This document shows, piece by piece, positions 1 through 64,000 of a stretch of 64,000 nucleotides of DNA. The stretch lies in IMG/VR virus record IMGVR_UViG_3300013947_000035, positions 14,009 to 78,008 of that record; one strand, given 5' to 3'. Under the pieces are notes generated by a model. The model searched no databases, was not told the DNA's origin, and saw nothing but the letters and a program-made list of their open reading frames with translations. The translations under genes were made by a program, and so were the position numbers. Numbering within the stretch: position 1 is the stretch's first letter; each line of letters opens with the position of its first letter. The DNA is from a virus (Duplodnaviria; Caudoviricetes).

Positions 1-191
1 CCCTAATTTTTGGTTTACCACAACTATACTTTTGGCTTAATATCACTATACCTTACCGCTCGTTTTTCGGTTTAATATCACTATACAACAAGTTTAGAAT
101 TACTATACTTTCGCCGTTTCACTCCGACTCCGAATCCGTCTCTGGTCTTGGTCTGACCTCATCCCCACATAAACTATTTACCCTACCGCCC

Positions 192-220
192 TTGACACCG
201 CTTTGTTACTGTGTTATACT
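192..220 (+). promoter_or_regulatory. sigmaA-type promoter for the portal operon
   Basis: TTGACA(192-197)-17 bp-TATACT(215-220), with TG just upstream of the -10. Confidence 0.75.
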
Positions 221-252
221 TTCTTTATTATTATAAAGGAGGCGTTTTTTAT

Positions 253-834
253 ATGCTTTTGGATGCGCTCAATAGGGAAATGGCGGCGTCCACAGAAACA
301 GACACCTTCTACGCGCGCATGTTGGTCAGAACAGACGAAAATCTTGTCCTTGATTACTGCAATCCGATGTATAATAAAGACTATTTAGAGATAACTGCAG
401 GCAAATTTTTGCTGATGTACAGACCAAGAAATGACCGTCCGAAATATCAAGGAAAACCGTACGTATTGGTAATGCCGACGGGCATTACGGTGCGAAGACG
501 GTATGTAGATTGGGCAGATTTTTGTTCCGAATGCGAGCGCGAACCGCAGTTGAGATGGCTAAAGAAGTGGAGCAATTTGAATGAACAGTTTTTTGCGATG
601 GCTAAGCGAAATATTGGGTTGCTATTCCCGATTCTGATACATCTTTTGGAATACGAACAACATTTACAAGAAGTATATCGAGAGCGATTCGGAGAAGACC
701 CAGGCGAGAAAGCGTTGTTGTGTTCGCCTTATGAAGGCGAGGCAAGCGCCATTGTCGAAGACAACTATAATAATCAGTTATACCAAAACAATAAAGAAAC
801 AAAGTTATCCAAAAATAAAAAAGGAGACAAATAA
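253..834 (+). CDS. hypothetical phage protein upstream of portal
   Basis: ORF 211..834; AAGGAGG RBS favours ATG at 253; abuts portal start. Confidence 0.7.
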   Translation: MLLDALNREMAASTETDTFYARMLVRTDENLVLDYCNPMYNKDYLEITAGKFLLMYRPRNDRPKYQGKPYVLVMPTGITVRRRYVDWADFCSECEREPQLRWLKKWSNLNEQFFAMAKRNIGLLFPILIHLLEYEQHLQEVYRERFGEDPGEKALLCSPYEGEASAIVEDNYNNQLYQNNKETKLSKNKKGDK

Positions 835-2517
835 ATGACGATATTAGAATGGCTGCGCGCGCGCGTACGTAACGTAGCGGGTTCGGTCGTAAAAACGAAG
901 CGACCCGACGATGAGCGAATGACGTTCATTAACGATAACGAAGCTATGGGGCGAATGAAGCTGAAAGAGTACGACGTGTGGTACGACGGCGACGGCGACG
1001 AGTTATTGAACTTTTACACAAGGCAGAACTATATCGGCTTCAATTACGAACCGTTTTATGCCCGCAACAAGAAGAATTATTTTTGGGCGATATCGAGTAC
1101 AGAAGCGCAGATAAAGCGAACGCATAGCGGACAGCCGCGAAACATAGTCGATACGTTGGTGAACATAATGCCGTTTCCTTTGGTGTCGTGTTCGGAATCG
1201 GACAAGTTGAAAGCGGTGATAACCGAGAGCGGATTGGAACAAGTATATAAAGACGAACAGTTGCCGCTGACGTTGGTCGAGGGCTGGGGCTGTTGGAAGA
1301 TAAATTGGGACAAAGACATAAGCGACTATCCGAGCGTCGAGTATGTATCGGCAGAGAACGTCGACTTCATATATAAGAACGGGAAAGTGATAGGGATTGT
1401 GTTCAAGAACTATTACACAAGCGAGAAGAAACGATACGTGCTGATGGAAACGAGGAGTATCGAATGGAAGCCGAAAGACGAAACTCTCACGCGCGCGCGT
1501 ACGCATGCGTACAATATATATAATGGCGGGGGTGAAGGAGAGAGAGTGTTGGTAATCACGAACGAATTGTTCGAATTGCCTGCGAACATGTCAACGGACG
1601 ATAATACGCCGCTGAAGAAAGTCGAGTTAGGAACTGTTTCAGCGCTGGCAGACGTCGAAGAAAGAATCGAAATCGGACCGTTTGATAAGTTGTTCGCCGT
1701 TCCTTGCATATTGTTAGGTAATACGAGCAAGCAGTGGGGTTATGGACGAAGCATATTCACAGGGAAAGTTGACTTGTTTGACGATTTGGACCAAGCGTTG
1801 TCACAGTCGTCGAATGCGGTAAGGTTGTCGACGCCGATAGAATACATAGACGAAGAATATCTTGACCGCGATAAGAACGGGTTGCCGAAGAAGCCACAAT
1901 CATATGACAGAAAGTACGTTATGATGAAAGGACAGAGGAACGGAGACGGAACGACGACAGGACAGCCCGTACAAGTGACACAGCCGAGTGTAGATTTTTC
2001 TCGATATAGCGACCACGCGATACAGATATTGTTGCAGATACTGAACGGCATATTGTCACCCGCGACGTTGGGAATCGACATAGCAAAGAAAGACAATGCC
2101 GCCGCCCAGCGTGAGAAAGAAAAGGTGACGATATTCACACGAAACGCGTTGATAAGCGGCGAAGAACGGATACTGCGTTCGCTTATGGAACAGTTGCTGA
2201 TGGCGAAAGAGTTTATGGATACGGGAGCGGTAAGTGTTCATTCGTATGACATCTCGGTAAAGTTCAACGAGTTTGCGGACGACAGCTTCGAGAACAAGTT
2301 GGAAGCGTTGGGGAAAGCATACGATATGGAAGAAATATCGACGGATATGTATCTGAACAAGTTGTATGGCGACACATTGAGCGACGAAGAACGGGCGGCG
2401 GAAAAAGAGTTTTTGGAATCGGCTCGTCAAGCGCGAACGGAAGCGTACTCGAACGCAGACGGCGGCGGGGCGAATACACAAGGGATGATAGACAACATCT
2501 TCGACAGAAAGAGGTGA
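835..2517 (+). CDS. portal protein (SPP1/A118-like)
   Basis: 560 aa; YGRSIF, DDLDQALS, ILNGILSPATLG and AAQREKEKVTIFTR resemble Firmicutes-phage portal motifs. Confidence 0.85.
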   Translation: MTILEWLRARVRNVAGSVVKTKRPDDERMTFINDNEAMGRMKLKEYDVWYDGDGDELLNFYTRQNYIGFNYEPFYARNKKNYFWAISSTEAQIKRTHSGQPRNIVDTLVNIMPFPLVSCSESDKLKAVITESGLEQVYKDEQLPLTLVEGWGCWKINWDKDISDYPSVEYVSAENVDFIYKNGKVIGIVFKNYYTSEKKRYVLMETRSIEWKPKDETLTRARTHAYNIYNGGGEGERVLVITNELFELPANMSTDDNTPLKKVELGTVSALADVEERIEIGPFDKLFAVPCILLGNTSKQWGYGRSIFTGKVDLFDDLDQALSQSSNAVRLSTPIEYIDEEYLDRDKNGLPKKPQSYDRKYVMMKGQRNGDGTTTGQPVQVTQPSVDFSRYSDHAIQILLQILNGILSPATLGIDIAKKDNAAAQREKEKVTIFTRNALISGEERILRSLMEQLLMAKEFMDTGAVSVHSYDISVKFNEFADDSFENKLEALGKAYDMEEISTDMYLNKLYGDTLSDEERAAEKEFLESARQARTEAYSNADGGGANTQGMIDNIFDRKR

Positions 2518-2534
2518 AAAGAAAGGCGAAAAAG

Positions 2535-2564
2535 AAAAGGTTGCGCTTGCAACCTTTTTCTTTT
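2535..2564. terminator. bidirectional intrinsic terminator
   Basis: AAAAGGTTGC-GCTT-GCAACCTTTT hairpin flanked by A and T tracts, right after the portal stop. Confidence 0.8.
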
Positions 2565-3122
2565 GCCGTCTTTCCTTTTACCATATTCATTACCGTGCTG
2601 GGGTTCGGGTCGGATAGGGAGTACCGTGCTAATGCGGGGATAAGAAAAGAAGGAAGCACAACGGCTTCCTTCTTATATATTTGCGGCGGGCGGGTGGGTG
2701 ATTGATGAGTTTAGAAGGGATACCGCTCGCCGCGATATTGGGGTGCAAAAGGAGTGCAAAAAGGCGATAAGGAAATACGAAGTATCACCGACAGCTGTTT
2801 TGTGGGGGATGGGGTACGGCTGGGTGTCAGCGTCGCCTAAATCCCTATCGCGATTTTGTAAGATAATTATAGCATAAACGGCGGCGGCTGTAAAGGGGGT
2901 TAGAGCAAAAATTTACGTCTACAAAATATCTACAAATGTATATTTATGCAGTATTTATGTATAATTATACATTAAGTACCGTGCCATATTCACCCCTATA
3001 CCGTGCTCGAATATATACCCGAAAAGGCGCGATTCCGATACCGTGCTAACATCATAAAAGAAAACAGCCGCCCTCGTGGACGACCGTTTTCCCTTTTAGG
3101 AGATATGCCAATGAATGAGCAA

Positions 3123-3308
3123 TCAGATGAATACGACGCGCGCCATTCCGTTCTCGCGATAGAACAGGACCTCGCCCGTTTCCGCGTCGATAATGTCAAC
3201 GACAGCGGGGTCGGATATGAGCGCGTAATAGATTGATTTCGTGTGTTCGATGTACCCGTCGCGATTCTTGAATCGGACCAGGATATTGTTGCTTTTGTTA
3301 GTAGCCAT
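3123..3308 (-). CDS. small early hypothetical protein
   Basis: 61 aa; AAAGGAGG RBS; own promoter. Confidence 0.75.
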   Translation of the reverse strand: MATNKSNNILVRFKNRDGYIEHTKSIYYALISDPAVVDIIDAETGEVLFYRENGMARVVFI

Positions 3309-3556
3309 AATGCCGCCAACCTCCTTTCGTATCTTTATTATACCATAATTATACCACGCAAGCCCGACGCTGTAAAGGGGGTTAGCGAAAATAATTGAGA
3401 TAAAAATCGGCTATCTATGGGGTATTTTATTACCGTGCTATATATACAGCAAGTTACGAGCAAGTACGATTTCGGTATTCTAACCGTGCTAATTTGGCAA
3501 AAAGAAAAGCGACGGCAAGTAATCGTGCCGCCGCCGTTCTCGTTTCGCGATTGCCT

Positions 3557-3829
3557 TCATCTCAGACTATTCGCGAGTTCGAAGCCTCTTGCGTGTCCGC
3601 AGTAGAAAATGTCGAGAAGTGTTTGCCACATTTCGTACGCGCTTCTGAAGTCGTTCGCGTTTCCGACGAATGTCGCTTCGGGGTTGTCGTCGGTATCGGT
3701 TTCATACTTCGTCAGGGTAAAGTAGAACGTTTCTGTGCCGTCGCCTGCCTTCTTCATTTCAAGAACGTTTCTGTGCCCCTTTAAGAGTCCGAGGTCTTTT
3801 GCTGCAATGATTTCATTTGGTTTGAACAT
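3557..3829 (-). CDS. early hypothetical protein
   Basis: 90 aa; AAGGAG RBS; own promoter and terminator. Confidence 0.8.
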   Translation of the reverse strand: MFKPNEIIAAKDLGLLKGHRNVLEMKKAGDGTETFYFTLTKYETDTDDNPEATFVGNANDFRSAYEMWQTLLDIFYCGHARGFELANSLR

Positions 3830-4058
3830 AGTGATGTTCTCCTTTGGTTTGATTTTGTACTCTCATTATATCATAATATCAAGCCGTTGTAAAGAGGGTT
3901 AGCAAAAATATTTCATACAATTTTTATACATTTTTTATACATATATGCACCGTGCAAAATATGCACATTGCTTCGGGCGCGATATAGTACCGTGCTATGT
4001 TTTTGGATATGGAAAAGCGACAGATTCAATTCTGTCGCTCTCTCGTCATATGAAATCC

Positions 4059-4346
4059 TTAATACGGCAATCCATAACCGCAAAGCAATGTTTGAGCGTT
4101 TGCGATTTGCTCAATATGCTCAATAAAGTTTCTTGAAATAGCAAAATCAACGGGGATTCTTGCGCTTCCGATATGCGTATTCCAGTCGAAATCCGCTTTG
4201 GAATTGACTTTCACACAAGCAGTGAAAACGTTTTTGTTGACTTCGATATAAACGGTTTTGCGTCCGACTTTGGCTTCAAAACGAGTTCTGCCAGAATCAA
4301 GTCCGTCGATATACAGTTGACCATAATTGAAATTGTGTTGCTTCAT
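4059..4346 (-). CDS. early hypothetical protein
   Basis: 95 aa; AAAGGA RBS; consensus promoter at 4382-4410. Confidence 0.8.
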   Translation of the reverse strand: MKQHNFNYGQLYIDGLDSGRTRFEAKVGRKTVYIEVNKNVFTACVKVNSKADFDWNTHIGSARIPVDFAISRNFIEHIEQIANAQTLLCGYGLPY

Positions 4347-4535
4347 AAAAAGTATATCCTTTTGTTTCTTTTGATACTCTTATTATACTACAACAACAAA
4401 TCGTTGTCAATAGATTTATAAAAAGAAAATTCGGAATTTTCGAATTATCTTATACCGCTACCGTGCTACTATGCCGTATCCGCCACGAGAGCGGATACGG
4501 AAAGCGACGGATTCTTGTTCCGCCGCCTTTTGATT

Positions 4536-4865
4536 TTAGTCTTTCCACGAGATTGAAGCAAAATCGATACTGCCGTCGCTGTTTAGTATCCGATAGACTT
4601 CTGCGTGTTCTCTGATGTCCGCGATTTGTTCCGCGATAATCTCGTTCACGCGTTCGAGTCCGATTTTGTCCTCGTACTCTTCGATATATGCTTCGTACTT
4701 ATATGAGTCTTTTCCGAGGTCGGATTCGTCGCCGTACGCGATAATTGAGTTTATCATTTGTCGCAGATACATTTCGTCCCTCAATCTGTATATTTCGGGG
4801 GTGCGCTCGTGTTTTGGCAAGCGAAAGGTCGATTTTAATTTTTCTTGAATTTGTTTGTCTGTCAT
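4536..4865 (-). CDS. early hypothetical protein
   Basis: 109 aa; GAGGTGG RBS. Confidence 0.8.
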   Translation of the reverse strand: MTDKQIQEKLKSTFRLPKHERTPEIYRLRDEMYLRQMINSIIAYGDESDLGKDSYKYEAYIEEYEDKIGLERVNEIIAEQIADIREHAEVYRILNSDGSIDFASISWKD

Positions 4866-4880
4866 AATACCACCTCTCTT

Positions 4881-5345
4881 TTATACAGATAGAACGTGAT
4901 ATGTTCCGAATTTTGCATAGAAAAAGTTCGTTTGCGTTATAATAAACTCTTTCAGTTCTTCTTCGGACATATTTCGCAATGTTTCGGCATCTTCTTTGCT
5001 GAATGCGTCACTGCTTGCAAGTTCTTCTATAAGGTCATATATGTTTTTGCTTGCCTTGCAATAATCGAATCCGATACAATCGAAAACTTCGTCGATGGTC
5101 TTGCATTTTTTGATAACGTCGATAACGTATTTTTCAAAGTCGTCGTCATCGAATACGTCTTTGTCGATATAGTCAACGTATATGCCGTTTACCCATATAA
5201 AGCAACCATATTCGTCAAGCGGTCTTAAAACTTTATTATAACTGTTTCTGCCTTGTTTTACAAGATAATTGAATTCGTTTTCGGTGTTGTCTTGCGGTTC
5301 GCTGATAACGACATCGAGGTCGTCGCTGATTTTAATTTGTTTCAT
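4881..5345 (-). CDS. acidic early hypothetical protein
   Basis: ORF 4881..5432; AAGGAG RBS favours start at 5345 (MKQIKISDD); upstream extension overlaps the promoter. Confidence 0.8.
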   Translation of the reverse strand: MKQIKISDDLDVVISEPQDNTENEFNYLVKQGRNSYNKVLRPLDEYGCFIWVNGIYVDYIDKDVFDDDDFEKYVIDVIKKCKTIDEVFDCIGFDYCKASKNIYDLIEELASSDAFSKEDAETLRNMSEEELKEFIITQTNFFYAKFGTYHVLSV

Positions 5346-5518
5346 AATCGTATCTCCTTTTGTTTCGGGGTTATCCCCTTTGATTGTCTTCATTATATCA
5401 TAATAGAAAACGCTTGTCAATAGGTTTATCAAAATTGTTTCGCAGATTTTCTCGGATAATATGTTACCGTGCTAAAAGGGTATAAGAAAAGAACGGCTTG
5501 CCGTCGCCGTTCTCGTTC

Positions 5519-5974
5519 TTAGTCTTCATATTCTTCGACTACTTGATTTTCAAATCCCCACTTACCAAAATACAAATTGTCTGCTCGTGGGGCTACAACT
5601 CGATTGTCCTCGTCGAGCATTGATTCCCATTCTGCGTACATATTCCAAATTGAAAACGCTCTCGATACATATCTTTGTCCTTTGCTGTTCGTATCATACA
5701 ATCCAACACAAACGGAAGCGGGGCAGATTGCTCTATCTTTGCCGTACTTGTTCTTAATCCAGCGTACGCAACGTCCAAACTCGATTCTGCAGCTGTCGCC
5801 AACGATGTCGTTGAATTCTTTGTTGATTTTCGCAAGCGTTTTTTCACCGCATTTCTTGCCGTCGTATTTCTTCAATACAAACTCGATAATAGGCGCAAGC
5901 TTGTGGAAGGTCGTCAAGTAAATAAGCGGGACTTCTTGGGTGCCATAGGATGCTGTGATTTCGTTCTTAATCAT
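5519..5974 (-). CDS. early hypothetical protein
   Basis: 151 aa; AAGGAG RBS; own promoter. Confidence 0.8.
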   Translation of the reverse strand: MIKNEITASYGTQEVPLIYLTTFHKLAPIIEFVLKKYDGKKCGEKTLAKINKEFNDIVGDSCRIEFGRCVRWIKNKYGKDRAICPASVCVGLYDTNSKGQRYVSRAFSIWNMYAEWESMLDEDNRVVAPRADNLYFGKWGFENQVVEEYED

Positions 5975-6175
5975 AATGGTTATCTCCTTTTGTTACGAGG
6001 TTTTCTTAACCTCTTTACATTTACAATTATAATACAATATCAAATGTTTGTCAATGGATTTTTATAAAGTTTTCAAAAAAATCGAGATTGTTTCGTCGTC
6101 GTTTCGTCGTCGTTTCGTCACCGTGCTATATGCGGCAGAGAAAACGGCGGGAGTTTTGTCCCGCCGCCGCCGTTC

Positions 6176-6415
6176 TCAAAATATTGCACCTGTCGCAAAC
6201 TTGTATGCGAGGTCTTCGATTTCGATTTCGTTATCGCCCACGTTCACAAACTCGTCAAAGCACCTGATGGCTTTCTGATGGTTGTGCCCAAAGCGTTCTA
6301 TCCATTCGCCCGTTCTCGGGGAATAACGCGTTACGATTGCGTTGCCGTTCTTGATGTCGACTTCGTACCTTACGTTGACTTTGGTTGCTTCGTCATAGCT
6401 TACTTTGATTATCAT
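6176..6415 (-). CDS. early hypothetical protein
   Basis: 79 aa; AGGAGG RBS; second gene of a two-gene cassette. Confidence 0.75.
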   Translation of the reverse strand: MIIKVSYDEATKVNVRYEVDIKNGNAIVTRYSPRTGEWIERFGHNHQKAIRCFDEFVNVGDNEIEIEDLAYKFATGAIF

Positions 6416-6418
6416 TGC

Positions 6419-6802
6419 TTACGCCTCCTTTGCGGTAATATTTACTGTCGCTACCCAACACACACTTCTAAACATAGCGTCGAGGTTGAGGCGGGGCTTG
6501 TTGATGTTCTTACGCACCCATTCGTACCATACCGATTTCGGCGTTTCGGTGTGCATTCTATAAAGCTTCGAGTCAAAGAATTCGTCGAGGTCTTCAAGAT
6601 TGCGCTTCAATTCGCCAATCTTGCGCCCGCTACGATTTGTCTTTTTAAGCTCTTTTGCGAGGTCGTAAGAAAAGTTGTAAAGGTCTTTGACGGATTGCAT
6701 TAGAATTGCGCCGTAAAGCGTCTCAGCGGCTTTGTCGTCTACGATATAGCTGCCGAAGCTTTGGTCGTCTTGTTCGATTGCTTGCGTTGTGATGTCTTTC
6801 AT
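6419..6802 (-). CDS. early hypothetical protein
   Basis: 127 aa; AAGGAG RBS; promoter at 6857-6885. Confidence 0.8.
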   Translation of the reverse strand: MKDITTQAIEQDDQSFGSYIVDDKAAETLYGAILMQSVKDLYNFSYDLAKELKKTNRSGRKIGELKRNLEDLDEFFDSKLYRMHTETPKSVWYEWVRKNINKPRLNLDAMFRSVCWVATVNITAKEA

Positions 6803-6988
6803 AAGTTATATCTCCTTCCGATTTCGGGCTTCGTTCGTTCCCTTATCTTCCCCTCCATTGTAATACCATACAAAATAATTGTCAAGCGATTTTTACAAAG
6901 TTTTTTTGCGATTTTGAAAATTTCTTTTTCGGCGGCGGGACAGTGATATTAATAGCACGGTGGCAGGATGAAAAGAAAAGCGGATGGC

Positions 6989-7381
6989 TTATACCTCCGC
7001 TTTCTCGTCTTCGTCTTCCTCGTCGTCAAGGATTTCTCTTATTTCGCTTCTTCCGAAGTCCTCGTCGTATTCAACTGCGTATTCGGCGATTTCACAAGCG
7101 AACCATCCGTCTGCATTGTCGGGGAAGTCGCTCGATACGACGTTGCCGTAACCATTGAACCAGAACCACATATGGTACGGATTGTAGTCACCGAACGCAA
7201 CCATATTCGCAATTTCGCTGGGCGTTTTCCCCGTCATAAGTTCGTCGAAGTCGTCTGTTGAATAGATATATTTCTCACCATTCACACTCTCTTGATATGC
7301 GTTGTTGACGTCTACGAGTTCGTTGTCGCTGAGTTCGTCGAGGATTGCTTCAATTGCTTTCATTTTTGTTTCTTGTGTCAT
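6989..7381 (-). CDS. highly acidic early protein (DNA-mimic candidate)
   Basis: 130 aa, about 35 D/E vs 7 K/R; contains F-x-F-N-G-Y-G-N motif seen in phage hypothetical proteins. Confidence 0.8.
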   Translation of the reverse strand: MTQETKMKAIEAILDELSDNELVDVNNAYQESVNGEKYIYSTDDFDELMTGKTPSEIANMVAFGDYNPYHMWFWFNGYGNVVSSDFPDNADGWFACEIAEYAVEYDEDFGRSEIREILDDEEDEDEKAEV

Positions 7382-7553
7382 AATAATAACTCCTTTTGTT
7401 TCGGTTGCTGTTTCTCAACCTCTTTACACTTAGGATTATATCACCATAGCAAACCGTTGTCAAGGGGTTTAGTAAAAATATTTTAGATTTTTTGAAAATT
7501 ATTCCGAAGCCACTAAACGCGATTTAAGCACGGTTACGGTTAAATTCGATAAC

Positions 7554-8003
7554 TTATTCGGAATCGATGCCAAAACCGCCTTGCTGTCGCTTACATTCGT
7601 TTCCCGAGTATGTTCCGATGATTGACAAGAACTCTTTCGTATAATTCGCTACGATTGTCTTCACTGCGTCTCTGTAAATTTCTTCAAGGTCAAGCATATT
7701 GCAAGAATGAGCAAGGTAAACGCAAATCATATTCCAAATCACCGCACCCGTAAACAGCACACCAAAAAAAACAGCGAATACGATTCCGCCAATGCGTTCG
7801 CCTTTGATAAAAAACAATGCCGATATACCTGCGACTACAAGCATAAACACGAGCCACTCTATCCAAACTCTAACGATGACTTTTCTACGTTGCTTTTTCA
7901 TACCGTGCTGGATTATGTCGTATTTGATTGCAGCTGCCGCCAATTCGTCTTTGAACTTCTGCGTTGCGATTCTGCATAAAATATCTTTTGCTGTCGTTTC
8001 CAT
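7554..8003 (-). CDS. two-TM membrane protein, near-leaderless
   Basis: Two hydrophobic segments (IEWLVFMLVVAGISALFF; IGGIVFAVFFGVLFTGAVIW); ATG 9 nt after the -10 box. Confidence 0.75.
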   Translation of the reverse strand: METTAKDILCRIATQKFKDELAAAAIKYDIIQHGMKKQRRKVIVRVWIEWLVFMLVVAGISALFFIKGERIGGIVFAVFFGVLFTGAVIWNMICVYLAHSCNMLDLEEIYRDAVKTIVANYTKEFLSIIGTYSGNECKRQQGGFGIDSE

Positions 8004-8108
8004 AGTGCTGATATTATACCACAAAGCCGCCGCCTTGTAAATAGGGTTAGCACGGTAACTTATATAAAAAAAGAACGGCTCGTCGCCGTTCTCGTTTTTT
8101 TGTTGTTA

Positions 8109-8357
8109 TTATTCAAGCGATATTGTTCTGATTTCGATTTCAATGGTTTCGTCATTGAATCCTTCTTCTGCCGTCCAATAAAAATACCTGTCGTTATTGT
8201 CTTCGATAACGCCGCTGTTGCCGCAACCATAATCGTTGATATACGTCTTTTTCATCGTTTCAAAAAACGCTTTCGCTTTCTCTTCCGTCGTAAATGCGTT
8301 TATGGTTGTGTTGCTTGTTCCGTCCGTTTCTGTTATCACTATGGCGTAAATGTCCAT
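8109..8357 (-). CDS. acidic early hypothetical protein
   Basis: 82 aa; AAGGAG RBS; own promoter. Confidence 0.8.
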   Translation of the reverse strand: MDIYAIVITETDGTSNTTINAFTTEEKAKAFFETMKKTYINDYGCGNSGVIEDNNDRYFYWTAEEGFNDETIEIEIRTISLE

Positions 8358-8533
8358 TGTTATTTCTCCTTTTGTTTCGGGGACTCTTGTTCCCCTTTGA
8401 ACAATTATATATTACCATAATATCAAATCATTGTCAAGCATATTTTGAAAATATTTTAGAATTTCTCAAAAACTTTTTGCCGCTCTCGATTCATAGCACG
8501 GCTGATAGGCAAAAAGAAAAGCGGCGACTTTCG

Positions 8534-9064
8534 TCAACCGCCTATCGATATGAGATTGTCAAGCCAAACGGTGATAAGTGTCGGCGCACCCGATTTCGAT
8601 TGCTTGCCAACCACTTTCTCGATGTCGTCTTTGTTGGTGAACTCCGCACCATTCACAAACCATTTCGATTTCGTCTTCGTTGCCGTTTTGCTGTTGAACA
8701 ACTTCACCTTGTACTTAATCTCGCCCTCTTTCTCGTTCTTGATAAGCAAGTTTTCGTAACCGCTCAATGGTGTGTCATATGCGCTCGTTCTCGATGGTGT
8801 GTCCTTATCCGCCGCCACAACTCTTGTGAGATAGTCCGATGTGTGTCTATAATCGATTCCAAGCCTTGCCACGCACTCGCTATACTTCTCAACCATTGTT
8901 GCCCCGTTCTCTTTCTCGTATCCTTTCAAAGCCCTTTTCTCGCTCTTGTACGCAACCTTAACATATGCGCCTTTCTTGATTTCGTTGCTATCAAACATCG
9001 ATTTAATGGTGTTCAATCTCTCGTCTGCGGTCATTCCGTCAAAAACAACTTTTTTCATAATCAT
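8534..9064 (-). CDS. basic early hypothetical protein
   Basis: 176 aa, Lys-rich; AAGAGG RBS; own promoter. Confidence 0.8.
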   Translation of the reverse strand: MIMKKVVFDGMTADERLNTIKSMFDSNEIKKGAYVKVAYKSEKRALKGYEKENGATMVEKYSECVARLGIDYRHTSDYLTRVVAADKDTPSRTSAYDTPLSGYENLLIKNEKEGEIKYKVKLFNSKTATKTKSKWFVNGAEFTNKDDIEKVVGKQSKSGAPTLITVWLDNLISIGG

Positions 9065-9260
9065 ACCTCTTTTGTTTTATTCCGTTGTCGGTCTTTCAAC
9101 CTCTAACACTTACGATTATAATACCATAACAAATAAATGTCAAGCATATTTCGCAATTATTTTAGACAATTTCATTTTTACCCCTACTGATGGGTAAAAT
9201 CGATTCATAGCACGGCTACTATTATAAAAAGAAGAACGGCTTGCTACCGTTCCTCTTATA

Positions 9261-9587
9261 TCAATCTGTTGTTCTCAAATAGTATTTTATATCTTCGCCT
9301 TTGAGATTGTTCATACACCATTCGTCAATGCGTTCCCATAGTTCGTTATAAACTCTTGCCAGTTTTTCGTTTCTTTCGTAGTGTTCCCAAATCTTCCAGT
9401 TCGTTGCCATTGACAATTCGGTCACATACACAACATTGTCTTTCCAGCTCTCGAACGCTCTCTCGAACGTTTCTTTTACCGCTTCGATACCAAATCTTTC
9501 CGCTATCGAAAAGTCCATATAAAAAGTCGTTTGCGGTTTGTAGCCTGTCATTTCTTCGATGTTCCAGTTCTTAAAAGCTTGTAGCAT
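9261..9587 (-). CDS. conserved phage hypothetical protein (TTFYxDFSIA...NWKIWEHY type)
   Basis: AAGGAG RBS favours start at 9587; motif recalled from gut-phage proteins of unknown function. Confidence 0.8.
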   Translation of the reverse strand: MLQAFKNWNIEEMTGYKPQTTFYMDFSIAERFGIEAVKETFERAFESWKDNVVYVTELSMATNWKIWEHYERNEKLARVYNELWERIDEWCMNNLKGEDIKYYLRTTD

Positions 9588-10028
9588 AATTTTAACTCCT
9601 TTCGTTTCGAGGTTCTTATGTCCTCTTTGATTGTTTTTATTATAACATAGTATCAAGTCGTTGTCAATAGATTTTGATAAAATATTTTTACAATTTCATT
9701 TTTGTGTCCTGCCGATACAAGCACGGTTGCCGCCACTGTATCCGCCGCCGAACAAAGAAAGAGGACGGTCACCTTTCGATGCCGTCCTGCCTTTCGTTGA
9801 CTTGTTGATTCCAGCGGTCTGACTCGCTGCGGATGGGTGTCAACTGTCCTCGCCTGTCCATTGAGTCGTAACAATTTCTTTCTTTTTCCCTTTGCTACGT
9901 CTATATATTATCACAACAACCAACCATTGTCAAGCGGATTAACAAAGTTTTTAATTTATTTTAATTCTTTTTAATTCGTTTTAATTTTTGGCTCGTTTTT
10001 AAGAAAATACTCTCTTTTGAATCTCACA

Positions 10029-10800
10029 AAAGAACCAAAAGAACAATAGAAAGAAAACGTGTACGTAGTACACGCAAAAGAAAGAACATAAGAAAAGGTA
10101 CAAATAACCATATTGACAAACGCTAAACGCTATCGACAAATGATTGATATGCCCTGCGCTGAATCCGTTCTCATACCCACTTACACTATATATAAGTAAT
10201 ATCTACTACTATGCACGGTTTCACAAAATCTCTATCCGCAAGAAAAGGTGCCCCAAAAGAATCAAAAGAACAATAGAAAGAAAAAGGTATACGTAGTATA
10301 CCTACAAAGAAAGAACATAAGAAAAGTTATGAAACATTTTTTCAAAAGGCAAAGTTATATACTACGTATATAAAAGCAAAATTTCCAAAACATCTTCCGA
10401 GTTCTTTTTTTGATTATTAATTGAAAAAAGTAAATATTATATACTACGTATATATTATTTACATTTTTCAGTTAATTTCGGCACGTTTTGTAAACTGTCC
10501 GCGCGTAAAGGAGCTTCTTTTTTTTATCTTCCCTCACGATTTTTCTTCCTTGCGCGTAGATAATTTATAAAAACACTAAAAATTAACTGAAAAATGTAAA
10601 TAATATATACGTAGTATATAATATTTACTTTTTTCAATTAATAACCGAAAAAAATTCTCGGAAGATGTCGGTTTTATCAAATCCTTTATATACAAAGTAT
10701 ATAATCCGAAAATCTGTCAAGTAGGTTTAGCACTCTTCTTATGTTCTTTCTTTTGAGGACGATACATAGTATCGTCCTTTTTCTTTCTATTGTTCTTCTG
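10029..10800. repeat. AT-rich nested direct/inverted repeat region (origin-like)
   Basis: Three ~70-bp AAGAACAATAGAAAGAAAA-[hairpin]-AAAGAAAGAACATAAGAA units (10029 and 10256 direct; ~10733-10800 inverted) flank a perfect 65-bp inverted repeat (10414-10478 / 10580-10644). Confidence 0.9.
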
Positions 10801-10924
10801 CTTCTTTTGTTGTTATCTTTTCTTGCAACAGTCTTTTTGTGAAACATTGCACGGCTGCCTCAAAACATAAAAAACGACGACGGATTCATTCCCGTCGCCG
10901 CTTCCGATTCTTGCTTGTGTTTGA

Positions 10925-11353
10925 TTAGTATTCAAGCAAATCTTCTAACTCGTATTCGAACCAATGCGCTATTGTCGCCATTGCAAACTCGAACTGCCAT
11001 TGCGCCAACCTTATCTTGTTAAATGCGCCGTAACACAATGGGTCATTCTTGTCCATTCCGTCAATGTCCATAGGATTGATTCCGCCGTCGTCTGCGAGGT
11101 TATCGTTAATTTCAAGACGATGCTTCTCAAAGTAGTCGATTGCGAACTTGATGTCACCATACATTTCTGTTCTGACTTTTTTACCATTCGCACTATCGAC
11201 AATGAGTTGTGTCAAATCGTCAAGGTTGTGTTCGATTGCCTCATTGTTCAAATACAAAACTGCTTCCGATACTGCATCGTCGCACAAAATGGAATCGTAA
11301 CCATTGCCGTTTGCTGTTGCGTTAAGTTGTTCTCTGCTGATTTTTTTCGCCAT
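10925..11353 (-). CDS. acidic early hypothetical protein
   Basis: 142 aa; GAGG RBS; own promoter. Confidence 0.8.
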   Translation of the reverse strand: MAKKISREQLNATANGNGYDSILCDDAVSEAVLYLNNEAIEHNLDDLTQLIVDSANGKKVRTEMYGDIKFAIDYFEKHRLEINDNLADDGGINPMDIDGMDKNDPLCYGAFNKIRLAQWQFEFAMATIAHWFEYELEDLLEY

Positions 11354-11507
11354 ATGGCATTTCCTCTGCGTTCGTGGGCTTCATTCGTTCCCTTTGAACA
11401 ATTCTATATTATCACCATATCAAATAATTGTCAACTACTTTTTTGTCATTTTCGTAAACTTTTTTCAAAATATTGTATTTCGGCGGCGGCTATGGTAAAA
11501 TACTCGT

Positions 11508-12278
11508 ATGAAAAAGCAAACTTACACCCCAACCAAAGCAACCACACAACTGATGGCGACCATAGCAAAAGGCGTAAACGAGAACCGCCGCCTGTCCGAT
11601 ATTGACGATGCGATACGCACGGTCGTGAACTCGTATACGGGATTGAATCGTCGCGAACGCTCTCGTCTGATGCATAATGCGTTCGATATGGCTCGTCGCG
11701 TTAAGGCTAACGGCATTGACGAACTCGCTTCCCGAACTGCTTACGACTCGTTTATGGCTACTTCTCGAAAGGTTATGGCTACGGCTGACACTCGGAATAA
11801 AATGGTTACGCTCTCGTCCGATATTGCTGACTTCGAAAACGAAAGAGGCTATGAACCGATATTCTTTGCTTGCTCGTATCATTCGAACTGCTCTTGCGGT
11901 CACGACGATTATCAAGGCAAAATCTACGTCGATAGGTTTTGGCGTACAAAAGTCAATGGCACGGATTATTATCGCGTACTCTCGTATATCAAGAATCGCA
12001 ATATCAAAACCGTTCAATCCGTCGTCAAGTCGCCGATATGGCTGACGACTCGTCCATACTGCCGCCATTACTTCGTCCCTGTTTCGACTGCTGATGTTCT
12101 CGGCTCGTCTCCGAAAAAGATACTCCACGACTACAACGCTTACCATTACACACCCGACTACTACACCAACGATGAATACTTCCGCATTCGTTCTGATGTG
12201 TATACTGAACTGAACCGACTCGTTCCTGCACCTGAATTCAAGACGATGATAGAACGCAGTCGCCGCCGCAGACATTAA
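11508..12278 (+). CDS. minor capsid / head morphogenesis protein (gp7/MuF-like)
   Basis: CSYH-x-C-x-C-x-H..YQGKIY and TRPYCRHYF metal-binding motifs typical of minor capsid protein 2 / gp7 C-terminal domains. Confidence 0.7.
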   Translation: MKKQTYTPTKATTQLMATIAKGVNENRRLSDIDDAIRTVVNSYTGLNRRERSRLMHNAFDMARRVKANGIDELASRTAYDSFMATSRKVMATADTRNKMVTLSSDIADFENERGYEPIFFACSYHSNCSCGHDDYQGKIYVDRFWRTKVNGTDYYRVLSYIKNRNIKTVQSVVKSPIWLTTRPYCRHYFVPVSTADVLGSSPKKILHDYNAYHYTPDYYTNDEYFRIRSDVYTELNRLVPAPEFKTMIERSRRRRH

Positions 12279-12331
12279 GCACGGCTGACGACGTAAAAGA
12301 AAAGCGACGGATTTGCTGCCGTCGCTCTTTT

Positions 12332-12583
12332 TTATTCCTCATCATCCTCCTCGTCTTCGTCCTCGTTGCCGATTCCCAACCATTCGTAAACAGTTTCGGA
12401 ATCGAACCTTAGTAAGTCGTTCAACTCTGTTTCGGTGATTCCGTCGGGATACATTTCTTCGAGAATGTTTTCGAGTTGTTCCCAACCGTCTTCGCCCTTT
12501 TCTTCCCAAATACGATTTGCCGTATCGACTGCGCCGCTCCAAAACTTAAAATTCGCCAAACTTGTTTCGCTGATAATTTTCAT
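12332..12583 (-). CDS. highly acidic early protein (DNA-mimic candidate)
   Basis: 83 aa, 27 D/E vs 5 K/R; F-x-FWSGA and TELNDLLRF motifs. Confidence 0.8.
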   Translation of the reverse strand: MKIISETSLANFKFWSGAVDTANRIWEEKGEDGWEQLENILEEMYPDGITETELNDLLRFDSETVYEWLGIGNEDEDEEDDEE

Positions 12584-12881
12584 AATGATTTTCTCCTTTC
12601 GTTTCGGGACTCTTTCGTTCCCTTTGAACGATTATATATTATCATAATACCAAACCGTTGTCAAGAGGTTTTTGAAAATATTTTAGATAATTTCATTTTT
12701 GCCCATTCAACGGGTAAAAATCACTTGTCGCTTTCGACAACGCTTTGCACGGGGCTTGTTTTCCAGCGACAAATTTTTTTTTGATGCGCGTTTCCAGCGA
12801 CAAGGGTTTTGCACGGTTGCGTTTTTCAAAGACAAAAAAAATAGCGGTCGATTTTCTCAACCGCTACTTCCTATTGTTTTT

Positions 12882-13181
12882 TTATGCAAGCAATGCAATT
12901 TGCGCTTCCGCTTTCTTCGATGTCATTATGCAACCTTTACCAAACACAACTTCGCCCGCTTTCTTTGCTTTTTCGATGTTCCCAACGAGTTCAAGAGGTA
13001 CGATTCCGTAAACCTCATAATCGCCAACACCCTCAACCCAAAAGCCCATATTAGTTTTGTTGTCGTAACATCTTCCGAGTTTGCAACCCCATTGAATTGC
13101 CCATACGTTATAAAGTCTTGAATCGATAACCATTGTGATGTCACCTTTGAAAAATCCTTTGTTACTTGTGATTGATGTCAT
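12882..13181 (-). CDS. early hypothetical protein
   Basis: AAGGAG RBS favours start at 13181 (MTSITSNKGFF); first cassette of the leftward array. Confidence 0.8.
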   Translation of the reverse strand: MTSITSNKGFFKGDITMVIDSRLYNVWAIQWGCKLGRCYDNKTNMGFWVEGVGDYEVYGIVPLELVGNIEKAKKAGEVVFGKGCIMTSKKAEAQIALLA

Positions 13182-13476
13182 AATCGTATCTCCTTTCGCT
13201 TCGGTTGCTGATTCCCTCAACCTCTTTACATTTACAATTATATCACCATAGCAAATATTTGTAAAGCGATTTTAGCATATTAAATCAAAAAAAATAATTT
13301 TTTTTCGAGCCCGTATCTGCGCCCGATTCCGCCGACGCACTCAAAGCCGATTCCTTGCACGGTAGCCGTTGAGACGAACACTTTATCTATGCCACGCCGA
13401 CACTGCCCTAATGCTCGCTACAAGCCGTTATATGCCCACACAAGCCCACAAGCGCAAGACCAAATAAGGACCGATA

Positions 13477-13553
13477 GGGGGTAGGGGTAGCAAGGGGTTT
13501 CGAGAGGGGGGGTGGGTATCATATAATGCTTCCCCGTCCCCGACCCCACCCCC
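13477..13553. other. paired G-quadruplex-forming tracts on opposite strands
   Basis: G5-TA-G4-N6-G4-N8-G7-T-G3 (13477-13516) followed by C4-GT-C4-GA-C4-A-C5 (13532-13553). Confidence 0.7.
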
Positions 13554-13838
13554 GCGAACGGATTTGACACACAGAGGGTATGCGTCAGCGTACTCTCTTG
13601 GATTCAGCTCACCCCGTCTCGAAAATTTTGCAGGTCGGGAATGAGAACGAATTTGACCCAAAGGCGCAAGTGCAACGAAGCGGGAAAATATACAAAAATG
13701 GGGCATAAATATACACGAAGCCAAAAAAGTTTGAAAAAAGTATTGCGTTTTTGAGATTAGTGTGTTAGGATTGAGGGTAGACAGGACCGAAGTCGTAAAA
13801 ATCGGGTATAACTCTAAATTTTAACGAGGTGTAGCAGA

Positions 13839-14597
13839 ATGAACGAAGAAGAAAAGAAGAGACTGAGTGACACTGAAGTCGATAGTGGCGAGAACGCGAA
13901 TGGCGCGGAATCGTCAGTAGCGAGTTCAGAAGTTGCGAACGGACAACCCGAACCGCAAGCAGAAACGGAAACGGAACCCACAACGGAACCCGAAGCGGAA
14001 GCGGCGTCAGTCTCAGATGATAGCGTTGACGGAAGCGAGAACGGACAACCCGAACCCGAACAGGAACAGCAACCGACGGAAAAGATGCTTACTCAGAGCC
14101 AAGTGAACGAACTTGTAGGCAGGGCGAGGCAAGAGGGGAGAGAGAGTGCCTTGAAAGAGCTATATGGACGTTATGGTGTAAGCGACGATACGGAGTTGAA
14201 TGACGTGTTTGGACGTGGACAAGCGTATATGTCTTTGGATGACGATTACAAAGTACAGCAAAGCAGCAACAAAGCGTTGTTGGCAGAGAATGCGTTATTG
14301 AAGACGAAAGTCGACGAGAGCAGGTGGGAAGATATAAAAGCAATCCTCGGCAGCAAGAATTTGGACATCACGCCTGAGAACATTGAAGCTGAAATCCCGA
14401 CGCACCCCGAATGGCGACAAGGCAATAGTGTCAATGTGGTGCAAGATTCACAACAGCAAGCAGTACCGCAACAGCAGCAACAGCAACAGCAAGCGGTATT
14501 GAGAAAGCTTGGAAGCGAATCGACGACAAACGGCGACGGTAGCGAAGAAGAGGAAGAACAAGAACGAGCATTTAGATTGTTCGGCTTTAATAAATAA
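13839..14597 (+). CDS. capsid scaffolding protein
   Basis: Acidic disordered N-terminus; KMLTQSQVNELV motif; coiled coil; just upstream of the capsid gene. Confidence 0.8.
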   Translation: MNEEEKKRLSDTEVDSGENANGAESSVASSEVANGQPEPQAETETEPTTEPEAEAASVSDDSVDGSENGQPEPEQEQQPTEKMLTQSQVNELVGRARQEGRESALKELYGRYGVSDDTELNDVFGRGQAYMSLDDDYKVQQSSNKALLAENALLKTKVDESRWEDIKAILGSKNLDITPENIEAEIPTHPEWRQGNSVNVVQDSQQQAVPQQQQQQQQAVLRKLGSESTTNGDGSEEEEEQERAFRLFGFNK

Positions 14598-14619
14598 GAG
14601 AAGAAGGAGAAAGCGAATT

Positions 14620-14982
14620 ATGACTCTTGAAGAAGCGAAAGCGGCTATCGAGGATTTGAAAGCTCAAGGCGAAACCGAAGACGATATACTCAAAGTTTTG
14701 TATCTTATGTTCACAAAAGGTGAATATGATGTCGAGACATTGAGAGCGCTTATCGGCATTTTGGGCTACGAGTTCACAGACGAATTCGAGGCTATGTCGG
14801 ACGACGACAAGAAGACGAAAGGCTGGGAAAAAGACGATAAGCCCGCAGAAGGCGTTGACAAAGAAGACGTTGAAAAGGCGAAAGAGTTCGGTGACGACAA
14901 AGGCGAAACGGCTGACTCGAATCCGAAGCTGTCCGAAGACGACGAAAGAGAAAAAGCAAAGAAATTGTTCGGACTTGCATAA
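14620..14982 (+). CDS. acidic head-associated protein ending in KAKKLFGLA
   Basis: AAGGAG RBS favours 14620; lies between scaffold and major capsid. Confidence 0.75.
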   Translation: MTLEEAKAAIEDLKAQGETEDDILKVLYLMFTKGEYDVETLRALIGILGYEFTDEFEAMSDDDKKTKGWEKDDKPAEGVDKEDVEKAKEFGDDKGETADSNPKLSEDDEREKAKKLFGLA

Positions 14983-15083
14983 GCCCGATAAAAGATAAAG
15001 GGAAAATACGGCACATAGAAGACGCAGACCTCGTGACAAGATAAAATCAATATAAAATAAAATAAAAAAACGAGGTAAACTTT

Positions 15084-16346
15084 ATGCCTAACAGCAACAT
15101 TGAACTTGTAACCAAGTATAGCACTGAGGCTTGGGATACTGTGTATAAACAAGAATCCGTTACGAGCCTTTTGGACACAAACCCCGCACTTGTCAGATTT
15201 ACTGGCGCAAAGACAGTTAAAGTCGGCAAATATCAAAACGGTGGTTTGAGCAACTATTACAGAAACAACAACGCAGGCGGTCTCGGCGACACCAGAATTC
15301 CGCAACCCGCAGGCACAGAAAAATTCGTAGGCGCATCCGACTTTGGTTATCAAAAGAGCGGTATGAGACTTGTCTGGGAAGAGTTCACGCTCAGATGTGA
15401 CCGCGCGGCGGCATTTGAAGTTGAGCAATTCGATAACGAGGAAAGCGGCGGCGAGCTTGTTGGTCTCGGCGTAACCGAAATCAGCAGAACGACAATCGTT
15501 CCCGAAGTCGACGCATATTGTTTGAGTACAATCGCAGGTTATGCACTTCCGAGCGCAGTCGTATCTGGCGATTATTCGGCAGACGGCGCGACGCCGTTGA
15601 AAGCATTGAACGCGGCGTTCCAATATTTTGAGGAACACGAAGTCCCCGCAGACGACCAAATCGTTTTTGCATCACCCGCGTATATGAACGCACTTCGTAA
15701 CACGAAGGAAGTCACGAAATTCCTCGCGCAAGAAGACTTCACCGCAAACAAGGATATCCGCTTCAAGATTGAAAAATATGAAGGCAGAACAATCGTTACG
15801 GTTTCCCCGCAAAGACTTCGTACGGATATTCATCTTTATGACGGCGGTTATGAATGGGAATCTGGTTCGAAAGCAATCAACTTCATCATCTGCGCAAAGA
15901 GTGCGATTATGCACGTTGTCAAATATGAGAAAGTGAAAGTTATCGGCGGCGATACCAACCTTGCGGCACGTGGCTTCGACGGCTATACCATCTTTGCAAG
16001 AATTTATCACGACGTATTCGTACCCGACAACAAGAGAGTTGCGATTTACGTCAATACCGTTTCTGAGGAGGCTGCGGCACCTGGTATGGAACTCAATATC
16101 CAACTCACGAAGGAAAACAAGATTAAGTCGATTACGACCGTTCCTGGCAATGAACTTTGCTTCGTTGGTAAATCCACCGACACGAAGTCTGACGGCGGTA
16201 GCGGTACGACCACAAAAGATGTTGGTGATACTCTCAGCAACTTCACTTTGGCACATATCGGCGACGCGGTTTCGGCAACGACCAAATTCTACGCAATCGA
16301 TAGCAGCAAGAAAGTCTTGGCGACCTACACTGTTACTATCGGCTAA
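15084..16346 (+). CDS. major capsid protein (HK97 fold) with C-terminal extension domain
   Basis: TGAKTVKV, TL..DRA..FEV..FDNEE and IVPEVDAY motifs; ~90-aa beta-rich C-terminal tail. Confidence 0.85.
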   Translation: MPNSNIELVTKYSTEAWDTVYKQESVTSLLDTNPALVRFTGAKTVKVGKYQNGGLSNYYRNNNAGGLGDTRIPQPAGTEKFVGASDFGYQKSGMRLVWEEFTLRCDRAAAFEVEQFDNEESGGELVGLGVTEISRTTIVPEVDAYCLSTIAGYALPSAVVSGDYSADGATPLKALNAAFQYFEEHEVPADDQIVFASPAYMNALRNTKEVTKFLAQEDFTANKDIRFKIEKYEGRTIVTVSPQRLRTDIHLYDGGYEWESGSKAINFIICAKSAIMHVVKYEKVKVIGGDTNLAARGFDGYTIFARIYHDVFVPDNKRVAIYVNTVSEEAAAPGMELNIQLTKENKIKSITTVPGNELCFVGKSTDTKSDGGSGTTTKDVGDTLSNFTLAHIGDAVSATTKFYAIDSSKKVLATYTVTIG

Positions 16347-16376
16347 TAACCAAATAGCGGCGTAAACTAATCGCTT

Positions 16377-16408
16377 GGGGCGAATTCGATAAAGGGTTCG
16401 CCCCTTTG
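16377..16408 (+). terminator. intrinsic terminator after the capsid gene
   Basis: GGGGCGAAT...GTTCGCCCC-TTTG. Confidence 0.7.
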
Positions 16409-16436
16409 ATTAAAAAGACGGCAAAGGAGCGCAAAT

Positions 16437-17339
16437 ATGGCGACAGAAAAAAAGATTTGGAAAGATGTCCATTCGTCCTCGGCAAAGGAAAGAAAGACAC
16501 CTGAAATAGGTCAATTTGAAGAAGCGGCGGGTGGTGGTACTCCGATGGCGAAAGGTCAAAAAATTGACCACGTAGCAGATTCGCCGAAAGAAGCTGCTGA
16601 ATATAGAGCGCATCATCCTGGTGCGTTGGTGAGAGTGAAACAACCGCGTGATACGGACGGACAATTCACATATAATTCTGCGAATAAGCGTGAACTCGAA
16701 TACGGACCGTCACGAGGAAAGACGACGCCTCCGTTCTTGACTGGTTTCAAGGTCACGTTTGCGAAGAAGTCGGGCAAAGGCGTTGTTATCACACCAGACA
16801 ATAAAATGTTCAAAATGCCCGATAGTATTAAGAGCAAAGACGATTTTGAAAGGGCATACATGGAATATCGCAAAAAAGGCGATAAGTTCATGGGCGTTAG
16901 TAAGGAAGGCAAGGAAATTGAAGCAGGTTCTTTGGAAGATAGAGCCATAGGACGTGGCGGAAAAGCGGGCAAGGACGTAAGAGAGGTCACTCGTGGACGT
17001 CTCGAATCGTATGTTGAATCGGCGAAGAAGATGAAGATGGCTAAGAACTTCCGCAAAAAAGCAGAAAGCACTACGCCAGCACCGACGCCGACGCCGACAT
17101 CGGCAACAACACCGTCTCCGACACCGAAAACAGAATCCACATCGCCTAAAGGCAGTGTCGATTATTCGTTGGCAAAATCCGACCCCGATAGATTCATTGA
17201 AGAAAATATGGGCGAAATCGATAAGCTTATTCAAGAAGCGGACGCGGCTGGATACGAACTCGATGCAGACGCTATGGTTGACGCGATTGCGAGCGGCGAA
17301 TTCAAAGACTTTGACGCAATTAGGGCGACTCTCAAATAA
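16437..17339 (+). CDS. putative virion-associated protein with PRDxxGQF motif and Pro/Thr linker
   Basis: QPRDTDGQFT; TPAPTPTPTSATTPSPTP linker; acidic C-terminal domain. Confidence 0.75.
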   Translation: MATEKKIWKDVHSSSAKERKTPEIGQFEEAAGGGTPMAKGQKIDHVADSPKEAAEYRAHHPGALVRVKQPRDTDGQFTYNSANKRELEYGPSRGKTTPPFLTGFKVTFAKKSGKGVVITPDNKMFKMPDSIKSKDDFERAYMEYRKKGDKFMGVSKEGKEIEAGSLEDRAIGRGGKAGKDVREVTRGRLESYVESAKKMKMAKNFRKKAESTTPAPTPTPTSATTPSPTPKTESTSPKGSVDYSLAKSDPDRFIEENMGEIDKLIQEADAAGYELDADAMVDAIASGEFKDFDAIRATLK

Positions 17340-17405
17340 TGGGGTGAGGACGATAGAGAGGCGAGCAATACTGTGTTTGCCTCTTTATTTTTTCAAAGGT
17401 GAGTT

Positions 17406-18605
17406 ATGGCAGAAAACAAAGACATAAAAGACGTGACCGAAGAAGTTATTAAATCGGATAATGAGAAAGGTAATCCATATCACAAGGGCAAAGGTTCACC
17501 CGAAGGCGGTCAATTCACATCAAAAGATAGTGCGGATTCGGGTAGTAGAGACGGGAAAACATTGCCTTCATTTTTGAAAAAGAAAGGTGAGGCTGTCGCT
17601 TCGGACAGCGATAAAACTCTTCCGAGTTTCTTGAAGGAAAAAGCAAAAGACGGGGAAAAGAAAAAAAGCAGACTCGACATTATTCGAGAAAGAACACAGG
17701 CACCGTCGCTTAAGAACTTCTTAAAATATAGGCAACAACGGCTCGAAAAGATGCGTAAACGGGGCGATTTTAATGCCCGCGTAGACGAACACACAGAAAA
17801 ACTTGTCAACGAAAAAATTACAGAACTTGCAAAATCGTCGAGATTATGCTCAAATGTAAAATTGGAAAGTTTGGATTCGGTTTTGAAAACGGGGCTTAAA
17901 AATCAATTTGAGATTCAATCAAGTCGCGGTATGTATAGACCGACGGAAAGAATGAAGGCTACAAATTTGCTGTTCGGGACAGATAAGATTCAGGTTTTTG
18001 AAGACGGCGATGAAAAACACATGGGTTGGTTTGATTCTGGAACAGGGAAAATCAATCCTGAAACATTCGCATTTGAAAAGTATGGGAATCTTGAAGCCGC
18101 AGACCTAAAAACTGCTATAAAAAACACGTCTTGTTCTCATTATGGTGAAACAAAAGTCTTTTTTAAGGATTATATTAGAGATAGGACCACATTTACTCTT
18201 AATGATTCATTGAATGAAAAAGACGAATCTCAGCCAGGTTATTTGAATAGCCCCGCAGATATAGGCGTCTGGGGGGGCGCGTGGATGAAAAACGATAAAT
18301 TGGATAGAATCAAAAAATGTAAGACATTGCACGAAGCGGCGAGCATTATGGGGTCGAGTGCTGGCTATGACGAAGCTCAAATTCACGGCGTATTAAAGCC
18401 CGAAGATGTTGCCTATGTAAGTTTTATGTATGAGAGTGATATGAGTACATATAACGGCGTTAGGGCTATAAAAACGGCGACGGATATGGGGATACCTGTT
18501 CTGTTCTGCGACAGTGAAGGGCAGGTAAAACGAGTAACAAACGGAAGCGAACTGACAGAGTTTTATCGCCAAATCGAGAGCGAACCATATGAAGAACAAA
18601 AATAA
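17406..18605 (+). CDS. DUF3626-like protein (putative ADP-ribosyltransferase-fold effector) with N-terminal NPYH..GGQF motif
   Basis: LKNQFE..SSRG, R...LLFG, EKYGNL, HYGE, RTTFTLNDSL and YDEAQIHG match the DUF3626 motif order as recalled. Confidence 0.6.
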   Translation: MAENKDIKDVTEEVIKSDNEKGNPYHKGKGSPEGGQFTSKDSADSGSRDGKTLPSFLKKKGEAVASDSDKTLPSFLKEKAKDGEKKKSRLDIIRERTQAPSLKNFLKYRQQRLEKMRKRGDFNARVDEHTEKLVNEKITELAKSSRLCSNVKLESLDSVLKTGLKNQFEIQSSRGMYRPTERMKATNLLFGTDKIQVFEDGDEKHMGWFDSGTGKINPETFAFEKYGNLEAADLKTAIKNTSCSHYGETKVFFKDYIRDRTTFTLNDSLNEKDESQPGYLNSPADIGVWGGAWMKNDKLDRIKKCKTLHEAASIMGSSAGYDEAQIHGVLKPEDVAYVSFMYESDMSTYNGVRAIKTATDMGIPVLFCDSEGQVKRVTNGSELTEFYRQIESEPYEEQK

Positions 18606-18612
18606 AAATCTT

Positions 18613-18649
18613 AACCCCATTGACAGCAATCAGTGGGGTTTGATATTAT
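18613..18649 (+). promoter_or_regulatory. promoter embedded in an inverted repeat (operator and/or terminator)
   Basis: AACCCCATTG-N8-CAGTGGGGTT contains TTGACA(18620); TGnTATTAT(18644). Confidence 0.75.
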
Positions 18650-18681
18650 AAAAAAACAAAAAACAGAAATGGAGGCAGAAA

Positions 18682-19008
18682 ATGAACGATTTGAAACTTG
18701 AATACGCATCGCAGGGCGAGCCTGGTAATTATAAAAATTACGTTTTTAAGACTCGTTTCGGCGATTATTATATGGCAATGAGAGCAGAAGGTAATGTTAT
18801 GTTCTTGGGTAAAGAAATTTTTATAAAAGTTATGGACACTCTCACGCCTGTTACAGACGAAGATTATAACGAAAACGCAAAAGAAGCAGAAAGACTTTTG
18901 GTCGATGTTATATCAAAAAAAGATATGAAAAGAATTAAAGTGATTGTCGTGAGTAGTTTGTACCCGAATTATCAGGGTGACAAAGACAATCTTTTGTTTA
19001 GAATCTAA
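18682..19008 (+). CDS. hypothetical protein, possible immunity/antidote
   Basis: 108 aa; GGAGG RBS; between the putative toxin and the ADP-ribosylhydrolase. Confidence 0.75.
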   Translation: MNDLKLEYASQGEPGNYKNYVFKTRFGDYYMAMRAEGNVMFLGKEIFIKVMDTLTPVTDEDYNENAKEAERLLVDVISKKDMKRIKVIVVSSLYPNYQGDKDNLLFRI

Positions 19009-19031
19009 AGTAAAGGAAGGGAAAACACAAT

Positions 19032-19826
19032 ATGTTAGGAGCAATTATCGGCGATATTGTGGGTTCAAGATTCGAATTCCACAATATAAAAACAAAAAAA
19101 TTTAAGTTATTCACAAAAGATTCGCGTCCTACTGACGATTCAATTATGACGGCGGCAGTTGACGATTGTTTGCTCAGAGGTTATCAAAACAATCCCGCAG
19201 ACATTGTAAACACGCTGAAGGAATGGGGCGAGGGATATCCGAATGCAGGATATGGTGCACGTTTCTATTACTGGGTGCTTGGCGATGAGACAGAGCCGTA
19301 TTATAGCTACGGTAACGGAGCGGCAATGCGCGTGAGCGGTGTCGGCTGGTTCGCAAAATCTGAAGAAGAAGTAAAAATGTTGTCGAAAGCGGTTACGGAA
19401 GTGACTCATAATCATCCCGAAGGTTTGAAGGGTGCGGAAGTGACAGCTATGTGTGTATATTATGCACGAATCGGAAAGAGTAAAGAGTTCATCCGCGATT
19501 ATATTTATTCGCAATATCCCGAAACGGCGACGCTCGATTATGAAGAATTGAGAAGAACGTATTATCACGGTGAAGAAATTTGTCAGAATACGGTCCCGCA
19601 AGCATTGTTTTGCTTCTTGATTTCGGACTCGTTTGAAGATTGTTTGAGAACGACTATATCTATTGGCGGCGACTGCGATACGACGGCGGCGATTTCGTGC
19701 GCGGTTGCGGAAGCGTTTTACGGGATTCCGCGAGATATTGTAGACGAAGCTTGGGAATATATTCCGCAAGATATAAGAAAATTGCTGACTGTTTGTTATT
19801 GGAATTATCGTACTATAAGAAAGTAA
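19032..19826 (+). CDS. ADP-ribosylglycohydrolase (DraG/ARH family)
   Basis: MLGAIIGDIVGS, TDDSIMT, SYGNGAAMR, TH.HPEG and GGDCDTTAAI canonical motifs. Confidence 0.95.
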   Translation: MLGAIIGDIVGSRFEFHNIKTKKFKLFTKDSRPTDDSIMTAAVDDCLLRGYQNNPADIVNTLKEWGEGYPNAGYGARFYYWVLGDETEPYYSYGNGAAMRVSGVGWFAKSEEEVKMLSKAVTEVTHNHPEGLKGAEVTAMCVYYARIGKSKEFIRDYIYSQYPETATLDYEELRRTYYHGEEICQNTVPQALFCFLISDSFEDCLRTTISIGGDCDTTAAISCAVAEAFYGIPRDIVDEAWEYIPQDIRKLLTVCYWNYRTIRK

Positions 19827-19830
19827 GAGA

Positions 19831-19859
19831 TTGACAATCGATTTTGCCTTTTGTATAAT
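19831..19859 (+). promoter_or_regulatory. perfect sigmaA promoter
   Basis: TTGACA-17 bp-TATAAT. Confidence 0.85.
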
Positions 19860-19890
19860 AATCATATAAAATATTCACGAGGAATAGTAT

Positions 19891-20505
19891 ATGATTTCAA
19901 GCAATACAGAAGGCAATCGTTATCACGACGAAGATGGGAAATTTGCGAGCGCACCGAATGGCGGGGCGAAAACAGACGATAAAAAGATAAAAGCTAATAC
20001 AGCGTTCAAGAAGATTGTTACGCCCTCTACGTCGACATCGCAATCGGGAACGGTAACGGCGGCAACCAACGGTCCGAGAAAAGAAAATCCCGAACTAAAA
20101 GCAAAATTGAAAGGCACGATAAATATGCTCGAAGGTTATCGTGGCAAGCCCGAAGGTACATATAATTTGTTGACGGGTGAAATGGTGAACTTGTCTGACG
20201 GTTTTATGGTGACATTTCACCAAAATGAAGCCGACGAAAACGGACATTATAAGAGCCATTTCGGAAGATATACAAGCGATGAGTATGACCAAACCGCATA
20301 TGATTTTGCTATGGATAACGATGCAGAAGTTTTCGTGGGTGTTTTTGATAATGAACCCGAAATCAGTTTCAAAGTAAAAACAAAAGCGCAAGCAAAAGCA
20401 CTTGCAGAAAAGTATCACCAAGACAGTTATTGGGATAATGCGGCGGGGAAACTTAAAAAGAATAAAAAACGCGATATAAGAAAAAATCCAATGCAAGGAG
20501 AATAA
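19891..20505 (+). CDS. protein with N-terminal YHDxxGKF motif and SAM-lyase-like C-terminal domain
   Basis: GNRYHDEDGKF; VGVF...EISFKV..KAQAKALAEKYHQDSYW resembles the phage SAM lyase G-x-aromatic / E-x-S/T / Q-D pattern. Confidence 0.5.
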   Translation: MISSNTEGNRYHDEDGKFASAPNGGAKTDDKKIKANTAFKKIVTPSTSTSQSGTVTAATNGPRKENPELKAKLKGTINMLEGYRGKPEGTYNLLTGEMVNLSDGFMVTFHQNEADENGHYKSHFGRYTSDEYDQTAYDFAMDNDAEVFVGVFDNEPEISFKVKTKAQAKALAEKYHQDSYWDNAAGKLKKNKKRDIRKNPMQGE

Positions 20506-20509
20506 AAAA

Positions 20510-20767
20510 ATGGACGCATATGAAAGATATCTTGAATATGAAGATAAAATATATGAACTCGAAGACGCAGAGAGGTGGGATGAAGCAAAGAAACTCGAAG
20601 ACGAACAACTTGCCATTCGCAACAATGAATTCACAAGAAAAGATTGGGAACGTTTGATTGACGACGCAAAATTCGATAAGCGTGCTAAATTCGAATATAC
20701 CAAAATGATGAACGCAAAATTCCCCGAAGAAGATGAGGCAATGCGTTTGTTCGGATTCAAGAAATAA
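20510..20767 (+). CDS. small acidic protein ending in EAMRLFGFKK
   Basis: 85 aa; AAGGAG RBS; C-terminus resembles the scaffold C-terminus. Confidence 0.75.
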   Translation: MDAYERYLEYEDKIYELEDAERWDEAKKLEDEQLAIRNNEFTRKDWERLIDDAKFDKRAKFEYTKMMNAKFPEEDEAMRLFGFKK

Positions 20768-20806
20768 GTTCTTGACAGCGTTTTGTGTTTGGTCTATACT
20801 TGAATT

Positions 20807-20980
20807 ATGGACGAAATGACAACGACAACAGAATCGACCTCGAACTCGACTTCGAATCATATTGATTTAATTTCGGCTCATTTGGCGAAATTGAAGAAAA
20901 CCACAGATAGTATGCCCGAGAACGTATTAAAGTTGTTCGGGCTTTTGCCTAAAAAGAAATCAGATAAGGAAGATAAGTAA
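20807..20980 (+). CDS. 57-aa leaderless ORF containing VLKLFGL (absent from ORF track)
   Basis: TTGACA(20772)-17-TATACT(20795), ATG 6 nt later; translates MDEMTTTT...ENVLKLFGLLPKKKSDKEDK. Confidence 0.6.
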   Translation: MDEMTTTTESTSNSTSNHIDLISAHLAKLKKTTDSMPENVLKLFGLLPKKKSDKEDK

Positions 20981-20982
20981 CG

Positions 20983-21888
20983 ATGCCTTTCATTGACAAT
21001 ATTAAGTTTAACGAAATCTTGAATGCGTCTCGTAACGGCAACGAGAAAGCGATGGCTATAATGCAGAGTATGCGCAAAGGCGGCACGCAAGACGACATAG
21101 ACCGCCTTGTAAACGCTTATTACGACATTTCGACCGTTCCTGAACAACAACAGCAACAAGCTGTTGTTGCCGCTGGAGACGAGTCTCAACCGAGCGTAGA
21201 AGCCGTTATGGACGACGTAGCGCCCCTTATACCCGAAGGCGAAGAAAACACGGGTGAAATTGACGAGTCGCTCGTGACCGAAAATGATGTAGAAGCGGAT
21301 ACGCAAGAAGTCGATATTTCGGATATACTCGGTAAAGAGACTGAAGGCTTGTTTGATGAAGACGAATACGAAAACGTGTCCTTTGGCGATTTCTTGAAGA
21401 ATAAGAGGTCGGACGCGAACAGAGCGGTAAAGAACGCAGATTATTTCAAAGCGTTCGATATGGACGGCAGGAATAAATATGCGGACGGACTTATCGACAC
21501 TTATCGTCACAAGTTCGACGGCAATCTTCGCGACATCGAAAGAGATTACGCTGACAAGAATCAAGCGATTGCGGGATATACACAATCCGTGAACGATATG
21601 CTCGACGACGATATCGAATTTGCGTCGGATTCGGCAACGAAAGCGTACAATGATTTGATTGACAACGACTCGGCAATGAGTGCTTTCGGTCGCTATTGGG
21701 ATTCTGACGACACCAGCGCGGTTTTAAGCACACTTCAAGAGTTGGTAGGTCAATACGGTAAGGCAAACGTTATCGCGGCTCTAAACGTCATTAAAGGCGA
21801 TAACGACGCGCATAGGGATTATCTCAACAACTCGGTCGACGCGAATATAAGCAAGTATTCGAAAGCGGTCGATAAAATACTTCGGTGA
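20983..21888 (+). CDS. acidic hypothetical protein, possible internal virion/ejection protein
   Basis: 301 aa, D/E-rich, helical, in the morphogenesis region. Confidence 0.7.
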   Translation: MPFIDNIKFNEILNASRNGNEKAMAIMQSMRKGGTQDDIDRLVNAYYDISTVPEQQQQQAVVAAGDESQPSVEAVMDDVAPLIPEGEENTGEIDESLVTENDVEADTQEVDISDILGKETEGLFDEDEYENVSFGDFLKNKRSDANRAVKNADYFKAFDMDGRNKYADGLIDTYRHKFDGNLRDIERDYADKNQAIAGYTQSVNDMLDDDIEFASDSATKAYNDLIDNDSAMSAFGRYWDSDDTSAVLSTLQELVGQYGKANVIAALNVIKGDNDAHRDYLNNSVDANISKYSKAVDKILR

Positions 21889-22168
21889 AAATTTGGCTTT
21901 TGGGTGTTTTTAAGCCATAGTGGTATACTCCTCCTGGAAAAACTCACAATATGTTGTGGGTTTTTTCATTTTTTGCTTGATTTTTCCACAAATGTATACT
22001 ATTATAATGATAGCAGGTATGCGCATTCTTGTGTATATTTGTGTTTTCCCTTTGCGTGCGGGCTTGGTTAATATCCGAGTCCGTGCTATTTTTTTAGGAA
22101 GTTTTTGATAAAGGGTTGAAATTTGCGGATTAGTATTGTACAATTATGTTTATAAGCGAGGTGCGAAT

Positions 22169-22573
22169 TTGGCGAACGTGAGTTTATTGCCAGCAAGTCT
22201 CGAATCTTCGAGCAATGATGTAGGCATTGAAAGTCTAAAACAGAGTTTGGCAAGAATCTTGGCAGACGAATTTCGTAATGAATTCAGGACCATACATTTT
22301 TCGGGTCAGTTGCTAAAAAGCATAAAGGTATCGAGAGATGATTCGGGCAATTATATGATTAGAATACCCCCTCAGATATACGATATCGCGTTTTATCGCA
22401 GGTATAAAGTCATAAAAAACATAAGCACTGACAGCTATGCGATTGACGTAAATCTTGGGGGCGGATTCAGTGGATTGCATAAAGACTACATACAAAAGTG
22501 CCTTAGCATTGCAATACAAAAATGGGCGGCACAAAACAATATAAAATATAAAATAGACGCAAAGGTGAATTAA
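22169..22573 (+). CDS. putative neck/tail-completion protein (HK97 gp10-like)
   Basis: SGQLLKSI resembles the TGxLxxSI motif; GAGGTG RBS favours TTG at 22169. Confidence 0.5.
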   Translation: MANVSLLPASLESSSNDVGIESLKQSLARILADEFRNEFRTIHFSGQLLKSIKVSRDDSGNYMIRIPPQIYDIAFYRRYKVIKNISTDSYAIDVNLGGGFSGLHKDYIQKCLSIAIQKWAAQNNIKYKIDAKVN

Positions 22574-22574
22574 T

Positions 22575-23708
22575 ATGGCAACAGACGACGTGCAAAAACT
22601 AAATCTCGACGATATTTTGACTTTGATTCAAGGTCAGTTGCTCGAATATATGAATTCGGAAGAAAATTATGAGACTTACAAGAATCTCAAAATATACTTA
22701 TCGAAAGAGCAACAATTCATAAAGTTAAAAGATAAGGACCCGAACGCATTATATATTGTGGTCCGTTTCGGCGCGGCAGATGTCATATTCGGACAAACGG
22801 TATTGCCCGCGAGTATAATTGCACTCGGTCCTCAAAATAAGCTTGATATTGTGCAATCATTGTTCTTTGAGTATGTGCAAAAATATAATCAGGCGCGTGC
22901 TTTGAATGATACAGTACAACAATTTTACGATTCGCCTGAGATTCTGGAAAACTTCAACCAATTATATGAAGGCTATCGCAATACGCTTTCGATGTCGGCT
23001 GCATTCGTTATCGGCACGAATGCGAATAATTATACCGTTTATTATTATTATAATGAGAACGGTCATACTTATGCGGACGAAGTGCCTATCATTTCGACTT
23101 CCTTTGCTTATGTGGCGAATCCAGATACGCAAGCGTTTTATAATTCAAACGATTTTACCAAGAGCGTTATAGGTTTTGGTGGTGTTACCGTAGGATTCTC
23201 GACTTTTGTTTTGTCCGATAACAGACTAATAAACGATATCTTGGATGTGTTCGGTTGCGTAGACGGTAGCGAAAACGCGCCTTATGTTTATCTTTTGGGC
23301 GATTACACATCTAAATTCCAACTTGATAAAGGTATATATCCAACAGACACGGCTATAAGGGAAACTCTCAAAGCTCAAAAAAACGAAAAAGGAGAAGCTT
23401 TGTATCCTGAAAGTATGTGGGATAATTTGTCGGTAATAGCCCAAAAAGATGATACGCTTTGGCGATATGAAGACAAAATATGGGTTGAAAAAAATCAACT
23501 AAAAAAAGTCCCGACACTTAGCAAATATCCAGAAACGAATCAAGATGCAAAGAAGAATGTCGAATCACCTGTTGATAAGACATTCCGACTTGGAATCAAA
23601 TTTAGAGACGGGAAGCACGCAAGAATGGGGAATTATAAACTTGTGAATATGACGAGTTCACAAGAATTAGAACAAATACCTACAATAGCAGTAGCATTCG
23701 TGGAGTAA
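22575..23708 (+). CDS. structural protein, possible tail terminator/tube-like
   Basis: 377 aa; position after the neck-like gene; no unambiguous motif. Confidence 0.5.
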   Translation: MATDDVQKLNLDDILTLIQGQLLEYMNSEENYETYKNLKIYLSKEQQFIKLKDKDPNALYIVVRFGAADVIFGQTVLPASIIALGPQNKLDIVQSLFFEYVQKYNQARALNDTVQQFYDSPEILENFNQLYEGYRNTLSMSAAFVIGTNANNYTVYYYYNENGHTYADEVPIISTSFAYVANPDTQAFYNSNDFTKSVIGFGGVTVGFSTFVLSDNRLINDILDVFGCVDGSENAPYVYLLGDYTSKFQLDKGIYPTDTAIRETLKAQKNEKGEALYPESMWDNLSVIAQKDDTLWRYEDKIWVEKNQLKKVPTLSKYPETNQDAKKNVESPVDKTFRLGIKFRDGKHARMGNYKLVNMTSSQELEQIPTIAVAFVE

Positions 23709-23711
23709 TAT

Positions 23712-24332
23712 ATGGCAAACGGCGATATTAAAATAACAATTATCGGCGGCGGTGACGGAAGTGGCGGCAGTGACGGCGGTGGGCGTAAGAAAAAAGAAAA
23801 AACGTCTGCTGATATGATGCTCGACAGTATCAAAAAACTTCTGCACCCCGTCCAAACTGCAAAATCAGTTGCAGAAGAATCGGCGATAAATGTTCTTGGC
23901 GGTAGTGGGAAATCTGCAATGGTTGTCGGATTAAGCGCCAAAATTGTTGCTGATGTCGCGCAAGAAGCATATTCTATTGCGATGATGGAACACAATAGAT
24001 ATTTTACACTTCGTGAAGATTATATCGGTCAAAACAAAATGAATGCGATTCAAACGCAGATAGGTACGGCGAAATCTTTGTTGTCTTCTATCGTAGGAGG
24101 AGCAATAGCAGGCGCAGCTATTGGAACATCGTCAGCAAATCCTTTGGGTGTTGCAGTTGGCGCCGTCGTAGGTGGTGTTACAAGCGGTGTAAAAGCTGGT
24201 CTGAATCTGAGAGTACAACGCGACCAAAAAATTGAACAATATAATATGCAACTTAATGCAACAAACGCGCAGACGCAGTTTATGGCTTCACGAGCGAGTC
24301 TCGTAAATGGTGGTAGAGGAACGGAATATTAA
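23712..24332 (+). CDS. Gly/Ala-rich membrane-segment protein (mini tape-measure or ejection-like)
   Basis: Glycine zipper IVGGAIAGAAIG...VAVGAVVGGVTSGV. Confidence 0.55.
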   Translation: MANGDIKITIIGGGDGSGGSDGGGRKKKEKTSADMMLDSIKKLLHPVQTAKSVAEESAINVLGGSGKSAMVVGLSAKIVADVAQEAYSIAMMEHNRYFTLREDYIGQNKMNAIQTQIGTAKSLLSSIVGGAIAGAAIGTSSANPLGVAVGAVVGGVTSGVKAGLNLRVQRDQKIEQYNMQLNATNAQTQFMASRASLVNGGRGTEY

Positions 24333-24333
24333 T

Positions 24334-27300
24334 ATGAATCTCACAGTTAGAATTCACGATAAAGAATATAAAGAAGAAGTTGCACAAGGTATAACTTTTT
24401 CAGAAGAATACAATGAAACGCTTGATAGCGGTACGGTTAGACTTACGCACGTTATAGGACAAATTAAGGACCTAAAACCTTATGATGATGTTTACATTTA
24501 TGATAGTGCTTATGATTTTGACGATAATATATCGCAATGGCGAATAGGCGGCAATTTGAAAGATGAACCGTTTTATCGGCATTTACTTGTAGACCAGTTT
24601 TCGGAAGAAATTATCAACCTTTCCGAAGGCATTTTCGCATACACAATCGAGCTTTTCAGCGAAACGAAAGGTCTCGAAACTGTACAATGCCCGAACATTT
24701 CGGTTACGCAACCGTTGAATGTCAAGAAAAAAGTCGATATTTATACATATTTGGTACGTTTTACTAATCTGTATTCGCCAAAATATAAAACACTGGACCG
24801 TAATAATGCTGGCTGTTGGGTATATGCTCAAAAATATACGATATCGCCCGAACTCGAAGAAGTTTTTAGCGGATTCTATTCGCAAGATTTTACATTATCG
24901 AATCCTAATTTGCGTGATATTTTGTCAACTTTGATGATAACAAAGGATATGATTCCATATGTCAAAGACAATGTGATTTACGCAAAAGATATATCTAAAC
25001 GTACAGACACATATGATATTGTCGAAGAACAAAATGCGGGCAGAGTTAACCGTATTGTTGGACAAATGTCAAGTGCTGATTATTGTGATGGTGTGCGTAG
25101 ACAGTATTCGGACGCATTGTCATCCGATGGCATTTGCAATTTTGTCGAATATTTGGGTTTCAGAAACAATGATAATGCTTTAATGACTTTGGACAACATG
25201 TGCGTAAATACTACAGGCAAAATTTATACTGTAGATGAGTTTTTAGCTTGCTATTATAAAAAAGGTCAAATTTATTATGCTGGGACTGGTGAATGGACAG
25301 ACGTTTATTTTTTGTGCGAACAAGATATTACGCCCTTGATAAAACTTGATACAGAATGGAATATGCTCAATCAAGATTGGAGAGAGCTGGAAGAGTCTGC
25401 TCCGCCTATCACAATAGAAGAGCTTTCAAGATATAAAATAGGGACTGTTTATTATTCTATAGGAAGTAATAAAATACTGGGATGGGGTACACGATACAAT
25501 AAATATAAAGCTAATGATTTAAGTGTCGTTGATATAACCAAAACATATATAGAAAACATTATTAGTTTTGTGGATAAATATAATCCGTTGGGTACATCTA
25601 CTCCAAATGGAATCATAGAAAACTATATTAAGACAAATAATTTAGATTGGGATTCAGAGCTGTGTAAATTCGCAGCTTCCAATGACATGTCAATATATGG
25701 TTTTAATAACTTAACATCGGTATCCAAATTAAAAACAATAGCTTTTAAGATAAAATATAAAGGTTTTTATGATGGGGCAATAGTGCATTCTCGTGATAAA
25801 GGGAAAGATATTTTTTATCAAAATGATAATGTGTCGTCCTCTTTAACACTACTTGAAAAAGATGGCATAAATCAAAAAGAAAAACTTAATCGTTTTGCGA
25901 ATAAAACGCATATTATAAACGGGCGTCTCGATGGCGTCAATTATAGCGTTAAGAATCTGCTTCAACTTGGTTATACAGGGTCGATTGGAGACGACGATGA
26001 TGTTATTATTTATCGCCGAGAGTATTCTTTTTATAACAATTACATTTCGGTTTCATATGCGGGGGTACAAGATTATGTGTTGAAAAATTTCTATACAAGC
26101 GTATACGCGAAATATAGAATTAATCAACTTATGTCTTATAATGAAAGCGTAAGCAGAGCAGAAAACAAAAAAATTATTTTGCTTTTATCTAAAAATAAAA
26201 AATACAAAGATGAACAAACTTTTTTTAAGATAATTGATGATAATGAGCAACGAGTTGAATCGAAAGAATTTTTTAGTGCTTTCGTAGGACAAAATGAGAG
26301 TTCTAATATCAATACTGTATTGATAAAGTCTGGCATGGGCAAACAATATTTTGTAGATGGCAAAACATTTACAAGCGGAAATAATCTTTGTTTCAATATG
26401 TTTATGCCAGACAATATATCTGGTGGCAATAGCATAACAAAATACATGTCTAACTATCAGCTTTTGTCTGAAAAACCAAGCGAGGATGGAGAATATTATG
26501 TCGGTTCTTTACAAGAATGGTATGATATAGTGGACGACAACGAAACAGGTTCCATAGCGGAGCTTTCTTTTGAGTTAAGCAATCGGAAAGTTTCTCCAAT
26601 AAAAGTAATTAGTGCCGATAACACTTCAAAAATTGATATATTCTATCAATATTCAATGAGTTTGCCGAAAAATGAAGTTGTTGTTTCTAATGAAACGAGA
26701 AATGTTATAAAAATTTCTTCTGAGAAATATTATAAAGACAATAAAGAACGCATCAATTTAACATTGCAAATAGAACCAATATCCATAGAAAAAAATGATA
26801 TTATCATGGGGAATTACTTTGTTAAGTTAAGTAATCTTATATTCCCATATGATAATGGTAAAAATGAGCAAGATATTGAAATACCTACCAAAGATGTAGA
26901 CGAAGGATATTCAATGAATGTTTATTTCTATTTTTTGGGATTAGGCGAAAGAGGAACTCAAATTTCAATAGCTGCGAGTCCTGACACTGCTGGAGACGAG
27001 GATGCAGATGATGAATTTTATCAAAGTTTATTGGGATTGATTTGGTCGAATACGATAAGTGGCGACCCTCAATATGTATACAGGATTCCATTCGAAGCAA
27101 ATATAACGTTCACTGGAAATAATAATAGTAGGTTTACTTTTAATGCAACACATATTGGCTATATTGATGCCGATGGTAAGGGCGTTGAGCCATCTCCTGG
27201 TCCTGGTTATCCTATATACCTTTGGGGAAATGGTATGGACGGTGGAACTCCTATCGGAGGGTCACCTGCTATCCGTTTTACAACTATTTCTTCTCCATCG

Positions 27301-28698
27301 ACTGATGGCGGTCATGCTTATTATCGTTATACTGCAAGCAATGTTCCGAATGAGGCAGATGCAGACATTCCCTATCAAGAAGAAATTGTTTCTAAACAAA
27401 CTACTTCGACATATCAGACTATAACTAAAAATATGTTTTTAGAATATAATACCGATTATATAAACACGAATAAAGAATCGGAAATTTTGCCATTAAACAC
27501 GCATAAAATTTTCAGTGATAAAAAGGTGTCCGATGTATTTTTTATTATAGGCGGCGGAGATGAATCTATACTTAGAATTGATGTCACAGACATTACGAGT
27601 ATTAATAATGGTGGCAATGTTGAAATTTTGGACGGTATAAAATCAATCAATTATTGGTATTTTGATTTTAATGCTGCATATAAAAAGGATTATTCTGAAA
27701 GAAACGACATAGTATATACCTACATGCCTGAAAAATCAGGATATCATTTTGTGTTCGGAATTAATATCTACACAAAAGATATAAAGAAAGAAGGTGACAA
27801 ACGTTATATAGATATTTATATCACAAAAATGACAAACAGAGATGAACGCATATTTGATAATATGGGAAGGCAGATTGGAATTATACATAATTGTATAGAT
27901 TCAAATGGCAAATATTCTGTTCCAACAAAACAAAAATATGACGAGATATTGGAAATCCCTATCGATTATGATAGAGCTAATTTTATTACTTTTGGCGGAG
28001 ACAAAAATGTATTTATAGAAGCAAAAAGAATCGATTCCCCAAATAAGCATGCGCCAACAGGGATATTGGAAGACGGAACAAAAATATATTATGGGGACAC
28101 AATAGAGCTAAATATTACACCCCAAAATCCACAATATTTATTAGGGTATGTCGAAATTAATAATGTAATAGAGGCACAAGATGCTTTGAGATACACAACC
28201 ACAATTAATATTGTAGGCTCTGTAGATATAAAAGTATATTCTGATAAAATGACATTAATTGGATGGAAGACAGTGTTTATTGGTTCGCAGACAAAAACGG
28301 TAAACATGGAACTTATAAACGACCCGTTAACGCAGGAAATGCCGACAGTAGGCACAACTTCAGCTGATATTCTACTTTCAGATTTTGGCATCGATAAAAA
28401 CGTTATAACAAATCCCATAAGAATAACAGGTATTATTTCTATCGGTGTCGGTGGGGCTGAAATTAACAAGACAGAAGATATTGCATTGTCGGAATCTGAA
28501 TTGACTAATGAATATGTTCTAAAAACAAATAAAGTAACAACAACAGTAGGAATCAATAATTATAGCGTAGGAGCGTCCATAAGCATGAAAGCGGTCGATG
28601 GGAAATTAAGTATACGACTTAATATGAACAAAGCAAGAAATCTTACAATCGCAAACAGCTCTGCGGAAATCATGATAACCAAAGTTGAGCAAATCTAA
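24334..28698 (+). CDS. large baseplate hub / tail tip protein
   Basis: ~1454 aa; GAGG RBS favours 24334; beta-rich; AT-richer distal two thirds. Confidence 0.6.
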   Translation: MNLTVRIHDKEYKEEVAQGITFSEEYNETLDSGTVRLTHVIGQIKDLKPYDDVYIYDSAYDFDDNISQWRIGGNLKDEPFYRHLLVDQFSEEIINLSEGIFAYTIELFSETKGLETVQCPNISVTQPLNVKKKVDIYTYLVRFTNLYSPKYKTLDRNNAGCWVYAQKYTISPELEEVFSGFYSQDFTLSNPNLRDILSTLMITKDMIPYVKDNVIYAKDISKRTDTYDIVEEQNAGRVNRIVGQMSSADYCDGVRRQYSDALSSDGICNFVEYLGFRNNDNALMTLDNMCVNTTGKIYTVDEFLACYYKKGQIYYAGTGEWTDVYFLCEQDITPLIKLDTEWNMLNQDWRELEESAPPITIEELSRYKIGTVYYSIGSNKILGWGTRYNKYKANDLSVVDITKTYIENIISFVDKYNPLGTSTPNGIIENYIKTNNLDWDSELCKFAASNDMSIYGFNNLTSVSKLKTIAFKIKYKGFYDGAIVHSRDKGKDIFYQNDNVSSSLTLLEKDGINQKEKLNRFANKTHIINGRLDGVNYSVKNLLQLGYTGSIGDDDDVIIYRREYSFYNNYISVSYAGVQDYVLKNFYTSVYAKYRINQLMSYNESVSRAENKKIILLLSKNKKYKDEQTFFKIIDDNEQRVESKEFFSAFVGQNESSNINTVLIKSGMGKQYFVDGKTFTSGNNLCFNMFMPDNISGGNSITKYMSNYQLLSEKPSEDGEYYVGSLQEWYDIVDDNETGSIAELSFELSNRKVSPIKVISADNTSKIDIFYQYSMSLPKNEVVVSNETRNVIKISSEKYYKDNKERINLTLQIEPISIEKNDIIMGNYFVKLSNLIFPYDNGKNEQDIEIPTKDVDEGYSMNVYFYFLGLGERGTQISIAASPDTAGDEDADDEFYQSLLGLIWSNTISGDPQYVYRIPFEANITFTGNNNSRFTFNATHIGYIDADGKGVEPSPGPGYPIYLWGNGMDGGTPIGGSPAIRFTTISSPSTDGGHAYYRYTASNVPNEADADIPYQEEIVSKQTTSTYQTITKNMFLEYNTDYINTNKESEILPLNTHKIFSDKKVSDVFFIIGGGDESILRIDVTDITSINNGGNVEILDGIKSINYWYFDFNAAYKKDYSERNDIVYTYMPEKSGYHFVFGINIYTKDIKKEGDKRYIDIYITKMTNRDERIFDNMGRQIGIIHNCIDSNGKYSVPTKQKYDEILEIPIDYDRANFITFGGDKNVFIEAKRIDSPNKHAPTGILEDGTKIYYGDTIELNITPQNPQYLLGYVEINNVIEAQDALRYTTTINIVGSVDIKVYSDKMTLIGWKTVFIGSQTKTVNMELINDPLTQEMPTVGTTSADILLSDFGIDKNVITNPIRITGIISIGVGGAEINKTEDIALSESELTNEYVLKTNKVTTTVGINNYSVGASISMKAVDGKLSIRLNMNKARNLTIANSSAEIMITKVEQI

Positions 28699-28753
28699 AC
28701 TAACACTTGCAATCCGCGCCCCATTGTGTTAGACTTAAAGCGAGGTATAGATA

Positions 28754-29191
28754 ATGGGACAAGTTCTAACAAAATACATAACACCAGACGAGTTCAGGGA
28801 CTATTTCGGAATCGATTTAGCCCTTGAACTTCCTGACGATACGAATCCGAGTAACAAAGCGATGGCGTTTTTGAAGCGAATCGAAGATAGGGTCGAAGCG
28901 ATAGTAGATACAGAATGCTTCAGACAAGTCAATCGCGAGTACCCGAATTTTTCCGATTACCAAAAAATACACTATAAGAGAGCATTGTTGGAACAGGCTA
29001 TTTATGTATTTCAAAACGGTGACATTTCGGTTGATAGCGGCTACGACCCCGAAAAAGGAATCGTTATCGACAGAACGAAAGTTCAAGAATTGTCTCTTGC
29101 ACCGAACGCAAAGCGCGAACTTCAACTTTGCGGGCTTTGGTGCAAAAAAATCAGAATGAGCGATTGGGCTAATTCAGGGCTTTGGTGGTAA
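28754..29191 (+). CDS. head-tail adaptor (gp15/gp6-like)
   Basis: KYIT..EF..YFG, ALLEQAIY and L..CGLW motifs. Confidence 0.7.
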   Translation: MGQVLTKYITPDEFRDYFGIDLALELPDDTNPSNKAMAFLKRIEDRVEAIVDTECFRQVNREYPNFSDYQKIHYKRALLEQAIYVFQNGDISVDSGYDPEKGIVIDRTKVQELSLAPNAKRELQLCGLWCKKIRMSDWANSGLWW

Positions 29192-29194
29192 AAT

Positions 29195-29569
29195 ATGGCG
29201 TCGGGAATCAATATTTATCATTCGAGACGAATCAATTATAATCGTTGCATATATTGGGAAAGAGACGAAGATGGCGTCGGAAACGAAGAAAACCTCATCT
29301 ACCAAAAGAAACCCGCAGGAATTTTTTATGCAACCGAAAGCAATGCAGAAACGAATAGCGCAAATATGCTCGCAGGCGTTTTTATGACTGAGCAATATGA
29401 CATTCTTCTCGAAAGTACGGATTGGCTTGACGGGTTGCACAAAGATTGCCTCGTAAAATACAACGACCAACTCTGGCGCGTAAACGAAGTGCAAAAGAGA
29501 CCGTATAAAAAAGAGAGCGCATTCAGGAATAAAAAGACCTATAAATGGTTCATAGGTTTGATAAGGTAA
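29195..29569 (+). CDS. head closure/stopper protein
   Basis: 124 aa, follows the adaptor; V.Y...WRV pattern. Confidence 0.6.
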   Translation: MASGINIYHSRRINYNRCIYWERDEDGVGNEENLIYQKKPAGIFYATESNAETNSANMLAGVFMTEQYDILLESTDWLDGLHKDCLVKYNDQLWRVNEVQKRPYKKESAFRNKKTYKWFIGLIR

Positions 29570-29573
29570 TAAA

Positions 29574-30779
29574 ATGTATCTGTATTTCGATAACAAAGGG
29601 GTCTTACTCGAAATCATAAATGATGAAGCGTTAAGACAATATAATCACCAAGTAAATACGATGTATGTATACATCGAAAATACGCCTACGACAGAATTTC
29701 CAAAGGGGTTAAACAAACTACAATATTGGTTTGAGCGTCCTAACGGCGATGTTACGGCTGTATACGATGCGTTGTCACATCCTGGTGATGTTGTTGTTAC
29801 CGAGACGATTCCGTTCGATATTAAGCGTGACGTAAGAAAATTTCAATATGGCGTCAAATATAAGATGTTCAAGATTGAAATTCCGAGTGGGCGCATTATC
29901 GGTCAAGACAAAAGCGGCAACTCCGTTTATGAATACAATATCTTTAAAGATGACGGACTCGTACAGCTTACGATAAAAGCTATTTTCATTGACGGCGCGA
30001 AGGAATTGACGCTTGGAAAAGTTGTATTCACAATCGAAAAAGAAGTCGTAATTCCTTCGGACTCGATTTCGGTTTCGCAGTTTGAATATATCTTGCGAGC
30101 AATAGACGCGTTGACATTCACAGTCGGTAAAGTGACTACGGAAACGCTCGACCCGACTGCGGAAGCGGCAGTAAAAGTAACGCAAGACAAATCGAGTACG
30201 GAATTGAAGAATTATCCTGTCGATTTCGAGTTCGGGATTCCGAGAGGTGCGACTTTTACACCGTCCGTAGACGAAAACGGTAATTTATCGTGGACCAATG
30301 ACGGCGAATTGGAGAATCCCGAAACAGTCAATATCAAAGGTGAAACGGGTGCGACGCCGAATATAGAAGCGAACGCGACCGTAAACGATACTGTCGGCAC
30401 ACCCGAAGTCGAGGTTGTAAAAACGGGAACAGCTGAAAATCCTACGCTCACGTTCAATTTTAGGAACTTACGTGGTAAAGATGCCGTAATACCTTCGGAC
30501 TTGACGGACCACCTTACGGATTATAATAACCCGCATAAGACTACGGCAAAGCAAGTAGGTGCAGTACCCGTTGATTTCAGGTCGTTTTCGGTTGCTCCGA
30601 CGGCTACAAAGAGTTTTAGACAATCTGCCGAGGTATTTGTCGGTAACAATGGCAACGGTTTTAGAATGACGTTACAAGACGTTAAAAATATGGGGACAAA
30701 AATAGTTAGTATAAAAAACAAAAATGATGTAGATTCCAGTCAACTTGATATTGGCGACTACATATTTAGCGAGGATTAA
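29574..30779 (+). CDS. BppU-like baseplate/fibre adaptor with collagen-like segment
   Basis: [28 protein letters not shown] and HLTDYNNPH motifs. Confidence 0.65.
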   Translation: MYLYFDNKGVLLEIINDEALRQYNHQVNTMYVYIENTPTTEFPKGLNKLQYWFERPNGDVTAVYDALSHPGDVVVTETIPFDIKRDVRKFQYGVKYKMFKIEIPSGRIIGQDKSGNSVYEYNIFKDDGLVQLTIKAIFIDGAKELTLGKVVFTIEKEVVIPSDSISVSQFEYILRAIDALTFTVGKVTTETLDPTAEAAVKVTQDKSSTELKNYPVDFEFGIPRGATFTPSVDENGNLSWTNDGELENPETVNIKGETGATPNIEANATVNDTVGTPEVEVVKTGTAENPTLTFNFRNLRGKDAVIPSDLTDHLTDYNNPHKTTAKQVGAVPVDFRSFSVAPTATKSFRQSAEVFVGNNGNGFRMTLQDVKNMGTKIVSIKNKNDVDSSQLDIGDYIFSED

Positions 30780-30782
30780 TAT

Positions 30783-32141
30783 ATGGCAACAGAAAAAAGA
30801 CGTATATGGCGTGTTACAGATGTAGACGGGAACGTAGTACAAGTTCTTCCTGAAACTTCAGCCGAGCAAGTTACTATTGCTGACGCAGGGGATAAGTTTA
30901 CTTCTGGCAATGTAGAAGGCGCGTTGCAAGAGTTGGCGCAAGGCATTGCTGGTGCAGGTAAAGTTGATGACGTCGTAAATGCGGACGGGTCTTCTATCGT
31001 AGACGAAAATAAAAAGGCACAACTTAAAGACGCTGTTGTAAAAGAGGCAGGAAAAGTTACACAAAAGTTGCGTATGGTAGGCACGCTCGAAGGTGGCGGT
31101 CTAACATCTGTTCCTTATGACGGGTCCAAAGACACTTCGGTCACAATGAGCGGTGACGATTTCACAATGGGCGGTGATTCTGCAAACGGGTCGCAATCCG
31201 TATCGTATTCGCTTAAAAAGACAGGTGTAACCGCGGGCACATATCAAGGCATCACCGTTGATGAAAAAGGACGCGTTACTGCCGCAGAAGATAAAGCGTA
31301 TGCGACTAAACAAGAGTTGCAAGAAGCGGTCGCTGGCAAGACGGAAACTATGGTATATGACAATTATCAAGCTTTTGTTACGGCTACGGACGCATTGGCA
31401 AAAGCGGCTATGGGTGTTAACTGGAACGTTCTTATCCGCGCGTTGGGTGTTCCTGATATGTGGGTAACCCGTGTTAATGATGTAAGCACTCAATATGTAT
31501 ATACAAACGACCAAGCAATAGTTGACGCACTCAATTCGCAATATGGCTTGACTGTCGGTTATTTCACTTTTTCACAGTTGGAAACGACAAAAGTTGATTT
31601 GTCGGAATATCAGAAGAAAACCGATGACGGTCTTCTTACCGATGATAAAACCGTTGTTGGCGGTATAAACGAAGTCAGAAGTAAAGCAAGCGACGCGTTG
31701 TCAAAATCGATTGCTAACGAAACTGCAATTTCAAATATTGAGGACGGTACAACGGTTGTTCCTAAAGCTACAAATGCCGCTGAAGCTTCAAAAGTCGCAA
31801 ATAAAATTTTGATAACGACTCCAGATGAATCAGATAAAAATGCAATAACGCATAATGCCTATGACGGTTCCGAGAAAAAAGTATTAGCATTTGATAAAGA
31901 CGATTTCTATGGCGCGCCCGTATCCGACAATACTTATGACGATTCAGAATATACTGGCGTGAATATGGCATTGCGCCCGACGGGTGTTGCAGCAGGTCAA
32001 TATAGCGCAGTGAACGTAGACTCAAAAGGTCGTGTTACAGCAGGAGGCAAGTCGATTGAGTGGGGGACAAGCGGGCAGACAGAACCGAGTGATGATTTAA
32101 TGGTTGGCGGTTTCTTTATGGAATTTATATCACAATCGTGA
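30783..32141 (+). CDS. tail fibre protein
   Basis: PETSAEQV N-terminus; two GVxAGxY..VxVDxKGRVTA repeats. Confidence 0.75.
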   Translation: MATEKRRIWRVTDVDGNVVQVLPETSAEQVTIADAGDKFTSGNVEGALQELAQGIAGAGKVDDVVNADGSSIVDENKKAQLKDAVVKEAGKVTQKLRMVGTLEGGGLTSVPYDGSKDTSVTMSGDDFTMGGDSANGSQSVSYSLKKTGVTAGTYQGITVDEKGRVTAAEDKAYATKQELQEAVAGKTETMVYDNYQAFVTATDALAKAAMGVNWNVLIRALGVPDMWVTRVNDVSTQYVYTNDQAIVDALNSQYGLTVGYFTFSQLETTKVDLSEYQKKTDDGLLTDDKTVVGGINEVRSKASDALSKSIANETAISNIEDGTTVVPKATNAAEASKVANKILITTPDESDKNAITHNAYDGSEKKVLAFDKDDFYGAPVSDNTYDDSEYTGVNMALRPTGVAAGQYSAVNVDSKGRVTAGGKSIEWGTSGQTEPSDDLMVGGFFMEFISQS

Positions 32142-32153
32142 GAGGAAAGTATA

Positions 32154-34541
32154 ATGTTACTATATAGACCAAAACAAAAGATAAGTACAACTGAGAGCGA
32201 GGAAGTAAAATTCCCCGCTTCTTCTATTGACGGCTTAGCTTCCGTTGCGACTTCGGGCTCATATAATGATTTAACGGATAAGCCAACAGTACCAGGTGTG
32301 CCAGATGTCGTTCAAACAACAGGCACATCAACAACATCAGTAATGAGCCAAAAGGCAACGACTGACGCTGTTAATAGCAGATTAAGCAAAACAGATAATA
32401 CAGATATAGAAGTTCTTGGCACTAAAAAAGCAACTACCACTTTAGGCGGGAACCAATTATATTCTCCTAACGGAATGATTTTTGGCGGTACAGCTGCAGC
32501 TGCAGGATTAGTAACCAGAGGTATTTGTGGTGTGTCTACGCCATCAGCTGGTGGTGCTTGTTCAAAGGATAACGTGTATGTAAACTATGACGGTAATAAT
32601 GATTTTAACGCGAATCGCCAAATAGTCCTTAACGCAGGTACACCAGGTAGCCATTTAGGTTCAAACATGTACCAGTATGCAGTCCCTCGTGGTGATGTTG
32701 TCAAGAATTGGGTTGAAGCTAAAGATTACGTAACAAGCGTTAAAGTCAATGGCAATACGGTTGCGTCGTCAGGTGGTGTTGTCGATATCGGCACGGTTGT
32801 TACAGATGTTTCGGGTAAACAAGACAAAATCACGTCAAGCAATAAGTTGGCTGCGTCGTTAGTCAGCGGTTTGTCGACGGTAGCGACATCGGGTTCGTAC
32901 AATGATTTGAGCAATAAACCGACGGACTATGTAACAACGGCTGATAAGGCACAAACAGTAAACGGTGTTAAAACGTTTGTGCAAGATATAGTTCGCAAAT
33001 CAAGCAATATTGACATAAGTAAAGACCCGACTAAAGCACAGTATGCTTATATAGACTTCTGGGATAAAAACGATAAACGCATAGCGGTGATTGGTTCTCA
33101 TCACGCGGAAGGTAAATATAGTGGTGCTTATTTGCAAGCAAAAAATGTATCCTCAATGGGTATTATGGCAGATGACAAAGACAACGTGAAAACATTTGCC
33201 CCAACACCGCCAGATACCGATAGTTCAACTCAACTTGCAACAACAGAGTGGGTGAGACGTTTTGCGAATCCTGCCTATTTAAGAGGAGCGGATAGCAATA
33301 CTACTTATAAGGGGTATTACAAAATAGCAGAAGCAACTCTAAATGAGTGGTACAGAACTTCGGTCGCAAGAATATTTGTACAAGACGTCGATTCCACCGA
33401 AAATGGCGTTCTTAATGTTAGCGTCTATGCGGGCGGCGATGGTAAGACACCTCCCACATCGGTCACTACCGTGAATATGGGCTTTTTAGAGGGTATTAAT
33501 CCGAATGCTTATTTTGGGGATTTCTTTGTTGTTGTTAGAAAAAAGAGTTTGACAGTAAGAGGCTCAATGAAAATTGAATTATGGTATCGTCAACCAAACG
33601 AATGGGGTCGGATATCTTTTTCGTTCCTTACCGATATTCCAGATTCAAGAAACGTTTCCGTTACAAACAAATGGACAAAATTCTCCCGAACATCAGCACA
33701 AGAACGCGCCTATATTAGCAAAAATGTGGTTGATTTGGATAATGGCTTCATTCCATATGACAGTTTCAATGAATCTGCTTTCACGACGGAAGACTATCCT
33801 GTTGCCGAAATTTACGATAATTCGACTAACCAAGCACAATTCTCTGCTGGTGCTCTAAGAATAGCAAACAGTGAATATGCGAGAAGCGACAAGCCTACAA
33901 CAGCGTCCAAACGAAATATTATATTCACAGATAAAAATAATGCGTCGATTGCTACTATTCAATCCTCTGTTGGTAGCACTTGGAATGGCTTAAATTTTCT
34001 CTTGACAAACAAAAGCGGTGGCGGCAATAGTATCGAGTTTGTACACGATACAAACAGAAGCGTTTGGCGTTTTAACCCAGCGTCGTCAAGTTTACCTATC
34101 GAGTTAGGAGAACCAAATAGACCGTGGAACAACGCCTACATAAAGAACATCGTTGCAGATAGTGTGACGGCTGACAACCTACTAACATCCGATGACCTAC
34201 CGTTTACTTCCGACGGCTTGTCAACAGGCACGCTCGGTAGCACTGGACTTTCACTCGGCAGAGATTATTATATCGAGAAAACAGTCGGTTCAAGCCTTAT
34301 TTCGTGTGTAATTAGGACGTATACACAACAAGGGTCAAGTATATCCACCTCAATTCCCAGTATATATAATACGGTTGTTCCTGTTATTATAAGCAACACA
34401 TTGTATTTTGTTGTAGTTAAAGGTCTTGGAGACGTAGGTGGTAACACCGTTCCAGTTACATTTTCGCTTAAAAACACAAGCGGTGGAACTGTAACTAACA
34501 CAACTGTAACGTCTGGCACATTCAAGTATAAGCGCATTTAA
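32154..34541 (+). CDS. tail fibre / receptor-binding protein
   Basis: Two VATSGSYNDL..KP repeats; STQLATTEWV. Confidence 0.8.
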   Translation: MLLYRPKQKISTTESEEVKFPASSIDGLASVATSGSYNDLTDKPTVPGVPDVVQTTGTSTTSVMSQKATTDAVNSRLSKTDNTDIEVLGTKKATTTLGGNQLYSPNGMIFGGTAAAAGLVTRGICGVSTPSAGGACSKDNVYVNYDGNNDFNANRQIVLNAGTPGSHLGSNMYQYAVPRGDVVKNWVEAKDYVTSVKVNGNTVASSGGVVDIGTVVTDVSGKQDKITSSNKLAASLVSGLSTVATSGSYNDLSNKPTDYVTTADKAQTVNGVKTFVQDIVRKSSNIDISKDPTKAQYAYIDFWDKNDKRIAVIGSHHAEGKYSGAYLQAKNVSSMGIMADDKDNVKTFAPTPPDTDSSTQLATTEWVRRFANPAYLRGADSNTTYKGYYKIAEATLNEWYRTSVARIFVQDVDSTENGVLNVSVYAGGDGKTPPTSVTTVNMGFLEGINPNAYFGDFFVVVRKKSLTVRGSMKIELWYRQPNEWGRISFSFLTDIPDSRNVSVTNKWTKFSRTSAQERAYISKNVVDLDNGFIPYDSFNESAFTTEDYPVAEIYDNSTNQAQFSAGALRIANSEYARSDKPTTASKRNIIFTDKNNASIATIQSSVGSTWNGLNFLLTNKSGGGNSIEFVHDTNRSVWRFNPASSSLPIELGEPNRPWNNAYIKNIVADSVTADNLLTSDDLPFTSDGLSTGTLGSTGLSLGRDYYIEKTVGSSLISCVIRTYTQQGSSISTSIPSIYNTVVPVIISNTLYFVVVKGLGDVGGNTVPVTFSLKNTSGGTVTNTTVTSGTFKYKRI

Positions 34542-34553
34542 GGAGGGTATACT

Positions 34554-35063
34554 ATGTATTTTAACTATATAACCAACTCGTTTTCACCAAGTCCGAAAGA
34601 AAAGACGAGAGAAGAAACAGTCATTGAAACCGTGAAAGAACTCGTAACCGAAAACGAAATAGACGAGGACGGCAACGAACACGAAGTTCAAAAAGAAGTT
34701 GAGAAAGAGGTTGAAAAAACTGTAACGGTAGAAATTCCCATACCCGAAGATTGTGTTGAAGTTGATGATGAATTGTGCGAAACAATGTTTAACGAGGTAG
34801 ACACAAGCACGACACCGAAAGCGATTTTCGCCAACGAATACACGCATTATCCCGAAGTTCGAGAACTTGAAATCGTGGTTGACCCGATTGCAGAAAAACA
34901 AGCACGCATTGCCGAACTCAAAAGCAAACTTGACGAAACCGATTATCAAGCAATAAAGTGGGCGGAGGGCTTCATAAGCGAAACCGACTATGCGCCGATT
35001 AAGGCACAACGACAAGCGTATCGTGACGAAATCAACCAACTCGAACTTGAAATCGGCGAATAA
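34554..35063 (+). CDS. tail fibre assembly chaperone-like protein
   Basis: RIAELK..L..TDY..IK..EG and RQAYRDEINQLE C-terminal motif. Confidence 0.7.
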   Translation: MYFNYITNSFSPSPKEKTREETVIETVKELVTENEIDEDGNEHEVQKEVEKEVEKTVTVEIPIPEDCVEVDDELCETMFNEVDTSTTPKAIFANEYTHYPEVRELEIVVDPIAEKQARIAELKSKLDETDYQAIKWAEGFISETDYAPIKAQRQAYRDEINQLELEIGE

Positions 35064-35132
35064 AACTTTTTCAAAGAAATTTGGCATAAAGTATTGACTT
35101 TCTCGGGCAAAGGGTATAATATCGTATCATAA

Positions 35133-35240
35133 CCTCGTATTATTGAGTAGTGCCGATAATTCGAGAAATACTAATAATGCGAGGGCAATCCTCTAATCAA
35201 GACCACGCACTACAATAGGTCAAGATTGGAGGATTTTTTT
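35133..35240 (+). promoter_or_regulatory. structured leader (two long hairpins) upstream of tnpB
   Basis: CCTCGTATTATT/AATAATGCGAGG (35133-35184); AATCCTCTAATC/GATTGGAGGATT (35187-35235) covers the GGAGG RBS. Confidence 0.7.
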
Positions 35241-36308
35241 ATGAAAGCATTCAAGACCAGAATATACCCAAATGCGGAACAAACCGTTTTAATCGAAAAG
35301 ACTTTCGGTTGTTGTCGCTTTGTCTATAATAATGGTCTTGAATGTAAAATTGATGCCTATAAGAAAGATAAAACGAACCTATCTGCTTATGATTTGATAA
35401 AAAGAATCACAACTCTTAAAAAAGAATTCGAGTGGTTGAAAGAAGTCGAATTGCACACATTGCAGCAGTCGATTCTTGATTTAGAAAAAGCATATAAGAA
35501 CTTTTTTAGAGAACATAAGGGATTCCCTAAATTCAAGAAGAAAGGCGACAAAGATAGTTTTAGGACGTTTAATATGCGTTTTGTATCACGTCATTTCATT
35601 TATCTTCCGAAAATTGGAGCGGTAAAAATTGCCGAAAAGATAAAAAAGAAGTGGAGCATACATAATGCGACTATAAGCAAAAGAGCAGGGAAGTATTTTA
35701 TCTCGCTATTAATCGATTACGAATCACCAAAAGTCCAAAAGACAGGTGAAGTTGTCGGAATCGATTTAGGCATTAAGACATTTGCGACCTTGTCAGATGG
35801 AACTAAATATGAGAACCCAAAGACATTAAGCAAATACGAGGACAAGATTGCAAGATATCAACGACAATTAAGTCGAACTCAAAAAGGAAGTAACAATCGC
35901 AAAAAGGTTAAAGAGAAATTAGCCCGATTGCATTTGAAAGTATCTAACATTCGGCAAGACTATTTGCATAAAATGAGCCGCGAGATAGCCAATCGTTACT
36001 CGTTTGTTGCGATAGAGGATTTAAATATTGCAGGAATGGTTAAGAATCACAATTTAGCCAAGAGCATATCCGATTGCAGTTGGGGCGAATTCGTCCGTAT
36101 GCTCGAATATAAATGCTCGTGGTATGGTTGTGAACTGCGTAAAATCGGTCGATTTGAACCCAGTAGCAAGTTGTGTTCAAATTGCGGATATAAGATGAAC
36201 GAAATTCCGTTAAATATCCGAAAATGGACTTGTCCTAATTGCGGGACGCACCACGACCGAGACGTAAACGCCGCAATAAATATTTTGAATATAGCACAAG
36301 AAAAATAA
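35241..36308 (+). CDS. tnpB: RNA-guided endonuclease TnpB (IS200/IS605/IS607 family), no tnpA
   Basis: HTH N-terminus (KTRIYP, FGCCRFVYN); RuvC residues GIDLG / IEDL / DRDVNAA intact; CxxC..CxxC zinc finger. Confidence 0.95.
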   Translation: MKAFKTRIYPNAEQTVLIEKTFGCCRFVYNNGLECKIDAYKKDKTNLSAYDLIKRITTLKKEFEWLKEVELHTLQQSILDLEKAYKNFFREHKGFPKFKKKGDKDSFRTFNMRFVSRHFIYLPKIGAVKIAEKIKKKWSIHNATISKRAGKYFISLLIDYESPKVQKTGEVVGIDLGIKTFATLSDGTKYENPKTLSKYEDKIARYQRQLSRTQKGSNNRKKVKEKLARLHLKVSNIRQDYLHKMSREIANRYSFVAIEDLNIAGMVKNHNLAKSISDCSWGEFVRMLEYKCSWYGCELRKIGRFEPSSKLCSNCGYKMNEIPLNIRKWTCPNCGTHHDRDVNAAINILNIAQEK

Positions 36309-36333
36309 TCTTTTTATAAAATTAAAAAAAGCC

Positions 36334-36361
36334 TTGACATTATGGATTATTGTGCTACAAT
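36334..36361 (+). promoter_or_regulatory. promoter between the tnpB stop and the omegaRNA scaffold
   Basis: TTGACA(36334)-16-TACAAT(36356) with extended TG. Confidence 0.7.
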
Positions 36362-36366
36362 AAAAA

Positions 36367-36480
36367 TTGAAAAGAAGAATGACATAGCACTCTCAGGTAG
36401 AGAGGAAGAGCCTGTTGATACTGTGGACATTAGTTCACTTGAGCAGGAAAATCTTGAATAGGTTACGACCGAAAGAGAAC
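36367..36480 (+). ncRNA. putative TnpB omegaRNA
   Basis: CTCTC-AGGTA-GAGAG hairpin, GAGCCTGTTGA, GTGGAC/GTTCAC hairpin and GAGCAGGAA resemble TnpB right-end RNAs; 3' guide boundary uncertain. Confidence 0.6.
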
Positions 36481-36501
36481 CTTAATATATTGAGGTATAT
36501 C

Positions 36502-37209
36502 GTGACAAATTTTGACGAAATCGAGAAAGAGCAAGAGCAAAAAACCGAAAGCGAGAAATCGTTGACGGCGAAAACTGCTAACGTTCCCGAACTCGCAACC
36601 GAAAAGCGAACGGCTGAATCTGTCATCGAAGCACAACGCCAAATCAACTACGAGAAGATTTCCGAAAACAAGGACTTCCAAGAACGCTCGGCAGTAATCG
36701 ATACTCGTGCTGTCGGCGCAAAACTTGACAAGGCTGACAACGAAACCTACCAACAGGAACTCGAAAACCAGTACGCTCGATACGAACTCGACAAAAAGAA
36801 AGAGGCTCTTGACTACCGAATGAAACTCGAACGCAAGACGACCAAAGAAAAGGTCAAAGCGGACGTGGCAGAGGTCAAGAGAACGATTGCGCTTCAACGC
36901 TATGGCTACCTTTACAAGCCCACAAAAAAAGAAGTGTTGGACGCGGACGGTAACACTGTCAAAGACGAGAACGGAAACGTAGTGTACCAAGAGATACCCG
37001 CAAAAGACTTCACGCCCAGCAAATTCATAAACTGGACGAAAGAGTTTGCGAACTGGTACGGGAACTTGTCAAAATCAATGCAAAACGTAATCAAAACCAC
37101 ACTCAAAATTCTGTTTTTCGGTGGAATTGCGGCACTGCTCGTTTGGGGTGCTGTATCTGGAATCAAATGGCTCATCGATAGCGGAATCTTGGTCGGAATT
37201 GCTAAATAA
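36502..37209 (+). CDS. coiled-coil protein with C-terminal TM anchor
   Basis: GAGGT RBS favours GTG at 36502; ILFFGGIAALLVWGAV TM. Confidence 0.75.
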   Translation: MTNFDEIEKEQEQKTESEKSLTAKTANVPELATEKRTAESVIEAQRQINYEKISENKDFQERSAVIDTRAVGAKLDKADNETYQQELENQYARYELDKKKEALDYRMKLERKTTKEKVKADVAEVKRTIALQRYGYLYKPTKKEVLDADGNTVKDENGNVVYQEIPAKDFTPSKFINWTKEFANWYGNLSKSMQNVIKTTLKILFFGGIAALLVWGAVSGIKWLIDSGILVGIAK

Positions 37210-37232
37210 AATATAATTAGGAGATGAGATAT

Positions 37233-37553
37233 ATGGAAAACGTAAACAGCGTAGAGATTGTCGACTTTGACGAACGTATGCGAATCAAGCTTGCGGAATG
37301 TGACAAGTTCTTCAACGGCAAAGATGCCGCTATTGAAAGAGTCGAACAAGCACGAACTGAACTTGAAGCCGCAGAAAATGCGCTCGCAGAGTATGATAAT
37401 GTCGAATATGTAGAAAAACTCACAGCATATCGTGCTGATTTGGCTCGTAAACTCGGCGTAGTAGAACCCGAAGTCGTAGCGGAGGCGTGTGATGAACAAG
37501 TTGTCGAACAAGAACCCGCACCCGTCATCGAATCTGTGGCACCGCTTTTCTAA
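37233..37553 (+). CDS. acidic coiled-coil hypothetical protein
   Basis: AGGAG RBS 9 nt upstream of ATG 37233. Confidence 0.75.
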   Translation: MENVNSVEIVDFDERMRIKLAECDKFFNGKDAAIERVEQARTELEAAENALAEYDNVEYVEKLTAYRADLARKLGVVEPEVVAEACDEQVVEQEPAPVIESVAPLF

Positions 37554-38490
37554 TACACATCATCAAAACAGGGGAAGTTTTAGTTCTTGGCTAAAAACAT
37601 TTTGTAAGGGATTCGGATTACTTCTGACTTACGAAATCATAGAGGAACTTCTCGAAGAAGCAATAGCCTACACTATAACAGCCATCATCGCGAAAGCGGT
37701 ATCATTTTTGTTAGTGGTATTGCTAACGCAAACAGTAAAAATAACAGCAAAGGGAATAGCAAAGGGAATCACAATAGCACTTAAACCTGCGGTTAAACAG
37801 CTTACCTACAAAGAAGGTAACGACAAAATAACTAAAATATTGAGGTTTATAAATATGTGTAAGGAAAAAATCAAGGAAAATAAATTCTTGAACTTTTTGA
37901 AGAGAAATCCCAAATCGATTTTGGGTATTATTTCTGGTTTTATTGCTTCTCTTGCAGCTGGCGCAGGCACAACTTGCGGTCTCGTTATCGGTAATGTTGA
38001 ACTTCCGCTTTGGGCAAATATTTGCTTCGGCGTTATCGTTTGGCTCGTATTGTTTATTGTCACCGCAATCGGCGTAAAAAATGCAGGTTTTGAAGGCGTT
38101 GCAAAATATCGGTTGAGAAAACTTGCCGAAAAACTTGGTTTTGGCAAAGCGGCAGAAGAACTCGAAAAAGTCGAAAAAGCAATCGAAGCCGAAGATGAGG
38201 CAAAAGCAGAACAAGAAAAACTCGCTCTCGAACAAGCAAAAGCGAAATATCAAGAAGCTTGGAGAATCGACATTACAAGCAAAAAAATTGATATAAACGT
38301 TTCGCTTGAAGATTATATCGCCCAAAGACAAGCCGAAGAAAAAGAAGCGGCTGAAAAAGCAGAGCAAGAGAAACTCGAAGCCGAAGCAGAGCAAGAGAAA
38401 CTCGCAGTCGAAAACGCGTTCTTGGCGGCAGTTTCAAACGGATATGCGGGCTCGTTCGATACTTGGAAAGCAGAGCAAGTAACTAAATAA
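37492..38490 (+). CDS. multi-TM protein with C-terminal coiled coil (holin-like candidate)
   Basis: GGAGG RBS at 37481; several TM segments; second in-frame RBS/ATG at 37855. Confidence 0.65.
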   Translation: MNKLSNKNPHPSSNLWHRFSNTHHQNRGSFSSWLKTFCKGFGLLLTYEIIEELLEEAIAYTITAIIAKAVSFLLVVLLTQTVKITAKGIAKGITIALKPAVKQLTYKEGNDKITKILRFINMCKEKIKENKFLNFLKRNPKSILGIISGFIASLAAGAGTTCGLVIGNVELPLWANICFGVIVWLVLFIVTAIGVKNAGFEGVAKYRLRKLAEKLGFGKAAEELEKVEKAIEAEDEAKAEQEKLALEQAKAKYQEAWRIDITSKKIDINVSLEDYIAQRQAEEKEAAEKAEQEKLEAEAEQEKLAVENAFLAAVSNGYAGSFDTWKAEQVTK

Positions 38491-38568
38491 GATACCAAAC
38501 CTAATCCCCTAATGATGAAATCTCGCAGATAGATTCGTTAGGGGATTTTCATAACCAAAAGGGAAAAT

Positions 38569-39303
38569 ATGAATAAGAAAGTTTTGCATACGATGATAAT
38601 CCTCTGCTGGGTGTTTCTTGGCGCATATGCGTTATTAAAATTAATCCCGCAGTTGGCTGATAAATTTGTGATTGCTGTCAATAACGAGCGTATAGTTGAG
38701 GCGGGTAATTTTGTTGACGAACACGTTTGGTTACAACAAATCGTATATGGACTGACGACATTGCTTACATATCATTTCTATTTATGCGCTTGTTGTCATA
38801 AATGGCGTTTGTCTTGGAAACAATACATCGTACTTATTGTTGCCATTATTGCCGCAAACACATTGAAATATTATGTCTCTGAAATCGCTGTCCAAGTAAA
38901 TGTATTAATAATGGTAATTTATCCGTTCTTATTGAAAAGCGATTATAGAACATTTATAATTATATTCATAACACATTCTGTTGGGCAATTATTGATTAGT
39001 TTTATTCGAGGGGCAGAAATGTCGCTTGCAGACTGCAATACATTGACGTGCCTAATATGTTGTTTAGATATGTATGTATGGCTATTGCTATACTACTTAT
39101 ATGCAAATCTATATAAAGGAGAAAAATTTATGGGTAACGTTGCGCCTCCGTTTTGGGGCAAAATGAACAAAGAAATCGACGCAGAAATTGCGTCTCTCGA
39201 CAAAAAGATTGCCGAGTGCAAGGACACAGAACAACGCAAGAAATACGAAGCTAAAAGGGCTGAATATGAAGAAATGCGCGTTAAAACTTCTGACGAGAAG
39301 TAA
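38569..39303 (+). CDS. polytopic membrane protein (sensor-like) with charged C-tail
   Basis: ~6-7 hydrophobic segments; strong internal AAGGAG-N8-ATG at 39130. Confidence 0.75.
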   Translation: MNKKVLHTMIILCWVFLGAYALLKLIPQLADKFVIAVNNERIVEAGNFVDEHVWLQQIVYGLTTLLTYHFYLCACCHKWRLSWKQYIVLIVAIIAANTLKYYVSEIAVQVNVLIMVIYPFLLKSDYRTFIIIFITHSVGQLLISFIRGAEMSLADCNTLTCLICCLDMYVWLLLYYLYANLYKGEKFMGNVAPPFWGKMNKEIDAEIASLDKKIAECKDTEQRKKYEAKRAEYEEMRVKTSDEK

Positions 39304-39916
39304 AATCGTTATAAAGCACGCCCTGCACTGGTTATCGGTGCAGGGTAAACTTTATTTGCGAGGGATTCCACAATTATTCTTGGTAACAATATTGTTGATT
39401 CCTGCCGCATATTTTACAGGCAAATATATCGAAGCAATTTTCCAAATTATTGCGTTGTTTGCGCTTCGGTATAAATTCCCTAAAACTTATCACGCCGATA
39501 CGACTATGAAATGTACTTTTGTGACGTTAAGTATCGGGTATCTTGCAATTCCGAGAGTTTTGCCTACGAACGTTGCTTTGTTTAGCGCGATATTTGTCAG
39601 TTTCGTTATCGCATTTCTCTCGTGGTTGGCACAAGAATTTATCGACCGAAAGAAACGCATAGCCGAACTCGAAGCCGCGCCTGTTTCCGAGCCATTATCG
39701 TTCACAACTTGTTCGCGAGAAGAATTCGATATGTTGTGTGTAAATAACGGAATCAAGTCAAGCCGCATAGAATATGTTTGGGATTTACTTCGAGGCAAAT
39801 TATCAACATCTGAAATGATGGACAAATATTGCGTAGCCGAAAAAACAATTAGTCAAGACCGTTGGCGATACAGAAAAAGATTTTCTAACCCTATTGACAA
39901 CGGCGAATTGAAATGA
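39266..39916 (+). CDS. AgrB-like membrane cysteine peptidase fused to a C-terminal HTH
   Basis: FALRYKFPKTYHADTTMKC has the AgrB LR...H-x6-C signature; C-terminal LSTSEMMDKYCVAEKTISQDRWRYRKRF is HTH-like. Confidence 0.6.
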   Translation: MKKCALKLLTRSKIVIKHALHWLSVQGKLYLRGIPQLFLVTILLIPAAYFTGKYIEAIFQIIALFALRYKFPKTYHADTTMKCTFVTLSIGYLAIPRVLPTNVALFSAIFVSFVIAFLSWLAQEFIDRKKRIAELEAAPVSEPLSFTTCSREEFDMLCVNNGIKSSRIEYVWDLLRGKLSTSEMMDKYCVAEKTISQDRWRYRKRFSNPIDNGELK

Positions 39917-39922
39917 TATTAT
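39894..39922 (+). promoter_or_regulatory. promoter driving the ncRNA island
   Basis: TTGACA(39894)-17-TATTAT(39917). Confidence 0.75.
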
Positions 39923-39926
39923 AAAC

Positions 39927-39982
39927 GTGTCGAAAGCGCAATACGAGGTCTTCTAAAAGTTCTCCCCAGCCTCGTTCGACGC
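39927..39982 (+). ncRNA. hairpin small RNA with C-rich loop
   Basis: GTGTCGAA/TTCGACGC outer stem; ACGAGG/CCTCGT inner stem; loop contains TTCTCCCCAG; begins at the predicted TSS. Confidence 0.45.
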
Positions 39983-40000
39983 AAAAAAAATTGCGCGTAT

Positions 40001-40056
40001 CGGCGACTCGCATCTTGTAGTGCGAATTGTAGGGGCAGTACCTACGTTGCCGACCA
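40001..40056 (+). ncRNA. 56-nt D-armless tRNA-like RNA with encoded ACCA
   Basis: CGGCGAC/GTTGCCG acceptor stem + ACCA; GTAGG/CCTAC T-arm with 7-nt loop; TCGCA/TGCGA hairpin. Confidence 0.6.
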
Positions 40057-40223
40057 GTAACCCTGCGGGTAGTGCGCATACCCGTTGTCCGAAGCTATTG
40101 GCGGATAGAGTTTAATATGGCATCGTGTTCGCGACCGATGCTATGACCACGCAAGCAGTTTTGTACTATGCACTATATGTAACATAGCCTGAACGGTTCT
40201 CGACAAAAAGTAAGCTTGCATTT

Positions 40224-40304
40224 GGGGTTGAGAATGGTTTCGATTGCACATAAAGCCGAAGCGCACTGTGCAAGAAACGAGTTCGATTCTCGTCAACTCC
40301 ACCA
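40224..40304 (+). ncRNA. 81-nt tmRNA tRNA-like-domain-only RNA (no mRNA-like domain)
   Basis: GGGGTTG/CAACTCC-ACCA with G3.U70; 13-nt AGAATGGTTTCGA D-loop; 7-bp TTGCACA/TGTGCAA helix; GAA linker; ACGAG-TTCGATT-CTCGT T-arm. Confidence 0.8.
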
Positions 40305-40494
40305 GCGGGTTTTTCACTGTTTCCAAGCCGTCAAAAAAACAGCGCGGGGCGTATTGATGTTTGCGCTCTGTAAAATAACATCATCGCACTTTGTCCGTTT
40401 CGGCGAATAAATGTGATAACGGAACGAAGCGCGAGGGGCGACGATAGCCCTGCAGTATCGCGTATAGAAAGGTGACACGCTATTCCTTTCAAAT

Positions 40495-40570
40495 GCAGGT
40501 ATGGCGCAATCGGCAGCGCAACTGATTTGTAATCAGTCGGTTGTCTGTTCGAGTCAGACTTCCAGCACCA
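40495..40570 (+). tRNA. trnT: tRNA-Thr (anticodon TGT), CCA encoded
   Basis: 76-nt cloverleaf; ACTGA-TTTGTAA-TCAGT anticodon arm; GTCTG-TTCGAGT-CAGAC T-arm; two acceptor-stem mismatches. Confidence 0.85.
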
Positions 40571-40802
40571 CCACTTTCACAATTCGAGAGAGCCGACTGT
40601 TTTTCGAAAAATTTTGGTCGATTTTCTCATTTCTATTGATTTATTTATGAATTTGTGTTAATATAAGTTTGTGTGAAGTGCTTATCAAGTATAAACCGTG
40701 CCGCCATTGCAGTGGCGACCAAAACACACTGTACTATGCACTATATGGGAGCATAGCCGAACAGACTGCACCTTGCGCTAAATATTAGTGAAGGTCAAGA
40801 TA

Positions 40803-40835
40803 AACCTGACACTATATGTGTCGGGTTTTTCTTTT
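40803..40835 (+). terminator. intrinsic terminator ending the ncRNA island
   Basis: AACCTGACAC-TATAT-GTGTCGGGTT-TTT. Confidence 0.75.
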
Positions 40836-40947
40836 TTTATACTTTTTGTAGATTATTTTTGCCGTTTGTAGACCTTTTGTAGGTAAACATTCGGCATTTT
40901 TTTCTTTTATCATCAAATTAGCAAAAAACGATAAGGCGGTGTGCTTT

Positions 40948-41061
40948 ATGGATATTTTTGAAGAATTAGGTCTAATCCAAGTCGAGCCGAATTCAATATA
41001 TATCGTGCTTGATGACGATGAACATATATTTCTAATTTTGGAGGAAAACTCAAATGGTTAA
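40948..41061 (+). CDS. 37-aa acidic small ORF
   Basis: AAGGCGG RBS; stop overlaps the next gene start; below ORF-track cut-off. Confidence 0.45.
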   Translation: MDIFEELGLIQVEPNSIYIVLDDDEHIFLILEENSNG

Positions 41062-41530
41062 TTTCGGAAACAATTACGGTTTTGGTAACACGATGCCGAC
41101 AGCAACTCAGCCATATGGATATCCGTTCAGTATGGCACAACAGCCTTCAATGCAACCGCAAATCAACACAAATAAAACATATGTCAGTGGCATTGAAGAC
41201 GTGAGAATGCGTCCGCTTCCGCCCAATAGTGAATTTATATTTTTGGACAACGAAAAATCACTTTTATATCAAAAGAAAGTCGACGCAAACGGTCAGTTCG
41301 AAGTCAAGGCTTACGAAATAACCGAATACAACGCCGATACCGCGCCAACAGCTCAACCGCAAGTGGATTTGTCAGGATATGTGCCAAGAGCTGAATTTGA
41401 GGCATTACAGAGCGAAATTAAGGCTTTGAGCGACAAAATATCAAATATAAGGAGCGTAGCACAAAATGGAACAGCAACTGGAACTGGAACAACAACAGCC
41501 CAAGCAAAGCCCGCAACAAACAGCATATAA
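41054..41530 (+). CDS. conserved Firmicutes-phage hypothetical protein (Gln/Pro-rich N-terminus)
   Basis: YVSG.E....P.PPNS..F.D......Y.K.VD.NG motif; first gene of a recurrent module. Confidence 0.8.
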   Translation: MVNFGNNYGFGNTMPTATQPYGYPFSMAQQPSMQPQINTNKTYVSGIEDVRMRPLPPNSEFIFLDNEKSLLYQKKVDANGQFEVKAYEITEYNADTAPTAQPQVDLSGYVPRAEFEALQSEIKALSDKISNIRSVAQNGTATGTGTTTAQAKPATNSI

Positions 41531-41633
41531 GCGAGTCGTTGCCGAAAACAAACGCTTGAAAGAACGCGTTGAAGAACTCGAACGCGAACTCGAAATACTC
41601 AAAACTTTTGTCGGTATAGGAGATAAAAAATGA
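41466..41633 (+). CDS. 55-aa leucine-zipper ORF (absent from ORF track)
   Basis: AAGGAG RBS; ENKRLKERVEELERELEILK heptads; stop overlaps the next start. Confidence 0.55.
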   Translation: MEQQLELEQQQPKQSPQQTAYKRVVAENKRLKERVEELERELEILKTFVGIGDKK

Positions 41634-41875
41634 ACATTCTCGGTAACGGTGGCGGCGGCGGATTGCCCCCACAATTAATGCAAAGTATACAGCAAGTCAA
41701 AGGGATTATGGGAATGGCAAGAGGCGGAAATCCTATGTCTATGCTTCAAAATGACCCAAGATTCGCTCAAGTTATGCAAATGTGCAAAGGGCAGAACCCG
41801 CAAATGGTTTTGGAAAATATGTGCAGACAGCAAGGTATTAATCCACAAGATTTGATAAATGCACTGAAACAATGA
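41630..41875 (+). CDS. Met/Gln-rich small protein
   Basis: NPMSMLQN.P..Q....KGQNPQ motif; AGGAG RBS. Confidence 0.75.
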   Translation: MNILGNGGGGGLPPQLMQSIQQVKGIMGMARGGNPMSMLQNDPRFAQVMQMCKGQNPQMVLENMCRQQGINPQDLINALKQ

Positions 41876-41939
41876 TACAACTCGGCAAATGACGTCTATG
41901 CCTTGTGTATAAAATAAAATTAAAAAGGAGAAACAAACA

Positions 41940-42491
41940 ATGGAAGGTAATGGCATTCAACCTGTTATGAGTATGAATCCTGGTTACGGCTACGGCAATG
42001 GCGGAATCTTTGGCGACGGAGCCTTCGCGATATTTGCTATACTTGCTCTTATGTGGGGCGGCAACGGCTTCTTCGGTCGTGGCGCAGACGGCAGATGTGC
42101 AACAGTTGAGGATTTGAACAACAGCGCAAACTTCACCAGACTCGAAAGCCAAGTTATGAACAACGGTAACGTGGTCGAACGCAAGACGGACGCGATTCAA
42201 AACGGACTTTGCAGCCTCGGCTACGAGATGGCACAGCAATTCGGCTCGACCTATTCTCGTATCGACCAATCCACCGCGCTCATCAATGCGAACGTCACGG
42301 CGCAAACTCAAAAGATTCTCGACAGACTCTCTGAGGACAAGATTAGCGCATTGCAAGGCAAAATCAGCCAACTCGAATTGCAACAAGCACTGTCTGGCGT
42401 AGTCCGCTATCCGCAAGCGATTACATACAACGCGGGTGCATCCCCGTTCTGTAGCGGTTGCGGCTGTGGCTACGGTTACGGCACAATCTGA
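41940..42491 (+). CDS. Gly-rich conserved phage protein (spore-coat-like annotation class)
   Basis: GNGGIFG..., WGGNGFFG, ATVEDLNN, coiled coil, C-terminal CSGCGCG. Confidence 0.8.
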   Translation: MEGNGIQPVMSMNPGYGYGNGGIFGDGAFAIFAILALMWGGNGFFGRGADGRCATVEDLNNSANFTRLESQVMNNGNVVERKTDAIQNGLCSLGYEMAQQFGSTYSRIDQSTALINANVTAQTQKILDRLSEDKISALQGKISQLELQQALSGVVRYPQAITYNAGASPFCSGCGCGYGYGTI

Positions 42492-42592
42492 TTTGGGTCT
42501 AAAACTGAATTAAGGCTCTGTTAGCCGATTGTATAAGAGGGGCAGGGCATAACCTGCCTCTCTTTCTAAAAAAAATATAGGAGAAATAAAAT

Positions 42593-43009
42593 ATGTCTTG
42601 TAATTCATTGATTGATGTTGCAACAACGACTTCGACGTCGGTATTGGCAAATGCGGCGATTCCGTTCAATACGATTGTGCGCAGACGTGGCAGAGAGATA
42701 GGTCAATCGGGTACAGCCGTTGCTATTAGCGATTGCGGTTCCAACTTCTATCTCGTGAACGTTACGGTTGCATTCACGGCACCTGCGGCGGGTACGGTTA
42801 CGGTCGCGCTTCAACAAAACGGAGCGGCAGTCGTTGGCGGTACTGCGAGTACAACGATTACTACGGCAACGACAGAAGTTCGTAGCTTGTCGTTCTCGGC
42901 GATTGTCAGAACGTACAACAGCCAAAACATCGTCGACACGCTTACGCTCTTGAACAGCGGCGTTGCGATTACGGTCTCGAACGCAGATATGACCGTTGTA
43001 AAGCTCTAA
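42593..43009 (+). CDS. beta-sandwich protein (BclA C-terminal-like)
   Basis: G.Y.V.V.V.F, V.V.LQQNG..V.G, LTL.N.G. Confidence 0.65.
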   Translation: MSCNSLIDVATTTSTSVLANAAIPFNTIVRRRGREIGQSGTAVAISDCGSNFYLVNVTVAFTAPAAGTVTVALQQNGAAVVGGTASTTITTATTEVRSLSFSAIVRTYNSQNIVDTLTLLNSGVAITVSNADMTVVKL

Positions 43010-43029
43010 GTTCATAGGCGGTTGCCAGT

Positions 43030-43227
43030 ATGGATAACTGGAATTTAGATTTTTTAGACGTGATTACCGTATTGTCATTCGTGTTAGGGATTGAGAACCT
43101 AAGATTGAATCAGCAACAATCGGGCGACGTTATGGATGAACTCCGTAAGAACCAGAATGCTATGCTGGCAACCATCATAAAACAAAACGAGGAGATAATT
43201 AGGCTCCTAAGGGGACAAGAAAAATGA
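43030..43227 (+). CDS. small membrane/coiled-coil protein
   Basis: LDVITVLSFVLGIENL..N; 65 aa. Confidence 0.7.
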   Translation: MDNWNLDFLDVITVLSFVLGIENLRLNQQQSGDVMDELRKNQNAMLATIIKQNEEIIRLLRGQEK

Positions 43228-43673
43228 TGCTAAAAAACGATATTAGGCACATAATCGAACACGGTAAGCCCGAAGATATGTACAAACTCGAAGAATTGTT
43301 CAACGACGTAGTAGAAGATTTGCGTGAAAGCGATAAGGATGAGTATTGCGAAATCGTTTACAAAGTTCACAAAATCGCTCACGGCGGACATCTCGGCGAA
43401 GAACTCGCAAAGAAGTGGGTCGATTCTATGGAAAACAAAGACGGCACACACGGTGCGCATTGGTCGTGGGATGAAGTCGATAAAGTACGCAAACAATATG
43501 CGCCCGAAGCAGACGAAGGCGATTTCTACGCCGCAATTTCGATGATGTATTCGGATTACTATAATTCACGTTTCGATACGGCAACATACGCACAACTCGC
43601 GAAAGACTGGCTCGACGACAAAGACGTCGGCAGTTGCAAAACGCTCAAATACTATATGAAGGTTGTTAAATAA
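43224..43673 (+). CDS. conserved acidic phage protein
   Basis: G.HWSWDEV, FYAA.SMMYSDY and LAKDWLDDKD..KT.KYY motifs. Confidence 0.8.
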   Translation: MMLKNDIRHIIEHGKPEDMYKLEELFNDVVEDLRESDKDEYCEIVYKVHKIAHGGHLGEELAKKWVDSMENKDGTHGAHWSWDEVDKVRKQYAPEADEGDFYAAISMMYSDYYNSRFDTATYAQLAKDWLDDKDVGSCKTLKYYMKVVK

Positions 43674-43740
43674 AGGGGTTGACTTCTTGTTGTGTTTGAG
43701 ATAAAATAAAATTGTAGTTTGGGATATATACTACGTTTAT

Positions 43741-43850
43741 GTTACGGCGAGCGAGTTATCTAATCTTGCCACGAAACCGTAACAAGCCGCTCTGTTCGAA
43801 GTAGGTCGCTCGCTTTCCGAGCCGCCAATGACTTCGGCGGGGCGGTTTTT
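43741..43850 (+). ncRNA. putative pseudoknotted small RNA with terminator
   Basis: Promoter TTGACT(43679)-17-TAAAAT; GTTACGG/CCGTAAC and GCGAGCGA/TCGCTCGC interleaved; CCGCC/GGCGG hairpin + T-tract. Confidence 0.5.
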
Positions 43851-43919
43851 GTTTTCTTATTGACTTTATGTGCCGTTTGTTTTATACTTAAAGTCGATAA
43901 AAATCTGAGGTGCAATATT

Positions 43920-46388
43920 ATGTATTTGTATTTTGATTATAAAGGCACATTGCTCGAAATCATAAACGATGAAGCGCTTAGACAATATAACAAAGGCGTG
44001 AATATGGTTAATATCTATATCGAGAGTGCGCCCGATTCCGTAACTGGTATCGTTCCCGATGACGGGAAGATTCCGAGTTATATTACTGGCATACAATATT
44101 GGTTCCAACTCGCGAACGGTGATAAACTCAACGACAAAGTATATGATACTTCGAGTAAAATCAAAAAAACGATTCCTTTTGATAGAAATCGCGATTTGAG
44201 ACATTTCAGATACGGGAAAAGTTATGAGTTTTTCTCGTTTCAAGTTCCGAGCGGCGATTATAAAAAAGAAAAAAATGATAATGTAATCGATTTTGTAGGT
44301 GAAGGCGATGTTTTTAAGAGTAGCGGACTTGTTTTGATGACAGTTCAAGCGCGGACTGCGGGAACAAACGCTGACGGAACCCCGAAAGATGGTGCGCTTT
44401 CTCTTGAACGCGTTGCGTTTACTGTTGAAGACGCAGTTATTCTTCCTGATGATATAGTAAATACTTCCGAATTTAACTGGCTTTTGCAACAGTATGCGTT
44501 CGGTGATTATCTGCGTGCGCAACTTGTTTATATGAAAGTCGATAAGATTACGGCTTCGCACGCGTTTACTATCGATGGCGATAAATATAGTATTGACCTC
44601 GATACGAATTTGTTTAATCGCATTCCTAAAATCGGGGACGCTTTCTTGTACGTGTACGAAAACGGCGCCGATAAAGAAAGCAACATAACAATGGCTGTTG
44701 TCGATAAAATTACAGGTGATGTTACTGAGTGCTCGTTCTCAATATCGAATACGATTTCGATTAAGGGCGAAAAAGGCGATACAGGTTTAACACCTAATAT
44801 AACCGCAACTGCGACGGTCGACGAGAATGTAGGGACACCAGAAGTTTCGGTGTCGAGAACGGGCACAAATGAGAATCCGAATTTTGCATTTGCGTTCAAA
44901 AATCTGAAAGGTGCGGCTTTTAAGCCGTCCGTAGATGGAAACGGGAATTTATCGTGGACCAATGACGGTGAATTGGATAATCCCGAAACAGTCAATATCA
45001 AAGGTCCAATAGGAATTACCCCTAATATAATTGCAACTGCGACTGTAAACGATAATGTTGGTACACCTACAGTATTAGTTTCAAAAACAGGTACAAATGA
45101 GAACCCAAATTTTGCATTTGCGTTCAAAAATTTGAAAGGTAGACCTGGAGATATGCCTGAAATAAGCGCAGTAGCGACAATAGACCACAATATAGGTGTT
45201 CCAGATGTTTCGGTATCGATATTAGGAACAGTTGCTAATCCAGAGCTTAAATTCGACTTTAAGAATCTAAAAGGCGCAACGGGAACTGCAGGCGCAGATG
45301 CTCTTTTTGCAGATAGAGCAGACCTTGTAGCAGATATTCCGCCACAAATAGGTAGCACATATAATTTTGAGTTCTCACATTTCAACAGAACACCAATACA
45401 GGGTGAAAAGGTATGGCAATATTTTTCTTCACCAGAAGTTAATCGCCGCTCTCTGTATGCTTGTAATTGTACAGTAAGTGCTATCCATCAAGGCACATCT
45501 GCTACATCATATGCAATACTTCGCGTCGATATGGTGTATTCTCTAAAAGGCGAAAAAGGTTATACGGGCGACAAGGGAGACGATGGCGAAACAATAAATT
45601 CAATCGAAACAGGTGTTTCCACGCAGGAAGGGGCTTATACAAAAACAAATATCAATGTAACCACAAACAAAAAAACCGTTACTTTTGAAGTTTCGGCAAA
45701 AAATGGTGCCGATGGTAAGCAAGGTCCAAGAGGCAATGATGTTCTTATGTGTTCACGTATGTTATCATATATGTTACCCGAAACATTATCTCTTGGAATC
45801 AGTATTTTTAACAGAGAACCAACAACAGGAGATTATTGTGTTTTTTATAGTGAGCAAGGTCAATATGCAAATTATCGATTTTCCCATAGAGACGGAGAAT
45901 ACGATGTTTACTCGTATGTTTTTACCATAGCCTCTTCTATTGTAACTACAAAAGGACCAACAGGTGACAGAGGGGTAGGCATTTTGGACGCGGGTATAAA
46001 ATCGACATCGGAAACGGAAGAATATACGTCCACGACAGTAAGTTTTGCCAAGACGGATTCTACCACGTCCGAAGTCGTGATTAAGGCTAAAAACGGAATC
46101 AATCCGAATACGGTATCGTTCATAGGAACGGTAGCGGTCAGTGATTGGCAAGATTCAATAGCATATTCGGCATATGGTTATAAATACAGTGCATTAATGC
46201 CGTTTACAGGCGGTGTATATGCTACTGATACATATGTTCCCGACGTCGTGCCATCAGCAGTTGCAGACGTCGTTAGCGGCAACTTTGCACCGTTTGCGAA
46301 TTCGCTTTCGACGGGTGTCCAAATATATGCAAAGACAAAACCGACAGAGACTACGAATTTTAATGTATCATTGTCACACGTGCAATAA
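43920..46388 (+). CDS. second BppU-like baseplate/fibre protein with collagen-like repeats
   Basis: N-terminus nearly identical to the 29574 protein ([24 protein letters not shown]); G-x-x repeats; own promoter TTGACT(43859)-17-TATACT. Confidence 0.75.
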
Positions 46389-46399
46389 GGAGAAGTGCG

Positions 46400-47710
46400 A
46401 TGTTAGGTAAACTATTATCTATGGTAGTAACGAGTGGAGCAAATAATCCATGGAGACCTACGAACCAAGAACAATTTGACGAAATGGTTGCTGATAAAGA
46501 TAAGGCTGGCAACTATATTGAATATGCAGGCGGTACATATCGAGTTGAGCCAGAAGAATACAAGGGTAAGATTGCGGTTGGCGATGTATTGGCTGGATTT
46601 TATTTTGATATTTCAAAAACGCCGAAGTCATCCTATTCGCCCACATTCGACGTACCAAGAATCCATCTTTATACGTCTTCAGATGGAACTGTTGTTACTG
46701 TAAAATCTCAATATCTAATGGTAAAAGACGAGACAGCTCTTGTCGGCACCACAAATGATAAAACAACCGTAAGACAAGGTTTGCAAATATGGCAGTCAAA
46801 TAGCAGTAACGCATATGCTATTGTGTGGGTAATAGGTGACGGTGAACTCGACGCCTTGTATGACCATGGGCTGATAGCATATCCCGACAAGTGGTTGATT
46901 GGAACAAATTATGTGCAAAACTCTATTGGTTTCATTCCTACATATGTTCTTGAAGATAACAATAGTAGTTATGGTAGATGGAATGGCGTAGGAGGTTTCA
47001 TTTGTTCCACTCTGGCGCCTCAATATGCGAAAAGATATTATGCTTTATCTTCGTTGACAAACCCTGCGTCAAGTAGAGATATTGCAAATGGGAAAGTGGC
47101 ATATGGCGATACAGGGTATAGAATTGAAGGGACATATCAAAAAGAACCGAATCCGTTAAACCCTACAACCGAAGCCCAATATAATAAACTACTTATACCA
47201 GATAATATCGGAAAATTTATTGATTATAATAATAAATTTTGGAGAATCGAAAATATTTCGTTTTCGGGAACATTTTCGGCAAATGATTCAATTTCTGCAG
47301 TTTATTTTGATACAACAAAAACGCCGACTATTCCTGATTTTACTACCGAATATGAAGAATATGAAGGGGTTAAATTAAAATATTTATTTAAGACTGCAGA
47401 AGACGCGGTAGAAGGAATGCCGTCTGCTGGATTGTTTTTTATGCACGACGATTCGGAAGATAATAGTGGCGAGATTCTATGCTTTCTTTCTGGCAAATCT
47501 TTTTATTCTGTATGGTCTAATGTATTAATTGAGGGGTCAATAGGCTGGGTTTTAGATGAATTTGGTGGTAACGATACAACCGCTTGTAGCCTTACATTGC
47601 CAGAAGCAAAAACTGTTTCGTCAATAAATGCTAATGATAACTGGAATGGCGTATATGTATTCAAAAATAGAGAAGTTCAAATCGATGAATATATTAAAGC
47701 CACAAATTAA
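46400..47710 (+). CDS. receptor-binding / fibre-associated protein with internal duplication
   Basis: Two NP..PT...Q....G.YI.Y...R.E...YFD..KTP units. Confidence 0.6.
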   Translation: MLGKLLSMVVTSGANNPWRPTNQEQFDEMVADKDKAGNYIEYAGGTYRVEPEEYKGKIAVGDVLAGFYFDISKTPKSSYSPTFDVPRIHLYTSSDGTVVTVKSQYLMVKDETALVGTTNDKTTVRQGLQIWQSNSSNAYAIVWVIGDGELDALYDHGLIAYPDKWLIGTNYVQNSIGFIPTYVLEDNNSSYGRWNGVGGFICSTLAPQYAKRYYALSSLTNPASSRDIANGKVAYGDTGYRIEGTYQKEPNPLNPTTEAQYNKLLIPDNIGKFIDYNNKFWRIENISFSGTFSANDSISAVYFDTTKTPTIPDFTTEYEEYEGVKLKYLFKTAEDAVEGMPSAGLFFMHDDSEDNSGEILCFLSGKSFYSVWSNVLIEGSIGWVLDEFGGNDTTACSLTLPEAKTVSSINANDNWNGVYVFKNREVQIDEYIKATN

Positions 47711-47743
47711 AACAAATTCAAAAAAATTCAAATTTATTATGCT

Positions 47744-47780
47744 AACCCCATTGACAGTAGTCGGTGGGGTTTGGTATTAT
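47744..47780 (+). promoter_or_regulatory. promoter in an AACCCCATTG inverted repeat
   Basis: AACCCCATTG-N8-CGGTGGGGTT; TTGACA(47751)-18-TATTAT. Confidence 0.75.
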
Positions 47781-47810
47781 ATAGGCACCGAAAACGAAAG
47801 GAGAATGAAG

Positions 47811-48047
47811 ATGAAAACAACAATCGAATGGTTCACACCCAAAGAGAAAACACCCAGAAACGGAGAAGTGCTCGCTTTGTGCACGCCAGGTTATATTACT
47901 ACGTTGAATGTCTATGACGGGCATTTCAACTGCTCGTGCGGTGATAGTTTCGAAACCGAAATCGAAGTCGTAGTGTGGGCGTATACTCCAAAAAAACTCG
48001 AAGATATCGCAAACGTGAGATGGATGGTGAAATACGATGAAAACTGA
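47811..48047 (+). CDS. DUF551-like small protein
   Basis: W.....K.P...VL...V.WAY.P; AAGGAG RBS favours 47811. Confidence 0.65.
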   Translation: MKTTIEWFTPKEKTPRNGEVLALCTPGYITTLNVYDGHFNCSCGDSFETEIEVVVWAYTPKKLEDIANVRWMVKYDEN

Positions 48048-48339
48048 ACAAGCGATAGCAGAGATTATCAAGGCAAAATATAAGGAATGGCTCGACACGA
48101 CAGGCGTTATTCCCGAAGGCACAACTTATTATGCAGAATGCTTGAGTGTTGGTGACGACTGCGCCGAAATCATTATCGATACCGTTTACGATGTCATTAT
48201 AAAACAAGCGCAAATCGAAGTGCTGAATAGGTTGAAAAAACGCAGTTATTGTGATAACGATTTTATGGACGGCAAGTGGCATAGATATGTGTTTGTTGAA
48301 GATATCGATAAACTCATCGAAGAGGTGCAAGAACAATGA
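48037..48339 (+). CDS. hypothetical protein
   Basis: 100 aa; overlapping start/stop chain. Confidence 0.7.
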   Translation: MKTEQAIAEIIKAKYKEWLDTTGVIPEGTTYYAECLSVGDDCAEIIIDTVYDVIIKQAQIEVLNRLKKRSYCDNDFMDGKWHRYVFVEDIDKLIEEVQEQ

Positions 48340-48572
48340 TACGTCATCTTAGTCTTAGTATCGAAGGCGCGCTCAAAAACGCAAAAGATTTCGTCGGCTG
48401 TATCGAAACCGAAGACGGCAAGACCCTGAATACGGTTGCGGAAGTGAAAGCGTTTTTCAAAGAGCAACTGGATATGGGCAGAAAATATCTCCCTTACGGC
48501 GAATGTGATAATTTCGATTATCAACACGGTTGCAAAGGACACCCAAGCGAGAAAAAGGAAACGGGGCAATGA
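48336..48572 (+). CDS. conserved phage hypothetical protein
   Basis: G...LP.GECDNFDY..GC.GH motif. Confidence 0.75.
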   Translation: MIRHLSLSIEGALKNAKDFVGCIETEDGKTLNTVAEVKAFFKEQLDMGRKYLPYGECDNFDYQHGCKGHPSEKKETGQ

Positions 48573-48817
48573 ACGCGAAGAAGATAATGGATTTCGCCGA
48601 ACAACACGCAAGCGATGAGAATATGTTCAATGATTTGGAAGAAGAATTGGACCAAGAAAAGTATGATGTACTTCTCGAACTCGAATCGGACCCAAACAAC
48701 AAAACGCTTAATAGACAATATGTGGATATCTGCGAAAAGCAGAGAATGGTCCATATAATGAGACAGCAAAGACTCGAATTGTTTTTGCAGGCTCAAAAAC
48801 ACGGAATAATAAATTAA
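48569..48817 (+). CDS. hypothetical protein
   Basis: ATGA overlap with the previous stop favours 48569. Confidence 0.7.
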   Translation: MNAKKIMDFAEQHASDENMFNDLEEELDQEKYDVLLELESDPNNKTLNRQYVDICEKQRMVHIMRQQRLELFLQAQKHGIIN

Positions 48818-48841
48818 CGGAATTAAAAAGGAAAAAAAACT

Positions 48842-49375
48842 ATGAAAAAACAAAATGACAATCTTACACCTGCTCAATTTTTGACGGTAATAAAAACCGA
48901 ACCCAATCGAAATTGGAACGAATATGTATTCATTATTTTGGGGAAATCGGGTCCGACGGGCAAAACTTGGTTAAAGGAACAGATTACGAAATTGGGTTTT
49001 AAGGCTTTCGAAATAACAGACTCCCTCTATCCCTTTGTCGGATATCACGATAGCCAAAATCATTATACTGTTGATGAGCCAGAAAAACAAGTAACCATTA
49101 TTCTGAATGAAACACTTGCTCAATATCGCCCGAAATTCAACGGTTCAAGTAGAGTTCGTGTTAAAAGTTGGGAAGAAGTGGGCAAAATGTATGGCGGCGA
49201 AAATAGCGAAGAATTTTTGGGCGAATCAGACCGTCTATATGCGGTAATTAAACCTATTTGCGGCAAAAGCGGAGAAATTATGGAAGAGCTTGGACGCCAT
49301 TATCGCATCAAATTTGACGGTTCTTCTTCCGAATATAAATGGTACATTGATAAAGATTTGTTGATAGAGGAATAA
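48842..49375 (+). CDS. hypothetical protein with P-loop-like motif
   Basis: ILGKSGPTGKTW; possible SH3-like C-terminus. Confidence 0.65.
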   Translation: MKKQNDNLTPAQFLTVIKTEPNRNWNEYVFIILGKSGPTGKTWLKEQITKLGFKAFEITDSLYPFVGYHDSQNHYTVDEPEKQVTIILNETLAQYRPKFNGSSRVRVKSWEEVGKMYGGENSEEFLGESDRLYAVIKPICGKSGEIMEELGRHYRIKFDGSSSEYKWYIDKDLLIEE

Positions 49376-49376
49376 T

Positions 49377-49727
49377 ATGATACGCAAAAAAGACATAAAC
49401 GAAATCAATTCCAAACTCGACGCGCTTTCGGGACAAGTTATTAAAAAAGCGACAGCATACGATAGGGAACACGATTTCTTGAAAGAAATCAAAGTCAATA
49501 TCGCAAAATGTTCGGTCATTTTCGATGAAAAGTCAATTCGATATGCAGTCAAAATCGAATACGATTTCGCCCCGACAATACTTTATATCGAAGACGACGG
49601 CGAGGCTACGCTCAACGAAAGATTGCGAGCGATAAACGAATTGAGATTGATTCCGACAAATCAACTCGACCAAATTCAATTTGCAATCGAGAGGGCAAAA
49701 AAATTAAATGCAGGAGGAACAGAGTGA
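49377..49727 (+). CDS. hypothetical protein
   Basis: 116 aa; GAGG RBS. Confidence 0.7.
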   Translation: MIRKKDINEINSKLDALSGQVIKKATAYDREHDFLKEIKVNIAKCSVIFDEKSIRYAVKIEYDFAPTILYIEDDGEATLNERLRAINELRLIPTNQLDQIQFAIERAKKLNAGGTE

Positions 49728-49975
49728 ACGCGAAAAAATTTGGAACATATGTCAAGTCGAATCGATTTGCAAAAGGTTTTTCTTTGGCAGACGCGGCTGA
49801 CAAGATAGGGCTTTCGCAACAGCAACTTATCAACATTGAGAAAGGAACGAATAGCCCGCAACCTGCCACTTTTATGAAGATTGTGAACGGACTCGGCTTG
49901 AATTTGAGAGAAGCGATAATAATGTTGGAGGACGAAGGCGATGACGCCGTTGACAAAAGAGAATTACAGAACTAA
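49724..49975 (+). CDS. XRE/Cro-family HTH regulator
   Basis: SLADAADKIGLSQQQLINIEKG..SP. Confidence 0.85.
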   Translation: MNAKKFGTYVKSNRFAKGFSLADAADKIGLSQQQLINIEKGTNSPQPATFMKIVNGLGLNLREAIIMLEDEGDDAVDKRELQN

Positions 49976-50753
49976 TCACGATTATATGTCGTATTCGAGA
50001 TTTTGTAGATTTCTTGAATGCGAAGCGAGCGCGGCAGCAAATTACCACCAACCGTCGACAGAATCGCAACTTGTAGGCTCATATGTCGACGCACATTTCA
50101 GTCACGAAATAGACGAATTCAAAGCCGAACACTCCGAAATTTTCTTGAAATCGGGCGAATTAAAAGCGAATTTCAAAAAAGCGGACGATTTGATTGAACG
50201 AATCAATCAAGATTCCGAAATGGTACGTCTTTTGAGCGGTGAAAATCAAGCAATAATGACAGGCGAAATCGACGGCGTGCCTTTCAAAATCAAAATGGAC
50301 TCATATCTCAAAGACGAAGCCATAGTCGATTTGAAAGTTATGAAAGATTTTAACCGAGTATGGTCTGACGCTTTCGGCGGATATACCAACTTCGCAATCG
50401 CATACAACTACGACATCGAACTTGCAATCTTCCAAGAAATCGTATATCAAAATACGGGCAATCGCCTTCCCTGCTATCTTGTGTGTGTAACGAAAGAAAC
50501 ACCTTCGGATGTAGGTATATTCGAAATCCCGCAAGAGGACCTCGACAAGGCATTGACTATCGTAAAACATAATTTGCCTCGAATAAAAGGCATACTCGAC
50601 GGCGAGATTGCACCGCAAAGATGTGAAAAGTGTGCATATTGCAGAGAAACAAAAAAAGCAACAATAATCGATTTTAATTACATCGGCGCAACAGGCGACC
50701 AACTCAGAGAAGCGGGTTATGAATGCGTCGACGAAAAAATAAAGAAGGAGTAA
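49941..50753 (+). CDS. PD-(D/E)XK exonuclease-like protein (DUF3799/RecE-like)
   Basis: YMSYS.F, K.K.DSY, IVDLKVM, YDI.LAIFQ. Confidence 0.8.
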   Translation: MTPLTKENYRTNHDYMSYSRFCRFLECEASAAANYHQPSTESQLVGSYVDAHFSHEIDEFKAEHSEIFLKSGELKANFKKADDLIERINQDSEMVRLLSGENQAIMTGEIDGVPFKIKMDSYLKDEAIVDLKVMKDFNRVWSDAFGGYTNFAIAYNYDIELAIFQEIVYQNTGNRLPCYLVCVTKETPSDVGIFEIPQEDLDKALTIVKHNLPRIKGILDGEIAPQRCEKCAYCRETKKATIIDFNYIGATGDQLREAGYECVDEKIKKE

Positions 50754-50758
50754 TAACT

Positions 50759-51268
50759 ATGGCTCATTGGAAACAACTTGCCGATTATAATTATATGGGC
50801 GCATTCTCGCTCGACGGCATAGCAAAAGAAGTGGTAGTAACAATTAAAAGTGTTGCCCAAGAACTCGTAACGGGTCCGAACGGTAAACAAGACCCTTGCA
50901 TTGTGGCTCACTTCGCAGAAGAACACGTAAACGGCGTTGAAATCAAACCGATGATTCTCAATAAGACAAACTGTAAGGCGATTGAGAAAGCACTCGGCAC
51001 AGGTGATATAGATGGCTGGATTGGCAAACAAGTCGTGGTTTATGCAACGACAACAAAATATCAAAGGGATATGGTGCCTTGCCTCAGAATCAAAGATACG
51101 CCCGCCCCGAAGCAACTCAAAAAATCGCAATTCTTTTGCAGTGTCTGCGGCAAAGAAATCAATAAAAATACTTACGACGCAAGCGTAGCAAAATACGGTG
51201 TGGCATTGTGTTCGGCTGAATGCAAAGCAAAACACGACGACCAACCAAGCCAAAACGAAAACAAATAA
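50759..51268 (+). CDS. putative ssDNA-binding/recombination accessory protein with C-terminal Zn finger
   Basis: KPMILNKTN..AI....W.GK.V; C..CG...C..C; AAGGAG RBS favours 50759. Confidence 0.55.
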   Translation: MAHWKQLADYNYMGAFSLDGIAKEVVVTIKSVAQELVTGPNGKQDPCIVAHFAEEHVNGVEIKPMILNKTNCKAIEKALGTGDIDGWIGKQVVVYATTTKYQRDMVPCLRIKDTPAPKQLKKSQFFCSVCGKEINKNTYDASVAKYGVALCSAECKAKHDDQPSQNENK

Positions 51269-51286
51269 GAAGGAGAATAAAACAAT

Positions 51287-51778
51287 ATGGCACTTAATTT
51301 TTCAGGCAAAGTCGATTCCGATTACGAACTTATCGAAAAAGGCGATTATGAAGTAACGCTTAATTGCGATTACAAGAAGACGAACGCAGGTACATTGTAT
51401 ATCAACTGCAAATTTGCAATCAGAAAAGACGTTGAGCAATCTTTCGGCGGCAGATACATTTTTGACGCAATTTACAAAACACAAGGCACCGACGATTATA
51501 ACAAAACCAAAATCAACGCAATCTTGGCGGCGATTCCGAATGCGAAACTCGATTTTGAAAATTATGACGAACTCGTTCAATATCTCAACGGTCAAAATAT
51601 GATTATTTCGGTTGACGTAGAACCTGCGAATCAATATCATCAAAACGATAAAAATATCGTCAAATATCTTTCTTACAGACCGTCGGAAGTCGGCGCGGAT
51701 GATAGCGATACAACAGCAAGTGCAACGACCGACGAAGCGGGAAGTTGGGAACCTGTCGATGGCGACCTTCCGTTCTAA
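51287..51778 (+). CDS. DUF669-like phage SSB
   Basis: LIEKGDYEV, R.IFD; acidic tail ending DGDLPF. Confidence 0.75.
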   Translation: MALNFSGKVDSDYELIEKGDYEVTLNCDYKKTNAGTLYINCKFAIRKDVEQSFGGRYIFDAIYKTQGTDDYNKTKINAILAAIPNAKLDFENYDELVQYLNGQNMIISVDVEPANQYHQNDKNIVKYLSYRPSEVGADDSDTTASATTDEAGSWEPVDGDLPF

Positions 51779-51800
51779 AAAAAATAAAAATTCAAGCACT

Positions 51801-51837
51801 AACCCCATTGACAACTTCAATGGGGTTTTGCTATCAT
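51801..51837 (+). promoter_or_regulatory. promoter in a perfect AACCCCATTG inverted repeat
   Basis: AACCCCATTG-N7-CAATGGGGTT; TTGACA(51808)-18-TATCAT. Confidence 0.75.
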
Positions 51838-51869
51838 AAAAACACTCAACAAAAAGGTCAAAGGGAAAA

Positions 51870-54374
51870 ATGACAACGACAGAATTAAACAAAAGATACC
51901 AAAATATTCCACAAGAATTAAAATCATTAAAAAGGTGGGTAGGCTATAAAGTCGAAACTCTTGCAAGCGGAAAGCAAACGAAGCGCCCGTACAATGCGCT
52001 TTCGGGAATGTTGGCAAGAGTAAACGATTCTATTACGTGGTCTACCTTTAATCTTGCTCTTTCAGGCTGTGAAAAATTTAATTTTGACGGAATCGGTTTC
52101 GTTCTTGGTGACGGAATCTTCGGCGTTGATTTGGATAATCATACGGACGAGAATACGCCCGAAGAAGAAATTGCAGAATTCAAACGTCTTGCAAATGAAT
52201 TCGTTGCGACTTTGAACTCGTATACAGAATGGTCTCAAAGCGGAAAAGGTATTCACATTATCTGCAAAGGGAAACTTCCCGAAGGCTCTCGCAGAAAAGG
52301 TTGCGTTGAAATGTACGACGAAAATAGATTCTTTGCTTTTACGGGGAAAGCGATTCGCAATATTCCTCTACAAGACCGCCAAGAAGAAATTAAGCCGCTT
52401 TGGAATAAATATGTATACACACCAGTGATACAGCCACAACCGCAGTATAACAGGGCAAATAACGGTTTGTACGAGACCTTAAAACTTTCGGACCAAGAAA
52501 TTCTCGAAAACGTTGCGAATTCGAGACAGAGCGAAGTGTTTTTCCGTTATTATGATAACGGCGATATTAGTCTTCAAGGCGGCGACGCTTCCAAAGCCGA
52601 TATGGCTTTTTGTAGTATGCTCGCGTTTTGGTGCAATAAAGATGTCGTTCAAATGGACAGAATTTTCCGTAACAGTGGTTTAATGCGTCCGAAATGGGAC
52701 GAACATCGCGGCGCAAAAACATATGGACAGATTACACTTGACGTTGCGTGTAGGAATGTCGGCGAAACTTACGTTAAAAAGGAACTCATAGATAAGGTTA
52801 ATATCGGCAAAAAGACGGTTGTAATTGAAACGACAGCCAAATCTACTGAAGGTGAAGACGGCAAATCTGAATCGCCCGAAACGAATTATATACCGAGTTT
52901 AGACGAAAACGGTGAGCCGATATTCAGAATAAAGAAGGTTTACGGGTCTTATTCATATTCAGATACGGGCAATGCGCTGAAATTCTATGACTATTTCGGA
53001 GATTTGTTCAAATATAACGTCACCGATAAAATATTTATGTTTTGGACGGGCAAAACTTGGATAAGAGACTACAAAAATGTAGTTCGTAAATATGCCAATA
53101 AACTCATTGAGATAATGAAAGAAGACGACCAAGCGATGGTAGAAAAAATCGAAGCCCTTTCAAGTGAGGGGCGAGTAGACGAATCAAAGCGCTTGGAAAA
53201 GATTCTCGAAGCGTCCAAAAAAAATACTGCTCGTGTTGCAAACAAAGCGGGAAAGGACGCAATGTTGGCAGAATTCCAAACGCTTAAAGACATTCCCGTA
53301 ACGAATGATATTTTTGATAAATACGACTATTTGTTGAATACGGAATCGGGCATTGTCGATTTGAGAACGGGGGCGATTTCGTCTTTCGATAAGACAAAAC
53401 TATTATCAAAGAACACACATACAAAAGTATCATTTGAACGGTCGGAAGTGTGGGAAAAATTCCTTTGGAGTATCTTTGATAACGGAAATATTGCGGACAC
53501 GCAAGAGATAATAGATTCGTTGCAAACCTGTATCGGTTATTCGCTTTCAGGGTCGACCGAAGAACAATGTATGTTCTTGCTTTATGGTGACGGTTCGAAT
53601 GGCAAATCAACACTTGTTGAAACGATTTCAAACGTTATCGGCGATTATGGAACGAGTATGGATTCAAAACTTCTTGTTACGCAAAAGGGGCAAACAAATT
53701 CACCCGCCGAATATGCGATTGCAAAATTGCAAAAAGTTAGATTTGTAACCACAGGTGAAACTGACGAGGGCGGACGCTTGTCAGAGGCTCAAACCAAAAT
53801 TTTGACGGGTAGTGACCCTGTTAACGCTCGTTTTCCGTATGGCAATCCGTTCACGTTTATTCCAAACTTCAAGATTTGGATGTCGTCGAACTATTTGCCA
53901 AATATTCGCGGTAAAGATTTTGGTATTTGGCGACGTATTTTCTTGTTTATTTTCTGTAACATATTTACGGAAGAACAAAAAGATAAGTCGTTGCCGTCAA
54001 AACTACGTATGGAAGCAGATAAGATTCTTGGTTGGTGCATAAAAGGCTTTTTGATGTATCAAGAACATAAAGAACTTATCAAATCAAAACAAACACTAAC
54101 GGCGACAGCCGATTTCAAGAAAAAGAACGACCAAGTTCTGCAATTTATCGACGAAAAATGTATCATCGATTCGCATTCAAACATTGAATGTACTGAATTG
54201 TATGAAGCATACAAGGTTTGGGCGCAAAACAATACCGACTTCGTTAAGAAAGAGAGCCAATTTAGCTCTGAACTCACGGCAAAAGACGGTATCAGACGTG
54301 AAAGAAACGGCGTTAAGGCTTGGTGCTATTACGGCATAAGGCTCAACGGTGTAAATATTAGAAAAAAGGATTAA
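51870..54374 (+). CDS. primase-polymerase (NrS-1-like AEP) fused to D5/P4-type SF3 helicase
   Basis: GVDLD, YTE.S.SGKG.HII, EMY...RFF..TG; HBD S.AD.A....LAFW; D5_N; Walker A GDGSNGKST. Confidence 0.9.
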   Translation: MTTTELNKRYQNIPQELKSLKRWVGYKVETLASGKQTKRPYNALSGMLARVNDSITWSTFNLALSGCEKFNFDGIGFVLGDGIFGVDLDNHTDENTPEEEIAEFKRLANEFVATLNSYTEWSQSGKGIHIICKGKLPEGSRRKGCVEMYDENRFFAFTGKAIRNIPLQDRQEEIKPLWNKYVYTPVIQPQPQYNRANNGLYETLKLSDQEILENVANSRQSEVFFRYYDNGDISLQGGDASKADMAFCSMLAFWCNKDVVQMDRIFRNSGLMRPKWDEHRGAKTYGQITLDVACRNVGETYVKKELIDKVNIGKKTVVIETTAKSTEGEDGKSESPETNYIPSLDENGEPIFRIKKVYGSYSYSDTGNALKFYDYFGDLFKYNVTDKIFMFWTGKTWIRDYKNVVRKYANKLIEIMKEDDQAMVEKIEALSSEGRVDESKRLEKILEASKKNTARVANKAGKDAMLAEFQTLKDIPVTNDIFDKYDYLLNTESGIVDLRTGAISSFDKTKLLSKNTHTKVSFERSEVWEKFLWSIFDNGNIADTQEIIDSLQTCIGYSLSGSTEEQCMFLLYGDGSNGKSTLVETISNVIGDYGTSMDSKLLVTQKGQTNSPAEYAIAKLQKVRFVTTGETDEGGRLSEAQTKILTGSDPVNARFPYGNPFTFIPNFKIWMSSNYLPNIRGKDFGIWRRIFLFIFCNIFTEEQKDKSLPSKLRMEADKILGWCIKGFLMYQEHKELIKSKQTLTATADFKKKNDQVLQFIDEKCIIDSHSNIECTELYEAYKVWAQNNTDFVKKESQFSSELTAKDGIRRERNGVKAWCYYGIRLNGVNIRKKD

Positions 54375-54377
54375 GAT

Positions 54378-54785
54378 ATGGGAAAAATACAAGGCGACTG
54401 CGGCAAGCAAACTGAACAAGAACTCGCACTATTTCTTCGGGGTTTAGGCTATTGGGCGTATATAATTCCGAAAAAAGTCGGTGGACAACCCTTTGACGTT
54501 ATTGCGTGTAAAAAGAAAAAGGTGTGGCTTCTCGATGCCAAACACCTCGAAGCGGCGGAAGCGTCCTTTTCTCTCGACAGAATCGAGCCGAATCAATGGA
54601 CATCTATGGAATATGCAAAAACGCTCGCCGATGTTGAGAACATGGGATTTGCAATCTATTGGGAAAGAAAACACGAGTTTTACTTTCTGCACTACAACGA
54701 CGCGATTTTTTTCAAACAAAACGGCATCAAATCAGTTAAGATTGACGAACTTCCATTGCTGTTGTACGAGGAAACAATAAGATGA
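54378..54785 (+). CDS. Holliday junction resolvase-like PD-(D/E)XK nuclease
   Basis: G...E..LA..L, QPFDVIA, LLDAK. Confidence 0.75.
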   Translation: MGKIQGDCGKQTEQELALFLRGLGYWAYIIPKKVGGQPFDVIACKKKKVWLLDAKHLEAAEASFSLDRIEPNQWTSMEYAKTLADVENMGFAIYWERKHEFYFLHYNDAIFFKQNGIKSVKIDELPLLLYEETIR

Positions 54786-56200
54786 GAGCGATACTTTCAA
54801 ATGAAATCCGAATCGAAGACGCTTCGCCAGAAATTATAGCGTGGTGCAAACGATTTTTGGTTTATAACAATCCCGAATATCAGCAATTGATGAGAATGGG
54901 CAAAGAAGATTATATCCGTTGGAAACACATTCCAGAGAAGATTCAGCTTCATTATATGGACGGAAATATTCTCGTGGTGCCATTTGGCTGTCTGTACGCC
55001 CTTTTACCAATGTTGGAGCAAAACAGTTGCACAATCTATCAAAAATTCAACGACAACGCTGAAATCTCGTTTAAGGACGCCAAAGTGCAAGGCATTGACA
55101 GTTTTTTCGATTATCAAGAGGACGCAATCACCGCCGCAATAAAAGCAAAAGGCGGCGTAATCGTCGCTGGGTGCGGTTCTGGCAAAACCTACACAGGCAT
55201 GGAATTAATCCATAGAATCGGCAAGAGAGCGCTTTGGTTATGCCATACAGGCGATTTGTTGCGGCAAGCGCGAGATGACCTTCTTAAGCTTTATCCGACA
55301 GCAAAAATCGGACTTACAACCGAAGGTAAACTCGATATAGGCGAAGATATCACGATTTCAACAGTGCAAACTATGTGCAAAATCGACCCGAACTTGTACA
55401 AAGATAAATTTGATGTTATAATATGTGACGAAGCTGCTCACGTTTGCGGAACGCCTACAAAACTAAAAATGTTCACGAGCGTATTGTCAAAGATTCCTGC
55501 TCGTTATAAATTCGGTCTTACAGCCACGCCCACGCGCGCTGACGGGCTTATAAACGCAATGTACGCTTATGTCGGAATGAATCCTAATGGAACGTTCTCG
55601 CCTGCGTATAAGGTCGAAAGAGAGCGCGTAAACACAATGGAAGCGCAACATATCCGAATCGACATCGATAATCAACTCACAATAGTGGATAAAATGCAGT
55701 TCCTGGATACAGCAGGTATGACGGACTATATGAAATTGGTTGCGTTTCTATGCGAAAGACAATCTCGAAATGCAATTATTGTTGATAATATCGTCAAATG
55801 CGCGCAAGAAGGTCGCAAACAAATCGTCCTTTCATTGCGTATCGAACATTGTAAAATTCTGGTTCAGATGTTACAAGAACGCGGCGTCAATGCGGTATTG
55901 TGTATAGGCGAAACTTCGGCAAAAAAACGTGAAGCAATATTAAAACAACAAGTTGATTGGGACGTTATTGTCGCAACCTATTCGCTTCTAAAAGAAGGCG
56001 TTTCGATTAAAGAACTCGACACATTGCATTTTTGCTCGCCCGCAAAAGAAAAGGGTTTGATTGTACAATGTGCAGGGCGTATCGAACGCTATCTCGAAGG
56101 CAAAAAACAACCGCTCATATATGATTATGTCGATATAGACATTCCATATTGTGAAAGAGCATATAAACAAAGAAAATCGGCATTAAAAAGGAGGTTCTAA
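54782..56200 (+). CDS. SF2 DEAD/DEAH-box helicase
   Basis: GCGSGKT, DEAAH, TAT, QCAGRIER. Confidence 0.9.
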   Translation: MRAILSNEIRIEDASPEIIAWCKRFLVYNNPEYQQLMRMGKEDYIRWKHIPEKIQLHYMDGNILVVPFGCLYALLPMLEQNSCTIYQKFNDNAEISFKDAKVQGIDSFFDYQEDAITAAIKAKGGVIVAGCGSGKTYTGMELIHRIGKRALWLCHTGDLLRQARDDLLKLYPTAKIGLTTEGKLDIGEDITISTVQTMCKIDPNLYKDKFDVIICDEAAHVCGTPTKLKMFTSVLSKIPARYKFGLTATPTRADGLINAMYAYVGMNPNGTFSPAYKVERERVNTMEAQHIRIDIDNQLTIVDKMQFLDTAGMTDYMKLVAFLCERQSRNAIIVDNIVKCAQEGRKQIVLSLRIEHCKILVQMLQERGVNAVLCIGETSAKKREAILKQQVDWDVIVATYSLLKEGVSIKELDTLHFCSPAKEKGLIVQCAGRIERYLEGKKQPLIYDYVDIDIPYCERAYKQRKSALKRRF

Positions 56201-56700
56201 TGGTAGAAAAAGGAACAGTATATAAAATCAAAGAAGGCGCGGACCTTAACAAATTCGCAGAAAAGGATTATGAAATCGTTCAGGTGGGGTCTTATCCCGT
56301 TATGATAAAAATTATCCCGCAAGATTTCGACGGCGAACTCGTACAAGGAACGCTTAAAAATATTTATAATAATAACGAGTGGCGCAAAAAAATCTATTCA
56401 TATCATAAAAAAATGATAAAAGAAGCACTCGATTTGGATTATAAGCGCGGAAAAGCCGTTATCACCGAGAAATTCAGACACGTTTTGACCGATTGGCGAA
56501 TTCAAATCGAACTTTTCGGCGACGCTTGGCTCGGATTCAAGAGCATGGATAAGTTCGAACAAAAAATCTATTACAATAGTTGTTATCTCGATAAATATTG
56601 TGCAGACGAAATCAAAGACCTTCTTGCCGACGATTTAATTGAAATTGTCGAAATCGAACAAGAAGTACCCGATAAACAGAACGAAGAAGAACAAAAATGA
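56200..56700 (+). CDS. hypothetical protein
   Basis: 166 aa; AGGAGG RBS. Confidence 0.7.
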   Translation: MVEKGTVYKIKEGADLNKFAEKDYEIVQVGSYPVMIKIIPQDFDGELVQGTLKNIYNNNEWRKKIYSYHKKMIKEALDLDYKRGKAVITEKFRHVLTDWRIQIELFGDAWLGFKSMDKFEQKIYYNSCYLDKYCADEIKDLLADDLIEIVEIEQEVPDKQNEEEQK

Positions 56701-58238
56701 GAGATGATATTTTTTTGCCGAACGGCGAAATGTCTTTACGCAAACTCATAGGAGACGGATATACAAAGGCGTGGTTTATGAATAATACCTGCCGTTACCG
56801 TCTCTTTTGTGGCGCTCGTTCAACCAAAAAATCTAAAAACATTATCGGTTATGAGCCGATTATGAAGATAATATCGGACCAACGTCGAAACGTTCTTATC
56901 GCGCGTCAAAATGATAGCGATAATAGACAATCCACTTTCGAGAACGTATGTGGCTGTATTGTCGATTTAGGGCTTGAAGACGCTTTCAAAATCTCGAAGA
57001 ATCCGCTTGTAATTGAATATAAACCGACAGGACAACAAATAATTTTTCGTGGTTTGAATAATCCCACGTCTCTAAATGGTATCACCTTTTCAAAGGGATA
57101 TTTTACAGACGCTTACATCGACGAAGCATTCGAGGTCCCGTCTTATGAGGACTTTCGTAAAATCGACGGTTCATTGCGTGGTAAGTTACCACCAGGACTA
57201 ACTTTTCAAATCACAATGTGTTTTAACGCGTGGGACGGCGATTCGTGGCTCAATCAAGAGTTTTTCAAAAACAGACTCGAAGACGATTACGCAAAACTTG
57301 ACCGTGATGACGTAACGTATTTGGATTATTACGACCCCGATTTTATTGGACCTTACGGCAAAGGATTATATCTACACAAATCCACATACAAAATCAACGA
57401 GTTCCGTGATAAAGATTCATATGACGCGGCAGCGCTCGAAATGCGGCGTAAAGCACCCGAAATTTATAAGGTCGAGTTTTTGGGAATGTTCGGCAACACG
57501 ACTGCGGCAGTTTATCCCGAATGGAATGACGCGCTTGTTGTTCCGCTTCCGACACTGCTTAAACTAAACGAACCGAATCGTCAACAATGGGCAGATTTTT
57601 CTATCGGCGTCGATACTGGTCTTTCTGACGGTGGCGGTCACGTTCTTAAAGTCGGCAAGAACGAAAATGCGGATTTGAAAGTGCGCGCAGCAACTACTAT
57701 GTCATTGTGCGCAATTACATCAGATTTGCAAAAAGTTGCTACAATCGACGAATATTTCCATAGCAATAATAAAGCCGATAATTATATGAATACAGACGAC
57801 CGCGAGAGTATAGGATTGCCCGAACAAGCAGATAGACTCATTCGCAAAATTATCGAATGGATGCAATATTACGGCAGTATGGGAACGATTCTTATGTGCG
57901 GAACAATAAATGTTTTCGTAGATAGCGCCGACGTCGGTTTTAGGCAAACTCTCGAAGTAAAAGCACACGAATATGGATTGTATAATCTGCGGTTCATTGC
58001 ATCGACAAAGCTTTCGATTCAGACTCGTGTTGACTTCGACCGACTTTTGATGGCATATGGCGATTTCCTCGTGTCTGATAAGTGCAAGAATCTCGTCCGT
58101 GAAATCAAAAACGCACGTAGAGGCAAAAAAGGCGAAGCGCGTGAAGACGGCAACGACCATATGTTAACTTGTGTAGAATATGCGAAAGCGCCGTTATTGT
58201 CGTCGCTAAGAAGATGGAAAACTTTCAAAGTACATTAA
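56697..58238 (+). CDS. terL: terminase large subunit (PBSX family)
   Basis: YRLFCGARSTKKS Walker A; IIFRGL; IDEA Walker B; nuclease GVD..., DSAD and D.NDH..T..EYA. Confidence 0.85.
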   Translation: MRDDIFLPNGEMSLRKLIGDGYTKAWFMNNTCRYRLFCGARSTKKSKNIIGYEPIMKIISDQRRNVLIARQNDSDNRQSTFENVCGCIVDLGLEDAFKISKNPLVIEYKPTGQQIIFRGLNNPTSLNGITFSKGYFTDAYIDEAFEVPSYEDFRKIDGSLRGKLPPGLTFQITMCFNAWDGDSWLNQEFFKNRLEDDYAKLDRDDVTYLDYYDPDFIGPYGKGLYLHKSTYKINEFRDKDSYDAAALEMRRKAPEIYKVEFLGMFGNTTAAVYPEWNDALVVPLPTLLKLNEPNRQQWADFSIGVDTGLSDGGGHVLKVGKNENADLKVRAATTMSLCAITSDLQKVATIDEYFHSNNKADNYMNTDDRESIGLPEQADRLIRKIIEWMQYYGSMGTILMCGTINVFVDSADVGFRQTLEVKAHEYGLYNLRFIASTKLSIQTRVDFDRLLMAYGDFLVSDKCKNLVREIKNARRGKKGEAREDGNDHMLTCVEYAKAPLLSSLRRWKTFKVH

Positions 58239-58347
58239 AAGAGAAAGCTCGAATTCGGGCTTTTTCTTTTTCTAACCCTATTGACAGCCGATTTATATTT
58301 TGCTACAATGTGAGTACAAAATTCAAACGAAAGGAGACAAAATTTTT

Positions 58348-58950
58348 ATGAACACAGTAGCATTGAAAGGCATTGTAAAATCTACCCCTGAAAAAAACAC
58401 GAAAGACTATTACGAATTCGAACTCGGAATCAAACGTTATTCTGGTTGCGAAGATATGATTAAAGTCATTTTCAAGAACAAAGAATTCTTGGATTACATC
58501 AATATGGGCGAATCGGTCGCGGTTTTGGGTAGCATTATAACTTATTCCGAGTACGATGTGTACGCAAGAAAGACACGAACTCTTGTAAGAGTAAATGCGC
58601 GGTCGATTACGAGCGGAATCGAAATCGAGGACGAATATGTTAACGAGGTTTCGATAATTGACAACACGTTCCTTACCGAGCCTGAAATAAGAAGCACCCC
58701 TAAAAAATTTACAATTACCGACTTCGTACTCTTAAACAAAGAGGGCGATATTGTAACCGCGCATATACCTTGTATTGCTTGGAACGGTGTTGCCCGCAAA
58801 TTGGCAGCGATTGGTAGTTGGGGCAAGTTTTCAGCTATCGGAAGATTGCAATCCCGTGAGTATACGAAACGATATGAAGACGAAACAATGGAAATCAGAA
58901 CCGCTTACGAAGTGTCTATTTCTTCGTTCTCGTTCTCGGCGGAGGACTGA
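58348..58950 (+). CDS. ssb: single-stranded DNA-binding protein (two OB folds)
   Basis: KRYSG..D.I; HIPCIAW..AR; GRLQSREY.K; AYEVSI; AAGGAG RBS. Confidence 0.85.
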   Translation: MNTVALKGIVKSTPEKNTKDYYEFELGIKRYSGCEDMIKVIFKNKEFLDYINMGESVAVLGSIITYSEYDVYARKTRTLVRVNARSITSGIEIEDEYVNEVSIIDNTFLTEPEIRSTPKKFTITDFVLLNKEGDIVTAHIPCIAWNGVARKLAAIGSWGKFSAIGRLQSREYTKRYEDETMEIRTAYEVSISSFSFSAED

Positions 58951-58952
58951 TT

Positions 58953-59111
58953 ATGGCAATTTTCAAAGACCCAGAGCAAGCCGAACTCGGAACGTACACA
59001 TATCGGTGCAAAGGCTGTAACGGAAAAGGTTGCAGATGGTGCTGTTTTGGCGATATGTGGGAATCAGAAGATAAAAAGGAGAATGAAGATGAAAACACAC
59101 GGACATTATAA
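58953..59111 (+). CDS. 52-aa Cys-rich Zn-finger ORF (absent from ORF track)
   Basis: GGAGG RBS; CKGCNGKGCRWCC. Confidence 0.55.
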   Translation: MAIFKDPEQAELGTYTYRCKGCNGKGCRWCCFGDMWESEDKKENEDENTRTL

Positions 59112-59262
59112 AACAATAGCCGCAATCAAGCAACAGGCAGCAATTATAGAGAGTGCGGTTAAGGGGAAGAAAGTAAAAAGCAAGAAATTAAAGCAAATGA
59201 TTATTCGAGATATGAAACAAGAATATCGCTTGTCAAGACCAAAGAAAACGAGGATGTTATGA
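59089..59262 (+). CDS. small basic protein
   Basis: AAGGAG RBS favours 59089. Confidence 0.6.
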   Translation: MKTHGHYKTIAAIKQQAAIIESAVKGKKVKSKKLKQMIIRDMKQEYRLSRPKKTRML

Positions 59263-59265
59263 CTT

Positions 59266-59751
59266 ATGAAAACTAAACAAGAACAAATCGAAGAAATACA
59301 AGAAATCATTGGCGATAGTTACGAGTATGATTCTATCAGTGCGGAACTTGGTAGCGGTGATGGGTATATAAACACCGAAGAAGCCGCAAAAGCAATTGTT
59401 GAGGCAGGCTACGGCGATGTGTCCGAGTACAAAAACAGATTCGAGGTCGCAGACAAGGTTTTGACCGAAACGCGAGCGAAACTCACGAAAGCAGAACACG
59501 ACCGCGATAGGTACAAAGCCGAGATTGAACGGCTCACGCACATTATTGAGTATTGTGAAAACGAAGAACTTGTTAAATCAAAAGTCAAGCAAGCACAAAT
59601 CGATGTGCTGAATAAAGCGAAAGAGAGACTCAAAGTTGTTTCAAGAGAACTGGGCGATGAATATGACCTATGCGGCGTATCTGCGGTATGTAGTTGTAGA
59701 TGTGAAATCGACGAACTCATCAAGGAGGTGCAAAATGAGCAAAAAGGCTGA
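59266..59751 (+). CDS. coiled-coil hypothetical protein
   Basis: 161 aa; GAGG RBS. Confidence 0.7.
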   Translation: MKTKQEQIEEIQEIIGDSYEYDSISAELGSGDGYINTEEAAKAIVEAGYGDVSEYKNRFEVADKVLTETRAKLTKAEHDRDRYKAEIERLTHIIEYCENEELVKSKVKQAQIDVLNKAKERLKVVSRELGDEYDLCGVSAVCSCRCEIDELIKEVQNEQKG

Positions 59752-59905
59752 TAACCCGAAACAAAAGAAGTGGAAATTCTTGTTGGTTGAGGACGGTTCT
59801 ATCGATGTTGACGACTTGCAACAGTTTTTCGATGAACAAGATATGAAGATAAAAATAGTCATATATAGACAAGGCGCATATAAGCCTGAATTGAAAGAAT
59901 TTTAA
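59735..59905 (+). CDS. small hypothetical protein
   Basis: AGGAGG RBS; KFLLVEDGS.D motif. Confidence 0.65.
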   Translation: MSKKADNPKQKKWKFLLVEDGSIDVDDLQQFFDEQDMKIKIVIYRQGAYKPELKEF

Positions 59906-59916
59906 GGATGTGGAAG

Positions 59917-60144
59917 ATGGCGGAAATAATGGTTAATTTAGATGTACAAATAGAAACAAAAGGTAAATATTGTGGTCGTTGCAGATTTTATGATTCGGGA
60001 CTATCGCGTTGTATTCTTTTCCGCAAAGAATTAAGAGATTATATAGTTGGAAGTTTCGAGTGGGCATTACCAGTAATATGCGATGCTTATCGTTGCGAGG
60101 AGTGTATTCAATCGGAGGTGGAAGATGGCGAAGATAAGAGTTGA
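59917..60144 (+). CDS. Cys-rich small protein (paralog 1)
   Basis: C..C..D....C.LF.....C..C.Q.EVEDG. Confidence 0.7.
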   Translation: MAEIMVNLDVQIETKGKYCGRCRFYDSGLSRCILFRKELRDYIVGSFEWALPVICDAYRCEECIQSEVEDGEDKS

Positions 60145-60310
60145 AATCGAAGTGCCGAAAAATTGTAAAAAGTGTATGATGTTTGATGACGAGTATAGAT
60201 ACTGTGTGTTATTTGGCAAATATATACCTTTTGATGTGCATAATAACATTTTTAACCCTTGTGACGAGTGTAAACAAGCGGAGGTGGAAGATGAGCAATG
60301 TAACAGTTGA
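60125..60310 (+). CDS. Cys-rich small protein (paralog 2)
   Basis: Same Cys pattern; GGAGG RBS. Confidence 0.7.
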   Translation: MAKIRVEIEVPKNCKKCMMFDDEYRYCVLFGKYIPFDVHNNIFNPCDECKQAEVEDEQCNS

Positions 60311-60617
60311 ATTTCTCAAAGACAGCGTGCAAAAGGCTTACAATAACGGATTCAAAGACGGTATGGAAACGAGTATGCACTACTACCTCGTAAAAGTAAG
60401 GGGATACAGCAACGATTGGGTCGATTTCATTGTAAAGACCGACAGCAAAAAGAAAGCGATTGACATTGCGTATAAACAGGTTGTGCGTGAATACACACCC
60501 AATTATATGAAGTTGCGCTTGTATGAGCCGTACCACAAAAAAGACATAACCGCACTACGCATTGACAAGTTAATGTTCAACGAAGAGGGCATTACGGACT
60601 TATACCCAATAGATTAA
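60291..60617 (+). CDS. hypothetical protein
   Basis: GGAGG RBS favours 60291. Confidence 0.7.
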   Translation: MSNVTVEFLKDSVQKAYNNGFKDGMETSMHYYLVKVRGYSNDWVDFIVKTDSKKKAIDIAYKQVVREYTPNYMKLRLYEPYHKKDITALRIDKLMFNEEGITDLYPID

Positions 60618-60630
60618 AGGATGACAAAAA

Positions 60631-60888
60631 ATGACAAACAGAGAAAAAATATTGTCAAATGTGGGCGACAATTTGGTAGCAGACCAACTTATAGATTGTG
60701 TTCAAGCATACCGCACAAAGGACGAATTGAGGTCACATAACCCACACATAGAGTATAAGTTTAATAATGCGGTGTACAAAACGTATGAAGAAGCATTTGC
60801 GGCAATGGGGAAGTGGCTCGACAAAGAGGCTCAACCAATCACGGAAGAAGACAAAACGATAGTAATACAGTCGAACGAGGTAATATAA
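60631..60888 (+). CDS. hypothetical protein
   Basis: 85 aa; AAGGA RBS. Confidence 0.7.
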   Translation: MTNREKILSNVGDNLVADQLIDCVQAYRTKDELRSHNPHIEYKFNNAVYKTYEEAFAAMGKWLDKEAQPITEEDKTIVIQSNEVI

Positions 60889-60889
60889 A

Positions 60890-61477
60890 ATGAGATATTT
60901 GAGTGTATTCAAAGACGACGGAGAAGTTCTAAAAGCAATTAGCGATATACATTTGCGCGGCAAATGGTTTGACCTCGATTGCACATATAGTAAAGGTGTT
61001 TTTTATAATAAAATACCTCAGCCCAAAATTAAGAGCGATATTTTGCCCTTATTCGATGATGTGCTTATGGTGGATTCGACAAAAATGGATATATTTACAA
61101 ATAATTCATTGAATTCAATCGTATTTGACCCGCCATTTTTGTTTAGAAAACGTAAATCAGATAATAACGATAAAATGTCTACCAGATTCTCATACTTTAA
61201 TAGTTATGATGATTTGACCGATATGTACAGCAATAGTCTTTTGCAATTCTACCGAGTCTTAAATAAAGGTGGGTATCTGTGCTTCAAGTGCCAAGATATG
61301 ACAGATGGCAAATTTTATTGCACACATAATTTTATCATCAACAAAGCACAGAAAATCGGTTTTGAATTGAAAGATATAATTATAAAAGCAACCAATTTGA
61401 AACTGCAACGTGACGCAAAACAACAGAATTGCGTTGCAAAAGTGCATAGTTATTGGCTTGTGTTTAAGAAGAAATAA
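60890..61477 (+). CDS. DNA amino-methyltransferase-like protein
   Basis: DLDCTYSKG.FY SAM-binding-like motif; IVFDPPF catalytic motif; YRVL..GG...FKCQD. Confidence 0.8.
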   Translation: MRYLSVFKDDGEVLKAISDIHLRGKWFDLDCTYSKGVFYNKIPQPKIKSDILPLFDDVLMVDSTKMDIFTNNSLNSIVFDPPFLFRKRKSDNNDKMSTRFSYFNSYDDLTDMYSNSLLQFYRVLNKGGYLCFKCQDMTDGKFYCTHNFIINKAQKIGFELKDIIIKATNLKLQRDAKQQNCVAKVHSYWLVFKKK

Positions 61478-61721
61478 AAAGGACGGTAAAACAATGAACA
61501 TTTTAGCAATACTGTTATCAATTTTGAGCCTGCTCGGATTGACTTGGCTCTTTGGATGTGGACTGAAATGAAATATACTTGTAAAATTTGCAGCAATGCC
61601 AAACAAGCCAAAATGGCAGAGCGGAGAGGAAGTGTTCGATTGGTGGGTGTACCACATAGACGACACGAAAAACGATGAGAATCAACTCTCAATAGACGAT
61701 ATCGAATAGGAGAAAGCAACA

Positions 61722-61973
61722 ATGATTTTTTTAGGGAATTTAACAGTTGAACAAATCGAAAGAGAATATAGTGTAAATTTTTCCGCCGAGGATAAACAAT
61801 GGCTGATGAAACACCATCAAGACCAAGCCAATGGAATCGAAAAAGACAAGTGGCACTTCTTCGATATGCCGAGAATTATGGTTGCAGGTAGTAAAGAGTT
61901 TATGCAAGAACTCTACGATAGACTAATCAAATATACGTTTATCGGACAATTCAGAATAGGAGTCGAGCAATGA
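61722..61973 (+). CDS. conserved phage hypothetical protein
   Basis: IFLG.LT..Q.E...WH.FD.P motif. Confidence 0.75.
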   Translation: MIFLGNLTVEQIEREYSVNFSAEDKQWLMKHHQDQANGIEKDKWHFFDMPRIMVAGSKEFMQELYDRLIKYTFIGQFRIGVEQ

Positions 61974-62587
61974 AAGCAGTTTTAATATCGATTCAACCGA
62001 AATGGGTTGAGAAAATAGCAAACGAAGAAAAGACTATCGAAGTGCGCAAGACCGCACCGAAACAAGTGCCGTTCAAGTGCTATATCTATTGCACGAAAGG
62101 CAAGCCCGATAATTCATTGCTTATAGACAAAGACGGGCATCACGTCATTATTGGCGATTATAGAAATGCTTTTAATCACGACGTAAATGGCAACGTGGAC
62201 TGGAATATCGGCAATAACAAGGTTATCGGCGAGTTTATATGCGATAAGATTGAAGAGTTTAGTGTCGGAAGTTTGCGAAGCGATGACATTGAAAACCTTG
62301 CTTGCTTATCATACAGTGAGATGATTAACTATTTTTACAAACCCGAAGAACTCGACGGAAAAACGGTGAAACACGGTTACGCTTGGCATATCTCCAACTT
62401 GAAGATATACGATAAGCCAAAAGAGTTGAGCGAGTTTTATCGTCCTTGTAGTTATAGCGGTATTTGCTATTCGTGTAATAGATTTAGACCAAACGGCACA
62501 TCGAATGATAAACCGAATGATTTCTGCGATAGTACGATAACTCGTGCGTCGCAATCGTGGCAATATGTACAGGAGTTGGAAGAATGA
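61970..62587 (+). CDS. ASCH-domain protein
   Basis: VLISI.P.W..KI..G/EEKTIEVRK; VIGEFIC; YAWHIS.L..YD.P. Confidence 0.85.
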   Translation: MKAVLISIQPKWVEKIANEEKTIEVRKTAPKQVPFKCYIYCTKGKPDNSLLIDKDGHHVIIGDYRNAFNHDVNGNVDWNIGNNKVIGEFICDKIEEFSVGSLRSDDIENLACLSYSEMINYFYKPEELDGKTVKHGYAWHISNLKIYDKPKELSEFYRPCSYSGICYSCNRFRPNGTSNDKPNDFCDSTITRASQSWQYVQELEE

Positions 62588-62895
62588 AATATAAAAGACT
62601 AACGACAACGCAAGTTGTAAACGGCAGAAACATAAAAACAGTTACGAGCAAAGGCAAGGTTACACTTCAAGACCTAATCGACAGACTTTATGACATCGAA
62701 GAAAAAATCGAGAACGGAACGCTCATTGAGTTACCCTGTGTTCGCAAATTGAACTTTAGCGGTATAGAGTGCGTTGAAGCCGTTTATATTCAACACAATG
62801 GAACTGTTGGCGAATGTGTATGCCTAAACGAAACCGAAGCCGAAAAGATGTTGGAGGAGATAAGAAATGGAAATAACGACAGGCTGTCCGACTAA
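62584..62895 (+). CDS. hypothetical protein (RL..ED/IEE..ENG.LIELPC type)
   Basis: GGAG RBS; motif recalled from Firmicutes phage proteins. Confidence 0.7.
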   Translation: MKYKRLTTTQVVNGRNIKTVTSKGKVTLQDLIDRLYDIEEKIENGTLIELPCVRKLNFSGIECVEAVYIQHNGTVGECVCLNETEAEKMLEEIRNGNNDRLSD

Positions 62896-63058
62896 CTGCA
62901 AGTACATTCACGGCAATAAGTGCATTGCTACCGAATGTAAAAGAGAAACAAGTACAACATATATAATACATAAGTGTGATGAAGAATATTGTTTTTATCC
63001 CGAAATCACAAAAGGAAATGAAGTCTGCGATGAGTGCAGAAAAAGGAGTAAAAGATGA
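62867..63058 (+). CDS. Cys-rich small protein
   Basis: 63 aa; multiple Cys pairs; GGAGG RBS. Confidence 0.65.
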   Translation: MEITTGCPTNCKYIHGNKCIATECKRETSTTYIIHKCDEEYCFYPEITKGNEVCDECRKRSKR

Positions 63059-63837
63059 AAATAACTAAAGAATGCCCAAAAGATTGTAGATATATTTATG
63101 ACGGCGATTGGTGTATTTGCGGCACCGAATGCCCCAAACTGCCGCATAATCTTATCAAGTGTCCAGAATGTGGCACACTCGTTAAAGTAGACACGCGCAG
63201 CCCCCTACCAAATTCGTGCCATCCATGGACCTGTCCTCAATGTGGCAATACTGGTATTACCGATATTAATCCTTGCCGCATCTTTTATCAATGTAAAAAA
63301 TATTATTATCAAACAGAAAATGCGGCTTTGGGCAGACAATATGCAAATTACAGAGGAAAGCGAGTCGCAGACGGGACATGGGTATATGGCTATTACGCCC
63401 TATTCGCGAGCAATAAGGGACTAAAACCTGCAATCTATACCGAGAACAACAATAACGGTGCCCTTACCGCGAATGAGGTCGTTCCCGAGACTGTTACGCA
63501 ATCGACAATGTTGCTCGATAAAGACGGTAAAGAAATATACGAAGGCGATATTGTTGTATTTGACAAAGGTACATCAAACGAATCATATCCCTATCTGATA
63601 AGGTATAACCCGCGGCGTTGTGCTTATGAAAGATATGAGTTCGGCAGAGATAGTTCGCTTCGTGACGGAAGACCAATCGAACGCGATATAATGAATGTTT
63701 GCACTCTTGTCGGGAATTTCTGGGATAATCTCGAGCTGTTGGGCACAGAGAAGTGGGTAAGAGAACATACGAAACCCGTAAAAGATAACAAAAAAAAGAA
63801 AAAGACGGAAAAGGTTGAGCAGGAGAGCTTTTTATGA
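63055..63837 (+). CDS. YopX-family protein with N-terminal Zn ribbon
   Basis: YRGKR..DG.WVYG, V.PETV.QST...DKDGKEIYEGDIV, VGNF.DN.ELL. Confidence 0.85.
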   Translation: MKITKECPKDCRYIYDGDWCICGTECPKLPHNLIKCPECGTLVKVDTRSPLPNSCHPWTCPQCGNTGITDINPCRIFYQCKKYYYQTENAALGRQYANYRGKRVADGTWVYGYYALFASNKGLKPAIYTENNNNGALTANEVVPETVTQSTMLLDKDGKEIYEGDIVVFDKGTSNESYPYLIRYNPRRCAYERYEFGRDSSLRDGRPIERDIMNVCTLVGNFWDNLELLGTEKWVREHTKPVKDNKKKKKTEKVEQESFL

Positions 63838-64000
63838 CATACGAACCAAACAACATATACAACGTCGATTCATATCAGGCAATCGAAGCCATCCCCGATA
63901 ACAGTATCGACCTCGTTATCATCGACCCGCCGTACGATATTCCGCATACTACGGGGGGGGGGGGGGAGTTTTGAAAAAAAAGGAACCCAAAACGGTTCCA
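63834..64000 (+). pseudogene. N4/N6 DNA methyltransferase 5' end, out of frame at a G14 tract (runs off window)
   Basis: IY..DS...I..IPDNSIDLVIIDPPY; G14 at 63953-63966 leads to TGA at 63972-63974. Confidence 0.75.

Follow-up and report, generated by a model that had tools for sequence, protein, structure and literature searches.

Which machinery reads a short asymmetric DNA word that crowds the early region of a phage genome and changes its orientation partway through this region? The question is raised by a 64,000-nt stretch (IMGVR_UViG_3300013947_000035:14009-78008, here called the window) of a 78,008-bp phage genome. The hexamer CCGTGC is present in 30 copies in the window and also in 30 copies in the whole genome, both strands counted. 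The enrichment reported in a preliminary description, about 25 copies between 2592 and 13363, turned out to be real and stronger, as 27 of the 30 copies lie at positions 2593-13362. The 8-mer ACCGTGCT is found 15 times within this block and not once outside of it. The isolated copies that had been noticed elsewhere amount to three outside the block, fewer than the 16 to 19 expected from Markov models of orders 1 to 3 or the 5.2 expected from order 4; the lower order-4 value is due to the 5-mers CCGTG and CGTGC, which are themselves present at only ~0.4x.

The order of forward and reverse copies given in the preliminary description was also correct. The left arm (2593-6126) consists of 12 copies of (y)TA-CCGTGC-TA, which start at 2593, 2624, 2979, 3001, 3041, 3433, 3484, 3950, 3990, 4461, 5467 and 6121 and all read '+'. 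Between 6955 and 13362, 14 of 15 copies read '-'; these form the right arm, with copies at 6955, 7528, 8050, 8496, 9210, 9721, 10213, 10849, 11617, 11959, 12279, 12747, 12811 and 13357, and the bases flanking the core are weaker there than in the left arm. The sole exception, which had been placed at 7902, is a '+' copy (ATACCGTGCTGG) at 7903-7908; it falls inside ORF 7554-8024 of the minus strand and is part of a short mixed zone around the switch (6127-8050). The dependence of orientation on position is significant for the 27 block copies (Mann-Whitney p = 9e-6).

The array occupies a domain that spans the region from the portal gene (835-2517, + strand), its left border, to the scaffold gene and contains around 18 small early ORFs on the minus strand (3123-13181), which are organized as one-gene units. 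Most of them possess their own promoter of the type TTGACA/TTTACA-17-TATAAT, phased A-tract DNA upstream and an intrinsic terminator, and 16 consensus-like minus-strand promoters with matching terminators were found in the block. Apart from a weak winged-helix hit in 12332-12583, the early ORFs showed no match to known domains. The right border (13363-13838) is a non-coding stretch ahead of the scaffold gene, which carries a conserved palindrome of a G-run and a C-run, two to three copies of GCGAACGnATTT and the head-gene promoter. Promoter/5'-UTR modules recur through the block, early gene order is shuffled between relatives, and entire upstream modules have been exchanged at syntenic gaps. 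This organization is reminiscent of the PeSLs of T4-type phages, in which small early ORFs are flanked by a repeated promoter and stem-loop and are shuffled among relatives. Such cassettes describe the setting of the array, not the polar word; we know of no PeSLs with a separate, position-oriented polar word that also colonizes late genes. As a genome-wide feature, CCGG, GATC, GGCC and CTAG are completely absent and CATG is reduced to 0.13x.

It had been stated that all genes face the same way; this does not hold for a 256-aa gene at 11508-12278, which is encoded on the + strand, as its frame conservation is 88% compared to 62% for the overlapping frame. It is the only gene of the block that is kept across the whole family, contains two '-' cores plus a third one at its stop codon, and probably encodes a MuF/SPP1 gp7-like minor capsid protein. 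In distant relatives, its homologue directly follows the portal gene and bears '+' copies.

As described before, the copies are mainly found between genes and next to terminators. All 12 left-arm copies are located between transcription units, with two to three per gap closest to the portal gene; across the block, 23-24 of the 27 copies of the asymmetric core are intergenic and only 3-4 lie within ORFs, in a block that is 59% coding (p = 2e-6). The same avoidance of early ORFs was obtained with a crude gene caller. From the first T of the terminator T-run, it is 12-18 nt (mode 14) to the start of the core, irrespective of orientation, and the distance of the core to the next -35 hexamer is quantized at ~10.3 bp.

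The phage belongs to a family of uncultured phages of ~65-80 kb, each of which contains 20-33 copies of CCGTGC, nearly all within 7-15 kb by the portal gene and 0-3 outside the domain. At least 13 relatives, with portal identities down to 45%, retain the word together with the architecture of '+' arm, mixed centre and '-' arm. The two-armed layout is seen in 14 genomes: '+' copies lie to the left of '-' copies in 11 genomes (AUC 0.92-1.00, p 1e-6 to 8e-4), and three further complete genomes have the same layout; the contig starts are arbitrary, and one contig end is a Nextera adapter. The word persists while the early genes of the relatives are fully replaced, and their base composition differs, too. 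The portal gene of the window is free of the word, and its homologues at 45-69% identity contain four to nine '+' copies. Together, the + strand portal gene and its downstream neighbour hold 8-10 '+' copies in 2.4-2.6 kb in distant relatives; these copies are written in all three reading frames, and 0.05-0.14 would be expected. In the clade of the window, this neighbour is located in the right arm and has '-' copies, at codons that are not homologous to those of the '+' copies of the distant relatives. Since the same + strand gene family bears '+' copies where it is located in the left arm and '-' copies where it is located in the right arm, orientation is set by the position in the domain and not by transcription, which agrees with the earlier view that the switch is not explained by gene orientation.

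A second rule applies to neighbouring copies. Close opposite-strand pairs are arranged as GCACGG..CCGTGC in 17 cases and in the reverse order in none, and this local order is the opposite of the global order of the arms; the centre is interleaved. The switch point itself lies in different, non-homologous intergenic modules in close relatives and adjoins different genes in others. A directional reading that converges near ~6.5 kb, as had been proposed, fits these data.

A word that stays constant at 45-50% portal identity favours a conserved, phage-carried reader over a strain-specific restriction system. The candidate is the 834-aa replicase encoded at 51870-54374 (+ strand), in which an NrS-1-type primase-polymerase is combined with a helix-bundle domain, D5_N and an SF3 helicase. 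The protein matches the NrS-1 primase-polymerase structures 7OLA, 6A9W, 6K9A and 7RR3 in the PDB with E = 9e-35 to 5e-34 and, in Pfam, PF22763 (NrS1-1_pol-like_HBD) at 3e-29, D5_N and DUF5906. Its identity is 48-94% in the relatives with a recovered homologue, including all seven complete ones, and no DNA polymerase of family A or B is present among the Pfam hits of the genome. The preliminary description had suggested an HTH protein at 49724 as reader; this protein (49377-49727) is not family-wide and is missing from the relative G007. More generally, TerL and two HTH candidates are not kept in all of the complete relatives, and no conserved DNA-binding candidate other than the replicase turned up in the family. 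The replicase is a plausible reader of CCGTGC, and the only conserved one found. A sequence-specific primase-polymerase of the phage itself was not among the readers considered in the preliminary description. Portal, replicase and array always co-occur; therefore, co-occurrence cannot separate candidate readers.

Priming by the NrS-1 enzyme requires a recognition word in the template, either the 8-nt TTTGGTTA or 5'-GTG-3' (PMC7102993, PMC8718748), and the helix-bundle domain of pRN1 also reads GTG (PMC8718748). The NrS-1 genome is reported to contain one word per strand near its centre, which is taken as the origin (PMC7102993, PMC8718748); in the NrS-1 record examined here, TTTGGTTA occurs once, and the arrangement of related words is ambiguous. 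CC-GTG-C contains the GTG of the helix-bundle words, a three-base match that is weak on its own.

We tentatively propose, as the first-ranked reading but at less than even confidence, that the array is a dispersed, outward-firing replication start zone whose word is read by the NrS-1-type replicase. (y)TA-CCGTGC-TA would then be a strand-specific recognition site that marks the two-armed domain housing the early genes. The helix-bundle domain would recognize the GTG-core word on a single-stranded template, the replicase would prime on templates bearing TACCGTGCTA, and de novo DNA synthesis would start just 5' of the word. '+' copies of the left arm would thus launch strands leftward and '-' copies of the right arm rightward, and all starts would exit the domain, thereby resulting in bidirectional replication. 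The central GCACGG..CCGTGC pairs may place their two start sites at either edge of a single small bubble, with the stretch in between serving as template for both. GC-rich terminator hairpins ~8-12 nt away and the A/T-rich curved DNA upstream of the strong early promoters might help to expose or present the sites, and copies elsewhere would cause ectopic starts and hence be avoided.

Several observations are in line with a replicase as reader. Orientation follows position, including the '+' copies that are written into the portal coding sequence, and the 17:0 pair order corresponds to both templates lying between the two sites. The word is invariant despite the turnover of the early genes and nearly absent elsewhere in the genomes, and a replicase homologue is encoded in every complete relative. 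Whichever way the core points, a stable hairpin lies at a fixed distance of 12-18 nt, a spacing that resembles single-strand initiation signals such as the origin of phage G4. The encoded enzyme shares its type and its helix-bundle domain with NrS-1 gp28 and pRN1 ORF904, whose sites are likewise strand-specific, GTG-containing words, and opposite-strand copies surround a centre as in the putative NrS-1 origin (PMC7102993, PMC8718748). However, the extended NrS-1 words differ from CCGTGC except for GTG, two copies are reported for NrS-1 compared to 20-33 over 7-15 kb here, and the sites described here are located between early units and inside late genes. Moreover, the sites lie in duplex DNA and would first have to become single-stranded, synthesis in the proposed direction would find the A/T-rich tract of the right arm on the wrong side of the site, and outward forks of the right arm would meet early transcription head-on. 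The near-exclusion from early ORFs and the ~10.3-bp spacing to the -35 hexamer would suit a bound regulatory protein equally well.

Such a protein, either phage-encoded or delivered with the DNA, could stop RNA polymerase, a helicase or the replisome from one side only and thereby fence off the early domain, comparable to stoperators or Tus-Ter. We regard this polar barrier or insulator as unlikely, although the sites are only found in DNA that is silent early (late genes and the gaps that directly follow terminators), their spacing from the next -35 hexamer is quantized, the word is avoided elsewhere and several redundant copies are present at the portal edge. The stoperators of cluster A mycobacteriophages (L5 gp71, TipsytheTRex repressor) are also short, asymmetric intergenic sites that are present in tens of copies and function in an orientation-dependent manner (PMC9283540); however, they are distributed genome-wide and their orientation follows transcription, while here one domain is occupied, orientation follows position, and no integrase or repressor family was found among the Pfam hits of 70 proteins. 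'-' copies in a + strand late gene and '+' copies between minus-strand genes do not fit such a barrier either, and no conserved DNA-binding candidate was found for it. The silencer or partition factor proposed earlier could be accommodated in an orientation-dependent form, but not otherwise. KOPS/SRS on dif, Ter/Tus and RTP traps share with the array two opposed polar groups that converge on a zone independently of gene direction. A Ter/Tus-like fork trap was rejected: the centre is interleaved, with a local pair order that reverses the global one, and would stay unreplicated, as either assignment of the blocking face would leave DNA between the arrested forks. KOPS/SRS were rejected as well, as no conserved dif-like site is present at the switch, which moves between close relatives, and CCGTGC is not of the G-rich KOPS or SRS type. 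Positional and statistical polarity, a mixed centre, independence of genes, redundant copies that are densest at the portal edge and the tolerance of copies in coding DNA would also be expected for Chi-like sites, which attenuate degradation by a host AddAB/RecBCD-type helicase-nuclease and promote recombination from DNA ends; these ends would flank the domain, in case of a long terminal repeat, or fall in the mixed centre. The phages LLS and MD8 provide a precedent with terminally clustered, oriented Chi arrays, in which Chi is, like CCGTGC here, the most over-represented short word of the phage and present in tens of copies (PMC12315714). Those arrays, however, have one orientation toward one end and use the known Chi of the host, whereas the CCGTGC array has two opposed arms, a strict pair order and avoidance elsewhere. 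With regard to the host, the sole MAG match is labelled Bacteroidaceae, which conflicts with the Shine-Dalgarno and sigma-A signals of the phage, and a TnpB-based host search led to another phage-like contig. A Chi function is distinctly unlikely: it predicts neither the strict pair order nor the avoidance of both orientations elsewhere nor the fixed terminator spacing, and Chi differs between genera, while the word is constant in relatives of differing base composition that probably infect different hosts. In addition, the terminase is of the Terminase_3/PBSX type, which is usually headful, and is not conserved in G007, and exonuclease, SSB and RecU-like genes are encoded by the phage itself, a module that LLS-type phages lack.

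A geometric argument can be made for loop anchors, in which a bridging protein or a loop-extruding motor would pair convergent sites, so that the early domain adopts the shape of a hairpin or rosette. CTCF sites enclose loops when they converge and delimit boundaries when they form divergent pairs; here, the arms converge globally and local pairs are divergent, so that every central gene is bracketed by convergent sites, and the sites are avoided elsewhere and confined to DNA without early transcription. The argument is, however, geometric only, no candidate protein was found, and we know of no phage or bacterial precedent for orientation-coded loop anchors, which makes this explanation very improbable. 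It is somewhat less far-fetched, but still improbable, that the array represents either an orientation-coded architecture in which a bridging protein or a stalled loop-extruding motor pairs convergent sites, with a divergent pair per boundary, the phage equivalent of CTCF, or a replicase that relies on dozens of dispersed outward start words rather than one compact origin. The recurring promoter/5'-UTR modules, the shuffled gene order and the modules swapped at syntenic gaps would allow the word to be a passenger of PeSL-like promoter/terminator cassettes that spread by duplication and exchange, its polarity being historical. This is highly improbable and largely refuted by the 8-10 copies in the portal and MuF-like coding sequences in three frames, and it also leaves the orientation flip with position, the 17:0 pairs and the survival of the word through early-gene replacement unexplained. 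There is similarly little chance that the word is a promoter-like element (TG-n-TATAT, extended -10) recognized by an RNA polymerase holoenzyme of a modified or alternative kind, which would transcribe the right arm in sense and the left arm in antisense direction. CCGTGCTATAT is the 3' flank in the clade of the window and opposite pairs are divergent like promoters; however, the TATAT flank is lost in distant relatives, in which CCGTGC is retained, conservation does not extend to the -7 T of the -10 hexamer, the genome yielded no sigma region 2, and antisense copies in a late structural gene make no regulatory sense. The suggestion that the copies are decoys or targets of a non-palindromic RM, BREX or Type III/ISP system is barely credible. 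Restriction-site avoidance is extreme in this genome and CCGTGC is depleted outside the block, but a target would be purged, whereas 20-33 copies are kept at 45-50% portal identity and differing base composition and are selected even in coding sequence. Furthermore, the specificities of such systems vary by strain while this family is deeply diverged and its word does not change, and it is copies in both orientations that make DNA sensitive to Type III and ISP enzymes.

Short polar DNA words that are read by machines moving along DNA are mainly known from bacterial chromosomes (Chi, KOPS, Ter) and from few phages (Chi arrays, stoperators). In the family described here, one hexamer is held constant amid the total replacement of the early genes and is written even into the coding sequences of portal and minor capsid proteins. 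If the replicase reads this word, the array would provide, for the first time from nature, a map of the initiation words used by a self-priming polymerase of the NrS-1 type, an enzyme class of biotechnological interest, and would represent a dispersed, direction-coded origin zone that is coupled to early transcription. If another reader is responsible, the array would signal a new process of polar DNA tracking during phage infection. In both cases, the word provides a simple marker for this phage family and for the borders of its host-takeover region.

The hexamer CCGTGC occurs 30 times in the 78,008-bp genome, a single phage contig of which bases 14009-78008 make up the window, and 27 of these copies are located between window positions 2593 and 13362. 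The 8-mer ACCGTGCT is found 15 times inside this block and is absent from the rest of the genome, and the word ranks first in enrichment among the 6-, 7- and 8-mers of the block. Outside the block, three copies of CCGTGC are observed and 16 to 19 are expected under Markov models of orders 1 to 3; at order 4, the expectation falls to 5.2, owing to the low frequency (about 0.4x) of the constituent 5-mers CCGTG and CGTGC. The first 12 copies along the block all read on the plus strand ('+' copies), followed by '-' copies in 14 of 15 cases (Mann-Whitney p = 9e-6). Only three to four of the 27 copies lie within ORFs, compared with a coding share of 59% in the block (p = 2e-6). The consensus can be written as (y)TA-CCGTGC-TA, with a core clearly stronger than its flanks. 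A preliminary description had reported about 25 mostly intergenic copies at 2592-13363, few elsewhere, with 12 forward copies preceding the reverse ones; these statements hold, and the proposed genome-wide k-mer and strand statistics show that the motif is not uniformly distributed. A literature search on the words ACCGTGCT, AGCACGGT, CCGTGC and GCACGG gave no relevant match.

The block is bordered on the left by the portal gene (835-2517, plus strand) and on the right by the genes for the scaffold and major head proteins (from 13839, plus strand). Around 18 small minus-strand ORFs occupy it, the majority with their own intrinsic terminator and a near-consensus promoter (TTGACA/TTTACA-17-TATAAT). 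Apart from one weak winged-helix match, no known domains were detected in these ORFs, and an Rfam search of 2400-14000 gave chance-level matches only. The closeness to terminators described earlier corresponds to a defined spacing: read in the direction of the genes, the core begins 12 to 18 nt (mode 14) past the first T of the upstream terminator T-run, as determined from 179 sites in nine genomes and valid for both orientation classes. The distances between the core and the next -35 hexamer are spread more broadly, in steps of about 10.3 bp (p = 6e-5 and 4e-3 in Rayleigh tests), and this interval is filled with phased A-tract DNA.

A near-identity DNA search with the block gave no match in the phage collection, and portal and TerL protein searches retrieved distant Firmicute phages only. 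Seven IMG/VR contigs, whose portals are 69-94% identical to that of the window, share the same layout with '+' copies followed by '-' copies, and have zero copies over the 10 kb preceding the end of the portal gene. Counted over whole contigs, the block holds 23 of 24 copies in G001, 25 of 27 in G002, 32 of 33 in G003 and 24 of 26 in G004, and the control word CGTGCC occurs 13 to 15 times in G001 and G002, the two complete genomes of this group. Hexamer and architecture are unchanged in phages identified by profile search with portals of 45-51% identity; all 30 copies lie within 12.5 kb in G006 (80,434 bp) and all 33 within 13 kb in G007 (63,523 bp). Three more complete genomes, found via the replicase, carry 18 of 21, 23 of 23 and 20 of 20 copies immediately next to the portal genes, in domains of only 7-9.5 kb. 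'+' copies lie to the left of '-' copies in every genome tested (AUC 0.92-1.00); word, placement and polarity, whose conservation in relatives had been suggested as a check, are thus kept down to 45-51% portal identity. A paired 8-mer scan of IMG/VR revealed at least one further family member (L048) among the matches listed, most of which reflected chance or tandem repeats in coding sequence. The gaps surrounding CCGTGC sites in the distant clade (L017, L016 and L015; e.g., L017 14000-18000) also contain the repeated words GGATACAG/CTGTATCC, GATTCAGGA and ATGATTCAT, which the clade of the window lacks.

The strand of a copy depends on its position in the domain and not on the genes. The order of the block genes is shuffled between relatives, and every early ORF of the window is replaced in the distant clade. 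One syntenic gap between two conserved genes carries a '-' copy in the window and in the related locus L006, and a '+' copy in L001, L002 and L005, where it lies within a non-homologous upstream module. The copy downstream of another conserved terminator likewise differs in strand between relatives, and a gene located at the L007 switch is followed by a '+' copy past its terminator, its counterpart in the window by a '-' copy. The switch point is tied to no conserved sequence among the relatives compared.

The decisive case is a gene at 11508-12278 encoding a protein of 256 amino acids, the only gene of the block that is present throughout the family. The genes of the block had been thought to face the same way; this one lies on the plus strand, with 88% conservation of its frame in a relative versus 62% for the minus frame that overlaps it. 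The protein has no match in sequence searches of Pfam, NCBIfam and PDB. An AlphaFold model built from 30 homologues (pLDDT 91.6) retrieved "minor capsid / head morphogenesis" proteins in a fold search against viral models with a probability of 0.9-1.0 and low TM-scores, and the protein is probably MuF/gp7-like. The gene appears to be leaderless, with only about 7 nt between the end of a TTGTAT-17-TAAAAT promoter and the ATG (11470-11510). In distant relatives, the MuF-like gene directly follows the portal gene on the plus strand, and both together carry 8 to 10 '+' copies in 2.4-2.6 kb versus 0.05-0.14 expected. These copies occupy all three reading frames, and at one site the protein alternates between T-R-A and T-V-Q with an unchanged DNA word. 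In the clade of the window, and also in G002 and G003, the gene is located in the right arm and carries '-' copies, which are found at different codons depending on the lineage. Within late genes, selection thus acts on the word as DNA, and its strand follows the place of the gene. The same plus-strand gene carries '+' or '-' copies depending on the arm, which bears out the earlier view that gene orientation does not explain the switch.

In some relatives, the centre of the domain is a mixed zone of several kilobases, in which each gap contains two opposite copies 25-80 bp apart. Adjacent opposite copies separated by at most 130 bp are arranged as GCACGG..CCGTGC in 17 cases and in the reverse order in none. 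At the portal edge, two or three copies in the same direction often lie together.

Several other elements were observed. On the minus strand at 2647-2894, a consensus early promoter (2894-2866) is followed after about 190 nt by a terminator (2674-2647) with no ORF in between; the sequence contains many G-runs and C-runs, has no Rfam match and may encode a small early RNA. A distance of about 12 kb separates two nested-palindrome elements that are rich in A/T and free of ORFs, at 9960-10850 of the window and at 11,760-12,700 of the genome (L013). They are direct copies that share 78% identity across some 430-470 bp, and both have an internally inverted structure; one is located inside the right arm and the other is followed by a plus-strand early-type promoter. 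Their possible roles include those of an origin, a non-coding RNA or an injection-stop-like element. At the right edge (12725-12830), the palindrome TTGTCGAAAGCGACAA includes the Spo0A-box-like sequence TGTCGAA, and CCAGCGACAA repeats adjoin doubled motif copies. Upstream of the scaffold gene (13440-13800, and likewise in L011, L009 and L010), a conserved G-run/C-run imperfect palindrome precedes two to three copies of GCGAACGnATTTrrC, which are followed by a -35 of the TTGCA type and the extended -10 TGTGTTAGGAT; this region looks like the promoter of the head operon with possible activator sites. The 38.6-kb phage G009 contains a 1.2-kb non-coding region (L142, 16,160-17,380) dense in ACCGTGCT, ACCATGCT and ACCGTGTT, with two words in one direction and seven in the opposite one, plus CGGCAAC repeats. 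It has no protein in common with the phage of the window, and its words are probably an operator or iteron set of its own.

The whole 78-kb genome (window and L013) lacks CCGG, GATC, GGCC and CTAG, and CATG is reduced to 0.13x. Outside the motif block, AGTACT, ATGCAT and GAGCTC are absent and TTTAAA, CAATTG, CTCGAG and CTTAAG nearly so. Its gene products include four proteins of the DNA methyltransferase family, a Tad3-like Thoeris inhibitor and RtcB, as well as a TnpB (35241-36308), relatives of which were located on further phage-like contigs. A genome-collection search for the host gave one match, a MAG contig that is probably mis-binned.

The word is constant despite differing base composition and early genes, which favours a reader belonging to the conserved phage core. 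TerL was rejected for this role; it has no detectable homologue (E < 1e-10) in G007, a complete relative with portal, replicase and domain, and the packaging enzyme seems, judging from this genome, to have been exchanged within the family. The HTH protein near 49724 proposed earlier as a binder (116 amino acids, 49377-49727) is missing from G007 as well. A protein of 223 amino acids has no detectable homologue in distant relatives and, as a potential sigma factor, possesses a region-4-like HTH only, with region 2 absent. The replicase (51870-54374, plus strand) has homologues of 48-94% identity in the relatives where it was recovered, including all seven complete ones, and a search for phages with replicase or portal alone showed that every complete genome has both. 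It consists of an NrS-1-type primase-polymerase, an NrS-1 helix-bundle domain, D5_N and an SF3 helicase; Pfam matches of 70 other proteins included no family A or B polymerase. Priming by NrS-1 polymerase needs a recognition word in the template, either 5'-GTG-3' or an 8-mer; GTG is likewise recognised by the pRN1 ORF904 helix-bundle domain, and NrS-1 has one copy of the word per strand near the genome centre, a proposed origin (PMC7102993, PMC8718748). The word of the window, CC-GTG-C, likewise contains GTG, a likeness of three bases. The NrS-1 genome record contains TTTGGTTA once, and related words in it are ambiguous.

We tentatively place first a model in which the replicase reads CCGTGC and the domain is an outward-firing start zone. 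The link between enzyme and word consists of three shared bases and a co-occurrence inseparable from that of the portal, the model does not explain the route from duplex to single-stranded sites, and for right-arm sites the A/T-rich tract is on the wrong side. A bound protein would account equally for the exclusion from early ORFs and the helical phasing to the -35, and a polar protein barrier ranks next, as an unlikely alternative. Chi-like sites are rather less probable still, and orientation-coded loop anchors are improbable; the remaining readings rank lower. A restriction or BREX target, for which the word had been suggested to be a decoy, is unlikely: the genome is purged of palindromic sites, yet the word is kept in tens of copies and is constant over a deeply diverged family. 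An operator for the adjacent promoter or an RNA-level element would leave the strand rule and the late-gene copies unexplained, and a passenger in recombining cassettes the coding copies and the pair rule. The promoter-like reading CCG-TG-C-TATAT (extended -10) was dismissed given the loss of the TATAT flank in distant relatives and the lack of a sigma region 2. A replication fork trap would not work with the interleaved centre, where the local pair order is opposite to the global one; forks halted at the first sites that do not let them pass would remain apart. With the replicase gene as the reference point, a terminus opposite the origin does not fit either, as calculation from genome coordinates puts the domain centre 32-42% of the way round the circle from this gene and not at the antipode. 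The contig end of G004 at the right border is an assembly break and no physical terminus: positions 1-45 (L012) are an untrimmed Nextera transposase adapter (CTGTCTCTTATACACATCT...) that is attached to the midpoint of the G/C palindrome.

In the start-zone model, the replicase would start DNA synthesis just 5' of the word on the word-bearing strand, and priming on the single-stranded word (TTACCGTGCTA) would be strand-specific and core-dependent. The hairpin at a distance of 8-12 nt from the word is stable and resembles signals for single-strand initiation. Left-arm copies would fire leftward and right-arm copies rightward, so that all starts would exit the domain. The 17:0 pair rule would follow because both templates of a GCACGG..CCGTGC pair lie between the words, where one small bubble could serve both; the reverse order would require melting outside the pair. 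Ectopic copies would launch stray strands, which would explain why the word is avoided elsewhere in the genome.

Follow-up and report, generated by a model that had tools for sequence, protein, structure and literature searches.

Few cases are known in which the capsid-binding end of a scaffold protein recurs on a second protein, namely phage 80alpha with CpmB and the nested protease-scaffold pairs. In the latter, such as herpesvirus UL26/UL26.5 and lambda C/Nu3, the two proteins have a common C-terminus. The prohead core of T4 contains, besides the gp22 scaffold, the minor core proteins gp67 and gp68 and the internal proteins IPI-III and Alt, which bear a capsid-targeting sequence; this signal is thought to work via the scaffold core and not via the scaffold's own capsid-docking tail. 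In engineered P22 nanoreactors, cargo is loaded via the C-terminal coat-binding domain of the scaffold. The scaffold of 80alpha and CpmB of the satellite SaPI1 bind the capsid protein via an 11-residue helix and a 5-residue hook (PMC5644958; PDB 6B0X, 6B23). This C-terminal "helix-and-hook" bears an RIIK motif, and CpmB competes with the 80alpha scaffold (PMC5644958). Encapsulin cargo proteins are built from a folded domain, a disordered linker and a C-terminal peptide, with the Family 1 consensus L(F)-x-V(I)-G-S/T-L(I) (PMC11202242). A 2026 paper with a procapsid-encapsulin model raises the co-assembly of cargo-like proteins in procapsids as an open possibility (PMC13669383). Our literature searches turned up no report of a phage whose own scaffold tail is also borne by several unrelated proteins.

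The window analysed here is a stretch of 64,000 nucleotides from the 78-kb virus record of an uncultured gut phage; its portal gene lies at 835-2517 and its large terminase gene at 56697-58238. The motif [RK]-L-F-G-[FL] stands at, or close to, the C-terminus of four plus-strand ORFs in the surroundings of the major capsid gene. These are the ORFs at 13839, 14620, 20510 and 20807, to which an earlier note had assigned an LFG-bearing peptide, and the sequences it gave are indeed present.

Comparison with described systems

As in 80alpha and CpmB, an unrelated second protein bears the C-terminal peptide of the scaffold, predicted to be an 11-residue amphipathic helix and a short hook with one basic and two hydrophobic residues. 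Again as in 80alpha, the HK97-fold capsid protein is accompanied by a scaffold that is a protein of its own, and the phage ORFs scanned yielded no prohead protease. However, the motif here is [RK]LFG[FL] and not RIIK, the likeness being one of pattern only (a basic residue, then two hydrophobic ones); the extra carriers are phage-encoded instead of satellite-encoded; and there are three to four of these extra carriers per genome, including domains that are otherwise enzyme-linked, whose docking is putative.

The tagged proteins also share with Family 1 encapsulin cargo such as EncFtn the succession of a folded domain, a disordered linker of 10-40 residues and a short C-terminal hydrophobic/Gly peptide. 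The encapsulin peptide docks inside an HK97-fold shell, as the tag here would on the capsid protein. The likeness to EncFtn extends to relatives in which the tag sits on a ~100-aa two-helix E...ExxH candidate half-ferritin, ferritins being the classic kind of encapsulin cargo. The peptides differ in that the hydrophobic residue directly follows the Gly here, with L-F preceding the Gly, and the shells differ in that this one is a phage capsid, with portal and terminase, and not a cellular encapsulin.

If our proposal holds, several small phage proteins would join the main scaffold in the prohead interior, as in the T4 core, and a short portable peptide would govern their incorporation, like the T4 capsid-targeting sequence; the T4 signal is N-terminal and cleaved by gp21, whereas the tag here is C-terminal. 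As proposed for this locus, a single C-terminal capsid-binding sequence is common to two proteins in UL26/UL26.5 and C/Nu3, but those are in-frame overlapping genes, whereas here independent copies stand in separate, non-homologous genes. The P22 nanoreactors likewise load procapsids by means of a scaffold C-terminal element on foreign proteins; that element is a man-made use of a helix-turn-helix domain, in contrast to what would be a natural 15-residue peptide.

The scaffold-like protein and its neighbor p2

The first tagged ORF (13839..14597, +) lies two genes upstream of the capsid gene and specifies a protein of 252 aa with an acidic disordered N-terminus, a conserved core, a Q/P-rich linker, an acidic run and, at its extreme C-terminus, the first tag copy, EEEQERAFRLFGFNK (14550..14594, +). 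Its single PHROG match is weak (phrog_492, E 0.0034), and hhalign recovered no homology to scaffolds of cultured phages. We call it scaffold-like by virtue of its gene position, its composition and an ending common to annotated scaffolds. In the four cultured phages with the nearest annotated capsid relatives, the annotated scaffolds end in hydrophobic-G-[LV]: AAFGLKQ in Lactococcus phage 1358, QALGLK in Streptococcus phage IPP26, EILGVK in phiCD119 and AAMGLPPEK in RG-TP1. Since these phages share the capsid family alone, with unrelated scaffold bodies, and yet keep the same ending, the capsid protein appears to be the constant partner.

The gene that follows specifies p2 (120 aa; 14620..14982, +). 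The gene starts at the ATG at 14620 and not with the longer, TTG-initiated ORF at 14509. p2 consists of a 67-residue helical N-domain, a disordered acidic linker, whose length varies among homologs, and the second tag copy as its C-terminus, DDEREKAKKLFGLA (14938..14979, +). All members of this phage group have a p2 gene, invariably between the scaffold and capsid genes; wherever a related locus spans the three genes, they come in the order scaffold, p2, capsid. p2 has 514 relatives, and the tail is present in 117 of the 120 listed. At 50% identity the family forms 379 clusters, so the system is widespread, and about 90 of 150 representatives have the tail. The p2 domain also occurs tail-less; elsewhere its N-domain is fused to the ADP-ribose-removing enzymes ARH, PARG or Macro, and the N-domain family is also present in a bacterial chromosome.

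Small tagged proteins downstream of the capsid gene

The third tag copy, EEDEAMRLFGFKK (20726..20764, +), ends a charged protein of 85 aa (20510..20767, +) that is also found in related loci, where 12 of 16 relatives end in EEDEA[MK]RLFG[FL]xK. A tail-less version of this domain is fused behind the p2 N-domain (P0280, P0343). As both the p2 and the 85-aa domains have tail-less versions, the tail is best seen as an add-on.

The 57-aa ORF (20807..20980, +) combines a degenerate copy of the capsid N-terminal peptide, the tag and a basic tail. Its segment TSNHIDLISAHL (20849..20884, +) resembles the capsid protein N-terminus PNSNIELVTKYS, a likeness that is clear in relatives (GNNIELVT). ENVLKLFGL (20918..20944, +) is present as the earlier note had it, but this fourth copy is not terminal: the hook lacks the acidic helix and is followed by LPKKKSDKEDK, a basic tail of ~12 residues. 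Homologs that keep the LFG occur in four relatives (L004, L001, L002 and L019; BLASTP E 7.6e-21 to 2e-10 for the first three), with positional analogs in L017, L018, L009 and L034. No enzyme domain is recognizable in any of the tagged proteins within the window, which are small, charged and helical.

Statistics, conservation and covariation of the tail

The 78,008-bp genome has 595 six-frame ORFs with a length of 40 aa or more, and only the four tagged ones match the relaxed pattern [RK][LIM][FYM]G[FLM]. The six-frame translation contains 29 LFG triplets, of which only these four fall in real plus-strand genes within 12 residues of the stop. Per-protein shuffling gave on average 0.04 C-terminal matches per genome (maximum 2 in 20,000 shuffles). 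With a PSSM trained on the scaffold and p2 tails only, the tagged proteins score 19-34, against a top score of 11.9 for 925 minus-strand ORFs; the 85-aa protein, left out of training, reaches 30.5, and the 57-aa ORF stays below 12 because it lacks the acidic/basic helix. BLASTP alignments between the tagged proteins are confined to their last 13-14 residues. Since the tails alone align, these comparisons support a conserved, portable module and not a remnant of duplication. The earlier description of the peptide as portable is likewise borne out by the p2 and 85-aa domains, which occur with and without it.

The earlier note had made conservation in homologs a touchstone of its proposal, and the tail is kept in the scaffold, in p2 and in most relatives of the 85-aa protein. 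All scaffold and p2 homologs in 15 related genomes retain it, and so do the scaffold homologs from 13 related loci, with the Gly invariant in alignment A2; in p2, G118 is invariant and A113 nearly so (67 sequences). Across loci with capsid protein identities of 36-75%, no scaffold or p2 homolog has lost it. Moreover, 15 of 16 genomes have the same residue (F, Y or M) ahead of the Gly in scaffold and p2 alike (F/F in nine, Y/Y in three and M/M in three; permutation p 2.8e-5, or 0.002 when collapsed to 10 rough clades), the exception being L032, where LFGL is paired with MMGL. Third proteins may depart from the scaffold residue (Y, Y, F, F in L034; Y, Y, M in L011). At the level of sequence, the peptide is a conserved module that several proteins share and that co-varies between scaffold and p2.

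In L009 and L011, the PSSM also picks out tagged proteins on which it was not trained, again in this place in the genome, and L017 and L018 have five tagged proteins each. The count and identity of the small tagged proteins differ among close relatives, where they measure 47-119 aa. Those of 107 and 119 aa (L006, L017 and L011) keep an E...ExxH pattern, with E17, E48 and H51 invariant, and are putative two-helix half-ferritins by a weak match: the Pfam Ferritin hits (E 4.4e-4 and 5.8e-3) are below the cut-off, and PDB profile searches gave the second half of bacterioferritin at E 1e-3, the designed helix bundle 4EH2 at E 2.8e-7, EncC at E 0.3 and EncFtn at E 0.9. This protein is absent from the genome of the window.

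Capsid protein and predicted tail structure

The presumed receptor of the tag is the 420-aa major capsid protein of HK97 fold (15084..16346, +; phrog_422, E 4.3e-53). A model of its L004 ortholog (pTM 0.70) matches phage capsid proteins in Foldseek with E down to 1.5e-10. AlphaFold2 predicts the tails of p2 and of L004 as an 11-residue helix with a hook of 4-5 residues (pLDDT 53-73). In p2, the N-domain has a pLDDT of ~85 and the linker one below 50, followed by a helix at 106-116 and the four-residue end FGLA; in L004, the helix spans 14-24 and FGLDK follows. A natural read-through in L004 joins the tail, a 34-residue linker and the capsid protein, and this fused chain was modeled as such. 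The tail, which in an 80alpha-type arrangement would bind the N-arm helix and the A/P-domain cleft of the capsid protein, has low confidence in this model (pLDDT 53-62), no better than in p2 alone (62-73).

Proposed function and alternatives

We consider it fairly probable that additional proteins enter the procapsid during its assembly, as cargo or minor core proteins, by way of the shared capsid-docking peptide. In the scaffold, the ~15 C-terminal residues would make up an acidic amphipathic helix, which includes a conserved Ala, and then a [RK]-(L/I/M)-(F/Y/M)-G-(F/L/M) hook; by this element the scaffold most likely attaches, within the procapsid, to the inner face of its HK97-fold major capsid protein. 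It is likewise carried, behind a flexible linker, by p2 and the 85-aa and 57-aa proteins, and in relatives by proteins of 47-119 aa. As it is common to them and the scaffold, the tagged proteins would occupy the same capsid site and be built in alongside the scaffold. We infer the capsid protein as the partner of the tag and the procapsid interior as the destination of its carriers; later these may exit together with the scaffold, or remain until they are ejected along with the DNA.

The same binding site could also serve a different end, with the tagged proteins acting as accessory scaffold (core) proteins or as competitors that modulate how the scaffold binds the capsid protein and so timing, capsid size or shape, or scaffold release. 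gp67 and gp68 of the T4 prohead core and CpmB as a competitor of the 80alpha scaffold would be parallels. We regard this as rather unlikely, even though the place of the universal p2 gene between those of scaffold and capsid is that of a core assembly gene, no enzyme domain is seen in the small, helical, charged tagged proteins of the window, 80alpha offers the precedent of a second protein competing via the same tail, and the mimicry of the capsid N-terminus by the 57-aa protein fits an assembly role. Against it, the p2 N-domain family is otherwise found in a bacterial chromosome and in fusions with ARH, PARG or Macro, which is unexpected of a dedicated scaffold, relatives tag a candidate half-ferritin, and the small tagged proteins vary in number and identity among close relatives as accessory cargo would.

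Less likely still is a partner other than the capsid protein, be it the portal, another head protein, a host chaperone or a host protease that reads the tail as a C-terminal degron and clears scaffold-type proteins after assembly. The fused model docked the tail without confidence, scaffold removal could rely on the host given that no prohead protease was seen among the ORFs tested, and short hydrophobic C-terminal peptides after acidic runs serve as handles elsewhere; however, scaffold C-termini are established capsid-binding elements in P22, 80alpha and herpesviruses, unrelated scaffold bodies that go with a common capsid family have the same ending, and all of the tagged genes sit within the head module. 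The motif is short and its surroundings are compositionally biased and acidic, so that recent local duplication or gene conversion, or chance in low-complexity tails, might have produced the likeness with no common function. This is highly improbable: the retention of the motif with an invariant Gly in hundreds of diverged relatives contradicts it, and the shuffled expectation, the want of further matches in the genome and the gap between the PSSM scores of the tagged proteins and the minus-strand maximum all argue against it.

A bolder form of the co-assembly proposal, possible but somewhat doubtful in our view, is that this lineage uses the scaffold docking peptide as a general, swappable cargo tag, a natural viral counterpart of the encapsulin peptide. 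It would load a half-ferritin (in relatives), a partner domain of ADP-ribose-removing enzymes and small proteins that also mimic the capsid N-terminus, some of which would be retained in the head and delivered along with the DNA, and the system would be a living intermediate between scaffold and encapsulin cargo of the sort put forward in the procapsid-encapsulin model (PMC13669383). If loading is true, the peptide would be a natural 15-residue tag for packing proteins into phage capsids and a concrete test case for the idea that scaffolds and encapsulin cargo are linked in evolution, and the packaged, possibly injected, proteins of uncultured gut phages would become identifiable by sequence alone.

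Neighboring genes

Between the capsid gene and the small tagged genes, a variable cassette includes an ADP-ribosylglycohydrolase gene (19032..19826, +; Pfam PF03747, E 9.8e-33), whose product is a possible partner of p2. Because other genomes have the p2 N-domain joined to ADP-ribose-removing enzymes, p2 may, by a weaker inference, hold enzymes of this kind, such as the ARH of the phage itself, within the capsid or regulate them there; ARH is missing from several p2-bearing genomes, which weakens this adaptor idea. On the other side, a conserved gene for a protein of 301 aa (20983..21888, +) always directly follows the small tagged genes.

Four proteins with a common C-terminal tail

The virus record, of which the window spans bases 14009-78008, is 78,008 bp long and is rated complete by CheckV; no close relative at the DNA level was recovered among 50,697 deposited phage genomes. 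It specifies a portal (835-2517, phrog_533), a major capsid protein (15084-16346, phrog_422, E 4.3e-53) and a large terminase (56697-58238). The scaffold-like ORF of 252 aa at 13839-14597 ends in ...EEEQERAFRLFGFNK, a tail of about 15 residues made up of a putative acidic helix and an [RK]-L-F-G-[FL] hook. Endings with this hook occur in p2, the 120-aa product of the gene between the scaffold-like and capsid genes (14620-14982, ...DDEREKAKKLFGLA), in an 85-aa protein (20510-20767, ...EEDEAMRLFGFKK) and in a 57-aa protein (20807-20980, ...ENVLKLFGLLPKKKSDKEDK), and these endings, as read from the ORFs, agree with those in the earlier note. A relaxed version of the pattern, [RK][LIM][FYM]G[FLM], matches these four alone among the whole genome's 595 six-frame ORFs of 40 aa or longer, and shuffling each protein yields a mean of 0.04 C-terminal matches per genome (maximum 2 in 20,000 trials). 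BLASTP comparisons among the scaffold, p2 and the 85-aa protein align either the last 13-14 residues or nothing, indicating that they are not paralogues and have the tail alone in common. The shared tail is real, conserved and statistically solid.

The comparison set consists of 11 related loci reached from the capsid protein (36-75% identity) and 10 reached from p2 homologues, designated here by L-numbers. All scaffolds and all phage-borne p2 homologues in these loci end in (L/I/M/A/W)-(F/Y/M)-(G, once N)-(F/L/M/I/K) followed by 0-5 residues, the sole tail-less p2 homologue among them being that of L020, which lies in a bacterial genome. The wider p2 family comprises 514 clusters at 90% identity and 379 at 50% identity; among the matches listed for the 514 clusters, 117 of 120 p2 relatives carry [LI][FY]G[FL] no more than five residues from the end, and the tail is absent in about 55 of 150 diverse p2 relatives. 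An alignment of 67 tailed members shows G118 to be invariant and A113 nearly so. Relatives of the 85-aa protein mostly end in EEDEA[MK]RLFG[FL]xK (12 of 16), and homologues of the 57-aa ORF in L004, L001, L002 and L019 retain LFG and a basic tail. A PSSM trained on scaffold and p2 tails only gives the 85-aa proteins scores of 30.5 and 30.7, against a top score of 11.9 over 925 minus-strand ORFs, and also picks up tagged proteins outside its training set at the corresponding position of L009 (21.8) and L011 (19.4). The L017/L018 clade has as many as five tagged proteins, namely the scaffold (SMFGL), p2 (KIFGLD) and proteins of 69 aa (KMFGL), 47 aa (KMFGIKEK) and 107 aa (RMFGL...). The motif, on whose conservation in homologues the earlier note had partly staked its claim, is thus kept in relatives of the scaffold, p2, the 85-aa and the 57-aa protein.

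The scaffold and p2 tails also change together. The residue preceding the invariant glycine is the same in both proteins in 15 of 16 genomes, with nine F/F pairs, three Y/Y (L011, L022, L034) and three M/M (L021, L024, L033), and a lone mismatch in L032 (F in the scaffold, M in p2). The permutation p value is 2.8e-5 when relatedness is ignored and 0.002 when the genomes are collapsed to 10 rough clades. In L011 the two proteins have KAMHLYGLDK as their common ending, and in L033 they have RLMGIN. This concordance argues for one partner common to the two tails. The third and fourth tagged proteins track the scaffold less strictly, the four residues in L034 being Y, Y, F and F.

The capsid protein as the presumed partner

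The capsid orthologue of L004 yields an AlphaFold2 model (pTM 0.70) that retrieves HK97-fold phage capsid proteins in Foldseek searches (E down to 1.5e-10), and the nearest annotated capsid proteins, at 24-30% identity, belong to phages of Streptococcus, Listeria, Lactococcus, Clostridioides and Ruminococcus. INPHARED contains no cultured phage with p2 or with a scaffold of the window's type. Four cultured phages with these nearest capsid proteins have annotated scaffolds ending in AAFGLKQ (ORF5 of Lactococcus phage 1358, directly 5' of the capsid gene and annotated as a 'putative phage structural protein'), QALGLK (Streptococcus phage IPP26), EILGVK (phiCD119) and AAMGLPPEK (RG-TP1). An hhalign comparison of the window's scaffold profile with the scaffolds of IPP26, 1358 and RG-TP1 detects no homology; these phages have the capsid protein family in common, and it is therefore this family that the ending tracks. 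In phage 1358 the ending is confined to ORF5 among the annotated genes.

Phage 80alpha furnishes a structural parallel: its scaffold and the satellite protein CpmB both end in 16 residues that fold into an amphipathic helix of 11 residues and a 5-residue hook, and the R-I-I of the hook inserts in a hydrophobic capsid-protein cleft (PMC5644958). AlphaFold2 likewise predicts an 11-residue helix followed by FGLA in p2 (helix 106-116) and by FGLDK in the L004 tail, and [RK]-L-F-G places one basic and two hydrophobic residues at the equivalent position, a parallel rather than a proof. Given this shape and the way in which the endings of cultured phages track the capsid family, the tail probably has the capsid protein as its partner. 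PDB profile searches with the scaffold, p2 and the capsid protein returned nothing significant, and inspection by eye of the few, related genomes reveals no clear pattern of capsid N-arm substitutions tracking the F/Y/M state of the tail. As a pseudo-docking construct we modeled with AlphaFold2 a natural read-through of L004, in which the tail is followed by 34 residues and the capsid protein; the latter folds well, and the tail reaches a pLDDT of 53-62, which does not improve on its value in the model of p2 by itself.

We accordingly picture the scaffold as docking on the inner surface of the capsid protein via its helix-and-hook tail, with p2, the 85-aa and the 57-aa proteins occupying those scaffold sites through their copies of the tail and being thereby built into the procapsid. 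We regard such shared docking and co-assembly as moderately probable. Once co-assembled, the small tagged proteins may belong to the minor core, tune assembly by competition or remain in the head as cargo. The earlier note had read the tail, reused on three other proteins, as a capsid-loading tag; its sharing, conservation, modularity and co-variation lend that reading partial support. None of the ORFs scanned was recognizable as a prohead protease, which is compatible with the scaffold departing intact.

Among known systems, the 80alpha scaffold and CpmB come closest, agreeing in principle and in predicted shape, but the sequence is different and the carriers here are genes of the phage itself, three to four in each genome. 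The likeness to encapsulin targeting peptides lies in the architecture and, in the relatives, in the type of cargo, although the consensus is another one and the shell is a true virus capsid. The capsid-targeting sequence of T4, which is N-terminal and protease-dependent, represents a different mechanism from this C-terminal tag. Our literature search turned up neither an account of the motif nor a phage described as placing its scaffold tail on several proteins of its own; that procapsids might co-assemble cargo-like proteins is put forward as an open idea in a 2026 paper (PMC13669383).

Domains that carry the tail

In p2, a helical domain of 67 residues (window 14620-14820, pLDDT about 85) is joined to the tail by a disordered acidic linker of varying length. 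Searches with the p2 model gave only generic helical matches in Foldseek and VIA-align (best Z 5.2) and only viral hypothetical proteins in the ESM Atlas. More informative are database relatives of the N-domain (P-numbers), in which it occurs tail-less and fused to an ADP-ribosylglycohydrolase (ARH) in P0243 and P0302 (E 2.3e-73 and 2.6e-77) or combined with a microbial PARG in P0345, P0358 and P0369, with a further Macro domain in P0358. In the bacterial locus L020 a tail-less N-domain gene (10001-10465) is flanked by ARH and Macro genes. Because of these fusions and adjacencies, we predict that the p2 N-domain, an as yet unnamed domain, partners enzymes that remove ADP-ribose and, judging from the sequences, acquired the scaffold tail in the window's phage. 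The tag is a modular element, and the domains that bear it resemble cargo.

The window encodes an ARH of its own (19032-19826, Pfam PF03747, E 9.8e-33) in the variable cassette that follows the capsid gene. The idea of p2 as a dedicated ARH adaptor is weakened by the universal presence of p2, as against an ARH found only in the window's genome, L004 and L006-L009; with several p2-bearing genomes devoid of the enzyme, a simple adaptor role is no more than possible. P0280 and P0343 join the p2 N-domain and the 85-aa-protein domain in one tail-less chain, so p2 and the 85-aa protein of the window may work together.

The 42-59-aa tagged proteins, to which the 57-aa protein belongs, contain near their N-terminus a copy of the N-terminal peptide of the capsid protein (GNNIELVT versus MPNNNIELITKYS). 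Such copies are seen in L001 (9273-9428), L002 (14255-14434), L017 (15151-15294), L009 (17891-18019), L034 (10795-11067) and the window (20849-20884), where the copy is degenerate (SNHIDLIS). In the six-frame translation of 11 loci (515,430 codons), a relaxed form of the pattern matches only capsid proteins, small tagged ORFs and one stray minus-strand ORF. In 80alpha, an N-terminal Prp cleavage motif is common to the capsid protein and the scaffold (PMC5744158).

Some relatives carry the tail on proteins that look, from their sequence profiles, like half-ferritins: a 107-aa protein (L017 15297-15620; L006 7255-7578; also L008 and L018) and a 119-aa protein (L011 6292-6651), both of which keep an E...ExxH motif. 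They match Pfam Ferritin with E 5.8e-3 and 4.4e-4, under the curated cut-off, and their profile retrieves the second half of bacterioferritin (E 1e-3), a designed helix bundle (4EH2, E 2.8e-7) and, weakly, the encapsulin cargo proteins EncC (E 0.3) and EncFtn (E 0.9). Encapsulated ferritins combine a two-helix ferritin-like unit, a linker and a C-terminal shell-docking peptide (PMC11202242). A search for a half-ferritin in the window's own genome found none, and an extra viral match in L029 was rejected as it sits inside an unrelated 907-aa protein.

Gene neighborhoods

The small tagged genes always lie immediately 5' of a conserved gene for a 279-301-aa protein of unassigned function (window 20983-21888), of which L001 and L019 have only the N-terminal 122-126-aa part. 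A variable cassette separates the capsid gene from the small tagged genes in the window (16437-20505) and, at the equivalent position, in L004-L019; it holds an ARH in some genomes, a Zeta-toxin-like kinase and a Macro domain in L019 and a PDDEXK_5 domain in L018. Several unrelated proteins of this post-capsid cassette begin with G-N-x-Y/N-H-x(3,9)-G-x-F (window 17406-18605 and 19891-20505; L019 5882-6907 and 8826-9359; L034 9694-10677), which may be a second common tag, in this case N-terminal. Upstream, small genes, most of them on the minus strand, fill about 9 kb (window 4500-13220) between the portal gene (835-2517) and the remaining head module, which starts at 11508. In L024 (1391-3555) the capsid gene looks split into a 132-aa N-terminal part and a 297-aa part starting with MSTEVDAYC, with an HNH/NUMOD4 endonuclease gene between them, which may reflect the insertion of a homing endonuclease or an intron.

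Follow-up and report, generated by a model that had tools for sequence, protein, structure and literature searches.

An ISDra2-like tnpB-omegaRNA unit at a fixed phage locus, with a conserved promoter-like sequence between the nuclease gene and its guide RNA

Introduction

Cas12 descends from TnpB, whose guide RNA is as a rule tied to the 3′ end of the mRNA that encodes the nuclease. An open step in the history of Cas12 is how the guide came to be expressed independently of the nuclease gene. In ISDra2, the IS200/IS605 element of Deinococcus radiodurans, function requires no more than a 116-nt scaffold, the 5′ 115 nt can be omitted, and a protein lacking residues 376-408 still cleaves (PMC10097598). 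Separate synthetic promoters for tnpB and omegaRNA, moreover, perform as well as the native single transcript (bioRxiv 10.1101/2023.11.20.567912).

Here, we analyze a tnpB locus in a 64,000-nucleotide stretch of DNA (the window) from a Caudoviricetes virus record, in which the order of elements is P1, attenuator-like leader, tnpB, P2, omegaRNA scaffold, guide and geneD (Table 1). The locus resembles ISDra2 TnpB-omegaRNA (8exa, 8h1j, 8bf8) in its architecture, DED triad and zinc finger. The RNA is also alike, with a scaffold of about 116-119 nt, a stem-1 hairpin, nested stems 2/3, a right-end (RE) hairpin and a short tail proposed to pair with the stem-1 loop, followed by the guide. Unlike ISDra2, the window has neither tnpA nor a left end, its ORF stops at a point that corresponds to about residue 375, and ahead of the scaffold there is a promoter; it also has an extra stem between stems 2/3 and stem 4, and its tail reads GTATRYCG, versus GTTCAC in ISDra2.

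Table 1. Coordinates of the tnpB locus and its flanks, in window positions
Feature	Position	Strand	Details and evidence
P1, phage's own intergenic promoter module	35064..35122	+	TTGACT 35094-35099; -10 TATAAT 35115-35120 or TAATAT 35117-35122; consensus scan and homology
Structured leader 5′ of tnpB	35133..35240 (~105 nt)	+	two hairpins; folding and homology
Leader hairpin 1	35133-35185
Leader hairpin 2	35187-35198 with 35224-35235
tnpB	35241..36308	+	ATG 35241, TAA 36306-36308; 355 aa; triad intact
86-bp insert	36298..36383	+	absent from canonical relatives (alignment with L053 and L010); supplies new stop codon and P2
P2	36334-36361	+	TTGACA 36334-36339; 16-nt spacer with TG 36353-54; TACAAT 36356-36361
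omegaRNA scaffold	36384..36502	+	119 nt; covariation and right-end boundary comparison
Scaffold stem 1	36390-94 with 36400-04	+	loop 36395-99
Scaffold stem 2/3	outer 36411-16 with 36442-47; inner 36423-28 with 36433-38	+
Scaffold extra stem	36452-55 with 36475-78, and 36461-63 with 36468-70	+
Scaffold stem 4 (RE hairpin)	36480-85 with 36490-95	+	CCTTAA-TATA-TTGAGG
Scaffold tail	36496-36502	+	proposed pseudoknot 36396-99 with 36498-36501
Guide segment	36503..36522	+	TGACAAATTTTGACGAAATC; geneD codons 1-7; boundary from tnpB-less alleles
geneD	36502..37209	+	235 aa; start GTG 36502-36504

Results

The cassette occupies one locus in many phages

Our comparison set comprised canonical relatives with a 375-aa ORF (L053, L010, L185-L195), cassette variants (L181-L184, L196-L201) and relatives with an empty site (L071-73, L111-114). 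The canonical copies, which share the scaffold and right end of the window (compared for L053 and L185-L195), show at least 88% amino acid identity over the shared ORF (89-96% for L053 and L185-L195) and lie in at least four other genomic contexts. In these copies the ORF runs straight into the scaffold, with the TAG inside the scaffold and no inner promoter. They vary in site, some have intact ends, and three (L185, L189, L192) retain a left-end hairpin (CCGATAT...ATATCGG). All copies of the 355-aa form, by comparison, sit at the same locus. This cassette is found on at least 23 + 18 + 6 + 4 contigs (about 50), in four protein variants with the ORF intact, and at least six different upstream genes precede it while P2 is invariant. 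It is absent from the seven empty-site relatives, and so is polymorphic for presence or absence. The preliminary description had proposed comparing flanks in relatives to see whether the locus is fixed or mobile, and the comparison separates a fixed cassette from variable canonical copies. Because the cassette keeps this single locus across many phage backgrounds, it is not a simple passenger insertion sequence with intact ends.

One further genome, L106, keeps only P2 and the scaffold directly before geneD and has no TnpB homologue. This arrangement bears out an earlier caveat, that P2 might serve the gene at 36502. We considered L106 as the ancestral state, with tnpB gained by the window, and rejected this, since in L106 the 5′ half of P1 is fused to the 3′ half of P2, and its scaffold variants are of the L181 type. 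As judged from these junctions, L106 equals a single deletion between two TTGACATT boxes.

The nuclease is intact and ends early

The tnpB ORF matches three Pfam families, all above cut-off (PF12323, PF01385 and PF07282: HTH_OrfB_IS605, OrfB_IS605 and Cas12f1-like TNB), and its product contains HTH/REC-WED, RuvC (OrfB_IS605) and zinc-ribbon TNB domains. Residues 2-349 are colinear with ISDra2 TnpB (8bf8/8exa; E 2e-82), and both CxxC pairs are present (CSNC at 312, CPNC at 331). All three RuvC acidic residues reported in the preliminary description are indeed there, D175/E259/D341 aligning with D191/E278/D361 of ISDra2. Its statement that tnpA is missing also stands: no Y1 TnpA (PF01797) was found in the 78,008-bp virus record, where positive controls were detected and where tnpB is present in a single copy. 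The C-terminus, ...NILNIA-QEK, corresponds to about residue 375 of ISDra2 TnpB, so that the product is without the tail of about 23 residues that the canonical 375-aa relatives read from the scaffold.

With a dN/dS of 0.05-0.12, tnpB is, by this measure, under purifying selection. Over positions 35263-35802 the gene shares 99.6% identity with the canonical copy L193, which indicates, on the strength of this identity, gene conversion between cassette and canonical tnpB genes and a mosaic with the co-resident L193. The residues that read the TAM in ISDra2 are changed in the product (K76 to L, F77 to H, T123/N124 in a gap), and the TAM of the window TnpB is therefore probably other than TTGAT. 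The left flanks of the three copies that retain a left end, together with the empty allele, point to approximately AWSTA, in an ambiguous register. We dropped the TAM inference on both of these grounds.

A phage promoter and leader precede tnpB

P1 is 80-87% homologous to the promoter that precedes geneD in the seven empty-site relatives, and in tnpB-less relatives it directly adjoins geneD. In the window it is followed by a leader of marked folding stability (MFE -45.6 kcal/mol, z -7.1). The tnpB Shine-Dalgarno sequence GGAGG (35228-35232) lies within the 3′ arm of leader hairpin 2, and seven T residues (35234-35240) follow that hairpin; the leader looks like an attenuator or terminator. It is 83% identical to promoter-following leaders in L110 and L115. 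In L110 the leader precedes an HNH/replisome-organizer-like gene, next to which is a replication initiator, and in L115 it precedes a 273-aa ORF that, as judged by eye, resembles replication initiators. Both hairpins are kept in the window, L110 and L115, with three compensatory pairs. On this homology, the leader is phage-derived and not the left end of an insertion sequence. A transposon left end is absent, as only 10 nt separate P1 from the leader and the leader is homologous to leaders of phage replication operons; the left-end hairpin of the three canonical copies is not present in the window cassette. The leader sequence occurs once in the window's phage genome.

An 86-bp insert brings a promoter between tnpB and the scaffold

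The preliminary description had placed TTGACA-16-TG-TACAAT in a gap of about 75 bp between the stop codon and the scaffold. The motif is present, with a score of 11/12, and the gap does carry a promoter, but relative to close relatives it is better described as an 86-bp insertion. This insert is bounded by a 7-bp direct repeat, ATAGCAC (36291-36297 and 36384-36390), and it lies where, in ISDra2, the dispensable tail of the protein gives way to the functional scaffold of 116 nt. P2 is the top sigma-70 match in the 12 kb scanned (30-42 kb). Promoter-like sites in this region are no commoner than in shuffled sequence (33 found versus 26.8 expected), so the score by itself is weak proof. P2 rises above chance through its conservation: no cassette variant differs from the window in the -35, spacer or -10, and neither does the tnpB-less L106. 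Recent recombination could, as an alternative to selection, explain why P2 and the scaffold are more highly conserved than the ORF. The predicted start of transcription is at about 36368-36370. With regard to origin, the insert occurs once in the genome and P2 has no exact match in IMG/VR. In a wastewater run labelled as cDNA, short contigs cover 36271-36505 of an L181-type cassette, which is no proof of transcription.

The scaffold continues to the transposon right end

The scaffold is 97% identical to that of L053, 83% to that of L010 and 95% to that of L106, values that exceed those of the adjoining coding DNA. Covariation in a 31-sequence family alignment covers 19 of 20 pairs. In the same alignment, the CCTGTT/AGCAGG pairing first picked out by eye proves to be a real helix with compensatory changes. 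In the subfamily alignment, 99% of cells are paired, versus 40-50% in slid controls. Rfam searches of 33-39 kb (E up to 10) and of L053, L010, L110 and L106 assigned neither the scaffold nor the leader to any omegaRNA, intron or riboswitch family; the sole match in the window, snoZ103 (E 8.7), was set aside as chance.

The right end is present, with its subterminal hairpin and tail at 36480-36502. The terminal hairpin and GTATRYCG tail are kept in eight contexts, beyond which the flanks diverge, and these contexts and the empty alleles together fix the boundary. The scaffold end must thus be moved from near 36480-36485, as first described, to 36502, and because the scaffold continues through the terminal hairpin and tail, the guide starts at 36503. 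Two provisional assignments were dropped: a scaffold end at 36485 with a guide at 36486-36501, given the conserved hairpin and tail in the eight contexts, and a pseudoknot between the stem-1 loop and ACCU (36479-82), since the ACCU segment is the 5′ arm of stem 4.

The guide is the start of geneD

geneD, which has no Pfam or PHROG match, is 97% identical in the seven tnpB-less relatives; its 5′ leader now consists of P2 and the omegaRNA. Its Shine-Dalgarno sequence GAGG (36492-95) lies within the 3′ arm of stem 4, and its GTG straddles the transposon right end, so that the guide begins inside the start codon. This overlap is particular to the window lineage, in which a deletion of 9 nt (ATTGAGATG), not shared by the other cassette variants, altered the guide and placed the start codon on the RE boundary; the other variants use an ATG 9 nt downstream. 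L181-L184, L196-L201 and L106 read ...ATCG followed by TGATTGAGATGACAAAT, and homology to the tnpB-less alleles restarts exactly past ...ATCG. The empty alleles read ...GTAGAAGTA followed by TGATTGAG..., and the L181-type guide (TGATTGAG...; also written out as TGATTGAGATGACAAA / TGATTGAGATGACAAATTTT) matches four of the seven exactly. The other three have TGGTTGAG, which the guide of L183 matches. A guide that matches the empty site is expected of any IS605 insertion, however, and is not independent evidence of homing.

In relatives, TTGAGA and not GAAGTA now stands ahead of the 20-nt match to the window guide. Because the 9-nt deletion shifted the guide, the window copy may be left without a homing target, with P2 still serving geneD. 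A host or other foreign target, as envisaged earlier, was not found with the provisional 16-mer 36486-36501, now part of the scaffold: its 55 matches in IMG/VR include none that is homologous, and in the window it has two sites with three mismatches, a count seen in 1 of 100 shuffles.

Discussion

Many related phages carry this arrangement at one and the same site, and for this reason the locus looks like a settled homing cassette and not an ordinary jumping gene; as far as its sequence tells, it is probably still selfish. We give about an even chance to the explanation that an IS605-family, ISDra2-like tnpB-omegaRNA unit is no longer a transposon and has been rebuilt as a fixed homing cassette, with transcription of both the guide RNA and geneD starting from its inner promoter. 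Transcripts from P1 would mostly be stopped or translationally masked by the leader, which would keep TnpB low. P2 would make a single RNA from about 15 nt 5′ of the scaffold on into geneD, and since this RNA runs on into geneD, we infer that P2 is needed for geneD expression. P2 would also supply ready-trimmed omegaRNA independently of the tnpB mRNA. TnpB would then bind the P2-made scaffold, and in co-infecting relatives that lack the cassette the complex would cut the empty allele where geneD starts. With the cassette-bearing genome as the repair template, the cassette would spread or be transmitted preferentially, as with the free-standing homing endonuclease genes of T-even phages.

It is possible, if somewhat unlikely, that the cassette is instead an inert remnant, a decaying insertion sequence scar in which the scaffold is a mere 5′ UTR and TnpB goes unused. 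P2 would then have been fixed only because geneD was severed from P1 by the tnpB insertion and the terminator-like leader. The lost left end fits this account, as do the leader hairpin that masks the tnpB Shine-Dalgarno sequence and ends in a T-run, the altered guide of the window lineage, and the loss of tnpB from L106 with retention of P2, scaffold and geneD. Yet L106 is a single deletion derivative set against many intact cassettes, and decay would be hard to square with an undamaged ORF across about 50 contigs and four protein variants, at the low dN/dS given above. Every helix of the scaffold is also kept, and the few changes preserve pairing. If the cassette is inert, it would be a clear case of phage recombination dismantling an insertion sequence and rewiring promoters.

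A bolder version of the homing cassette, which we regard as doubtful, is a two-promoter RNA-guided homing or competition module. Here, a replication-operon attenuator would stand before tnpB, a minimal omegaRNA would serve as the leader of a phage gene, where it would persist and be usable in trans, and TnpB would gate that gene's translation. Such a module would be intermediate between ORF-embedded omegaRNAs and separately encoded Cas12 guides. Guide RNA might be served in trans because the tnpB-less L106 is predicted still to make it, and the same samples also contain canonical TnpB copies.

True domestication, in which TnpB and a P2-driven guide act as a weapon or regulator against competing phages, the host chromosome or a plasmid, seems to us very unlikely. 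Of the original reading of the locus as a domesticated nuclease with an independent guide, one part stands, namely that the scaffold is uncoupled from the ORF behind a conserved promoter, with no transposase or left end. The other part, a new job for the phage, is not supported, because the guide is the right flank, as in any IS605 element, and presence/absence polymorphism is typical of a selfish homing gene. The fixed locus with its own promoter, no transposase and long-term conservation, and the phage-derived regulatory parts on both flanks, would suit domestication, and TldR (PMC10705468) shows that TnpB derivatives carried by phages can take on new roles. But the guide is still contiguous flank, taken from the first codons of geneD, the provisional 16-mer has no meaningful match beyond chance in the window or IMG/VR, the nuclease is not inactivated as it is in TldR, and the pattern of presence and absence fits a selfish element.

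Least credible of all is that TnpB, sitting on the P2 transcript, blocks or cleaves the geneD mRNA as a translational governor of geneD: TnpB does process RNA 5′ of its own scaffold (PMC10278001), the Shine-Dalgarno sequence lies in a scaffold stem, the GTG straddles the scaffold end and the 9-nt deletion shifted the start codon to the RE boundary, but the argument is purely positional, other cassette variants use the downstream ATG, and no comparative signal sets it apart from a side effect of insertion into a 5′ UTR.

Taking the homing cassette as the preferred reading, the natural cut reproduces the design of structural biologists: a protein without its disordered tail and a scaffold without its dispensable 5′ half, with a consensus promoter between them. 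The cassette thus offers a gut-phage system for asking whether TnpB can be an RNA-guided homing gene without a transposase. It may likewise be used to ask what effect a separately transcribed omegaRNA has, and whether leftover "orphan" scaffolds are usable.

Several known systems resemble this locus in part. Unlike an IS200/IS605 insertion sequence, the cassette is confined to a single site and lacks Y1 TnpA and a left end, while its right end is present. IStrons, in which a group I intron is fused to an IS605/IS607 tnpB in Clostridia-type hosts, are similar in that tnpB-omegaRNA lies within the leader transcribed with a host gene, where mRNA function and guide formation may conflict. In the window, by contrast, the 5′ part is a two-hairpin leader, and there was no Rfam match to a group I intron in 33-39 kb at E up to 10, nor in L053 and L010 at E up to 0.1. 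As in TranC and early type V CRISPR-Cas, expression of the guide RNA is separating from the nuclease ORF, there by a split of the omegaRNA into tracrRNA and crRNA (PMC13565253); the window scaffold is, unlike these, contiguous and unsplit, and no direct-repeat array was found in 34-38 kb. TldRs, some of which are prophage-encoded, are likewise TnpB derivatives fixed in phages with an adjacent guide RNA and no transposase (PMC10705468). TldRs have, however, lost the RuvC residues and target the promoters of other genes, whereas the window triad is intact and its guide is the flank.

The homing endonuclease genes of T-even phages share further features with the cassette. Expression of I-TevI is held down by an RNA hairpin that covers the ribosome-binding site, to which the leader hairpin of the window may be likened. 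As with Seg and Mob, a nuclease gene lies between conserved phage genes and is present or absent at one locus (PMC13565253), and there is a potential target in the allele without the gene. Unlike in the T-even homing genes, the choice of target by the window cassette is predicted to be RNA-guided.

Results

The source record (IMG/VR, 78,008 bp, rated complete; the window is its bases 14009-78008) has long same-strand ORFs in the window, among them those for a major head protein and for proteins of tail- or fibre-like type. Its genome has a single tnpB copy, whose product aligns colinearly with ISDra2 TnpB (E 2e-82) and retains D175, E259, D341 and two CxxC pairs; the ISDra2 TAM contacts are not conserved. 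No Y1 transposase was found in the phage genome. The intact RuvC acidic residues and the lack of tnpA in the preliminary description are thus both confirmed and, by every sequence criterion tested, the protein is TnpB.

Features of the tnpB locus and of related leaders
Feature	Coordinates	Remarks
169-aa ORF	34554-35063	upstream neighbour of tnpB locus
Leader, two hairpins, ~105 nt	35133-35240	10 nt after P1, the phage promoter; very stable fold, z -7.1
tnpB, 355 aa	35241-36308	all three Pfam domains present
86-bp insert	36298-36383	7-bp repeat ATAGCAC on both sides; alignment with L053 and L010
Promoter P2, TTGACA-16-TGcTACAAT	36334-36361	between tnpB stop codon and conserved RNA segment
omegaRNA scaffold, 119 nt	36384-36502	3′ boundary from terminal hairpin/tail conservation and from the restart of homology to tnpB-less alleles
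Terminal hairpin and tail	36480-36495, tail to 36502	
geneD start codon, GTG	36502-04	straddles transposon end; SD of geneD in stem 4
Guide start	36503	
geneD, 235-aa ORF	36502-37209	downstream neighbour of tnpB locus
L110 leader	L110:1501-1607	precedes HNH/replisome-organizer-like gene; next gene scores as replication initiator
L115 leader	L115:2961-3065	precedes 273-aa ORF, replication-initiator-like by eye

IMG/VR holds 68 relatives of the window protein, the two closest being L053 (~90% amino acid identity) and L010 (70%). Alignment of either with the window holds until 36297 and resumes at 36384 with nothing between, which identifies an 86-bp insert in the window. Their ORFs (375 aa) extend across the RNA segment as far as a TAG stop within it; in the window, the early stop (…NIA-QEK*) and P2 are both supplied by the insert. 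In ISDra2 experiments, residues 376-408 proved disordered and not needed for cleavage, loss of omegaRNA nucleotides -231 to -117 was tolerated, and there was hardly any overlap between the functional portions of gene and RNA (PMC10097598). Since the approximate counterpart of window residue 355 is ISDra2 residue 375 and conserved RNA starts directly 3′ of the insert, the insert lies on the functional border of gene and RNA.

The promoter first noticed by eye between tnpB and its omegaRNA is indeed there. P2 is the top sigma-70 match in 30-42 kb, where such matches are in general not enriched, and its transcript is predicted from the -10 box to start ~15 nt 5′ of the scaffold. Its -35 box, spacer and -10 box are invariant in every fetched copy of the cassette (P1 to geneD). 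Between the window and the cassette of contig L181, P2 and the scaffold start show 0 substitutions, versus 10 of 57 positions in P1. This pattern is compatible with constraint on P2 as well as with recent exchange.

The 3′ architecture is common to family members. RNAalifold on a 31-sequence alignment gives a stem-1 hairpin, a nested stem pair and one further stem, with compensatory changes in 19 of 20 pairs; the window forms all 20, and Methanolobus tnpB genes (42% protein identity) have identical stem sequences. Canonical 375-aa copies, which lack the inner promoter, were fetched from the 90% cluster of tnpB (40 members) in further genomic contexts. In all contexts, CCTTAA is followed by a hairpin, variable in loop and length, with pairing kept; in L010, both arms are changed. 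A tail, GTATRYCG, follows, and flanks diverge only beyond it. Homology between tnpB-less alleles and the window restarts exactly after this tail, which, with the conserved hairpin and tail, places the scaffold end at 36502. An end at 36485 was dropped when more relatives showed hairpin and tail reaching 36502. One cassette variant (L196, ~3755-3775) has a 5-nt duplication in the tail, GGTATACCGTATCG replacing GGTATATCG. A 16/18 match to stem 4 plus tail, TAAAATATTGAGGTTTAT, at window 37833-37850 (within ORF 37489-38490) is probably due to chance.

All non-window variants read ATCG followed by TGATTGAGATGACAAAT, and the window lineage is deleted for 9 nt (ATTGAGATG). The deletion lies between two TGA repeats (window 36502-36504 versus L181:3766-3785); it alters the guide and changes the geneD start from ATG to GTG across the transposon right end. 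The resulting guide has a perfect 20-nt match in relatives, preceded by TTGAGA, not GAAGTA. From sequence, the window copy may have been disarmed by this deletion.

On the 5′ side, nothing similar to the left-end hairpin of canonical copies L185, L189 and L192 was found. The leader is 83% identical to those lying between promoter and replication-module genes in contigs of two other phages (L110, L115), and both hairpins are conserved in all three; the second contains the tnpB SD and ends in a T-run (U-run in RNA). No Rfam family was found for this leader, which could be an attenuator or antitermination target. Seven related phages (L071-73, L111-114) have a 97% identical geneD and no tnpB, in the order P1, 30-nt UTR, ATG. 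The window copy thus has neither transposase nor left end, and its 5′ control region consists of phage parts. The first gene after the L110 leader (L110:1628-2263; L106 phage) encodes an HNH endonuclease of 211 aa whose N-terminus is replisome-organizer-like, and is another nuclease gene at the head of a replication operon.

At least 23 contigs, drawn from several samples, encode the exact window protein, and three other 355-aa variants occur on 18, 6 and 4 contigs. The flanks, on which the preliminary description had made fixation or mobility depend, point to fixation: every fetched 355-aa copy keeps one arrangement up to geneD (P1, leader, tnpB, P2, scaffold, geneD), and the upstream genes vary (at least six different ones). 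In every pairwise comparison, tnpB has a dN/dS of 0.05-0.12. The window gene is a mosaic: 35263-35802 differs from canonical L193 at 2 of 540 positions (99.6% identity) and from the L181 cassette by ~13%, and the 3′ half is nearer L181. The canonical copy (L193/L194) is carried by another phage contig, recovered from samples that also contain window-type phages, and the alignments identify 35263-35802 as a gene-conversion tract.

Several canonical copies likewise have no left end; their 5′ junctions are unrelated to one another, and each starts within a few bases of the ATG. In L193:1488-1501, 12 nt separate the upstream ORF from tnpB; in L187:2383-2500, tnpB has its own promoter and a hairpin. 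The sequences suggest that units of tnpB plus right end spread among phages by recombination, not TnpA. L053, a 127-kb phage with a canonical copy, has tRNA genes immediately upstream of tnpB and a HEARO (IscB omegaRNA) match (6789-6997; 130 bits), so that OMEGA elements of two kinds occur in this phage.

L106, a phage-like contig of 51.5 kb, was binned in a Clostridia MAG. Here a junction at TTGACATT joins the upstream half of P1 with the downstream half of P2; scaffold and geneD come next, and the genome has no TnpB homologue. The simplest reading is that an L181-like cassette lost the DNA between its two -35 boxes. The orphan scaffold and hybrid P1/P2 form the geneD 5′ leader (L106:2340-2600, minus strand; G001:C2:50321-50575). 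The L106 scaffold differs from that of the window at five positions, all pairing-preserving.

Discussion

P2 very likely drives geneD, as the initial caveat about the gene at 36502 had allowed. It is the only consensus promoter ahead of geneD, and the sole one in L106; the terminator-like leader, together with 1.1 kb of tnpB, separates P1 from geneD. The P2 RNA would carry a complete minimal omegaRNA at its 5′ end and continue into geneD. In another ortholog, cleavage can be inhibited by part of the TnpB mRNA (PMC10278001). Uncoupling of ORF and omegaRNA is compatible with activity and might favour it.

With roughly even confidence, we favour an immobilised, selfish RNA-guided homing cassette. 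The gene is kept by selection and exchanged through recombination. Empty alleles co-circulate: of the seven, four are exact matches to the L181-type guide, and the remaining three match the L183 guide. An inert scar in which P2 serves geneD alone is a lesser possibility; the altered window guide and the tnpB-less L106 speak for it, the low dN/dS of tnpB against it. True domestication of TnpB against another target is improbable. TnpB-mediated control of geneD translation, with the geneD SD inside the scaffold, is slightly less probable still.

A limited literature search found no case of natural promoter insertion between tnpB and scaffold. The window copy departs from a mobile IS200/IS605 element on three of four points, and is distinct from TldRs, IStrons and CRISPR systems. 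Its scaffold resembles that of ISDra2 in order: stem 1, stems 2/3, stem 4 (the right-end hairpin) and tail. An ISDra2-like pseudoknot is also predicted, the stem-1 loop (GGUA/GGCA) pairing with the tail (UAUC/UGCC); one pair is altered on both sides, and 99% of cells pair in the subfamily alignment, versus 40-50% with slid partners.
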